Below, one piece after another: positions 1 through 34,895 of a stretch of 34,895 nucleotides of DNA. The notes under the pieces were generated by a model. That model was not told where the DNA came from, did no database searches, and saw only the letters and a program-made list of their open reading frames with translations. This DNA is from an uncultured Clostridia bacterium (lineage in GTDB: Bacteria; Bacillota; Clostridia; Oscillospirales; CAG-272), in the NCBI GenBank assembly GCA_944384555.1, contig CALWTV010000267.1:1-34895 (forward strand). Reading direction: 5' to 3'. How positions within the stretch are numbered: the first letter of the stretch is position 1; every line of letters begins with the position of its first letter. The position numbers and the translations under genes were made by a program.

Positions 1-83
1 ATTCAATCAATAGTTTACAGATAATATTTTTAGTAATTATTGTTTATTTTAAAATATATAAATTATTTTAATGGAGGGCGGTT

Positions 84-1199
84 ATGGATAAGGTCAGAAT
101 CGGTGTTATCGGAAACGGAATTATAGGCGAATCACATATTTCCGGATATCAGTCAATTCCGGATTGCGAGGTTGTTGCTATTTGCGATATAAATGAAGAG
201 CGCCTTAATTATATCGGCGATAAGTACGGAATAAAGCGCAGATTCACCCATATCGGAAAAATGCTTCTTGAAAAGGATATTGATGCGGTTGATGTTTGCC
301 TGCATAATAATCTTCACTGTCCGGTAACGGTAGCAGCGCTTGAAGCGGGAAAGCATGTATATTGTGAAAAGCCTATGGCGGGCTCATATGCCGACGCGCT
401 TACTATGTACAAAGCCGCAAAAGATACGGGAAAAAAATTGCATATTCAGCTTGCAATGCTATATAATGATGAAACACGAGGCGCGAAAAAATTAATTGAT
501 AGCGGACGGCTCGGCCATATCTATCATATGCGTTCATATGGATTCAGACGCAGAGGCAGACCATATGTTGACGGATATGCAACAAAGGAATTTGTAAATT
601 CCACTACATCGGGCGGCGGAGCGCTGTTTGATATGGGAGTTTACCATATTTCTCAATTATTATACCTTACTGGTCTCCCAAAACTTGAAAGAGTATGTGG
701 AAAAATATATCAAGAACTGGCAATGGACGAAAATCGCCGCCAGATAAGCGGTTTCAATGTAGAGGAACTTGGAACGGGATTTGCCTCGTTTGAAGGCGGT
801 TTAACAATGGATATACTTGAGTCATGGGCAATTCATGCCGCACCATTCCCGGGGTCTATGATAGCCGGTTCAAAAGGCGGTGTTACGCTTGAACCCCTTT
901 CATTCCACACTACCATTGAAGACATCGAAACAGACCAAACTTTTGACCTCGGTCATATGAATTATATGAATCATACTGTTTATCCCGAAAATGCGGTATA
1001 TGACAGCAGTCAGATACACTGGATAGCTCATCTTACAGGAAAGTGTGAATTACTGCCCACAGCGGATATCGCACTTTTAACACAGCAAATTCAAGAGGGA
1101 ATTTATATATCAAACAGCCTTAATCGTGAAGTTACTGCCGACGAAGTAGTTCAGCTTTCAAAGAGTAAGGCACTTGAAATTCCAAATTTAAAAATTTAA
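84..1199 (+). CDS. Gfo/Idh/MocA family NAD(P)-dependent oxidoreductase
   Basis: 371-aa ORF. N-terminal Rossmann motif VRIGVIGNGIIG and the EKP motif (YCEKPMA) are typical of the family. GGAGGG RBS lies just upstream of the ATG. Confidence 0.85.
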   Translation: MDKVRIGVIGNGIIGESHISGYQSIPDCEVVAICDINEERLNYIGDKYGIKRRFTHIGKMLLEKDIDAVDVCLHNNLHCPVTVAALEAGKHVYCEKPMAGSYADALTMYKAAKDTGKKLHIQLAMLYNDETRGAKKLIDSGRLGHIYHMRSYGFRRRGRPYVDGYATKEFVNSTTSGGGALFDMGVYHISQLLYLTGLPKLERVCGKIYQELAMDENRRQISGFNVEELGTGFASFEGGLTMDILESWAIHAAPFPGSMIAGSKGGVTLEPLSFHTTIEDIETDQTFDLGHMNYMNHTVYPENAVYDSSQIHWIAHLTGKCELLPTADIALLTQQIQEGIYISNSLNREVTADEVVQLSKSKALEIPNLKI

Positions 1200-1220
1200 T
1201 TACAGAGGTAAATATAAATA

Positions 1221-2069
1221 ATGTTAAATATAGGTTGTCATTTGTCATCATCAAAAGGTTTTATGGCTATGGGTGAAGAGGCTGTTTCTATCGGCGCGAA
1301 TACATTTCAGTTTTTTACCCGAAATCCACGTGGAGGAGCCGCAAAAGCGGTAAATGAACGTGACGCGGCAGATTTTATAAAATTTGCTGAAAAAAATAAT
1401 TTTGCGAAAATAATCGCCCATGCGCCATATACAATGAATCCATGTTCGGCAGACCCAAAAATCAGGGAATTTACCCGTGATACGATGGCAGACGACCTGA
1501 ATCGAATGGAATATGTTCCAAAAAATTACTATAATTTTCATCCCGGAAGTCATGTAAAGCAGGGGGAAGATATCGGAATTGCCTATATCGCAGAAATGCT
1601 CAACGCTATAATCAAGCCGGAACAGACTACTATTGTATTGCTTGAAACTATGTCAGGTAAGGGAACGGAGATAGGCGGCAATTTCAGTCATCTTAGAAAT
1701 ATTATTGACAGAGTTGAACTTAATCATAAATTGGGTGTATGTCTTGATACTTGCCATATTTGGGACGGCGGATATAATATAATAGATAATCTCGATGATA
1801 CGCTTGAAGAATTTGACAGAATAATTGGCATTGATAGATTAAAAGCTGTTCATTTAAATGACAGCAAAAATATACTTGCATCTCATAAAGACCGTCATGA
1901 AAAAATCGGGCAGGGCAATATTGGACTTGACGCTTTGGCAAAGGTTATAAATCACCCGAGTTTAAAAAAGCTCCCTTTTATACTTGAAACGCCAAATGAG
2001 CTTGACGGCTATGCCGAAGAAATAAAAATCCTGCGTGGACTTTATCAAGAAGATACGATCGATAAATGA
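1221..2069 (+). CDS. nfo: deoxyribonuclease IV (endonuclease IV, AP endonuclease family 2)
   Basis: 282 aa, collinear with E. coli Nfo as I recall it: IGCH near the N-terminus, FHPGSH, CLDTCH, HLNDSK and ILETP metal-site motifs are all present. Confidence 0.9.
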
Positions 2070-2188
2070 AATAAAAAGATTGGATTATTAAGAATGCATA
2101 TTTAATATAGTCTTACTGTTTTTATGATAATTTGAGCCCCGAGTAAAAAATCTTTATTTTATATAAATTTAAAAAATTAAATATAGGA

Positions 2189-3649
2189 GTGCGACAAATG
2201 AAATTACGTAAGCTTATCACATTTATACTCGCTTTGTCAATTGTATCTTCCGGTTTTGCCTCATGCTCTGATAAAGATAATTCCGATTCACAAATTACCG
2301 AAAATATTGCAAGTGACAATACTGCGGTCACGGAAGAAACAACCTCAGAGGAAATTAAAGATAATCTGCCTTCCGATTTGAATTATAACGGATATGAATT
2401 CCGTATATATGGGATTAACAGTGCGGAGGAGATGTGGTTCAGTGAGGAGTTAAACGGAGAAGTATTAAATGATGCGATATATCAAAGAAATGCCGAAGTT
2501 GAGGAACGTCTTAATATAAAATTCAAATTTGACATGACAAACGGTGATATTGTATCAACTGCCAATATCATAAAAAATTCCGTGTTGTCGCAGAGCGATG
2601 ATTTCGATATGACTGTGGAACACGTGATTTATGGTCCGAATAATACGCTTGAGGGAATATATCATAATCTTTATGATTTGAAGTATCTGGATTTTGAAAA
2701 GCCTTGGTGGCCTTCACAGACAATAGACGAACTTACATTAAATAATAAAATGTTTTTGGGTTCAAGTATGGCAACGGCAACAGCTCTTGAGGGAAGCAAG
2801 GTCGTAGTTGCAAACAAGGATTTGTTAAAAAATTATGGAATTGATATTCCTTATCAAACGGTATATGACGGAAAATGGACACTTGATTATTTGATATCAC
2901 TCACAAAAGATGTGTATTCAGATGTTAATGGCGACAGTAAAAAAGATGCTGGAGATATTTATGGATATGCTACTCAATGTGCTCAAAATGGATATATAGT
3001 TTCATGTGATATTCCGGTGCTTGAAAAAGGTACAGACGGTTCTCTTACAATTTCAGCGTACAGTGATAAAATGGTATGGCTTGTTGAAACTCTTTATGAC
3101 TGGTATTATGATTCAGTAGGAACATATGTTACAGCATGGGACGGAGATTATACAAAAGTATTTAAAAATGGAAATGCGCTTTTTGCGTTTGCTCAAATTT
3201 CAAATATAGCTAAAGATTATAGAGAATCAGATGTTAACTATGCAATATTGCCTCAGCCTAAATATGACGAAAATCAGAGCAATTATAGAACGTTTGCACA
3301 TGAGTCATTTTTCTGCGTTCCAATTACAAACAGTGACCCTGATAGAACTTCTGCCGTTATAGAAGCTTTAAGCTATGCCGGATACAAAAAAGTAATTCCT
3401 GCATATTATGAAATAACGCTTAAAGGAAAACTTGCGGATTCCGAAGACGATGTAAAAATGCTTGAAATTATCAATAACACAAGAACTATAAGCTTTGCGT
3501 ATATATATGACAACTGGGAAGGATTTGGACATCTGTTTTCAAATATTTTCAACGGAACTGGTGGAAGCAGAGACTATACTTCATATTATGAAAAACGCTT
3601 GAAGTCAGCCCAGAAACGAGCTGATAAAATTTCAGAAGCGTTTCAGTAA
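2189..3649 (+). CDS. extracellular solute-binding lipoprotein (ABC transporter substrate-binding protein, carbohydrate type)
   Basis: 486 aa. Signal peptide with lipobox (GFASC), then a Ser/Thr/Asp/Glu-rich linker. Size and composition fit large family-1 (LipO-like) sugar-binding lipoproteins. AGGAG RBS. Confidence 0.65.
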   Translation: MRQMKLRKLITFILALSIVSSGFASCSDKDNSDSQITENIASDNTAVTEETTSEEIKDNLPSDLNYNGYEFRIYGINSAEEMWFSEELNGEVLNDAIYQRNAEVEERLNIKFKFDMTNGDIVSTANIIKNSVLSQSDDFDMTVEHVIYGPNNTLEGIYHNLYDLKYLDFEKPWWPSQTIDELTLNNKMFLGSSMATATALEGSKVVVANKDLLKNYGIDIPYQTVYDGKWTLDYLISLTKDVYSDVNGDSKKDAGDIYGYATQCAQNGYIVSCDIPVLEKGTDGSLTISAYSDKMVWLVETLYDWYYDSVGTYVTAWDGDYTKVFKNGNALFAFAQISNIAKDYRESDVNYAILPQPKYDENQSNYRTFAHESFFCVPITNSDPDRTSAVIEALSYAGYKKVIPAYYEITLKGKLADSEDDVKMLEIINNTRTISFAYIYDNWEGFGHLFSNIFNGTGGSRDYTSYYEKRLKSAQKRADKISEAFQ

Positions 3650-3689
3650 TTAATTTTTAAAATCCGTGATTTGGATTTATAATCCAATG

Positions 3690-3724
3690 AAAAGGGAGAT
3701 GATTTTTTACGTCATCTCCTTTTT
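3690..3724. terminator. bidirectional rho-independent terminator between convergent genes
   Basis: GGAGATGA (3695-3702) pairs with TCATCTCC (3712-3719). The stem is flanked by an A-run on the left and a T-run on the right. Confidence 0.75.
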
Positions 3725-3726
3725 AA

Positions 3727-4641
3727 CTATTTGATTTTATTTGATGAAATTTTCATCATAATTTTGCGTATAGGTCTGATTTCTGAAACAATAATTGATA
3801 TAAAAATTAAAATGAATCCACTAAGCAAACGTGGCGTAACTTCTTCATTATATAAAATTATTGAAAATATAACACCGAAAACACTCTCAAGACTTAAAAT
3901 TATCGAAGCAGCGGCGGGACTTGTATACTTTAATCCGATTGTCTGGAACATAAGCGTGACAGCGGTACAAAATACTGAAAGATATATAAGAGCAAAAGCA
4001 AGTTCGCCGTTTATCAAATTTTGAGAGATATACGGTATACCTTCAAAAATTAAAGATGAACACCACGATAACAATGCGGCAAATCCGAACTGAAGAATTG
4101 TTATAAGAATAGGGTCACGACTGCCGCTTGTTTTGGCAAGCACTACAATATGAGCCGCAAACATGAATCCACCGAGAAGTGTAAGTATATCACCTTTTTG
4201 AATTGTAAAAGATGCTGTAAGAGATACAAGCCCGATTCCTGATAAGCATAGCAAAGCGGCGGCAAGGTTATCGGCGCCGGGTTTGATTTTATCGGTAGCC
4301 CAAAACATAAACGGTACAATTACACAATATACCGCTGTAAGAAACGCATTTTTTCCTGGAGTTGTAAGCGTAAGCCCAAGAGTTTGAGTGATATATGCAG
4401 TGTACAGACATATTCCGGCGGCAAGTCCGGTTAATATATATTCATGGTTGACTAATTTCCATTTTCGAGAAAAAACAGCCCCTAAAATCAGAAATGCCGC
4501 AGTAAATCTAATTGCAAGCAGAAGATTTGGAGGTATTGTATCAACTGTATTTTTCATGATTACAAAAGAGCTTCCCCAAATCAATGTAGCACTTAGAAGT
4601 GCTAATTTTGCTAATATTTGTTTGATTTTTAAATTATCCAA
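3727..4641 (-). CDS. EamA/DMT family transporter
   Basis: 304 aa, about 10 hydrophobic segments arranged as two EamA-like halves. TTG start with an AGAGGT RBS about 10 nt upstream. Confidence 0.85.
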   Translation of the reverse strand: MDNLKIKQILAKLALLSATLIWGSSFVIMKNTVDTIPPNLLLAIRFTAAFLILGAVFSRKWKLVNHEYILTGLAAGICLYTAYITQTLGLTLTTPGKNAFLTAVYCVIVPFMFWATDKIKPGADNLAAALLCLSGIGLVSLTASFTIQKGDILTLLGGFMFAAHIVVLAKTSGSRDPILITILQFGFAALLSWCSSLIFEGIPYISQNLINGELAFALIYLSVFCTAVTLMFQTIGLKYTSPAAASIILSLESVFGVIFSIILYNEEVTPRLLSGFILIFISIIVSEIRPIRKIMMKISSNKIK

Positions 4642-4712
4642 ATTTTTTATTACCTCTTTTATTGTAGAGTTTAAATAAATGTAATGTGATTATAAAAATA
4701 TAGTATGCGGTA

Positions 4713-4741
4713 TTGATTTAAATATAATTACATGGTATAAT
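4713..4741 (+). promoter_or_regulatory. sigma-A type promoter (TTGATT-17 nt-TATAAT, extended TGn -10)
   Basis: TTGATT at 4713-4718, 17-nt spacer ending in TGG, TATAAT at 4736-4741. It lies 37 nt upstream of the coaW start. Confidence 0.55.
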
Positions 4742-4777
4742 AAAAGTTCAAAATAAAAAATATATCAGAGGTGTATT

Positions 4778-5620
4778 ATGGGTGTAGTTATAGGAATTGA
4801 CGTCGGCGGAAGTACTACAAAAATTGTTGGTTTTCTCGGAGAAAGAAATGAAAGTGAGAAAAAATTGATTGAACCGCTGTTTGTACGCGCCACTGACCCG
4901 ATTACCTCCATTTACGGTGCTTTTGGAAAATTTACAGAAGTAAATAATCTTGAACTTAGTGATATAGATAAAATTATGATAACCGGTGTAGGGTCATCGT
5001 TTGTATCAAAGCCGATTTATTCACTGCCATGTGAGGTTACTCCAGAATTCAAGTGTATAGGTTTGGGCGGATTATATCTTTCTCAGCTTGATGACGCCAT
5101 AATAGCTAGCTTGGGCACAGGAACGGCATTGGTTCATGCAATCCGCGGAAAAGAGCCGGTTTATCTCGGAGGTACTGGAGTAGGCGGCGGAACTTTGATG
5201 GGACTCTCAAAAAAATTGCTTGGAATGGACGATATAAAACATGTGCAGGAAGTTGCATCAAGCGGAGATTTAAATAAAATAGATTTGAAAATTAAGGATA
5301 TTACTCAGAAAGATATTGTCCCCGGATTTTCTGACAGAATGACGGCATCAAACTTTGGCAATATCAGCGACCTTGCTTCAAAAAATGATATTGCGCTCGG
5401 AATTATCAATATGGTTTTCGAAACAATCGGCATGGTATCAATTTTTGCGGCGAGAAATCATTCGATAAAAGATATAGTGCTTACTGGAAATTTAACAAGT
5501 GTAAATCAAGCGTCCGAAATTTTTAATACACTCAACAATATGTTCGGTGTAAACTTTATAATCCCTAAATATTCCCAATTTGGCACTGTAATAGGCGCGG
5601 CATTGTCAGCGGACGTATGA
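4778..5620 (+). CDS. coaW: type II pantothenate kinase
   Basis: 280 aa. ASKHA-fold phosphate motifs IGIDVGGSTTK, LGTGTA and GGTGVGGGT. IDLKIKDI and TASNFG align with Staphylococcus-type PanK-II as I recall it. Confidence 0.75.
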   Translation: MGVVIGIDVGGSTTKIVGFLGERNESEKKLIEPLFVRATDPITSIYGAFGKFTEVNNLELSDIDKIMITGVGSSFVSKPIYSLPCEVTPEFKCIGLGGLYLSQLDDAIIASLGTGTALVHAIRGKEPVYLGGTGVGGGTLMGLSKKLLGMDDIKHVQEVASSGDLNKIDLKIKDITQKDIVPGFSDRMTASNFGNISDLASKNDIALGIINMVFETIGMVSIFAARNHSIKDIVLTGNLTSVNQASEIFNTLNNMFGVNFIIPKYSQFGTVIGAALSADV

Positions 5621-5638
5621 TAGAATATTACACAATTT

Positions 5639-5679
5639 AACGTGAGTCTGAAATTATAATCAAACTCACGTTATTTTTT
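5639..5679 (+). terminator. rho-independent terminator after coaW
   Basis: AACGTGAGT (5639-5647) pairs with ACTCACGTT (5664-5672), followed by ATTTTTT. Confidence 0.75.
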
Positions 5680-5703
5680 ATTAAAATTTATTTATTAAAA
5701 GAT

Positions 5704-6951
5704 TTATTTTTTAGGTTCACGTCTGTAATATTTATCGATTTCGTCTTTCATGTTTTGAGGAATTACTCTCGGAACCGGCATCATTTCAGCGTTGATTATT
5801 TTTTCAGCAAAAGCTTTCATATAACGCATTGTTTTTGCCATAGCCTGCGGACAGAGCGGCATTATCAAGTCATTGCGGTTATGAATTCCAGCCTGTCCCT
5901 GTCTTGCAAAGCTAAGCGCCGGTACCCCTGAATCGGCAAACGGAGTAGAATCGCTTGAATAAACTCCCTGGCTTATTCTGATTGAATGACGCATTTCACG
6001 TGCTAAATATTCCATAGCGCCCTGAAGTGAGTTGTCTGCGGTGTAACATGCGATATCATTTCCGAGTACTGTACCGGTCATATCGATATTTATGCAGAAC
6101 TGGTATTTTTCAAGTTCATCTTTATGTGCTGAAGTATACGCTTTGCTTCCTAAAAGTCCGAGTTCCTCAGAACCGCACCAAATAAATTTAAGTGTTCTTC
6201 TTGGAGGATTTTCTTTAAAGTGTCTGTAAAATTCCATTAAATCTGCTGAACCGGAGGCATTATCCCAAGCGCCTTTACTGAAAGGTACGCTGTCATAATG
6301 TGCAGTAAACGCAACAATTTCATCAGGAAAATCAGTGCCTTTTATTTCAGCTACAACATTATGAGATGTAAGCTTGAATTCGGTCTGACATAATTCCATT
6401 TTTACTTTTGAGGCTCCGTCGCGTACCATTTCGATAGCGTCACGTACACGCATTGTAACTCCGGGAATAGTTCCGTTTTCTATAAATAAATCTCGGATAT
6501 AGCGTTTGCTGAGGTCGGTTTTTTCAACTTCATCGATAAAGCTTCCGTCAAATAAAATAAAACCTGCCGCACCGCTTTTTACAAGACGCTTGTATACATC
6601 AAGCCCGAGTCCGTTAAGCATTACGATTTTGCCTTTCACATCGTAAAAATCGATTTCATCACCGTTTTCGATATATTTGAAAGGAGCAATTATTCCATTT
6701 TCGGGAGTAGAGCCGCTTCTGCCTACTCCGGTAACGGTAATTTCTCTTTCAAATGGTTCGAGTACTGTCAACTTTACTGATTTAACTTCATAATGAGTGA
6801 TTTCAAACGGTTCAAGCTGCGCTGTACCGCCCAGAGCTTCTACCTCAGATTTTAATATTTCTGCGGCGCGAAGCTCATCAGGAGTACCGCCCTGTCTGTT
6901 AAAATATAATTTTTCTATTATACCGTATTGATAAAGCCCGTTATTTTCCAT
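5704..6951 (-). CDS. M28 family metallo-aminopeptidase with PA domain
   Basis: 415 aa. HYDS, AWDNASG, GSEELGL(L)GS and a terminal DS..F/H region match the M28 zinc-ligand pattern. A central protease-associated insert is present. AGGAGA RBS. Confidence 0.8.
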   Translation of the reverse strand: MENNGLYQYGIIEKLYFNRQGGTPDELRAAEILKSEVEALGGTAQLEPFEITHYEVKSVKLTVLEPFEREITVTGVGRSGSTPENGIIAPFKYIENGDEIDFYDVKGKIVMLNGLGLDVYKRLVKSGAAGFILFDGSFIDEVEKTDLSKRYIRDLFIENGTIPGVTMRVRDAIEMVRDGASKVKMELCQTEFKLTSHNVVAEIKGTDFPDEIVAFTAHYDSVPFSKGAWDNASGSADLMEFYRHFKENPPRRTLKFIWCGSEELGLLGSKAYTSAHKDELEKYQFCINIDMTGTVLGNDIACYTADNSLQGAMEYLAREMRHSIRISQGVYSSDSTPFADSGVPALSFARQGQAGIHNRNDLIMPLCPQAMAKTMRYMKAFAEKIINAEMMPVPRVIPQNMKDEIDKYYRREPKK

Positions 6952-7116
6952 TTTATATTCTCCTGATATAAAAATTTAGTCGAAATTATTATATACGATA
7001 TTTCCAAAATAAACAACCCCTAAATTAATATTTAGATGAAATATATTCTTAAAACGTTAAAATATTTATAAATAATATAAAAATTTTATATAAATTACCC
7101 AAAGTAAAATTGTGTA

Positions 7117-7145
7117 TTGACAATTTATACAATATATGATAAGAT
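7117..7145 (+). promoter_or_regulatory. candidate sigma-A promoter (TTGACA-17 nt-TAAGAT)
   Basis: Perfect -35 TTGACA at 7117-7122, 17-nt spacer, TAAGAT at 7140-7145. It lies upstream of the DUF5050-like gene. Confidence 0.4.
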
Positions 7146-7212
7146 TAAATATAAAAAACTATTATTCCTGAATACTTTATATCAATAAGTAATACTAAAA
7201 GGATATGTGATA

Positions 7213-8421
7213 ATGCTTAATAGAAAAATTATATTTTTGCTCTCAATAATTTTAATTTTTATATTGTTAAGTAGCTGTGGAAAAATATCCCGAACCAATG
7301 ATGTAAAAACAAACTGCTCTTATAAGGAAAATACAATTGATATGCTAATTGAGGAGAGCAAGGTTCAATCACAAAATCTCCAATCTGTTGATAATGATAA
7401 TATAGATAAAAAATACGATTCAGAAAAGCTTGGATTTATGGGAGGCAATATTTCTGCCGGAGGGCTTATCAGCGGAGATGGCAATGGCTGGATTTATTAT
7501 CGCAGTGAGAATGATAACTGGTGTCTATATAAGGCAAAACTTGATGGTACTCAAAAAAATAAATTGTGCGATGATATACCATCATGCATAAATGTACTTG
7601 GCGACTGGGTTTATTATTCAAATTACAAGGACGGTTTTTCAATTTACCGAATTAAAAGTGATGGCTCAGAGAGAGAAAAGCTTGTCGATGGATACTGCCG
7701 AAATCTTTATGTAACAGAAAACGGTATGTATTTTGATATACGCGATGAAAATAATTCTCCGCAGGTTTATCATGCAAAACTTGACGGAACTGATAAAAAT
7801 CTTATCGTACAGGATATGAGGGTTGCGGCATATTATGATAAATCTTTATATTGCTATAATACAAAGACGTTAAAAAAATATGATAATGTTACTGGTGAAT
7901 TGGATATAATTTATGATGGGTATACGCATAATCATTACGCCGATATAAATGGAATTTATTTTTGGGCAGTTGATGATAATAAATATTATAAGATGGATTA
8001 TGATGGTAAATTAACCGAATTAGCTAAAAACGGAGATTCTTTTAATTATGCCGATGGCAAGTTATATTACATAGCTTTGAATGCAGATTCGTTTGATAAT
8101 TATTGTATGTATTGTCTTGATACAAAAACTATGGAAAAGAGCATAATTCTATCGCTTTCAGAGCAGTATTTTGATATTTATACAGGAGAAGCTCTCGGTA
8201 TTACAATAAAATATTTCCGTGAAAATTATGATAAAATCGATGCTTCTCTATTTGACCATTATGACGGAGCTTTTATTGGGATAAATGAACAAGCGGGGTA
8301 TCCTTATATAATTGAAGGCAGAGTATATTCACGAGGAGTATTAAAAGAAAGCAAAACAAAGAATGGCAGATGGGATTGCATTATTTTGTGCAACGGTAGC
8401 GGAGGCACTGTTTGGGATTGA
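7213..8421 (+). CDS. DUF5050-like beta-propeller lipoprotein
   Basis: Signal peptide plus lipobox (LLSSC). Repeated W/Y-YY...DG..K.KL modules (for example WIYYRS..., WVYYSN...IYRIKSDGSEREKL, MYFD...HAKLDGTDKN) are typical of DUF5050/TolB-like repeats. The track start is GTG 7207. ATG 7213 has better spacing to the AAAGGA RBS. Confidence 0.6.
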   Translation: MLNRKIIFLLSIILIFILLSSCGKISRTNDVKTNCSYKENTIDMLIEESKVQSQNLQSVDNDNIDKKYDSEKLGFMGGNISAGGLISGDGNGWIYYRSENDNWCLYKAKLDGTQKNKLCDDIPSCINVLGDWVYYSNYKDGFSIYRIKSDGSEREKLVDGYCRNLYVTENGMYFDIRDENNSPQVYHAKLDGTDKNLIVQDMRVAAYYDKSLYCYNTKTLKKYDNVTGELDIIYDGYTHNHYADINGIYFWAVDDNKYYKMDYDGKLTELAKNGDSFNYADGKLYYIALNADSFDNYCMYCLDTKTMEKSIILSLSEQYFDIYTGEALGITIKYFRENYDKIDASLFDHYDGAFIGINEQAGYPYIIEGRVYSRGVLKESKTKNGRWDCIILCNGSGGTVWD

Positions 8422-8488
8422 GTCTTACCGAAAAATTATGATTAAAATAAATTTTTCTAATAATTTATTCTTAATATATTAAAAAATT

Positions 8489-8520
8489 ACCGCTAAAATA
8501 AAATTAGCGGTTTTTATTTT
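8489..8520 (+). terminator. rho-independent terminator
   Basis: ACCGCTAA (8489-8496) pairs with TTAGCGGT (8504-8511), followed by a T-run. Confidence 0.75.
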
Positions 8521-8546
8521 TAGAATTAAATGAAAGGCAATTACGT

Positions 8547-9380
8547 ATGAATAAAATTATTACTGATAAAAAAACGGTAAAAGAAGTGCTGAACGATAAA
8601 AAGCTTTTTATATTCGATATGGACGGTACAATATATCTTGGAAAAAACGTATTTCCATTTGCCATTGATTTTATTAATCATTTGAGAAATGACGGACGGC
8701 AAATTTTATTTTTTACAAATAATGCGTCACATTCTACTGATTTTTATTACACAAAGCTTGAAAGAATTGGATTTTCTCCGAAAAAAGGTGAAATAATGAC
8801 ATCTGGAGATGTAACGATAGAATTTTTAAAGCGTTATCGCAAAGATAAAAGCGTTTATCTAGTAGGAACAGAAGAATTATGCGATTCTTTTAAAAATGCG
8901 GAAATTTGCCTTTTAAATGGCAGTGAAAAAAGTGCTGATATTGTCATTACAAGTTTTGATACCTCGCTTACATATGAAAAATTAAACAATGCATGCCGAT
9001 ATATTAGGAACGGAGCAGAATATTTATCAACTCATCCGGATTTCAATTGCCCTACCGAAGATGGATTTATTCCCGACAGTGGTGCAATTGCCGCATTTGT
9101 AACTACTTCCACTGGTATCATTCCCACATATTTCGGAAAACCTTATGAGGAAACGGTACAGATGATTTCAGAAACCTCAAACGTTAAAAGAAGTGATATG
9201 TGTATTTTTGGCGACAGGCTTTATACAGATATAGCAACGGGCAAGCGTCACGGAATAACCGCGGTTCTTGTATTGTCAGGTGAAACCCAGATTTCCGACC
9301 TTGAAAATGTGTGTGAATGTGATTACCCTGATATTGTATTAAACTCTCTTTTAGAAGCAGATGAGGCGATGTTTTTATAA
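8547..9380 (+). CDS. HAD-IIA family hydrolase (NagD-like sugar-phosphate phosphatase)
   Basis: 277 aa. Motif I FIFDMDGTIY, motif II FFTNNAS, and motif IV GDRLYTDI followed by VLSG are typical of subfamily IIA. Confidence 0.8.
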   Translation: MNKIITDKKTVKEVLNDKKLFIFDMDGTIYLGKNVFPFAIDFINHLRNDGRQILFFTNNASHSTDFYYTKLERIGFSPKKGEIMTSGDVTIEFLKRYRKDKSVYLVGTEELCDSFKNAEICLLNGSEKSADIVITSFDTSLTYEKLNNACRYIRNGAEYLSTHPDFNCPTEDGFIPDSGAIAAFVTTSTGIIPTYFGKPYEETVQMISETSNVKRSDMCIFGDRLYTDIATGKRHGITAVLVLSGETQISDLENVCECDYPDIVLNSLLEADEAMFL

Positions 9381-9409
9381 TAAATTATTTTATATTGCTT
9401 AGATTATTA

Positions 9410-9437
9410 TTGATAATATCAAAAAATATGGTATAAT
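9410..9437 (+). promoter_or_regulatory. sigma-A type promoter (TTGATA-16 nt-TATAAT, extended TGn -10)
   Basis: TTGATA at 9410-9415, TGG then TATAAT at 9432-9437. The -35 sits inside a 13-bp palindrome, TTGATAATATCAA. Confidence 0.5.
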
Positions 9438-9471
9438 AATAAGGATAATTATAAATTATGAGGATTAATAT

Positions 9472-10419
9472 ATGAAAAAGCGACTTTTTGCAGTATTTTC
9501 AGCTATGTCAATTGTATTGTGTTCTGTTAATATATTAATTTCATGTAATGAAAGTACTGGTTTGGATAATACTGAAACATCAATAAGCGAAGTAGTGGGA
9601 AATGAACAAGTTTCAAATGACATTCTTACTCTTGCTTCAAATAATACTTCTGATTATTATATAGTTAGGAGTGATATGGACGATGGCGTTGAAAAAGAGG
9701 CGGCAGTAAAACTTAGAAATACATTAGATGAAAAAACAGGTGCTTCTTTTGGTATTACTACTGACTGGGAAAAGAATGAAGTGTATGAATGTGAAATAAT
9801 TGTGGGTTCAACTGAACGTGAAAAAACAGAAAATGTAGAGATTGACAGGATAGCTCTCGGTAAAAATGGATTTATTATAAAAGCCGTAGATAAAAAAATA
9901 TTTATCTGCGGAGGTTCAGATGAGGGAACAGTATTGGGAGTAAATTACTTTATAGATACTTTCGCAAGTGATGAAACCTCAACACTTACGATACCGGCAA
10001 ATTATGAATATGTACAGTATCAGGAATATGATATAAAATCTCTGACCATATGCGGAAATGACATATCACAATATACGATAGTATACGATAATGACAATTT
10101 TAAAGAATCCGCAGAACTGCTCCAAAGTTCAGTATATGAGAAAACGGGAAAAATGCTGAATATTTCTGAAAAAGACGCTTTCGGTGGTGATAAATCAATC
10201 TTGATATCATCAGATTCGCCCGAAAAAAACGGAGTTCATTATGTTACTGTAAAAGATGGCTCACTTATTTTTTCAACCAGCGCTGAAACTGGAATGACGG
10301 CATGCGTGTCCGCTTTTATTTCTGAATATATGAGTGATGCTTTCGGCTCATACAATATAAGTGAAGGATTTATATACGCCACTCTTGGAGATTATATAAC
10401 AATAAAAGCTCCTAAATAA
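9472..10419 (+). CDS. secreted lipoprotein with two tandem GH20b/DUF4838-N-terminal-like domains and no catalytic domain
   Basis: Signal peptide plus lipobox (LISC). Two repeats follow the pattern YxIV...AA..L...L...TG...I...(I)ivG....GF.I......I.GG...G...GV..F, as in the non-catalytic N-domain of beta-hexosaminidase/DUF4838 proteins. Confidence 0.5.
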   Translation: MKKRLFAVFSAMSIVLCSVNILISCNESTGLDNTETSISEVVGNEQVSNDILTLASNNTSDYYIVRSDMDDGVEKEAAVKLRNTLDEKTGASFGITTDWEKNEVYECEIIVGSTEREKTENVEIDRIALGKNGFIIKAVDKKIFICGGSDEGTVLGVNYFIDTFASDETSTLTIPANYEYVQYQEYDIKSLTICGNDISQYTIVYDNDNFKESAELLQSSVYEKTGKMLNISEKDAFGGDKSILISSDSPEKNGVHYVTVKDGSLIFSTSAETGMTACVSAFISEYMSDAFGSYNISEGFIYATLGDYITIKAPK

Positions 10420-10446
10420 TATTTTTATGAAGGATAAATAATTTAT

Positions 10447-12333
10447 ATGAAAAAAAATTTATTGCTAACTGCGGCCGCGATGTCAATGCTGCTAATGTTT
10501 TCATCATGTCAAAACAGCACTGTGTCAGAAAATGTTACTCAATCAGAAAATATAAATGTTGCTCCGTCGGATATCATTGAAAAAGTAGTTGCACTCTATG
10601 ATAGCTCAACTCTTCCGGAGTCAATTCAGTTTGAAAAAAATGTATCTGAAGACGATGATAAATATCTTGAACCGGATATGGCGGGTACGTATTTCTATGA
10701 TGAATACGCAAAGGAAATTCCGATATTATCAAAACTTGAGGATTACTGCCTTTATATGCCTAATTCAAAGCGTGTATTTGAAGTAGATATTTTAAAAGTA
10801 GCGGATAAAGCAGATATAGATGAAGCGAAAGAATTGCTTGAAGCGCGCCTTGCTTTGAAAAATAACGGAGATGTGCATACTTATGCGCCTGATGAAGTTC
10901 CGTATCTTGAAGCGGCTGAAATTTATAATATTGGAAATTATGTAATTTTGCTTGCGACTACTGATAATTCTTTGGCACGTCCAGTTATAGAGGAAATGTT
11001 ATCAGCACCTCAATCATCTGAAGAAAATACTTCCGAAAATACTGATACTGATAATTCGGTTGTTGAATCATCTGCGGAAACTATAAATAAAGAAGATGTA
11101 AAAGAATTTGAAAGCATTATAAATGTTGACATTACCGAGTCGGCTGACAATACACAGTCAGAAAGCGAAAATGTATCTCCTGAAACTGAAAAAACTGAGC
11201 CTCCTGTTATATCGGTAGTATCTCATAACGACAATACAAAGTTGTTTATATGTGGAACATGTACAGAGGGTTCAGTTATCCATATGCGCGGAGGAGTTTC
11301 TGATTTAACATATACATCTGATGATGGACATTTTATGGGCAATGTGGAACTTAACAGCGATGGTATTAACACAATATATGTTACAGCAGAAGAAGACGGA
11401 AAAGCGGAAAGCGAGCCATATATAATAGATGCGCTTGCGAGAACAGATGTTACTGTACCTCAAACGGCAGGTACATATAACGTAATAGTTGGTGACAATT
11501 ATCAGTGCTTTGTACAGGACGAGGTTGAGGATTTTACAGGGGCTAATATTTTTTCTGAATCTCAAATTGAATCAATTCAGAAAAATGTAGAGGACAAGGT
11601 TAAATTTTTGCAGTCTGGCGGGAGAAATGCCGAACTTATATATTTAATAGCACCGATACCGATGAATATATATCCCGAAAATGTACCTGATGAATATAAA
11701 CAGGCGACTGGAATAACCCGAGCTCAGCAATTTGAAAAGCTTGCTACTGATGCCGGTGCTACGGTTATAAATCTCACTGATGTATTTATGGAACATAAAA
11801 ATGATGAATATAAGCTTTATCATAAGACAGATACTCACTGGACTCATTATGGTGCATATCTCGGCTACCGTGAGCTTATGAATCATATAGGCGAAAAATT
11901 TGAAGACGCAAAACCCAGACCGATTGAGGATTTTGAATTCTATAAAGAGCGTGTTATGGGAGGCGATATGCCAATTAATCTCGGTATAAGTCCGGAATAT
12001 ATGATTGAAAACTGTACATTCGCAAGATATAATTTTGAATCCAAGTATGATATAAATATATATTTTGAGGGGACAAACCGTCTTGATAATGCGTTGATGC
12101 AGAATCCAATTATAACAAAAAATGAAGATTCATCTAAGAATTTACCTCGTGCCTATATTTTTCGAGATTCATATGGAACAAATCCATTTGTCATGATAAG
12201 CGACAGATTCTCGGAAATAAGCTGGCAGGGAATGTGGGGATATAATTTTGATAAAGGCAGTATCGCAGATTTCAATCCGGATTATGTAATATATATTATT
12301 ACTGAAAGAGATATACGAGATATATTGGGATAA
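10447..12333 (+). CDS. DUF4358-Ig-like-DHHW/AlgX-type (SGNH-like) fusion lipoprotein, putative extracytoplasmic O-acyl/acetyl-transferase or esterase
   Basis: 628 aa with lipobox (FSSC). The N-terminal ~150 aa fit the DUF4358 pattern. An acidic Ser/Glu/Thr linker and an Ig-like segment follow. The C-terminal domain carries the signature HKTDTHWTHYGAY (DxHW) of the DHHW/AlgJ-AlgX family. Confidence 0.6.
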   Translation: MKKNLLLTAAAMSMLLMFSSCQNSTVSENVTQSENINVAPSDIIEKVVALYDSSTLPESIQFEKNVSEDDDKYLEPDMAGTYFYDEYAKEIPILSKLEDYCLYMPNSKRVFEVDILKVADKADIDEAKELLEARLALKNNGDVHTYAPDEVPYLEAAEIYNIGNYVILLATTDNSLARPVIEEMLSAPQSSEENTSENTDTDNSVVESSAETINKEDVKEFESIINVDITESADNTQSESENVSPETEKTEPPVISVVSHNDNTKLFICGTCTEGSVIHMRGGVSDLTYTSDDGHFMGNVELNSDGINTIYVTAEEDGKAESEPYIIDALARTDVTVPQTAGTYNVIVGDNYQCFVQDEVEDFTGANIFSESQIESIQKNVEDKVKFLQSGGRNAELIYLIAPIPMNIYPENVPDEYKQATGITRAQQFEKLATDAGATVINLTDVFMEHKNDEYKLYHKTDTHWTHYGAYLGYRELMNHIGEKFEDAKPRPIEDFEFYKERVMGGDMPINLGISPEYMIENCTFARYNFESKYDINIYFEGTNRLDNALMQNPIITKNEDSSKNLPRAYIFRDSYGTNPFVMISDRFSEISWQGMWGYNFDKGSIADFNPDYVIYIITERDIRDILG

Positions 12334-12354
12334 AAATGACAGGAGTGTTTTAAA

Positions 12355-13284
12355 TTGAATATAACCCATCTAAAATATGCGGTTGAAGTTTCACGCACTG
12401 GCTCAATATCTCAGGCGGCAGAAAATCTATATATGAGCCAGCCTAATTTAAGCAAGGCAATACGGGAATTTGAAACCTCTCTCGGTTTTTCAATATTCAA
12501 GCGAAATTCAAAAGGAATAGAGCCTACTGAAAAAGGACAGGAATTTTTAAATTATGCCCGTGGAATAATCGCTCAAATTGATGAAATTGAAATGCTTTAT
12601 TCAGGAGAGAATACTCCTAAGGAGAAATTTAATATATCTGTTCCGCGCGCAAGCTATATATCATATGCCTTTACGAAATTCGTAAATAAACTTGCGCCGG
12701 AATCTGAAATTGAGCTTAAATTTAATGAAACTAATTCTATTTCAGCCGTAAACAATATTTGCGACGAAGATTACAGTCTAGGAATTATACGTTGCCAGAC
12801 TAAAAACAATGAATTTTATTTTCGTTTGCTGAAAGATAAGGGTATGTCATATAAAATGCTGTTTGAGTTTGAATACAGACTGCTTTTATCAAAAGACAGC
12901 CGTTTTGCTCAGTACGATGTTGTTCCTGCAAATGTGCTTTCGGAGGGAATAGAAATAGTGCATGGCGATTTGAAAGTACCGTTTCTTTCCAATAAAGAAG
13001 TTATTACAGATTCAGTGAAGCCCACAAAAAAGAAAATTTATGTATATGAACGAGGTAGCCAGTTTGACTTGCTCCGAAACGTAGACAATACCTATATGTG
13101 GGTATCTCCTATGCCGGAAGATACGCTTAAAAATTATGGTCTTATTCAAAAAAACAGTACCGCACAACGTAATAAATATAATGATATATTAGTATATGAA
13201 AAAAATCATCGTTTCTCCGACAATGAAACTTCTTTTTTGCATGAATTAGACAATGTAAAAAAAGAAATATCAAGAATAATATAG
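12355..13284 (+). CDS. LysR family transcriptional regulator
   Basis: 309 aa. N-terminal wHTH: L.Y...V...GS.S.AA..L..SQP.LS..I..(F/L)E..LG...F.R. TTG start 9 nt after AGGAG. Confidence 0.85.
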   Translation: MNITHLKYAVEVSRTGSISQAAENLYMSQPNLSKAIREFETSLGFSIFKRNSKGIEPTEKGQEFLNYARGIIAQIDEIEMLYSGENTPKEKFNISVPRASYISYAFTKFVNKLAPESEIELKFNETNSISAVNNICDEDYSLGIIRCQTKNNEFYFRLLKDKGMSYKMLFEFEYRLLLSKDSRFAQYDVVPANVLSEGIEIVHGDLKVPFLSNKEVITDSVKPTKKKIYVYERGSQFDLLRNVDNTYMWVSPMPEDTLKNYGLIQKNSTAQRNKYNDILVYEKNHRFSDNETSFLHELDNVKKEISRII

Positions 13285-13290
13285 AAAATA

Positions 13291-13333
13291 AACAGACATT
13301 ATCTATATATTAGTTAATGCCTGTTATTTTTTT
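13291..13333 (+). terminator. rho-independent terminator after the LysR gene
   Basis: AACAGACATTA (13291-13301) pairs with TAATGCCTGTT (13315-13325) with one mismatch, followed by ATTTTTTT. Confidence 0.7.
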
Positions 13334-13404
13334 ATATACAAATCGATATTTTTATATCGATAAAAATATATAAATAAATATATATCGATATAACCTATTT
13401 ATAT

Positions 13405-13433
13405 TTCAAATCATAAATAATATGTGATATAAT
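13405..13433 (+). promoter_or_regulatory. candidate rex promoter (TTCAAA-17 nt-TGaTATAAT)
   Basis: Extended -10 TGATATAAT ends at 13433, with a weak -35 TTCAAA at 13405-13410. The -10 is embedded in the TGTGAT/ATCACA palindrome. Confidence 0.4.
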
Positions 13434-13469
13434 ATAATCACAAGGTAAAAGGACAAGAGGTGAGAATGA

Positions 13470-14105
13470 ATGAATCAGTCGGTATCAAAAGCAACTTTGG
13501 GGCGACTTCCCATGTACCTTAGCTATTTGAAATCTATCCCGACAAAAGAAGTTACTAATATTTCTGCCGCTTCCATCGCTGAAGCTCTTAATCTGCATCC
13601 GGTTCAGGTTCGCAAGGATCTCGCCCTTATATCAGAAGGCGGAAAACCTAAAACAGGCTATGTTGCCGAAAATCTTTTAAGAGATCTTGAAAAATTTCTC
13701 GGATACAATAACGTAAACTGCGCGGTAATCGTTGGAGTAGGACATCTCGGACAGGCTCTGATGTCATACGAAGGTTTCAGTCAGTACGGTTTGAAAATAG
13801 TCGCTACTTTTGATGTGAAGGATACCTTGATTGACAAAGAAATTCATGGCAAAAAAGTTTTCTCCATTGATAAAATCCCTTATCTTTGTCCCAGACTTTG
13901 TGCCAATATAGGAATAATTACTGTACCTGCTGAAGCGGCTCAGTCCGTATGCGACAAACTTGTAGAAGCAGGTATACGGGCAATTTGGAATTTTGCTCCG
14001 GTGATTTTGAATGTTCCGGAGGGAATACTTGTTCAAAATGAAAATATGGCGGCATCGCTTGCTGTATTATCGAATCATTTATCAGAAACCATGAACAAAA
14101 GCTGA
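13470..14105 (+). CDS. rex: redox-sensing transcriptional repressor Rex
   Basis: 211 aa. N-terminal ATLGRLPMYLSYL wHTH followed by the Rossmann motif VGVGHLGQAL, which is characteristic Rex architecture. AGAGGTGA RBS. Confidence 0.9.
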   Translation: MNQSVSKATLGRLPMYLSYLKSIPTKEVTNISAASIAEALNLHPVQVRKDLALISEGGKPKTGYVAENLLRDLEKFLGYNNVNCAVIVGVGHLGQALMSYEGFSQYGLKIVATFDVKDTLIDKEIHGKKVFSIDKIPYLCPRLCANIGIITVPAEAAQSVCDKLVEAGIRAIWNFAPVILNVPEGILVQNENMAASLAVLSNHLSETMNKS

Positions 14106-14173
14106 GATTTTAATAATTTAATTAATTTTAAATTTGTATATTAAAATAAACCATATATAGAGGAGAAAAACCA

Positions 14174-16795
14174 ATGAGTGATAACAAAACAAACATTGTA
14201 AACACTGATATTGTAAACAATGGAGAAGCATTGGCAGCAAAAATTGCGCAGATAAGAGAAGCGCAGAAGAAATTTGCAACCTATACTCAGGAGCAGGTTG
14301 ACGCTATTTTTGCGGCAGCCGCATCAGCAGCCAACAAACAGCGTATACCTTTAGCTAAAATGGCAGTTGAAGAAACTGGTATGGGTGTTGTTGAAGATAA
14401 GGTAATCAAAAATCATTATGCGGCTGAGTACATTTACAACGCATATAAAAATACCAAAACATGCGGAGTAATTGAAGAAGATACCGCATATGGCATTAAG
14501 AAAATTGCTGAACCTATCGGTGTAATCGCAGCAGTTATTCCTACTACAAACCCTACATCTACTGCAATATTTAAAACTCTTATAGCTCTCAAAACCCGCA
14601 ATGGTATTATAATCAGCCCTCACCCCAGAGCAAAAGCTTGTACAATCGCAGCAGCTAAAGTTGTATATGAAGCAGCAGTTGCAGCTGGCGCTCCCGAAGG
14701 CATTATCGGTTGGATTGACGTTCCTTCACTTGAACTTACAACCACAGTTATGAAAGAAGCTGACATAATCCTCGCAACAGGTGGTCCCGGCATGGTTAAA
14801 TCCGCATATTCTTCTGGTAAACCTGCTGTCGGTGTAGGTGCGGGAAATACACCTGCTATCATTGACGATACCGCAGATATTCTTGTTGCTGTAAACTCAA
14901 TCATTCATTCAAAGACATTTGATAATGGTATGATTTGTGCTTCAGAACAGTCAGTAATCGTGCTTGAACCTGTTTACGAAAAGGTAAAAGCTGAATTTAA
15001 GGCTCGCGGCTGCTATTTCCTCAACCCCGATGAAACTGAAAAAGTTCGTAAAACTATATTAATCAACGGTGCGCTTAATGCTAAAATCGTTGGTCAGAGC
15101 GCACACAAAATTGCTGAACTTGCTGGAGTTTCTGTTCCTGAAAAAACAAAAATCCTTATCGGTGAAGTTGAAAGCGTAGAACTTGAAGAAGAGTTCGCAC
15201 ATGAAAAACTTTCTCCCGTACTTGCAATGTATAAGGCTAAATCCTTTACAGACGCACTTGATAAAGCAGAGCATCTTATCGCTGACGGTGGTTACGGTCA
15301 TACATCTTCCGTTTATCTCAACGCTACTACCGAAAAAGATAAACTCGCTGAGTTCAGCGCAAGAATGAAGACTTGCCGAATCCTTGTAAATACTCCTTCA
15401 TCACAAGGCGGTATCGGTGACCTTTACAACTTTAAACTTGCTCCGTCACTTACCCTCGGATGCGGTTCTTGGGGCGGCAACTCCGTTTCTGAAAACGTTG
15501 GAGTTAAACACCTTATCAATATCAAAACAGTAGCCGAGAGGAGAGAAAATATGCTTTGGTTCCGCACACCTTCAAAGGTTTATATGAAGAAAGGTTGTCT
15601 GCCCGTTGCTCTTGATGAGCTTAAGCACGTTATGGACAAGAAGAAAGTCTTCATAGTAACTGATGAATTCTTATACAAAAACAATTACACAAAGGCAATT
15701 ACAGATAAACTTGATGAAATGGGTATTCGTCATACCACATTCTGCGATGTTGCTCCCGACCCGTCACTTGCATGTGCTCTCGAAGGCGCTAAGGCAATGC
15801 GTTCATTTGAGCCTGACTGCATTATCGCACTCGGTGGTGGTTCCGCTATGGACGCAGGTAAAATTATGTGGGTAATGTACGAGCATCCCGAAGTTGACTT
15901 TATGGATATGGCGATGAGATTCGTTGATATTCGTAAGAGAGTATATACATTCCCGAAGATGGGCGAAAAAGCATTCTTTATTGCTGTTCCTACATCTGCT
16001 GGTACAGGTTCCGAAGTTACTCCGTTCGCGGTTATTACCGATGAAAAGACCGGTATTAAATATCCGCTTGCAGATTACGAACTTCTCCCCAATATGGCTA
16101 TCATTGACGCAGACCTTATGATGAATATGCCTCGCGGTCTTACAAGTGCATCAGGTATTGACGCAATGACTCATGCTCTCGAAGCATATGTCGCAATGCT
16201 CGCAACTCCTTATACAGACGGTCTTGCTCTTGAAGCACTTAAGCTTATCTTCAAATATCTGCCCAGAGCATACAATGATGGTGCTCATGACCCTGAAGCA
16301 AGAGAACAGATGGCTAATGCTTCAACTATGGCAGGTATGGCATTCGCAAACGCATTCCTCGGTGTATGCCACTCATTGGCTCATAAGCTCGGTGCGTTCC
16401 ATCATTTACCTCACGGTGTTGCAAATGCACTTATGATTAACGAAGTTATGAAATTCAATGCCGTTGATACTCCTGTTAAGATGGGAACATTCCCGCAGTA
16501 CGCTTATCCGCATACACTTGAAAGATATGCTCAGATTGCTGACGCTCTCGGACTCGGCGGCAAGACAAATGAAGAAAAATTCCAGAATCTGCTTAATGCA
16601 ATTGAAAAACTTAAAGAGACTGTTGGCATAAAGAAAACAATTAAAGATTACGGCGTTGACGAAGCTGACTTCCTTGCACGCCTTGATGAAATGGTTGAGC
16701 AGGCATTCGATGACCAGTGCACCGGCGCTAACCCCAGATACCCGCTTATGAGCGAGCTTAAAGAAATGTACCTTAATGCATATTACGGTAAATGA
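14174..16795 (+). CDS. adhE: bifunctional acetaldehyde-CoA/alcohol dehydrogenase
   Basis: 873 aa. N-terminal ALDH domain (catalytic MICASEQS) fused to a C-terminal iron-type ADH (GGGSAMDAGK, His-rich HSLAHKLGAFHHLPHG). Strong GAGGAGA RBS. Confidence 0.95.
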   Translation: MSDNKTNIVNTDIVNNGEALAAKIAQIREAQKKFATYTQEQVDAIFAAAASAANKQRIPLAKMAVEETGMGVVEDKVIKNHYAAEYIYNAYKNTKTCGVIEEDTAYGIKKIAEPIGVIAAVIPTTNPTSTAIFKTLIALKTRNGIIISPHPRAKACTIAAAKVVYEAAVAAGAPEGIIGWIDVPSLELTTTVMKEADIILATGGPGMVKSAYSSGKPAVGVGAGNTPAIIDDTADILVAVNSIIHSKTFDNGMICASEQSVIVLEPVYEKVKAEFKARGCYFLNPDETEKVRKTILINGALNAKIVGQSAHKIAELAGVSVPEKTKILIGEVESVELEEEFAHEKLSPVLAMYKAKSFTDALDKAEHLIADGGYGHTSSVYLNATTEKDKLAEFSARMKTCRILVNTPSSQGGIGDLYNFKLAPSLTLGCGSWGGNSVSENVGVKHLINIKTVAERRENMLWFRTPSKVYMKKGCLPVALDELKHVMDKKKVFIVTDEFLYKNNYTKAITDKLDEMGIRHTTFCDVAPDPSLACALEGAKAMRSFEPDCIIALGGGSAMDAGKIMWVMYEHPEVDFMDMAMRFVDIRKRVYTFPKMGEKAFFIAVPTSAGTGSEVTPFAVITDEKTGIKYPLADYELLPNMAIIDADLMMNMPRGLTSASGIDAMTHALEAYVAMLATPYTDGLALEALKLIFKYLPRAYNDGAHDPEAREQMANASTMAGMAFANAFLGVCHSLAHKLGAFHHLPHGVANALMINEVMKFNAVDTPVKMGTFPQYAYPHTLERYAQIADALGLGGKTNEEKFQNLLNAIEKLKETVGIKKTIKDYGVDEADFLARLDEMVEQAFDDQCTGANPRYPLMSELKEMYLNAYYGK

Positions 16796-16821
16796 GTTTT
16801 TGAAAGAAAGGTGCAATATTG

Positions 16822-17571
16822 ATGAATTTAGATAGAGTTATAGCAGTAAGAAATGATAAAACCGTATATCGTGACGGTGATCTTGCAATCAAGGTTTTTA
16901 ACGAAGACTATTCAAAGGCAAATGTATTGAACGAGGCATTAAATCAATCGAGAGTTGAGGAAACCGGACTTGCAATTCCGAAAATTCATGAAGTTACCCT
17001 GATTGACGGTAAATGGGCAATCGTTTATGATTATATCAAAGGCAAAACTCTCGCAGAGCTTATGGAAAAAAATCCTGACAAAATGGACGAATATCTTGAG
17101 CTTTTCGTAAATCTTCAGATTGAAATGCACTCTAAAAAAGCTCCTATGCTCGGTAAATTAAAAGATAAGATGACTCGTAAAATCAGCGAATCATCACTTG
17201 ACGCTACCACAAGATATGAACTCCATATGCGTCTTGATTCCATGCCTAAGCACGATAAGGTATGCCACGGCGACTATAACCCCAGTAATATAATCATTAC
17301 AGATGATGGCACTCCTTATATTCTTGACTGGTCTCATGCAACTCAAGGCAATGCTTCTGCGGACGTTGCACGCACTTACCTCCTGTTCTGCCTTGCTGGA
17401 GATAAGGAACTTGCAGATAAATATCTTAAGTTATTCTGTCAGAAGAGCGATACCCCTGTTCAGTATGTGAACAAATGGCTCCCGATTGTAGCCGCATCAC
17501 AATCAGTTAAAGGCAAACCCGAAGAACGTGAATTCCTCCTCAAATGGGTTAACGTTGTAGAGTACGAATAA
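16822..17571 (+). CDS. APH/choline-kinase family phosphotransferase (protein-kinase-like fold), substrate unknown
   Basis: About 249 aa. Brenner-type catalytic motif CHGDYNPSNIII followed by YILDW (HxDxxxxN...D). AAAGGTG RBS 7 nt before ATG 16822; the track begins one codon earlier at TTG 16819. Only 26 nt lie between the adhE stop and this start. Confidence 0.7.
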   Translation: MNLDRVIAVRNDKTVYRDGDLAIKVFNEDYSKANVLNEALNQSRVEETGLAIPKIHEVTLIDGKWAIVYDYIKGKTLAELMEKNPDKMDEYLELFVNLQIEMHSKKAPMLGKLKDKMTRKISESSLDATTRYELHMRLDSMPKHDKVCHGDYNPSNIIITDDGTPYILDWSHATQGNASADVARTYLLFCLAGDKELADKYLKLFCQKSDTPVQYVNKWLPIVAASQSVKGKPEEREFLLKWVNVVEYE

Positions 17572-17581
17572 TTATTGTTAT

Positions 17582-17621
17582 GAGGAGGCAGCTTGATAAA
17601 AGTTACCTCCTCTAATTTTTT
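17582..17621 (+). terminator. rho-independent terminator or attenuator between the kinase gene and the hydrogenase-sensor cluster
   Basis: GAGGAGG (17582-17588) pairs with CCTCCTC (17606-17612), followed by TAATTTTTT. Confidence 0.75.
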
Positions 17622-17657
17622 ACATAAAATAATTTATATTTTAAAGGAGACTTGAAA

Positions 17658-17900
17658 ATGAATATCTCTATTTGTGTATGCACAGCTTGCCACGTAAACG
17701 GAGCTAAGGACATTGTTGAAAAACTTCAGAATCTTGTTGCTGAAAACAATCTCGGCGATAAAGTTGAACTCAAGGCCTCTTTCTGCGACGGAGACTGCAA
17801 AGACGGAGTATATGTTACTGTTGATGGAAAGGGATTTTCGCTCACAGCAGATAAAGTAGAAGAATTTTTTAAGGTAAACGTAATCGATAAACTCGCGTAA
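17658..17900 (+). CDS. thioredoxin-like [2Fe-2S] ferredoxin (HfsA/NuoE-like small protein), copy 1
   Basis: 80 aa from ATG 17658 (AAAGGAGA RBS 7 nt upstream; the track start TTG 17652 is less likely). Cys pattern C-x4-C ... C-x3-C (CVCTAC ... CDGDC). Confidence 0.7.
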   Translation: MNISICVCTACHVNGAKDIVEKLQNLVAENNLGDKVELKASFCDGDCKDGVYVTVDGKGFSLTADKVEEFFKVNVIDKLA

Positions 17901-17913
17901 GGAGAAATTTAAG

Positions 17914-18153
17914 ATGACAATTAACGTATGTGTAGGAAGCTCATGTCATCTCAGAGGCTCTTATAAAATAATTGAGCTTATGACCGAAGCATTGAAAAAA
18001 AACGGACTCGAAGATAAGGTTGAACTCAGCGCGGCTTTCTGTCTTGGAAAATGCACTCATGGCGTGTCAATAAAGGTTGATGACGAAGTTATATGCGGCG
18101 TTTCTCCTGAGAACTTTAATGAAATTTTTGACAAGTACGTACTGAAAAAATAA
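17914..18153 (+). CDS. thioredoxin-like [2Fe-2S] ferredoxin (HfsA/NuoE-like small protein), copy 2
   Basis: 79 aa paralog of the preceding ORF. Same C-x4-C ... C-x3-C spacing (CVGSSC ... CLGKC). AAGGAGA RBS. Confidence 0.7.
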   Translation: MTINVCVGSSCHLRGSYKIIELMTEALKKNGLEDKVELSAAFCLGKCTHGVSIKVDDEVICGVSPENFNEIFDKYVLKK

Positions 18154-18203
18154 TTTAGATAAAAATTTTAAATGTTATTAAAAGTCAGAGGGGAGAATCT
18201 GAA

Positions 18204-19886
18204 TTGAATGAGTATCTGAAACTGAAAAAATCAAACTGCAAAAACTGCTACAAATGTATACGGAGCTGTCCCGTAAAATCAATAAAATTTTCTGACAATC
18301 AAGCACATATTGTAGGCGATGAATGTATTCTCTGCGGCGAATGTTTTGTTGTATGTCCGCAAAATGCTAAGGAAATACGAAATGATGTACAGACCGTAAA
18401 AAAACTTATTGCGTCCGGAACACGCGTTATCGCCAGTGTTGCACCTTCATTTACTGCAAATTACAGCGGAAGCACCATAACAGGTATGAGGAATACTCTG
18501 AAAAAGCTTGGTTTCTTTGATGCTTTTGAAACAGCGTCAGGTGCTGCCGATGTTAAAAACGCATATGACAAAATGATAGAAGAAGAAAAACAGGATGTTA
18601 TAATTTCAACCTGCTGTCATTCCATTAATCTGCTCATTCAAAAACATTATCCCGAAGCAATTAAATATCTTGCCCCTGTGATTTCTCCCATGCACGCTCA
18701 TTGTCTTGCAATAAAGAATAAATATCCCGATGCTAAAACCGTATTCATAGGACCATGTATATCTAAAAAAGCAGAAGCTGATCTGTATTCTGATGCGGTT
18801 GACTGCGCAATTACTTTTGAAGAGCTTACAGAGTGGTTGTATGATGAAAAATTAACGGTTGATTCCACTCCGGACCCTGAGGATATTAATGCTGGTAAAG
18901 CAAGAATGTTCCCGACTACGGGAGGAATTCTCAAAACTATGAAGTGCAGCAGCGAAAAGTATCAGTATCTCGCAATTGACGGGGTTATGAACTGTATAAG
19001 TGCTATAAAAGATATAATAAATGGAAATATTTCAAATTGCTTTATAGAAATGTCAGCTTGTGTAGGAAGCTGTATCGGCGGACCTGCAATGGATGAAGAT
19101 AACCGTGCTCCAGTGCGTGATTATATAGCGGTTGATAAATATTCACTTGACGGTGATTTCAAGCTTGATTTCCATGCGGCTGAAACAACTCCTAAGGAAT
19201 TCAGCTTTATAGGTGCGCGTCGTCAAATGCCGGGAAGCTCTGCAATTGCTGAAATACTAAAGAAAATGGGCAAAACTTCACCGAAACAGGAGCTTAACTG
19301 CGGCAGCTGCGGATATAATACTTGCCGTGAAAAAGCTATTGCGGTTATTAACGGAAAAGCTGATCTCACAATGTGTCTGCCATTCCTTAAAGAAAAAGCT
19401 GAGTCATTCTCAGATAATATTATTCAAAATACACCCAATGGAATTATTGTACTTAATGAAAATCTTGAGGTTCAGCAGATAAATAAGGCTGCCTGCAATA
19501 TGATAAACATTCAGAATGCTTCAGATATACTCGGAGACCAGGTAGTACGAATTCTCGACCCTCAGCCTTTCTTTGAAGTCGTTCAAACCGGACGCAATAT
19601 TCACGATAAACGTATATATCTTGCGGAATATGACTGTTATATAGAAGAAACTGTGATTTATGATAAGGAATATCATATAGTCATGTGTATGATGCGAGAT
19701 GTTACCGATGAAGAAAGACAGCGTATAAAACGTGAGAATATTTCAAAACAGACAATTGAAACTACTGATAAAGTTATTGAAAAACAAATGCGTATAGTTC
19801 AGGAAATAGCATCACTTCTCGGTGAGACCACGGCGGAAACAAAGATTGCACTTACAAAGCTAAGGGAGTCACTTAAAAATGATTAA
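18204..19886 (+). CDS. hydS: putative sensory [FeFe]-hydrogenase with C-terminal PAS domain (HydS / HfsB-like, group C architecture)
   Basis: 560 aa. It has two CxxCxxCxxxCP ferredoxin motifs and H-cluster motifs STCCH, GPCISKKAE and EMSACVGSCIGGP. A Cx2Cx4Cx16C motif (aa 366-391) and a PAS-like domain with a helical tail follow. TTG start 8 nt after GAGGGGAG. Confidence 0.85.
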   Translation: MNEYLKLKKSNCKNCYKCIRSCPVKSIKFSDNQAHIVGDECILCGECFVVCPQNAKEIRNDVQTVKKLIASGTRVIASVAPSFTANYSGSTITGMRNTLKKLGFFDAFETASGAADVKNAYDKMIEEEKQDVIISTCCHSINLLIQKHYPEAIKYLAPVISPMHAHCLAIKNKYPDAKTVFIGPCISKKAEADLYSDAVDCAITFEELTEWLYDEKLTVDSTPDPEDINAGKARMFPTTGGILKTMKCSSEKYQYLAIDGVMNCISAIKDIINGNISNCFIEMSACVGSCIGGPAMDEDNRAPVRDYIAVDKYSLDGDFKLDFHAAETTPKEFSFIGARRQMPGSSAIAEILKKMGKTSPKQELNCGSCGYNTCREKAIAVINGKADLTMCLPFLKEKAESFSDNIIQNTPNGIIVLNENLEVQQINKAACNMINIQNASDILGDQVVRILDPQPFFEVVQTGRNIHDKRIYLAEYDCYIEETVIYDKEYHIVMCMMRDVTDEERQRIKRENISKQTIETTDKVIEKQMRIVQEIASLLGETTAETKIALTKLRESLKND

Positions 19887-21057
19887 CTTATGTACCGATA
19901 TAGGCTACCACAGCCTGAATAAATTCGGAGAGCAGCTCTGCGGAGACCACGTTGATGTAGTAGAGCAGGAGGGCGATGGCAATTCTGTAATTGTAGTGCT
20001 TGCGGACGGAATGGGAAGCGGCGTAAAAGCAAGTATATTATCTACGCTGACTTCAAAAATTATTTCTACCATGATGGCGCAGTCAATGTCAATTGAAGAA
20101 TGTGTCGCAACAATTGCATCTACACTGCCGGTATGTTCGGTCAGAGGAGTTGCATATTCCACATTTACAATTATTAAAGTAACAAATAATTACGAAGCGG
20201 AAATTATACAGTACGATAATCCTCATGTAATTATGCTCAGAGACGGCAAATACTTTGATATGGAAGAAACTTCAACTAAAATTGGAGATAAGATAATATA
20301 CAAATCAAAAGTATATGTACGTGAGGGCGATACGTTTATCGCGATGAGTGACGGGGCAATTCATGCCGGAGTAGGAAAGAGTCTGAATTTTGGATGGCAG
20401 AGAGAAAACATTATTGAATTTATGGAAATGATGTATGATTCTGAATTTACTGCGAAAACGCTCTCTACAATCCTGCTTGATGAATGCAATCGCTTATATG
20501 AGAATGAGCCGGGAGACGACACTACTGTATGTACTGTTAAAATACGTCAGCGTGAATCAGTGAATTTGATGATAGGACCGCCTGCATCTCCTAATGATGT
20601 AAACAAAATGATGAGTTTGTTTTTCTCAAAAAGCGGAAAGCATATTGTTTGCGGAGGTACAACGTCGACTCTCGCCGCCGAATTTTTGGGCAAGGAAGTA
20701 AAAACAAATCTTATGTATATTGACCCTGAAATTCCTCCTACTGCGACTATTGAGGGAGTTGATTTGGTTACCGAGGGCGTAATTACAATAAATAAGGTAT
20801 TGACATATGCTCAGAGTTATCTTGCAGATAATCAGTATTATACGCATTGGGATTATAAAAAAGACGGCGCGTCACTTATATCAAAAATGCTGTTTGAAGA
20901 AGCTACCGATATAAACTTTTATGTAGGACGTGCGGTAAATCCGGCACATCAGAATCCGAATCTTCCTATAAATTTCAGTATAAAAATGCGTTTGGTAGAT
21001 GAGCTTTGCGAATGTCTTAAAAAGATGGGCAAACGGATAAAGGTAAGTTATTTTTAA
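19879..21057 (+). CDS. SpoIIE/PP2C-family serine phosphatase with C-terminal domain of unknown function (HfsC-like)
   Basis: 392 aa. PP2C metal-binding motifs LADGMGSG, AMSDGAIH and GDDTTV. The start overlaps the hydS stop by 8 nt (ATGATTAA), which suggests translational coupling. AAGGGAG RBS. Confidence 0.85.
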   Translation: MINLCTDIGYHSLNKFGEQLCGDHVDVVEQEGDGNSVIVVLADGMGSGVKASILSTLTSKIISTMMAQSMSIEECVATIASTLPVCSVRGVAYSTFTIIKVTNNYEAEIIQYDNPHVIMLRDGKYFDMEETSTKIGDKIIYKSKVYVREGDTFIAMSDGAIHAGVGKSLNFGWQRENIIEFMEMMYDSEFTAKTLSTILLDECNRLYENEPGDDTTVCTVKIRQRESVNLMIGPPASPNDVNKMMSLFFSKSGKHIVCGGTTSTLAAEFLGKEVKTNLMYIDPEIPPTATIEGVDLVTEGVITINKVLTYAQSYLADNQYYTHWDYKKDGASLISKMLFEEATDINFYVGRAVNPAHQNPNLPINFSIKMRLVDELCECLKKMGKRIKVSYF

Positions 21058-21113
21058 TTTTTCAAATATATTTAAAGAAGTGAAAGAAATATTAGTTTAT
21101 AGGGAGGAATATC

Positions 21114-21764
21114 GTGCGTAAATTTGATACGAAAGTCCAGCTTTTAAAATATAAAGTTCTAAGAGAGGTTGCGCGTCTCAGTTTTAATGACCAATTGCTT
21201 GAGCATTACAACGATATTCCCAAAATAATCGTTGAAGGAAAAACTCCTACAATGCGCTGCTGTATCTATAAGGAGCGTGCAATTGTATCAGAGCGCATTA
21301 AGCTTGCGACAGGCGGAGATAAATCTAATCCCAATGTTATTGAGGTAATAGATATAGCGTGTGATGAATGTCCGGTAGGCGGATATGAAGTCAGCGATGC
21401 TTGCCGCGGCTGTATTGCTCATCGCTGCGAAGAAGTGTGCAAGCGAAATGCGATAAAGTTTGATGAACACCAAAAGGCGCATATAGATAAATCATTATGT
21501 GTTGAATGTGGAGCCTGCGCAAAAGTTTGTCCGTACAGCGCAATTGTAAACCGCAAGCGTCCATGTGAAAATGCCTGCAAGATTAAAGCGATAAGTATGA
21601 GCGAATCCAAAGCGGCACAAATTGATAATAATAAATGTATTGCCTGCGGTGCTTGTGTATATCAGTGTCCGTTCGGCGCGATTATGGATAAATCTTTCAT
21701 AATCGACGTTGTGGACTTAATTAAAAAGACCAAAAACAATACCGCTTACAAGCATTATGCCTAA
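21114..21764 (+). CDS. N-terminal fragment of the [FeFe]-hydrogenase: poly-FeS ferredoxin-like region (216 aa)
   Basis: Contains two CxxCxxCxxxCP motifs plus additional Cys clusters. It ends at the internal TAA. Confidence 0.5.
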   Translation: MRKFDTKVQLLKYKVLREVARLSFNDQLLEHYNDIPKIIVEGKTPTMRCCIYKERAIVSERIKLATGGDKSNPNVIEVIDIACDECPVGGYEVSDACRGCIAHRCEEVCKRNAIKFDEHQKAHIDKSLCVECGACAKVCPYSAIVNRKRPCENACKIKAISMSESKAAQIDNNKCIACGACVYQCPFGAIMDKSFIIDVVDLIKKTKNNTAYKHYA

Positions 21765-21875
21765 GTTGCTCCTTCTATTTCCAGCCAGTTCACATATGCG
21801 AAATTAGGTCAGGTAATAAGCGGAATTAGAGAGCTCGGTTTCTATCATGTAATTGAGGCTGCTCTCGGTGCTGAT

Positions 21876-22547
21876 ATGGTAGCATTTGAGGAATCAAAGG
21901 AACTTGTTGAAAAAGGATTTTTGACCAGTTCATGCTGTCCGGCTTTTGTAATGTATATCGAAAAGCAGTTCCCGCAGCTTGTTGATAAAATATCACATAA
22001 TCTTTCGCCTATGGCGATGATAGCTAAATATATTAAAAAGAGTGACCCAACAGCGAAAATTGTGTTTATCGGTCCGTGTACTGCGAAAAAAGCCGAGTTT
22101 CAGAAAGAAACGGTTAGACCTTATATTGACTGCGTAATTACATTTGAAGAATTGCAGGCTCTCATTGATAGCCGTGACATTGATATAACTACACTTCAAG
22201 AAGACGTTCTTGACAATGCTTCGTATTACGGAAGAATATTTGCGAGAAGCGGTGGATTGGCTGATGCGGTAAATCAGGCATTGAAAGAGCAGGGAATTAC
22301 CGATTTCAAATATAATCCGATAGCGTGTGACGGAATCGAGGCGTGCAGAACCGCGTTATTGAAAGCTTCAAAGAATGTACTGCCAAATAACTTTATTGAA
22401 GGAATGGCTTGTATAGGAGGGTGTATAGGCGGTGCAGGTTGTCTTACACATGGTGAAAAGAATAAAGCCGAAGTCGATAAGTACGGAATGGAAGCATATG
22501 AAAAATCGATAGAGGACGCAATCGCTATTTACAAAAATATAGATTAA
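21876..22547 (+). CDS. C-terminal fragment of the [FeFe]-hydrogenase: H-cluster domain (longest ATG-initiated ORF)
   Basis: Carries the TSSCCP, GPC..KK.E and MACIGGCIGG motifs. There is no RBS before ATG 21876 and no ATG/GTG/TTG in frame between 21765 and 21875, so independent translation is doubtful. Confidence 0.4.
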   Translation: MVAFEESKELVEKGFLTSSCCPAFVMYIEKQFPQLVDKISHNLSPMAMIAKYIKKSDPTAKIVFIGPCTAKKAEFQKETVRPYIDCVITFEELQALIDSRDIDITTLQEDVLDNASYYGRIFARSGGLADAVNQALKEQGITDFKYNPIACDGIEACRTALLKASKNVLPNNFIEGMACIGGCIGGAGCLTHGEKNKAEVDKYGMEAYEKSIEDAIAIYKNID

Positions 22548-22567
22548 TTTCTAAGTGTAATAAAAAT

Positions 22568-22601
22568 AAGAGGACAATTGCTAATATGCAAAAGTCCTCT
22601 T
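22568..22601. terminator. bidirectional terminator between the hydrogenase gene (+) and mgtE (-)
   Basis: AAGAGGAC (22568-22575) pairs with GTCCTCTT (22594-22601). Both flanks are T/A-rich. Confidence 0.7.
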
Positions 22602-22616
22602 TATTAATTTAAATTT

Positions 22617-24008
22617 TTATATATGCAGAATTAAAGATGCTATTTTAAAATAAACAAGTAATGCAAGCGTGTCAACAATTGTAGTAATAAATGGACTTGC
22701 CATTACAGCGGGGTCAAATCCTATTTTTTTTGCGAAAATGGGAAGTACACAACCGGATAATTTTGAAATTAATACTACACATATTAAAGTCAAGCATACT
22801 ACAACGGCTATCTTAATAGATGTGTGGTCGATAACCATCATTTTTGCGAAATTCACAGCGGCAAGCGTAATTCCGCAGAAAAAAGCCACCACAGTTTCTT
22901 TTCCCATTATTTTAAATATATCTCTCATTCCTATTTCGCCGAGCGAGAGACCGCGTATTACAGTAACAGAAGACTGACTGCCTGCATTTCCTCCGGTATC
23001 CATAAGCATTGGAATAAACGCAGTAAGAGCTACCTGAGCCGCAAGCGCGGTTTCAAAATGAGTTAGAATTTTGCTTGTAAAAGTTGCCGATACCATAAGC
23101 AACAGCAACCATGGAATTCGCTTTCTAAAAGTTTCAAAAACGCCTGTTTTTATATATGATTTTTCAGTTGGAGTAATTGCCGCCATCATTTCAATGTCTT
23201 CATTGACTTCATCAGTCATTACGTCCATTGCATCATCTACGGTAATTATTCCTACAAGACGATTTTCATTGTCAACTACAGGAAGTGCTAAAAAATCATA
23301 TTTGCTGAATATATTTGCGACATTTTCTTTATCTTCAAGCGTTGTTACTGAAATAACGTTTTTCTCCATTATTTCTTCAATCAATACATCATCTTCGGAT
23401 AAAAGCAAGTCTTTTGCGGTAACAAGTCCGATAAGCTTGCGTTTTTCATCGGTGACATAACATGTATAGATTGTTTCTTTATCTACGCCGGTACTGCGGA
23501 TTTTTGAAAAAGCCTCACTTATTGTCATAGCTGCTTTCAATTCCACAAATTCGATTGTCATAATCGAACCAGCACTGTCTTTAGGATAGTGCAGTATCTG
23601 GTTTATTACCCCGCGCATTTCCGAATCAGTATGAGCCAATATTCTTGTAACTACATTTGCCGGCATTTCTTCAATTAAATCAACCGTATCATCGACAAAT
23701 AATTCATCAATTACTTCTTCAAGCTCACGGTCATTGAATACGTCAATCAAAAATTTCTGCATAACGCTGTCCATCTCAACAAATGTCTGAGCAGCAAGTT
23801 CTTTAGGAAGCAATCTGAAAACAATTAAAATTTTATCTTCCGGTAAATTTTCCATTACAAGCGCGATGTCCTTTGGATGAATATCGCAAAGCAACTGACG
23901 TAAATCTTTTAATTTCTTTTCTTCAAGCAGATTATTCGCTTTTTCAGAAATTTCCTCGATATCATTGATATCGGTAAATGCAGTTGATAAAATCATCATT
24001 TCTTCCAT
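22617..24008 (-). CDS. mgtE: magnesium transporter MgtE
   Basis: N-domain (HPKDIA), tandem CBS domains, and a C-terminal 5-TM MgtE domain (DTGGNAGSQS). The likely start is the ATG at 24008 (MEEMMILS...). The track's 26-codon upstream extension overlaps a leader hairpin. Confidence 0.9.
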   Translation of the reverse strand: MEEMMILSTAFTDINDIEEISEKANNLLEEKKLKDLRQLLCDIHPKDIALVMENLPEDKILIVFRLLPKELAAQTFVEMDSVMQKFLIDVFNDRELEEVIDELFVDDTVDLIEEMPANVVTRILAHTDSEMRGVINQILHYPKDSAGSIMTIEFVELKAAMTISEAFSKIRSTGVDKETIYTCYVTDEKRKLIGLVTAKDLLLSEDDVLIEEIMEKNVISVTTLEDKENVANIFSKYDFLALPVVDNENRLVGIITVDDAMDVMTDEVNEDIEMMAAITPTEKSYIKTGVFETFRKRIPWLLLLMVSATFTSKILTHFETALAAQVALTAFIPMLMDTGGNAGSQSSVTVIRGLSLGEIGMRDIFKIMGKETVVAFFCGITLAAVNFAKMMVIDHTSIKIAVVVCLTLICVVLISKLSGCVLPIFAKKIGFDPAVMASPFITTIVDTLALLVYFKIASLILHI

Positions 24009-24011
24009 TTT

Positions 24012-24335
24012 GTTGTTACTGCCCTCAATTTTTAAAATACTGAGAGCAGCCCCTCCTTTCAATTTAATGTGTAATGTTAGATTCAATCAGAACCTAATTC
24101 AAACACGCAATTTAGCAGATATGACGGAGAACCGTCCATACCCAAGGAAGGGGACAATTTGTGAAAGTCCAAAACTTGCGCAGTAATCTATTTAATTTTC
24201 AAAAAAGCAAACCAAACAGACGTCCTGCGGTCTGCAATAAAGTGCGGAGCACGGAAAAATATTATTGCAATTTGACATACACAATCGCCCTTTGGGTTTA
24301 CTGCTGCCTGCGTCCATTTGATTCACTCCTTTTCT
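24012..24335 (-). promoter_or_regulatory. structured 5' leader of mgtE (unclassified candidate riboswitch/attenuator)
   Basis: A GC-enriched block sits in an otherwise AT-rich 620-nt intergenic region. It has nested long-range complementarity (24097-24179 with 24267-24315) and local hairpins. A U-G pair in the SD-sequestering hairpin (24019-24049) fits the minus-strand RNA only. Confidence 0.4.
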
Positions 24336-24455
24336 ATAATTTCATTTTAATTCAATATAAAAAACAATGTATATGATTTTTATATTCTATAATTATTATA
24401 TATTTTTACCTTATATAAATCAAGTAATATGAATTAATTTTAGTTATAAAATTTT

Positions 24456-24498
24456 CAAAAAAACAAGAGCCGATATATGTTTATAATAACATATCGGC
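24456..24498 (-). terminator. rho-independent terminator downstream of the GNAT gene
   Basis: GCCGATAT (24469-24476) pairs with ATATCGGC (24491-24498). On the minus strand the stem is followed by TCTTGTTTTTTTG. Confidence 0.7.
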
Positions 24499-24706
24499 AT
24501 TATGAATATTTATTTTTTATTAATTTATTAATTTGATATATGAAAATCGTCTTGTAACTTTTTGAAAGTGCTTATACAATTGCTTGAAAAACCTATATTT
24601 TCAATTGTTTTCCTGCTTATATCGACATATAAATTGTTTACGTATACAGCAATAATACATATTTCTGTTTATCAGAAATATTCCTAATTCTTGATCTAAT
24701 TAGAAT

Positions 24707-25189
24707 TTATAATATTTTTTTCATGTTGCCACATGTAAAGGGAAAGAAATCATATTTTTTTACTCCAACATGAATCACACCGTTATGCTCATACCACTTG
24801 CGAAGAACTGTATTTTCTTCAACTATGTCTATATTAACAATTTTACACCCTGCATTTCGCGCGATATCAAAAGCATGATTTAGCAATTTTTTCCCGATTT
24901 CATTGTGTCTATATTCAGGCAATACCGCAAGATTATTAAGTTCACACTCTTCATTATTCTGAATAAGTAAAGAATAGTATCCACACAATATCATATTTTC
25001 CTCAAAGACATACATATGTCTATTCTCATTATCCATTTGCCAATATAATCTATCACTCGTAATTGCAAATGCAGTAAATCTTGGTGCATTTGCTTCTGTA
25101 AATCCCAATTCATTTGCTACTGTCATAAAACTATTTTTAATTAAATCCACACATACCGGTATATCTTCATGTTTTACTTCTCTTATCAT
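24707..25189 (-). CDS. GNAT family N-acetyltransferase
   Basis: About 160 aa. Acetyl-CoA motif A region (LAVLPEYRHNEIGKKLLNHA). ATG at 25189 lies 9 nt after GGAGA; the track start TTG 25207 is unlikely. Confidence 0.85.
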   Translation of the reverse strand: MIREVKHEDIPVCVDLIKNSFMTVANELGFTEANAPRFTAFAITSDRLYWQMDNENRHMYVFEENMILCGYYSLLIQNNEECELNNLAVLPEYRHNEIGKKLLNHAFDIARNAGCKIVNIDIVEENTVLRKWYEHNGVIHVGVKKYDFFPFTCGNMKKIL

Positions 25190-25311
25190 TATATTTATTC
25201 TCCACAACTTTTAAGTTTGTAGATTTGTATGCCATATTATAACCACTATAAATAAACTTTTATGTTATTTACTGTCAAGGATTTTGGATAGCTTAGAACA
25301 AATACTATTTT

Positions 25312-25566
25312 TTAATTATTTTTTGAATCAAAATCCGGAAATTCAACTGAGATTGATATATCAGCTGTATCAAAAGGTATTAATTTAGCTGGTGGCGATG
25401 GTATTCGTTTTAACGGGTCGTATAAGAAATTTTTGCAGCAGTATGTATCTTTTACTATGCCTTTTTTAGAACATAATACATATCCATTATCAGAATTTGC
25501 TAGAATAGTGGCACGTTCGCACTTCGCACATATTTTTTCAATATCAATTTCAGCTTTATTTTTCAT
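25312..25566 (-). CDS. small Cys-rich hypothetical protein (putative zinc-ribbon)
   Basis: 84 aa, CAKC-x15-C-x11-CC then YDPLKR. I recognise no family. Coding status rests on ORF length and position between genes. Confidence 0.45.
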   Translation of the reverse strand: MKNKAEIDIEKICAKCERATILANSDNGYVLCSKKGIVKDTYCCKNFLYDPLKRIPSPPAKLIPFDTADISISVEFPDFDSKNN

Positions 25567-25619
25567 TTCTATATTCCTTATTAAAATTTATGTTTAATAT
25601 AATTATACCATTTATTATT

Positions 25620-26729
25620 TTATTTTTCCAGTGATTTTGATTTATTTTTAAGTAAAAAAGAGGCAAGAATTATAGTTATCTCAATAGCAGTTATTACAAG
25701 TGTTAAAATATTATAATCATGATAATTTGTACCGCCAATTGTACTGATTGAAGCCATATTTATTTTTAAGCTAAAATCGGTAAATATCATAACTAAAGCG
25801 GTAAATATAGCACATAATATTCCGCAAAGTATTTTACCGTATATATAAAATTTCATTGAAAGTCCAGTTACGTTTAAAATTGAGGCCACTTGAAAATGTA
25901 CTGATAGACCAGACCAGCCTATTGCAAAAGCGGTAATCAAGGAAGCAAATATATAATTGTTTGATGACGACGCAGTAAAGCAGGCGCGGCTGAATTCAAA
26001 AAACACACATATTGTTGAAATCATGTTATCAGATAATACAAAATAAAATTTTTGTATAATTAAATCTATTATTACTGAAAAAAATATGATAAATCCGCAA
26101 ACCGAAACTATATTTAACGAACTATCATGGATTGCTGAAGAAAGGGCAGACGGAAAACTTTGAACTTTCGGTTTATCATTTGTAATATTAAAATCATCAG
26201 AATTTTTAGGAGAGTTTTTATTAATAAATCCCCAAATTATCCCTACTGAGAATGCGCAAAATATCTGAATAAAATACAGCATTATCCCAAAAGCTGCGTT
26301 TTTCCAAAGTGACACTCCAACAGTTCCGATAAGAAATGCTGGACTTGTATTATTGCAGAATGATATTAATCTTTCGGCTTCATTTTTATTTATGTATCCG
26401 TTTAAATAAAGCTCACAGGCGCATTTTGCTCCTACCGGAAATCCGCACATACTTCCGAGGATTACAGCTGAGGCGGACACTCCGGAAATTTTAAAAATAA
26501 ATTTAAAAGGACGCTCAAATATCTTGCCTAAAAATACAGCTCCTCCAGTACGTATTATAAGAGAAGACATTACCATAAAAGGAAACAATGACGGAACTAT
26601 TTTAAATGCACACATTTTAATTGAGGAGCTTATGGAATCAATTAGGGTCTGTGGTTGTGACAGCATTAAAAACACTGCGGACAATGTAAGTATACTTATT
26701 GTATATTCGCTTATCTGAAATTTTTTCAT
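25620..26729 (-). CDS. ylbJ: sporulation integral membrane protein YlbJ (nucleoside-recognition/Gate domain)
   Basis: Polytopic membrane protein. VPSLFPFMV...GFPVGAK...FCNNTSPAFLIG matches the YlbJ pattern. ATG 26729 lies 7 nt after GGTGA. Confidence 0.7.
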   Translation of the reverse strand: MKKFQISEYTISILTLSAVFLMLSQPQTLIDSISSSIKMCAFKIVPSLFPFMVMSSLIIRTGGAVFLGKIFERPFKFIFKISGVSASAVILGSMCGFPVGAKCACELYLNGYINKNEAERLISFCNNTSPAFLIGTVGVSLWKNAAFGIMLYFIQIFCAFSVGIIWGFINKNSPKNSDDFNITNDKPKVQSFPSALSSAIHDSSLNIVSVCGFIIFFSVIIDLIIQKFYFVLSDNMISTICVFFEFSRACFTASSSNNYIFASLITAFAIGWSGLSVHFQVASILNVTGLSMKFYIYGKILCGILCAIFTALVMIFTDFSLKINMASISTIGGTNYHDYNILTLVITAIEITIILASFLLKNKSKSLEK

Positions 26730-26886
26730 AAATATATCACCGCCGTTACTAATCATAAACAAAGTACCAGATAAATATTTATCTGAACTCTGATTAAATT
26801 ATTAATTAAATCCCGCACTGCCGCATAATATTTTAACATCACGGGTATACGCTAACAGTATATTAAAAAGTGCAGGTGATTAGAAT

Positions 26887-27240
26887 TTGAAGCGTAAAAA
26901 ACATATAAATCAAGAATATTTGCCCCGTATTACAGAATATATAAGCCGTAAATTTGATTTGCCGATAGATGAAATTTCAAATATTCCCACAGTAGAAATA
27001 AAAAATGACAGTGAGGTATATGTGTGCGGCTGTATAGGAATAGAAAAATATGAATCTGAAATAATTATTCTCAGAATGAAAAAATGTCCTTTAACAATAC
27101 TCGGTAAGGGTATGTATCTTCACACTTTTACAGATATGCGGCTTTCCGTATACGGCAGAATAAACGCAGTAATATGGGGGAAAAACGTAAAAGACAGCCT
27201 GATGACTGTGACTGATTATACGGAGGATAATGAAAACTAA
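26887..27240 (+). CDS. yqfC: sporulation protein YqfC (YabP/YqfC family)
   Basis: 117 aa, located immediately upstream of yqfD with a TAATG stop/start overlap. The segment ...I..I..(y)(e)(s)E.I.l... is typical of the YabP family. TTG start 6 nt after AGGTGA. Confidence 0.65.
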   Translation: MKRKKHINQEYLPRITEYISRKFDLPIDEISNIPTVEIKNDSEVYVCGCIGIEKYESEIIILRMKKCPLTILGKGMYLHTFTDMRLSVYGRINAVIWGKNVKDSLMTVTDYTEDNEN

Positions 27241-28457
27241 TGCTTGGAATTATAAATTATTTTACCGGCTGGCATGATGTGACCATTCCTGCGGTTTCAA
27301 AAGAAACGGTTTTGACTTTTATGCTTTGCGGCGATTACGTATATTGGAATATGCGCAATAATGACGATGGTTCGATATCGTTTCGATTGCTGCACTGCGA
27401 TACTGATAAATTCACTGAAACTTGCAAAAAAAATTCCGTTGATGTAAAAATTGAACCGTTAAGAGGATTTCCGCGACTTATTATAAAATACAAAAAGCGA
27501 GTCGGACTATTAATTGGTATTTTAATGTTTGTTTTTTTAGTTCAGGTATCTTCTTTATTTATTTGGGAAGTTTCCGTTAGCGGAAATGAAAAAGTAACTG
27601 ATGATGAAATAATAGAGCTGTTGAACGAGCTTGGCTGTGGCGTAGGCTCGTATATTCCGTCTATAAATTTTGACCGTGTTCATAATGCGTTTCTGATGAA
27701 ATCCGAAAACATTGCATGGATATCTGTTAATCTGCGCGGCACTGTTGCAAATGTAGAGGTTAGGGAAATTATGTTTGGTCAGAACAGTGATGATAAGGAT
27801 TCAGTGACCTATTCAAATATTGTTGCGTCAGAGGACGGTCAGATTGAACTTATTGATACATATCAGGGAAGGGCGGTTGTAAACATAGGGGATTCCGTAC
27901 AGAAGGGAGACCTTTTAATAAGCGGAGTTCTTGATAACCAAACAATCGGACTTAGATATAAATCGGCAGATGGAAAAGTTTTTGCGAGAGTTAATAAAAA
28001 AATAGTGGTAGAAATTCCTAAAAAATATACACAAAAAGTCTATACTGGAAAATCTAAAACTCTTACAAGTGTAAAAATTTTCGGAAAATCAATAAATCTT
28101 TTTATAAACAGTGGAAATTTGAGTGCGACTTGTGATAAAATAATAAGGGAAGAAAAGCTGAATTTTTTTGGGACTATATCTGTGCCGGTAGTTATCGTTT
28201 CAGAAACATACAACGAATATGAAGAAAAAACAGTTATACTTGATGAAAACGAAATCGTTGACCGTGCTTTAAAGGAGCTTAGGGTTAAAACAGATGAGGC
28301 GCTTGAAAACGCTGAGCTTTTAGAGCGTACAATTAATTCGTTTTATGACGGGGAGGTGTATCGTATAGAGTGTTTGCTTTACTGTCTTGAAGATATAGCT
28401 GTGTCAAAACCTTTTGAGGTTTCGGAAAATTCTGCTTCGGATACCGCGGAGCAATAA
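27240..28457 (+). CDS. yqfD: sporulation protein YqfD
   Basis: 405 aa with a single TM (LLIGILMFVFLVQV). VSGNEKVTDDEIIELLNELG...IAWISVNLRGTVANVEVRE matches the YqfD pattern. Synteny with phoH-ybeY-era is conserved. Confidence 0.75.
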   Translation: MLGIINYFTGWHDVTIPAVSKETVLTFMLCGDYVYWNMRNNDDGSISFRLLHCDTDKFTETCKKNSVDVKIEPLRGFPRLIIKYKKRVGLLIGILMFVFLVQVSSLFIWEVSVSGNEKVTDDEIIELLNELGCGVGSYIPSINFDRVHNAFLMKSENIAWISVNLRGTVANVEVREIMFGQNSDDKDSVTYSNIVASEDGQIELIDTYQGRAVVNIGDSVQKGDLLISGVLDNQTIGLRYKSADGKVFARVNKKIVVEIPKKYTQKVYTGKSKTLTSVKIFGKSINLFINSGNLSATCDKIIREEKLNFFGTISVPVVIVSETYNEYEEKTVILDENEIVDRALKELRVKTDEALENAELLERTINSFYDGEVYRIECLLYCLEDIAVSKPFEVSENSASDTAEQ

Positions 28458-28491
28458 AAAATATTTAGTAAGGATGATATAATTATTTCGT

Positions 28492-29535
28492 ATGACAGAG
28501 AAAATTATAACAACAAAATCAAGTGATATTACATCAACAATTTTTGGAAGCTATGATTCAAACGTGCGTATGCTCGAAGATACTTTTTCAGTCAAAATCT
28601 TTAATCGTTCCTCTGATATTGATTTAGGTGACACTATTCATGTTACAGGTGAAAATTCATCTATGGTAGATAAAGCCGCAGAAGCCATTGAATATATGAA
28701 AAAAATGGCGGCACTTAATGAAAATTTAAGCGAACAAAGCGTAAATTATGTCATTGATATGGTAAACGAAGGCAAGGGAAGCGAGCTTGAGGCACTTGAT
28801 GATGACTGTGTATGTGTTACTGTAAAAGGAAAACCTATAAAAGCTAAAACTATAGGTCAAAAAAAATATGTAGACGCGATAAAAAATAATACAATAGTAC
28901 TCGGAATAGGACCTGCTGGAACCGGAAAAACGTTTCTTGCGGTAGCAATGGCGGTAAAAGCTCTGCGCGAAAAAGAAGTGAGCCGTATTATTCTTACCCG
29001 TCCTGCGGTTGAAGCCGGTGAGCGGCTCGGATTTTTACCGGGCGATTTGCAGAGTAAAATTGACCCTTATTTGCGCCCCCTTTATGACGCTCTATATGAA
29101 ATGCTTGGCGCTGAAAATTGTGCGCGTCATATGGAGAGATTGACTATTGAGATAGCTCCACTTGCTTATATGCGCGGACGTACGCTTGATGATTCATTTA
29201 TTATTCTTGACGAAGCGCAAAATACTACACCTGAACAGATGAAAATGTTTTTAACCCGATTGGGATATAATTCGAAAGCGGTTGTTACCGGAGATCTTAC
29301 TCAGACTGACTTGCCGTTTGGTAAAAAAAGCGGACTTGCCGCCGCGGAAAAAATCCTTGACGGAATAGAGGATATAAAGATTCATAAATTTACTGAAAAA
29401 GATGTCGTTCGTCATAAGCTCGTTCAAAAAATAATTCTTGCATACGAAAAATATGAGCGTGAAAAAATAAGAGAACGTGATTTTAAATCAGATGCAAAAT
29501 TTAAAATTAAAAAAATGGGAGGCAAAAAAATTTAA
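28492..29535 (+). CDS. phoH: PhoH family ATPase
   Basis: 347 aa. Walker A GPAGTGKT, Walker B ILDEAQN, and the conserved TGD.TQ.DLP segment. Confidence 0.9.
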   Translation: MTEKIITTKSSDITSTIFGSYDSNVRMLEDTFSVKIFNRSSDIDLGDTIHVTGENSSMVDKAAEAIEYMKKMAALNENLSEQSVNYVIDMVNEGKGSELEALDDDCVCVTVKGKPIKAKTIGQKKYVDAIKNNTIVLGIGPAGTGKTFLAVAMAVKALREKEVSRIILTRPAVEAGERLGFLPGDLQSKIDPYLRPLYDALYEMLGAENCARHMERLTIEIAPLAYMRGRTLDDSFIILDEAQNTTPEQMKMFLTRLGYNSKAVVTGDLTQTDLPFGKKSGLAAAEKILDGIEDIKIHKFTEKDVVRHKLVQKIILAYEKYEREKIRERDFKSDAKFKIKKMGGKKI

Positions 29536-29538
29536 ATT

Positions 29539-30024
29539 ATGAAACTTACGGTAGATTTCTGCAATGAACAAAATATTGTTCCCATTAGAAAAAGTTTCAA
29601 GCTTGTGCTTGAGCGTGCAATCAGGGAAACTCTCGCAAGTGAACGTTTTCCATATGATTCCGAGGTATCAGTAACATTTGTAGATAACGAGGAAATAAAA
29701 CGGCTTAATAATGAGTACCGTAATAAAGACTGCCCGACAGACGTGCTTTCTTTTCCGCTTTATGATTTTACAGATGATGATGTTGTTATTGAAAAAAATG
29801 AGCCGGTTGCACTTGGTGATATTGTAATTTCACTTGAGCAGGCGCAAATTCAGGCTGCCGAAATCGGTCATGGTGTATTGCGAGAAACTGTTTTTCTGTG
29901 TATTCATTCAATGCTCCATCTGCTTGGATATGACCATGAATTATCTGATGAAGATGATGAAAATATGCAATTTCATCAGAAAAAAATAATGGAACGATTA
30001 AATTACGGCATTATGAAATGTTAG
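29539..30024 (+). CDS. ybeY: rRNA maturation endoribonuclease YbeY
   Basis: 161 aa. Zinc motif HSMLHLLGYDH and the TDVLSFP segment. Confidence 0.9.
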   Translation: MKLTVDFCNEQNIVPIRKSFKLVLERAIRETLASERFPYDSEVSVTFVDNEEIKRLNNEYRNKDCPTDVLSFPLYDFTDDDVVIEKNEPVALGDIVISLEQAQIQAAEIGHGVLRETVFLCIHSMLHLLGYDHELSDEDDENMQFHQKKIMERLNYGIMKC

Positions 30025-30099
30025 ACAATTGAATAATATTACTGAAAAATATATTAAAGACAAATGTATAAAAGAAAGGCGCTTGAAAAAAGAAAAAAT

Positions 30100-30993
30100 A
30101 TGAAAAAAACAGCATTTATTGCGATTGTTGGACGTCCTAATGTGGGCAAATCAACGTTGCTGAACGCTATGATAGGTGAGAAAATTGCAATTGTTTCAAG
30201 TAAACCACAGACTACAAGAAACAGAATTACAGGAATTTTGACAATTGACGAAAATCAATTTGTGTTTCTAGATACCCCCGGTATTCATAAACCTCGTACA
30301 AGACTTGGTGATTATATGATGAAAACTGCAAACAGTACGATAGGTGCATCTGACGCAGTTATACTTATAGCAGAGGCGGATAAAAGCGTTGGTGAAATCG
30401 AGCGTTCAATTATTGAGCAAATAAAAGCGAGCGGACTGCCTTGCATGCTTGTACTTAATAAAGTCGATATCACAAATGCAGAAAGACTTGCAAAAACAAT
30501 AACAGAATATGCTTCACTTCATGATTTTGATGCCGTCGTTCCTGTATCTGCTTTAAAAAATAAAGATGTTGATACTGTTATTAAAGAAGCGGAAAAATTT
30601 TTACATGAAAGTCAGTGGTTCTTTTCTGAAGATATGGTTACCGACCAGCCGGAACGTCAAATTGCCGCGGAAATAATCAGAGAAAAAATTCTTCGTATGT
30701 TATCTGATGAAATACCTCACGGAACTGCTGTTGTAATAGAGGATTTTAAGGAAGAACCTAAAATTATCAAAATACGTGCCGAGATATACTGCGAGAGAAA
30801 TTCTCATAAAGGCATTATTGTTGGTAAAAACGGTGACACTCTTAAAACTATTGGCACATATGCCCGTGAAGATTTAGAAAATTTCTTTGGAATTAAAGTT
30901 TATTTAAATTTGTGGGTTAAAGTTAAGGAAAAATGGCGCGATAGTCAGGCAAATCTTAATAATTTCGGTTATGATTTGCGCGATTTAGATTGA
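30100..30993 (+). CDS. era: GTPase Era
   Basis: G1 GRPNVGKST, G3 DTPG, G4 NKVD, and a C-terminal KH domain (KGIIVGKNG). The ATG at 30100 gives the usual short N-terminus. The track ORF begins 12 codons earlier at 30064. Confidence 0.9.
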   Translation: MKKTAFIAIVGRPNVGKSTLLNAMIGEKIAIVSSKPQTTRNRITGILTIDENQFVFLDTPGIHKPRTRLGDYMMKTANSTIGASDAVILIAEADKSVGEIERSIIEQIKASGLPCMLVLNKVDITNAERLAKTITEYASLHDFDAVVPVSALKNKDVDTVIKEAEKFLHESQWFFSEDMVTDQPERQIAAEIIREKILRMLSDEIPHGTAVVIEDFKEEPKIIKIRAEIYCERNSHKGIIVGKNGDTLKTIGTYAREDLENFFGIKVYLNLWVKVKEKWRDSQANLNNFGYDLRDLD

Positions 30994-30997
30994 TTTT

Positions 30998-31807
30998 ATG
31001 GAAACTGTTACCGTAAACGGACTTGTGGTTCGTGAAACCGCAGTGGGCGAATCTGATAAAATTTTATCGGTGTTGACTGGAGAATACGGAAAAATTGCAG
31101 TATCGGCAAAAGGAAGCAAAAGTCTGCGCAGCCGTCATATGACAACAACTCAGCTGTTTTGTTACAGTTCGTTTACTTTATATCATCGAGGCGAATATTA
31201 TTATATAAATGACAGCGAGCTTTTAGAAGCATTTTTTGAAATACGTGCTGATATAGTTAGTTTGGCACTTGCCAATTATATATGTGAAGCAGCATCTTCT
31301 GTTACTGTAGAAAATATGGAAAGCAGTGATATACTTCGTCTCGCATTAAACACACTTTATGCGATGTCAAAACGAAACAGGCAAATGTCTATAATAAAAG
31401 GAGCATATGAATTACGGCTTGCTTGTTTATCTGGATTTGCGCCAAATCTTGTAGCGTGTTCGGAATGTGCGGCGTATTCATCACCGATTATGTTTCTTGA
31501 TATAATGAACGGCTCATTATTGTGCGGGGAGTGTCATAAACTTTATAGTGAAAGTTCTGATACCGAAATGGATACGCCTGAAACTGAATACGCAGACGGT
31601 GGATTTTTTAAAATAATGGTGCCGATATCAGAAGCTGTTTTGTCAGCTATGAGATATGTAATATATTCAAAGCCTGAAAAATTCCTTTCATTTATGCTTG
31701 ATGAAAGTGAAATTAAATCTTTTGCCGATATTTGCGAAAAATATTTATTAAATCATCTTCAGCGCGGATTTTATTCACTGGATTTTTATAAATCAGTAGC
31801 TGATTAG
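30998..31807 (+). CDS. recO: DNA repair protein RecO
   Basis: 269 aa. N-terminal OB fold (GLVVRETAVGESDKIL) and a CxxC...CxxC zinc motif (CSEC...CGEC). Position after era is conserved. Confidence 0.85.
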   Translation: METVTVNGLVVRETAVGESDKILSVLTGEYGKIAVSAKGSKSLRSRHMTTTQLFCYSSFTLYHRGEYYYINDSELLEAFFEIRADIVSLALANYICEAASSVTVENMESSDILRLALNTLYAMSKRNRQMSIIKGAYELRLACLSGFAPNLVACSECAAYSSPIMFLDIMNGSLLCGECHKLYSESSDTEMDTPETEYADGGFFKIMVPISEAVLSAMRYVIYSKPEKFLSFMLDESEIKSFADICEKYLLNHLQRGFYSLDFYKSVAD

Positions 31808-31836
31808 GATTTATGTGTATGTGCTTTTATAATCTA

Positions 31837-31861
31837 TTAATGTAGTAAAATTCTACATTAA
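31837..31861 (+). terminator. hairpin after recO (weak terminator candidate)
   Basis: TTAATGTAG (31837-31845) pairs with CTACATTAA (31853-31861). The downstream region is only moderately T-rich. Confidence 0.3.
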
Positions 31862-31945
31862 CTTATAACTTTATTTCCACGGTAATTTATAATCATTATA
31901 AGTAAAATTTAAGACGATAAAATTTATAAAATGTGTGTGTGAAAA

Positions 31946-34339
31946 ATGAAAAATATTGAAAAATCTATAAAAACTCTTGAGTTCGACGTCATTCTTGAAA
32001 TGCTTGCCGAACTCGCCCCTACAGAAGGTTCCGCTCAATTAGCAAGAGCTCTACGCCCCTCTTCTGACCCTGATGTGGTTGTGCTTAGACAAAGACATAC
32101 TTCCGATGCTAAAAGACTTGCAGGTATAAAAGGAATGCCGAGCTTCGGAAGAGTAAAAGATATTTCGGATTCCGCCGAACGTGCATATAAAGGAGCCGCT
32201 TTATCTATGCGCGAACTTCTTGATATTGCAGCAGTATTAAAAACTTCAAGATTACTAGTTGAATATATTAAAACTGACCACAATTTCGAAACTTCACTTG
32301 ATGAAATTTTTGAGCGTCTTGTGCCCAATCATACACTCGAAAATAAGATTACACGTGCGATTATTTCCGAGGACATGATAGCCGATGACGCAAGCCCCGA
32401 ACTTGCGGATATCAGAAGAAAAATGCGCAACACCAGCAATAAAATCCGTGATTTGCTTCAAAAATATATTACAGGCGGAACGAATGCAAAATATCTTCAG
32501 GAAAATATAGTTACCACAAGAAACGGACGCTATGTAATCCCTGTAAAAGCTGAATATAAAAATGAAGTAAAGGGTCTTGTTCATGATACCTCAGCGTCAG
32601 GCGCGACTCTGTTTATTGAGCCGATGTCGGTGCTTGAAGCAAACAATGAGCTGCGCACGCTTGAATCAAACGAAGCGCATGAAATTGAGCGCATACTTTT
32701 GGAATTGTCCGCAATGTGCGGAGATTTTGCCGAAGGACTTCGTTTCAATTATAAAAATATTACTGAACTGGCATTTTATTTTACATGTTCTGAATTATCA
32801 TACAAAATGAAAGCGGTTCAGCCAAAGCTCAGTGGTGATAGAACGTATTCTCTTTATAAAGCGCGCCACCCATTGCTCGATAGTGAAAAGGTTGTGCCAA
32901 TTGATATTTTTCTTGGCGGTGAATACCGTATGCTCGTTGTTACAGGTCCTAATACAGGCGGTAAAACGGTTACTCTCAAAACTTTGGGACTGTTTGCTTT
33001 TATGGCTCAGTCCGGATTGCATATTCCGGCAGAAGAACCATCAAGCATATGTTTATTTGACCAAGTGCTTGCCGATATCGGTGATGAACAGAGCATTGAG
33101 CAGTCACTTTCTACATTCTCATCTCATATGGTCGGCATTGTATCAATAATGGACAAGCTAACAGATAAGTCACTTGTGGTGTTTGATGAACTGGGAGCCG
33201 GTACAGACCCGGTAGAAGGAGCGGCTCTTGCGATTTCAATACTTGAACAGGTTCTTGAAAAAGGTGCTATGTGTGCGGCAACTACCCATTATGCGGAACT
33301 TAAAGCGTTTGCGCTTGAAACAGAAGGTGTAAGAAATGCGTCATGTGAATTTGATGTAGAAACACTTCGTCCGACATATAAACTTATAATCGGAACTCCC
33401 GGAAAATCGAATGCGTTCGCTATTTCTGAAAAATTAGGTCTCAGCGATAAAATAGTAAACCGTGCAAGGGAACTTGTAAACAGCGACAATAAAAATTTTG
33501 AATATGTTATTGAAAAACTTGAAGCTACCCGCATGGAAATGGAACGTGAACGTGATGAAGCAGCGCGGCTTAAATCAGAGTTTGAGCAGTTTAAAACAGA
33601 GGCTGAAACCGAGCTTAACCGACAGCTGAATAATGCAAAGCGTGACGCTGAAAAAGCAAAACAGCAGGCGCAGCAAATATTAAGCGGAGCTAAAGCGACA
33701 AGTGAATTTATTTTAAATCAGCTTGATGAAATAAAAAAACAGCAAGATGAAGAAAATTTTGGAGCAAAGCTTGCAGCTGCTAAAAAGGCAATACGTGCGC
33801 AGCTTAAATTTGGTGATGATATTTATAATCCCGTTGAAGACATTGACGAAGATTATGTTCTTCCGCGCCCTGTTAAGAAAGGCGACGAGGTAATAATCAG
33901 AAATCTCGGAAAACGAGGCGTAGTTATTGATGAGCCGGATAAAAACGGAAACGTCACTATAAGAGCCGGAGCAGTTAAAACACGTACAAAAATTGAGAAC
34001 CTCAGATTGATTGAAAATAGTGACAAGCATTCTAAGCCTGAGCAAAAAGATAAAAATTCTGTTGGTGGTTCGTACAGAACTAAAATTAGCCGAGATTTCA
34101 AAACAGAACTTGATGTGCGCGGAATGACTGGAGATGATGCTTGGTTTATGGTGGACAAATATCTTGACGAAGCTAATGTTGCCGGTATCAGCAGCGTTAC
34201 TATCATTCACGGAAAAGGTACGGGCGCGCTCAGACTCGCACTTTGGGGTTATTTCAAAAAAGACCCCCGCGTTAAAAATTTCCGAAGTGGTGCATTCGGT
34301 GAAGGCGATTACGGAGTTACCGTGATTGAATTAAAATAG
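31946..34339 (+). CDS. mutS2: endonuclease MutS2 (MutS domain plus C-terminal Smr)
   Basis: 797 aa. Walker A GPNTGGKT, DELGAGTDP, a central coiled coil, and a C-terminal Smr domain (LDVRGM...IIHGKGTGALR). Confidence 0.9.
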   Translation: MKNIEKSIKTLEFDVILEMLAELAPTEGSAQLARALRPSSDPDVVVLRQRHTSDAKRLAGIKGMPSFGRVKDISDSAERAYKGAALSMRELLDIAAVLKTSRLLVEYIKTDHNFETSLDEIFERLVPNHTLENKITRAIISEDMIADDASPELADIRRKMRNTSNKIRDLLQKYITGGTNAKYLQENIVTTRNGRYVIPVKAEYKNEVKGLVHDTSASGATLFIEPMSVLEANNELRTLESNEAHEIERILLELSAMCGDFAEGLRFNYKNITELAFYFTCSELSYKMKAVQPKLSGDRTYSLYKARHPLLDSEKVVPIDIFLGGEYRMLVVTGPNTGGKTVTLKTLGLFAFMAQSGLHIPAEEPSSICLFDQVLADIGDEQSIEQSLSTFSSHMVGIVSIMDKLTDKSLVVFDELGAGTDPVEGAALAISILEQVLEKGAMCAATTHYAELKAFALETEGVRNASCEFDVETLRPTYKLIIGTPGKSNAFAISEKLGLSDKIVNRARELVNSDNKNFEYVIEKLEATRMEMERERDEAARLKSEFEQFKTEAETELNRQLNNAKRDAEKAKQQAQQILSGAKATSEFILNQLDEIKKQQDEENFGAKLAAAKKAIRAQLKFGDDIYNPVEDIDEDYVLPRPVKKGDEVIIRNLGKRGVVIDEPDKNGNVTIRAGAVKTRTKIENLRLIENSDKHSKPEQKDKNSVGGSYRTKISRDFKTELDVRGMTGDDAWFMVDKYLDEANVAGISSVTIIHGKGTGALRLALWGYFKKDPRVKNFRSGAFGEGDYGVTVIELK

Positions 34340-34459
34340 TAACAGTAATAATTAAACAATATTTATGTGATATTTATAAATATATCACATCTAAAAAATT
34401 TTTTTAGAAATTTTTATCTATATTTTTTACAATAACCGTACTGTTTTTCAAAAAAACTC

Positions 34460-34487
34460 TTGAATAAAGCAACATTCATGGTATAAT
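34460..34487 (+). promoter_or_regulatory. sigma-A type promoter (TTGAAT-16 nt-TATAAT, extended TGn -10)
   Basis: TTGAAT at 34460-34465, TGG then TATAAT at 34482-34487. It lies about 120 nt upstream of the rhaB start. Confidence 0.55.
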
Positions 34488-34609
34488 TAGAATAATAAAT
34501 TAAGTATGCGCCGATTTGGATATTATTGTAATTTAAATCGGCACATACTTCAATTTGCAAATGTTTTGAATTATTATTTTTTATGAAAGGTGCTAAGGGT
34601 GATATATAA

Positions 34610-34895
34610 ATGGCAGACATGAAAATGCTTGCAATTGACCTCGGAGCTTCAAGCGGACGTGGAATTATAGGCGGCTTTGACGGTGAAAAAATTACGCTTG
34701 ATGAAATCCATCGTTTTCCGAATGAGCCCGTTATGACAGCCGGAAACTTTAACTGGGATATTCTGCGCATATTCCATGAAATCAAAAATGCAATTCTCAA
34801 ATGCTCAAACAGCGATGATGAATCTGTACGCAATCTTTCCAGTATCGGTATAGATACTTGGGGTGTTGACTACGGTTTTATCGATAAACGCGGTG
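34610..34895 (+). CDS. rhaB: rhamnulokinase, 5' partial (runs off the window)
   Basis: Open frame from ATG 34610 translated by hand: MADMKMLAIDLGASSGRGIIG...EIHRFPNEP...NWDI...SIGIDTWGVDYGFIDKRG. It matches RhaB hallmarks (DLGASSGR, HRF.N, GIDTWGVD). GGGTG RBS 9 nt upstream. It is absent from the ORF track because no stop lies within the window. Confidence 0.75.
   Translation, partial: MADMKMLAIDLGASSGRGIIGGFDGEKITLDEIHRFPNEPVMTAGNFNWDILRIFHEIKNAILKCSNSDDESVRNLSSIGIDTWGVDYGFIDKRG

Follow-up and report, generated by a model that had tools for sequence, protein, structure and literature searches.

A chromosomal orthologue of the Ruminococcus albus hydrogen-responsive cluster pairs a putative sensory [FeFe]-hydrogenase with a SpoIIE/PP2C phosphatase

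Gene order and regulatory features of the locus

The window, a 34,895-nt stretch of DNA from an uncultured spore-forming Clostridia bacterium, encodes on its forward strand (17652-22547) two 2Fe-2S proteins, HydS, a SpoIIE/PP2C phosphatase and a HydA2-like hydrogenase; ORF calls and Pfam searches agree with the initial annotation on the two 2Fe-2S proteins, a HydS with a PAS domain and an overlapping phosphatase gene. Together with the genes upstream, the order is LysR-Rex-AdhE-phosphotransferase-2Fe2S-2Fe2S-HydS-SpoIIE-HydA2, gene for gene that of Ruminococcus albus 7 pRUMAL01 (RUMAL_RS17345-17385; Zheng et al. 2014; Greening et al. 2019), with the same orientation and domains. Identity to the R. 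albus proteins is 58-76%: 58% (58.5%) for HydS, 62% for PP2C, 73% for HydA2, 76% for AdhE and 69% for the kinase. The locus is a chromosomal orthologue of the R. albus 7 “eight-gene” H2-responsive cluster, lying beside yabP-yqfD-phoH-ybeY-era-recO, whereas the R. albus copy is on a megaplasmid. The H2 response is known from that copy, whose expression drops 111-fold at low H2, when R. albus is grown together with an H2-consuming partner (PMC6776011). Clusters of this type are thought to sense hydrogen in fermenting gut bacteria, switching between hydrogen and ethanol production. The arrangement is no new puzzle: the R. albus cluster was already published with identical gene order (PMC6776011), and ours adds a further copy to a widespread cluster of known arrangement.

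The genes fall into two modules with local regulators: lysR then rex-adhE-kinase, and fdx-fdx-hydS-pp2c-hydA2. The first begins, as in pRUMAL01, with a LysR-family transcriptional regulator (12355-13284, + strand; PF00126 HTH_1, E 1.6e-18). Profile searches identified the three genes directly upstream of the second module, all on the + strand, as the rex, adhE and kinase genes described previously: a Rex redox-sensing repressor of the cluster-borne subtype (13470-14105; PF06971, PF02629; 284 bits against NCBIfam NF003994, cutoff 130), a bifunctional aldehyde/alcohol dehydrogenase AdhE (14174-16795; Aldedh, Fe-ADH and ADH_Fe_C domains), 76-83% identical to the cluster AdhEs of related loci, and a small APH/RIO-like phosphotransferase, here called the kinase (16819-17571; PF01636, E 2e-15; TIGR02172-like), in whose sequence the motifs HGDYNPSN and DW can be read. 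The kinase likely starts at ATG 16822, giving 249 aa, the length of the database copy.

A sigma-70-like promoter of rex (TTCAAA-17-TATAAT with TG; 13405-13433, + strand) is predicted by consensus scan. Directly upstream of its -35 lie tandem TATCGATA palindromes (13341-13390) with a 14-bp phase and four half-sites, one degenerate; three matches occur in the window against 0.03 expected. The same tandem element lies upstream of rex in R. albus, and roughly 20 further loci carry it 80-130 nt ahead of their first cluster gene. A scan of the whole window for canonical Rex boxes, allowing one mismatch, gave no match, and a palindrome read from the sequence, TGTGAT-N8-ATCACA (13423-13442), overlaps the predicted promoter. 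The conserved TATCGATA element is a non-Rex candidate operator at the cluster promoter. Between the modules lie 80 nt that hold a terminator-like hairpin and U-run (17577-17625, + strand; -18.2 kcal/mol, z -3.9; equally stable fold in 0/200 shuffled sequences), compared with 17 nt in R. albus. A second hairpin (22552-22611; -17.9 kcal/mol, z -5.3), between hydA2 and the convergent mgtE (22617-24086, - strand), is likely a bidirectional terminator.

HydS and its phosphatase

The second module begins with two thioredoxin-like [2Fe-2S] proteins of about 80 aa on the + strand, each with a Cx4C...Cx3C pattern: protein A (17652/17658-17900; PF01257, E 2e-6), of the NuoE/HydC C-terminal-domain type, and protein B (17914-18153; PF01257, E 2.3e-10). 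HydS (18204-19886, + strand; 560 aa), a putative sensory [FeFe]-hydrogenase homologue by Pfam and alignment to CpI, has two N-terminal 4Fe-4S motifs, the H-domain (Fe_hyd_lg_C, E 6e-46), a PAS domain (E 5e-6) and a C-terminal helical tail; PF04060 “FeS” covers the extra Cx2Cx4Cx16C cluster (CGSCGYNTC-x16-C, E 6e-11). It is of HydDB [FeFe] group C3, an entry named “phosphatase-linked (putative)” (PMC5037454). Its active-site loops read STCCHS (L1), GPC (L2, M353 to G) and EMSAC (L3, M497 to S). An intact proton-transfer pathway would have argued against the sensory assignment made in the initial annotation; the pathway positions are replaced (E279 to N, E282 to D, R286 to M, S319 to A), and Gly at M353, Ser at M497, the extra four-cysteine cluster and the PAS domain all point to the putative sensory type. 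These residue traits are conserved across 72 homologues and match those of sensory [FeFe]-hydrogenases: M353/M497 changes, altered proton pathway, extra cluster and PAS (PMC10055695). The biochemically characterised TmHydS of Thermotoga maritima shares the H-domain, extra cluster and PAS, and also the Gly, the Ser and the altered E279, E282 and S319, but has Ala at CpI-C299, where our HydS retains a Cys found in only 17% of sensory sequences (PMC10055695).

The phosphatase gene (19879-21057, + strand) starts at an ATG within the 3′ end of hydS (aATGATTAA), an 8-nt overlap. Residues 1-224 (19879-20550) form a PP2C/SpoIIE domain (PF07228, E 2.5e-15), whose AF2 model (pLDDT 84.5) matches SpoIIE (5mqh/5ucg) and 3pu9 in Foldseek at E 1e-14 to 1e-12. 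Loss of the catalytic Asp residues had been named as a weakness to look for; on alignment all metal-binding positions are kept (D23, D43-G44, D158, D213-D214) and are invariant in 40 homologues across phyla, so the phosphatase is predicted to be catalytically competent. The PP2C fold and metal-binding Asp are common to the partner-switching systems SpoIIE-SpoIIAA-SpoIIAB-sigmaF and RsbU/RsbP-RsbV-RsbW-sigmaB, whose phosphatases have an N-terminal regulatory domain, whereas the accessory domain here is C-terminal and of a different fold.

Conservation of the module and the interrupted hydA2

We surveyed 82 related loci; the set is based on the 80 top-scoring matches to our phosphatase and is hence taxonomically clustered. 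The hydS-PP2C pairing, whose absence from relatives would have told against the sensor reading, holds in 72/72 loci. Upstream of hydS, 71/72 loci carry at least one 2Fe-2S gene (40 carry two), and a hydrogenase gene follows PP2C in about 90%: HydA2 in 63/73, HydCBA instead in three and none in 7/73. The other neighbours are accessory, with Rex in 17/52, LysR in 22/51 and AdhE-kinase in 18/53 loci. A canonical partner-switching set just outside comparable loci had been raised as a possible explanation of the output; the neighbourhoods of the 82 loci share no recurrent STAS, RsbW or sigma set, and profile searches of the whole window found no STAS substrate, RsbW-type anti-sigma kinase or sigma factor. 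The initial annotation was right about these absences, but not in listing DNA-binding proteins among them: LysR and Rex are both present.

The hydA2 gene (21114-22547, + strand) had been described as encoding a monomeric [FeFe]-hydrogenase; an in-frame TAA at 21762-21764 (codon 217) breaks it into ORFs of 216 and 223 aa in the same frame. Both pieces match the group B model TIGR04105 FeFe_hydrog_B1 (254 and 241 bits), and the protein keeps the equivalents of C299, E279, E282 and S319. Either this strain lacks a working HydA2 output arm, or the TAA is a wrong base call. There is a substantial, though less than even, chance that the nonsense codon is real and the module is decaying here, as a pseudogene cluster under way or by adaptive loss as in engineered Thermoanaerobacterium. 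All 64 full-length homologues carry V, I, L or M at this position, TAA is also the normal stop of neighbouring genes, and spontaneous mutation hits hfs genes recurrently (PMC5707799, PMC13277313). On the other hand, this is a single lesion in an otherwise intact cluster, and each half is conserved to the degree seen in intact homologues (73% and 75% identity). A search for a second assembly covering the site found none, so the stop could just as well be an error of sequencing or assembly.

Where the signal may go

As late as 2026, reviews and genetic studies (including PMC13277313) still describe the route by which the signal leaves HydS as unknown; the gap that the initial annotation pointed to is real and already recognised. 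As a whole, the locus is probably best explained as an R. albus-type cluster with a phosphatase-linked HydS and with local regulators for its two modules. We infer that HydS gates PP2C, that PP2C governs the adjacent hydrogenase and that Rex handles adhE. H2 bound at an H-cluster that lacks a fast proton pathway would be reported rather than turned over, as HydS sequence and published TmHydS biochemistry suggest. The redox state would pass to the extra [4Fe-4S] cluster and on to the PAS domain and C-terminal helix, with the small 2Fe-2S proteins presumably trading electrons with HydS. PAS output may then gate PP2C, in keeping with the translational coupling and intact catalytic residues; given the absences above, PP2C would feed no STAS/anti-sigma partner switch. 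AdhE expression would follow through NADH sensed by Rex and a regulator binding the TATCGATA candidate operator.

The foremost candidate object of PP2C, tentatively and at well below even odds, is the adjacent ferredoxin-dependent HydA2 or a HydA2-bound factor; the HydS-PP2C pair would then be a product-feedback governor of H2 evolution. In Thermoanaerobacterium saccharolyticum, hfsABCD is tied genetically to the ethanol/H2/lactate balance (PMC5707799). By published descriptions HfsB equals HydS (with PAS), HfsC a serine phosphatase and HfsD HydA2, while HfsA reportedly resembles no known protein, in contrast to the two clear thioredoxin-like 2Fe-2S proteins here. Deletion of hfsB raises hydrogenase activity and ethanol yield only when hfsC and hfsD are intact, and deleting hfsC or hfsD gives the same lactate phenotype (PMC5707799). 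These genetics are compatible with a HydS that restrains a PP2C required for HydA2 function. Several points weigh against HydA2 as the object: the seven loci with no hydrogenase gene after PP2C, a substrate that could be encoded elsewhere in the genome, and the hydA2 stop codon, through which the proposed output may fail in this organism. To our knowledge, phosphorylation of HydA2, HydS, AdhE or Rex has been shown nowhere, which also counts against it.

The same four-gene unit could instead be no sensor at all: Fdx, HydS, PP2C and HydA2 would form a multi-subunit working “Hfs hydrogenase”, with HydS in catalysis or electron transfer and the PP2C-like protein as a structural or maturation subunit. 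The genes do travel together with translational coupling, HfsABC may be a functional hydrogenase without HfsD (PMC13277313), and the Cys at C299 is unlike most sensory enzymes. We consider this improbable, as PP2C catalytic Asp residues invariant across phyla point to real phosphatase chemistry, HydS has a PAS domain and replaced proton-pathway residues, characterised HydS enzymes have very low activity, and hfsB deletion raised rather than lowered hydrogenase activity (PMC5707799).

A transcript change of 100-fold, as in R. albus, requires an effector that binds DNA, which tells against a purely HydA2-directed output and is explained as well by a transcriptional target of PP2C. HydS-gated PP2C would alter phosphorylation of the LysR protein, the cluster-type Rex or an unlinked factor acting at TATCGATA, turning the cluster on at high H2. 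The 111-fold response fits this, as do adhE transcripts that rise 2-3 fold when hfsA or hfsB is deleted (PMC5707799) and the activator-like placement of the candidate operator, between -40 and -90 relative to the rex promoter. The element is tied to rex clusters (15/18 with rex versus 4/34 without; Fisher p 5e-7), and its link to lysR is weaker (13/23 versus 6/29). However, members of the Rex and LysR families usually respond to NADH or small ligands rather than phosphorylation, more than half of hydS-PP2C loci have no adjoining Rex, and likewise for LysR, and Rex sensing NADH could by itself account for the altered transcript levels, with no input from HydS. We regard a transcriptional output as possible but doubtful.

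AdhE itself might be the phosphoprotein, phosphorylated by the kinase that follows it and dephosphorylated by HydS-controlled PP2C, so that ethanol is tuned post-translationally. The kinase directly follows adhE in 18/18 loci and accompanies it away from hydS in three others (L091-L093), and in hfsB deletion strains NADH-ADH activity rises with ALDH activity unchanged, from which post-transcriptional AdhE control was inferred (PMC5707799). Yet the kinase family (APH, choline-kinase-like, Bud32/RIO-like) includes many small-molecule kinases, making a protein substrate putative; the AdhE-kinase pair adjoins only about a third of hydS-PP2C loci, and four loci have the kinase without adhE. Because the kinase tracks adhE and not PP2C, a simple kinase/phosphatase pair is not established, and we think this route unlikely.

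The preferred reading, in which HydS reports H2 to a PP2C that governs HydA2, is reminiscent of the Ralstonia eutropha [NiFe] HoxBC-HoxJ-HoxA system, in which a hydrogenase homologue with little activity of its own informs a phospho-signalling enzyme of H2, and that enzyme controls hydrogenase expression (PMC5707799). The proteins are unrelated: [NiFe] rather than [FeFe], with a histidine kinase and response regulator rather than a PP2C, and the Hox output protein is known.

A further new lead, beside the adhE-linked kinase and the TATCGATA element, is the conserved C-terminal domain of the phosphatase (residues 225-392; 20551-21057, + strand), modelled by AF2 as an invariant-rich alpha/beta domain (pLDDT 88) that appears to be without a solved homologue. 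Its best PDB match, methylglyoxal synthase 1wo8, is weak (E 9e-3, TM 0.43/0.54), and 68 of its columns are invariant. The domain is matched by 1047 50%-identity clusters at E<=1e-3; among the 150 matches listed, those of full length are fused to a PP2C, and the others are short or partial. In one surveyed locus (L085) it is encoded as a gene of its own after a 216-aa PP2C.

The window cluster and its Ruminococcus albus counterpart

Nine co-directional genes occupy the plus strand between 12355 and 22547 (ORF finding, Pfam and NCBIfam). They encode a LysR regulator (12355-13284; ORF and Pfam), Rex (13470-14105; NF003994, 284 bits), AdhE (14174-16795; ORF and Pfam), an APH/RIO-like phosphotransferase of 249/250 residues, hereafter the kinase (16819-17571; PF01636, E 2e-15), two thioredoxin-like [2Fe-2S] proteins of about 80 residues each (17652-17900 and 17914-18153; ORF and Pfam), HydS (18204-19886; 560 residues), a SpoIIE/PP2C protein (19879-21057; 392 residues) and a HydA2-like hydrogenase (21114-22547), the last read as two ORFs because of an in-frame TAA at 21762-21764. 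The initial annotation described this cluster accurately with one exception, since ORFs, Pfam and NCBIfam agree on its genes and the TAA, which it did not report, splits the last of them. Elsewhere the window carries ordinary chromosomal genes of a spore-forming Clostridia bacterium (yabP, yqfD, phoH, ybeY, era, recO, mutS2, mgtE), and a 486-residue ORF at 2189-3649 for which Pfam gave nothing at E<=1e-4.

The locus is a further copy of a known system, with no new architecture. HydS is 58.5% identical to its counterpart on plasmid pRUMAL01 of R. albus 7 (tblastn, plasmid records), and gene order is the same in both: LysR, Rex, AdhE, phosphotransferase, 2Fe-2S, 2Fe-2S, [FeFe] hydrogenase-domain protein, SpoIIE phosphatase and 4Fe-4S/hydrogenase protein. 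The R. albus-type synteny Rex-AdhE-kinase-Fdx-Fdx-HydS-PP2C-HydA2 is present in the window, but in the single assembly available this eight-gene set is not wholly intact, the TAA at 21762-21764 interrupting hydA2; the pRUMAL01 counterpart of HydA2 is a 4Fe-4S/hydrogenase protein of 478 residues.

The R. albus region was described as a putative eight-gene cluster whose expression fell 111-fold in growth with an H2 consumer, and its group C hydrogenase and phosphatase subunit were proposed to sense H2 directly (Greening et al., 2019; PMC6776011). H2-responsive transcription of this cluster type is known only for R. albus (PMC6776011). Later papers name the cluster the HydS/HydA2 unit. In HydDB, [FeFe] group C3 carries the label “phosphatase-linked (putative)” (PMC5037454), and in work on hfsABCD of Thermoanaerobacterium HydS corresponds to HfsB, the phosphatase to HfsC and HydA2 to HfsD. 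How the signal leaves HydS, posed as an open question by the initial annotation, is a genuine question already recognized in the literature: a 2024 review calls the route unknown outright, and a 2026 genetics paper states that the mechanism of hfs mutations is still not known (PMC13277313).

HydS and its phosphatase

HydS combines two N-terminal 4Fe-4S motifs, an H-domain (Fe_hyd_lg_C, E 6e-46) in which the H-cluster cysteine ligands are kept, a PF04060 Cx2Cx4Cx16C motif (E 6e-11) with cysteines invariant in the family alignment, and a PAS domain (E 5e-6). All, or almost all, of 73 family sequences share the H-cluster cysteines of L1 (CC), L2 (GPC) and L3 (C..C). Aligned to the reference [FeFe]-hydrogenase CpI, HydS has G at M353, S at M497, N at E279, D at E282, M at R286 and A at S319, with the G, S and A replacements kept in 72-73 of the 73 family sequences; these second-sphere and proton-pathway changes match the description of sensory enzymes (PMC10055695). 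HydS retains Cys at the C299 position, as only 17% of sensory enzymes do (PMC10055695). Its NCBIfam scores of 80 and 191 bits lie under the catalytic group A and B1 cutoffs of 406 and 450.

These replacements and the extra cluster cysteines agree with the initial view of HydS as putatively sensory rather than prototypically catalytic; by residues, domains and phosphatase adjacency we provisionally assign it to the putative sensory [FeFe] group C, of the phosphatase-linked C3 type. The cluster could also be read as a non-sensory multi-subunit hydrogenase, an alternative that we consider improbable. H2 sensing by HydS-type proteins has so far only been theorized (2024 review; PMC10055695).

The phosphatase gene begins inside hydS: the two genes share 8 nt, with the ATG of the one set over the stop of the other (aATGATTAA), and are translationally coupled. 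The protein has a PP2C fold (PF07228, E 2.5e-15), and its AF2 model (pLDDT 84.5) matches SpoIIE and RsbX-type structures in Foldseek searches (E 1e-14 to 1e-9). D23, D43-G44, D158 and D213-D214 are invariant in 40 homologs, and by the motifs GD, DGxG, DG and DD we take their aspartates to be the metal-binding residues of SpoIIE. The catalytic aspartates, whose loss would have counted against the initial proposal, are thus in place, as expected of a competent active site. Conservation of this PP2C is unusually high: the best 120 database clusters are all about 390 residues long and 71-86% identical, Chloroflexota among them.

Residues 225-392 (20551-21057) form a separate 168-residue alpha/beta domain (pLDDT 88) with invariant or almost invariant motifs HIVCGGTTS, VDLVTEGV and NPAHQNP. 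Compared with solved structures it gave weak matches only, the best being methylglyoxal synthase (E 9e-3). It matched 1047 clusters among 1.8 billion representative proteins; among the 150 of these listed, full-length matches hold the domain at about 225-390 of a protein of about 390 residues, and the others are short or partial proteins. A docking or ligand-binding role may be inferred for this domain. A SIS-like phosphosugar domain, suggested by the “VCGGTTS” loop, found no support, the fold search returning only weak methylglyoxal-synthase, UbiX and Rossmann-like matches. Nor did a free-standing family: of six or seven long-contig cases, the two looked up are split genes within the same cluster, in related loci L085, where the domain is a separate gene (6001-6498), and L086, a low-quality assembly. 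Most other short matches sit on short contigs, some labeled partial.

Neighbors, module boundary and promoter

At least 563 genomes carry a relative of the window PP2C in a scan of species-representative genomes. We compared neighborhoods in the best 80 loci, those of its closest relatives, together with two plasmid loci. The pairing of hydS with the phosphatase, central to the initial proposal, is conserved across relatives: hydS lies directly upstream of PP2C in 72/72 loci with enough flank. A 2Fe-2S gene is found upstream in 71 of 72, and HydA2 downstream of PP2C in 63 of 73. In three loci (L006, L022 and L043) a HydC-HydB-HydA hydrogenase replaces HydA2 after PP2C, so that a hydrogenase gene is the constant neighbor; the genes 3' of PP2C there encode NuoE-like, NuoF-like and HydA proteins plus a small 2Fe-2S protein, and the set looks like a trimeric, bifurcating-type hydrogenase.

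The initial annotation had noted that the usual PP2C partners are missing, and the comparison bears this out, with no canonical partner-switching set beside the window locus and none recurring beside the 82 related loci (Pfam, all-vs-all clustering). Pfam found no STAS, RsbW-like or sigma-factor genes in the whole window, and STAS and HATPase_c_2 were absent from the recurrent Pfam families (at least two members) of 277 small flanking ORFs in the 82 loci. ECF sigma factors occurred in only 3 of 150 ORFs, and the recurrent unassigned-ORF neighbors proved all metabolic on all-vs-all clustering (NfnA-like, LDH, ArgH). The commonest unrelated neighbors are lactate dehydrogenase and NfnA/NfnB-like genes (L042, L050, L055, L066, L073 and other loci), and the cluster therefore tends to sit among electron-sink genes.

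The kinase belongs with adhE. It lies 3' of adhE in 18/18 loci and occurs without adhE in four, and in three Candidatus Howiella contigs (L091-L093) the adhE-kinase pair stands alone (5380-8750), hydS, PP2C and hydA2 all being absent within 8 kb. The kinase is thus an AdhE companion that can occur separately from the sensor module. In the window, the kinase gene is followed by a strong terminator-like hairpin with a U-run (17577-17625; -18.2 kcal/mol, z -3.9), placed ahead of the first 2Fe-2S gene; it suggests two transcription units, or attenuation. R. albus, in contrast, lacks this hairpin and has a gap of 17 nt. With the kinase tied to adhE and a hairpin between modules, the locus is best seen as rex-adhE-kinase and fdx-hydS-pp2c-hydA2. 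The kinase motifs HGDYNPSN and DW are present by sequence reading, and the families closest to it are a mixture (TIGR02172, Bud32, choline kinase and aminoglycoside kinases), which does not show whether its substrate would be a protein. That AdhE is the phosphoprotein would give this companion kinase a target; beside such mixed affinities, we consider it improbable. The kinase ORF was called from TTG 16819; the database copy is 249 residues long, which implies ATG 16822 as the start.

Tandem TATCGATA palindromes in a 14-bp phase (13341-13390) immediately precede the -35 hexamer of the rex promoter, with three matches in the window against 0.03 expected. The element recurs in R. albus and about 20 other loci, L001 (4276-4298) among the cases; in each it stands 80-130 nt ahead of the first gene of the cluster, and it is found in 15/18 clusters with rex versus 4/34 without (p 5e-7). 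The window has no site for the canonical Rex operator TTGTKAA-N4-TTMACAA at up to one mismatch, and matches at up to three are at chance level. Eight clusters with adhE and without rex (L007, L008, L009, L021, L040, L060, L080 and L082) all have a canonical Rex box (TTGTTAA-N4-TTAACAA) 5' of adhE and lack TATCGATA. Rex boxes in rex-less clusters, as against TATCGATA in rex-bearing ones, indicate two alternative promoter designs, and we regard TATCGATA as a putative operator; the searched literature gave no relevant description of it. A specialized Rex recognition helix was considered as its cause, but cluster Rex proteins have the same N-terminal signature with and without the motif, so that the comparison does not discriminate. 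A transcription factor as the PP2C target would suit a cluster with such a promoter element; we think it rather unlikely. A further palindrome, TGTGAT-N8-ATCACA (13423-13442), overlaps the predicted rex promoter at its -10 hexamer and is spaced 4 bp wider than a Rex or CRP/FNR site.

Possible routes for the signal, and the interrupted hydA2

We put the general reading of the locus as an H2 sensor at a probability of about 0.7. HydS would report H2 to PP2C by way of its extra cluster and its PAS domain; PP2C would then act on the neighboring hydrogenase, or on a factor that binds it, giving product feedback on H2 evolution, and adhE would follow via NADH and Rex together with a putative operator-binding regulator. 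H2 partial pressure decides between acetate plus H2 and ethanol and lactate in gut and rumen fermenters, and this choice of products feeds into methane output and biofuel yields. We know of no candidate [FeFe]-type H2 sensor other than the HydS-PP2C pair. The comparison narrows the search for its output, with no partner-switching set beside the locus, a hydrogenase gene as constant neighbor and a kinase that belongs with adhE, and leaves as leads of interest the PP2C C-terminal domain, the adhE-linked kinase, the TATCGATA promoter element and the interrupted hydA2.

HydA2 as the specific PP2C target is possible, though we hold it tentatively. In Thermoanaerobacterium, hydrogenase activity and ethanol yield rose on loss of HfsB only with HfsC and HfsD intact, and loss of HfsC and loss of HfsD had the same phenotype (PMC5707799). 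A fuller joint reading, which we consider unlikely, makes PP2C a new phosphatase effector whose C-terminal domain would dock or sense a partner and which would act directly on HydA2 and/or kinase-phosphorylated AdhE, transcription passing through an undescribed regulator-TATCGATA pair. If true, it would amount to H2-controlled post-translational regulation of electron sinks without a partner switch.

The window hydA2 reads as 216- and 223-residue ORFs in one frame, split by the TAA (21762-21764). Each piece matches the group B1 model TIGR04105 (FeFe_hydrog_B1), at 254 and 241 bits, where the cutoff of 450 is set for one protein. The C299, E279, E282 and S319 equivalents are kept, with K at R286, a set of residues that contrasts with that of HydS. 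The TAA position is occupied by V, I, L or M in 64/64 intact homologs and both halves are equally conserved, which points to a nonsense mutation of very recent origin or to an error. Recoding was ruled out, since the window has no tRNA genes and the kinase, PP2C and hydA2 genes themselves terminate in TAA; so was a frameshift, as both ORFs share a frame. No second assembly spanning the site turned up: exact-protein look-ups matched only two contigs of 3.2-3.6 kb, which stop 92 codons into hydA2. Neither fragment is on a database record, and the DNA pattern at the stop had no match in JGI metagenomes. Three codons 5' of the TAA the window gene has His, where other homologs have V, L or M. If the TAA is real, the strain would be without the proposed output hydrogenase, an echo of the hfs mutations repeatedly selected in Thermoanaerobacterium (PMC5707799; PMC13277313).

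Follow-up and report, generated by a model that had tools for sequence, protein, structure and literature searches.

The closest described counterpart of the locus studied here is the hfsABCD module of Thermoanaerobacterium saccharolyticum and T. thermosaccharolyticum, in which a PAS sensory hydrogenase (HfsB/HydS) and a serine phosphatase (HfsC) are followed, in the last place of the module, by HfsD, a ferredoxin-linked [FeFe]-hydrogenase that is functionally tied to adhE and rex (PMC5707799, PMC11837493). For Ruminococcus albus 7, the work of Zheng et al. 2014, summarised in the same two sources, describes HydA2 as a monomeric ferredoxin-dependent hydrogenase encoded beside the H2-sensing HydS, at a locus that also has genes for a protein kinase, a phosphatase and an alcohol/aldehyde dehydrogenase, and presents the hydrogenase gene as intact and expressed (PMC5707799, PMC11837493). 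Enzymes of this family, the group B [FeFe]-hydrogenases, are the leading producers of H2 in the human gut, and combine an N-terminal ferredoxin-like domain holding two off-pathway clusters with an H-cluster domain holding two more [4Fe-4S] clusters (Welsh et al. 2025, PMC12578642).

The window, by which we mean the whole stretch of 34,895 nucleotides analysed, shows the same gene order as the hfs module, and the last gene of its cluster is likened to HfsD by gene order and family. The cluster differs from that module in an in-frame TAA and in having the genes for AdhE, Rex, a kinase and two 2Fe-2S ferredoxins immediately upstream, all of them grouped together. Kinase, phosphatase and alcohol/aldehyde dehydrogenase genes are shared with the R. 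albus 7 locus, a likeness drawn from its description, although the hydrogenase gene of the window, unlike that of R. albus, is interrupted. The comparison with the gut group B enzymes is similar: same family and same two-part architecture, but with the copy in the window broken past its last FeS cluster, ahead of the H-cluster core. Both the enzyme family and the gene module are already well known, and an interrupted copy of this kind is, taken alone, an ordinary strain-level pseudogene.

Gene Cluster around the Hydrogenase

The features of the cluster, with their position in the window, are the following:

13470..14105, + strand: Rex-type redox-sensing repressor (Pfam Put_DNA-bind_N and CoA_binding; syntenic in many relatives)
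14174..16795, + strand: bifunctional acetaldehyde-CoA/alcohol dehydrogenase AdhE (NF010378, 1405 bits; syntenic in relatives)
16819..17571, + strand: APH/RIO-type protein kinase (syntenic in relatives)
17658..17900, + strand: small thioredoxin-like [2Fe-2S] ferredoxin, gene 1 (PF01257 present in homologs at related loci)
17914..18153, + strand: small thioredoxin-like [2Fe-2S] ferredoxin, gene 2
18204..19886, + strand: PAS-containing sensory hydrogenase HydS (Pfam Fe_hyd_lg_C, FeS (PF04060) and PAS; synteny in about 70 of 80 relatives)
19879..21057, + strand: PP2C/SpoIIE-type phosphatase, HfsC-like, intact (PF07228; overlaps the end of HydS by 8 nt)
21114..22547, + strand: whole frame of the group B (HfsD/HydA2-type) [FeFe]-hydrogenase (477 codons plus stop, one interruption)
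21114..21764, + strand: N-terminal ORF of 216 aa with the ferredoxin-like domain and F-cluster region (GTG start, GGGAGG RBS)
21762..21764, + strand: in-frame TAA, codon 217 (position 227 of TIGR04105)
21765..21875, + strand: 37 sense codons (VAPSISSQF...GAD) without a start codon, translatable only via readthrough of the TAA
21876..22547, + strand: mechanical ORF of 223 aa, the remaining H-domain with all H-cluster Cys motifs (no usable RBS)
22568..22603, no strand assigned: hairpin AAGAGGAC(N18)GTCCTCTT with TATT after it, in the gap that separates the hydrogenase gene from convergent mgtE, read by eye

The group B hydrogenase is the last gene of a conserved cluster that runs through Rex, AdhE, kinase, two 2Fe-2S ferredoxins, HydS and PP2C. 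In a set of 80 relatives, taken as one genome per species, the HydS-PP2C-hydrogenase order is kept in nearly all of them, frequently with AdhE, kinase and Rex genes upstream. The arrangement is that of an hfs or hydS-hydA2 module, with the PAS sensory hydrogenase upstream of the catalytic enzyme, the PP2C gene in between, and adhE, rex and kinase genes linked to them. The hairpin at 22568..22603 is likely a terminator, although a scan for consensus terminators did not call it, its loop being longer than 8 nt.

A Single Hydrogenase Gene with One Internal Stop

The window reads GCC TAA GTT at 21759-21767, and the TAA lies in frame with both the GTG at 21114 and the ATG at 21876 (offsets from the GTG of 648 and 762 nt, respectively), which confirms the common frame that the initial annotation had proposed for the 216-aa ORF and the H-cluster ORF. 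Translation of 21114-22547 gives 477 codons with a lone internal stop at codon 217, and a search for frameshifts across the same interval found none. The GTG is preceded, 7 nt upstream, by a GGGAGG, whereas the sole Shine-Dalgarno-like element before ATG 21876 is a GAGG located 17 nt upstream, a spacing too distant for it to act as the ribosome binding site. Moreover, the 37 codons at 21765-21875 contain no stop and no ATG, GTG or TTG, so that the previously noted lack of a second initiation site was borne out. These codons had also been read as the conserved start of the H-domain (VAPSISSQF...GADMV-type), and this holds; the Pfam Fe_hyd_lg_C match opens at the first codon after the TAA (profile position 7).

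As a family test, we used the NCBIfam profile TIGR04105 (FeFe_hydrog_B1, monomeric group B [FeFe] hydrogenase), with 462 positions and a cut-off of 450 bits. The conceptual read-through product, with an X at codon 217, reached 565.1 bits in a single stretch covering positions 1-461 of 462. Each half by itself fell below the cut-off, the 216-aa ORF matching positions 1-226 with 254.3 bits and the sequence from 21765 matching positions 228-461 with 294 bits, which places the stop at position 227 of the profile. A match so far beyond chance means that 21114-22547 is one gene and not two. The cysteines of the H-cluster, C274/C275 (TSSCCP), C322 (GPCTAKKAE) and C433/C437 (EGMACIGGCIGGAG, MACIGGC), belong to the L1 (TSCCP-like), L2 (PCxxKxxE-like) and L3 (MACxxGCxxG) motifs, respectively, and occupy invariant columns in an alignment of 18 sequences (the window plus 17 homologs), and no other damage was seen in the gene, as the initial annotation had stated for the Cys motifs and for the absence of secondary frameshifts. 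A group B hydrogenase is expected to be a single uninterrupted polypeptide in which the FeS domains are joined to the H-domain; with a TAA at codon 217 and no in-frame start for 37 codons, the locus as written is a disrupted member of the group, either a pseudogene or an error, rather than a working enzyme.

An alignment with CpI and an AlphaFold2 model situate the stop just past the helix that follows the last FeS cluster. Around the stop, the model shows a helix (194-205), a loop and a strand (214-215), and the TAA falls at the predicted first beta-strand of the H-cluster core, 3 residues ahead of the APS motif. The model, of moderate quality (mean pLDDT 63.9), served only to place the stop against secondary structure. 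The 216-aa ORF has 18 Cys, sufficient for four [4Fe-4S] clusters and, given the group B architecture, it includes the full set of four accessory clusters but no part of the catalytic core.

The Stop Column in Relatives

The best 120 database proteins are all uninterrupted, with lengths of 473-498 aa. Identity of the read-through product to uninterrupted homologs in this size range is 76-83%, the closest among the matches listed being at 83%. None of the 80 relatives shows either a stop or a gene boundary at this point, so a natural split of the orthologs into two genes, which would have given the interruption an ordinary explanation, was looked for and rejected.

The site of the stop could be located in 70 of the 80 relatives, where the column is occupied by Val (63), Leu (4), Ile (2) or Met (1); in the 18-sequence alignment, all 17 homologs have Val, within the motif YA-V-VAPS. 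It had been suggested that a TTA Leu codon changed to TAA in one step at a usually hydrophobic position. The hydrophobic character of the position stood in 70 out of 70 relatives, but the one-step route is just a possibility, since Val dominates the column and the closest relative, from an organism with 57% GC, has GTG there. All Val codons require two adjacent changes to become TAA, and the only one-step route goes through Leu TTA; no codon found in this column among the 70 relatives is one step away from TAA, and none of the Leu residues there is encoded by TTA.

A Recent Allele or an Assembly Artefact

Among the columns that are invariant in the 17 homologs, the window departs at two only, the stop itself and one S-to-T replacement. 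Moreover, the identity to homologs of the C-terminal half minus that of the N-terminal half is +0.003, compared with 0.000 +/- 0.036 for intact pairs. Since the 260 downstream codons carry no extra divergence, the stop must either have arisen very recently or be an artefact. Of these, we lean towards the first, a genuine nonsense allele of very recent evolutionary origin that affects the gene closing an hfs/hydS-type module. Points against a real allele include the two-step change needed from Val, together with the absence of the Leu TTA intermediate in the 70 relatives.

An artefact of sequencing or assembly, whether a low-coverage consensus error or a wrong path taken through a strain bubble, would leave the gene intact in the organism; we see it as rather unlikely, yet deserving serious weight. 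A stop present on one contig only, at a position where all 70 relatives with the site located have Val, Leu, Ile or Met, and followed by a perfectly preserved downstream half, is what such an error would look like, and other assemblies of the same species are of low coverage (2.1x) and fragmentary, two of them breaking in this gene at 21389. On the other hand, the remaining genes checked in the window (about 28) have full-length Pfam/NCBIfam matches or are continuous ORFs without frameshifts, and a 35-kb contig with no other broken gene is not error-ridden. Four independent ENA contigs from the same species are 99.96-100% identical to the window, with 2 differences in about 6,900 bases, and at one of them it is the window that has the commoner residue of the homologs. 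A miscall from a Val codon would likewise need two adjacent wrong bases, and in short-read assemblies one meets wrong substitutions in the consensus far less often than nonsense alleles that segregate in the population.

Further copies of the stop site were sought in several ways. Exact look-ups of the 216-aa and 223-aa products among 15 billion proteins returned this contig only, and none of the four same-species ENA contigs, retrieved through look-ups of neighbouring genes, reaches 21762. The species is present, at 99.97% identity, in ENA samples ERZ24773232, ERZ28614663 and ERZ28614994. A protein search with residues 94-477 gave nothing above 82% identity and no same-species copy, and in the search with residues 93-216 the only same-species match was the ORF of the window itself. 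An exact DNA pattern scan of JGI metagenomes for the stop site had 0 matches. A member of the GNAT cluster (P0136), tried as a route to another copy from the species, was discarded because of its unrelated context.

Natural Stand-Alone N-Terminal Halves

In the search with residues 93-216, a query of 124 aa, the longest target listed had 217 aa (1.75x the query length); the pile-up of matches of 204-217 aa comes partly from this length limit and not from biology, and the design finds N-terminal remnants only. Most of the short matches were set aside, uncounted, as candidates for further truncations, as they were contig-end fragments, frameshifted long-read calls or sequences with the adapter tail GRASCRERV. 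Two, however, are genuine truncated genes in the middle of their contigs: P0181 and P0192/P0295.

The first of them, P0181 (216 aa; locus L087, 3001-3651), is the gene next to HydS and PP2C on their downstream side, in a contig of 83 kb. Its homology to the hydrogenase ends after the codon equivalent to Tyr215, two codons from the stop of the window, and the genes that follow encode PBP_like_2 (a phosphate-binding protein), L33 and SecE. A cluster mate with at least 90% identity, P0291, continues normally into the H-domain, so the loss of this domain in L087 is recent; in another cluster mate, P0286, unrelated sequence takes over beyond about residue 243.

The second, P0192/P0295 (204 aa; loci L088-L092, 6001-6615), is a widespread form from an abundant Acutalibacteraceae species. 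It is named '4Fe-4S binding protein [Acutalibacteraceae bacterium]', its cluster counts 191 members, and identical sequences occur on up to 76 contigs, one of them of 2.5 Mb. In L092, the genes for AdhE, kinase, two ferredoxins, HydS and PP2C are followed by the 204-aa ORF, after which comes a cobW-family gene; DNA of the H-domain is absent there. When two lineages whose DNA differs by 5% are compared, the 204-aa ORF has accumulated 26.5 synonymous and 4.5 non-synonymous differences. The resulting omega of 0.039, which resembles that of the neighbouring genes, indicates an old, constrained gene under strong purifying selection and not a decaying remnant.

P0192/P0295 and P0181 come after HydS-PP2C as in the window, cover positions 1-221 and 1-223 of TIGR04105, respectively, keep all the FeS cysteines and end within 13 residues of the window's stop. 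In both, however, the H-domain DNA is gone and a cobW-family or PBP_like_2 gene comes next, whereas the window has a complete H-domain with one codon changed. The truncated forms show 84-87% identity to their closest intact relatives versus 71-75% to other truncated forms or to the window. Each truncated form having closer intact relatives, the losses of the H-domain were independent, and such independent natural losses make a real knockout in the window biologically plausible. The existence of natural stand-alone equivalents of 204 and 216 aa also supports an earlier proposal for the window, namely that the 216-aa polyferredoxin could plausibly still be made.

These cases suggest that the FeS half may be able to function on its own, without the H-cluster, and the recurrent loss of the catalytic half with the FeS half kept hints at an H-cluster-independent role for the N-terminal FeS region of group B enzymes. 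A stand-alone polyferredoxin might relay electrons, or it might work together with the signalling proteins PP2C/HydS. That the window itself represents the first step of this recurrent shedding of the H-domain, with the polyferredoxin kept as a selected stand-alone protein and the allele tolerated or favoured, seems to us improbable.

The strains with the 204-aa ORF also differ to the left of it. Comparison of L088-L091 with L092 shows three left-hand contexts, a full hfs-like cluster, glycoside hydrolases and a phage-type integrase region, joined at one point inside the PP2C gene, near locus position 5565. When L088 is compared with L092, the retained C-terminal piece of PP2C, of 140 codons, shows 37 differences that are synonymous and 0 that are non-synonymous. 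The junction near 5565 is possibly an integration site, or else the boundary of a selected C-terminal PP2C fragment.

Readthrough and Two-Piece Readings

Low-level readthrough had been listed by the initial annotation among the candidate explanations of the stop. In its fullest form, the stop would be read through usefully, be it by programmed or leaky decoding or by a suppressor tRNA, giving mostly the 216-aa polyferredoxin and some full-length hydrogenase. The frame intact 3' of the stop, as well as the evident usefulness of a stand-alone FeS half in another lineage (omega 0.039), speak circumstantially for it. TAA is nevertheless the main genuine terminator of the window, ending 18 of the 29 ORFs tabulated, which also led us to reject a reassignment of this codon. 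The predicted fold of the RNA at and beyond the stop is not more stable than that of shuffled sequence (z = +0.5), an Rfam scan of the window gave zero matches and a tRNA scan of the window found no tRNA gene. With the stop present in 0 of 80 relatives, nothing conserved exists that could be called programmed. A TAA followed by G is also an efficient termination context. Fold, Rfam, tRNA and conservation being all negative, useful readthrough at this stop is highly improbable.

A functional two-piece enzyme is, in our estimate, just as hard to believe. Here the H-domain would be a separate translation product, initiated at ATG 21876 or at a non-canonical start, that joins the 216-aa FeS protein in the manner of the heterodimeric [FeFe]-hydrogenases of other groups, such as the large and small subunits of Desulfovibrio (PDB matches); ATG 21876 is indeed in frame. 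Nevertheless, the preceding 37 codons have no ATG, GTG or TTG, and the GAGG lies 17 nt from that ATG. A product started at M255 would lose the VAPSISSQF...GADMV segment, which has the invariant A219, P220, S224, Q225 and F226 and spans the initial 38 residues matched by Pfam Fe_hyd_lg_C. The region lost before M255 includes the counterpart of the CpI contacts of Pro231/Ser232 to the H-cluster. In addition, the split is seen in 0 of 80 relatives, and in the natural truncated forms no gene for the H-domain follows. A promoter scan of the window found promoter-like sites at chance level, without excess. Programmed readthrough and a functional two-piece enzyme are both unsupported.

Expected Consequences of the Stop

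If the TAA is the genuine nonsense allele towards which we lean, translation from GTG 21114 would halt at codon 217 and release a 216-aa protein that retains every cysteine needed by four [4Fe-4S] clusters. The 260 codons of the H-cluster core would go untranslated, because no start or ribosome binding site follows the stop and TAA is a normal terminator. The strain would then be devoid of this ferredoxin-dependent H2-evolving enzyme, with sensor, phosphatase, kinase and AdhE intact. What we observe is the stop itself, the homology to a single gene, the lack of rescue signals and of downstream decay, and the independent H-domain losses in relatives; we infer the presence of the stop in a living population and not in the assembly alone, the stability of the 216-aa protein and any phenotype.

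In this regard, a push of electrons towards ethanol was the outcome anticipated in the initial annotation. The genetics of Thermoanaerobacterium, the only genetic work available for this module, contradicts it: in T. saccharolyticum, deletion of hfsC and/or hfsD left ethanol as in the wild type and sent flux to lactate, while it was deletion of hfsA or hfsB that raised ethanol (PMC5707799). High ethanol in T. thermosaccharolyticum requires, in turn, hfsD to be present and hfsB absent, and the loss of hfsD increased formate about fourfold (PMC11837493). If these results transfer by analogy to the present locus, the knockout would lower the H2 made by this enzyme, and the increase would fall on lactate or formate instead of ethanol.

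A real stop would mean that this strain of a spore-forming gut Clostridia species has just lost its ferredoxin-dependent H2-evolving enzyme under HydS control, with the sensor circuit retained. It would be a natural counterpart of the engineered hfsD knockouts, and could show how the balance of lactate, formate, ethanol and H2 shifts in a gut organism. Were the stop an artefact, it would teach no more than caution with pseudogenes from MAGs seen on a single contig.

Other Features of the Contigs

Two of the ENA contigs, L001 and L002, come from different projects and assemblers, are 99.97% identical to the window and both end at window position 21389, inside the hydrogenase gene and 373 nt upstream of the stop. 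L002 starts at window position 18151, whereas in L001 the sequence upstream of 18150 is an unrelated ORF with a DNA-methylase-like 'IADPYYN' motif, which replaces the ferredoxin genes. The shared breaks at 21389 and 18150/18151 indicate that assembly graphs are not simple at this locus, and suggest that branch points or structural variation flank the HydS-PP2C segment. Neither at 18150 nor at 21389 was there a repeat, or an exceptionally long k-mer in common with other species, that could explain the breaks. A chimeric contig joined at 21389 was also considered and is unsupported, as the same protein, P0001, is the closest to the whole hydrogenase and to residues 94-477.

The only coding difference from the ENA copies is at position 20382, with T in the window and G in L001/L002, so that residue 168 of PP2C is Ser (AGT) in the former and Arg (AGG) in the latter; relatives commonly have Ser or Ala. 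The sole non-coding difference, at 24444 with respect to L083, lies in an AT-rich stretch of 620 nt without genes (24087-24706), situated between mgtE and a GNAT acetyltransferase gene, where GC is 23-29% versus 36% for the window. Finally, 26887-34339 holds an intact run of genes conserved in Clostridia, comprising yabP and yqfD (sporulation), phoH, ybeY, era, recO and mutS2, whose gene content indicates a spore-forming host among the Bacillota.
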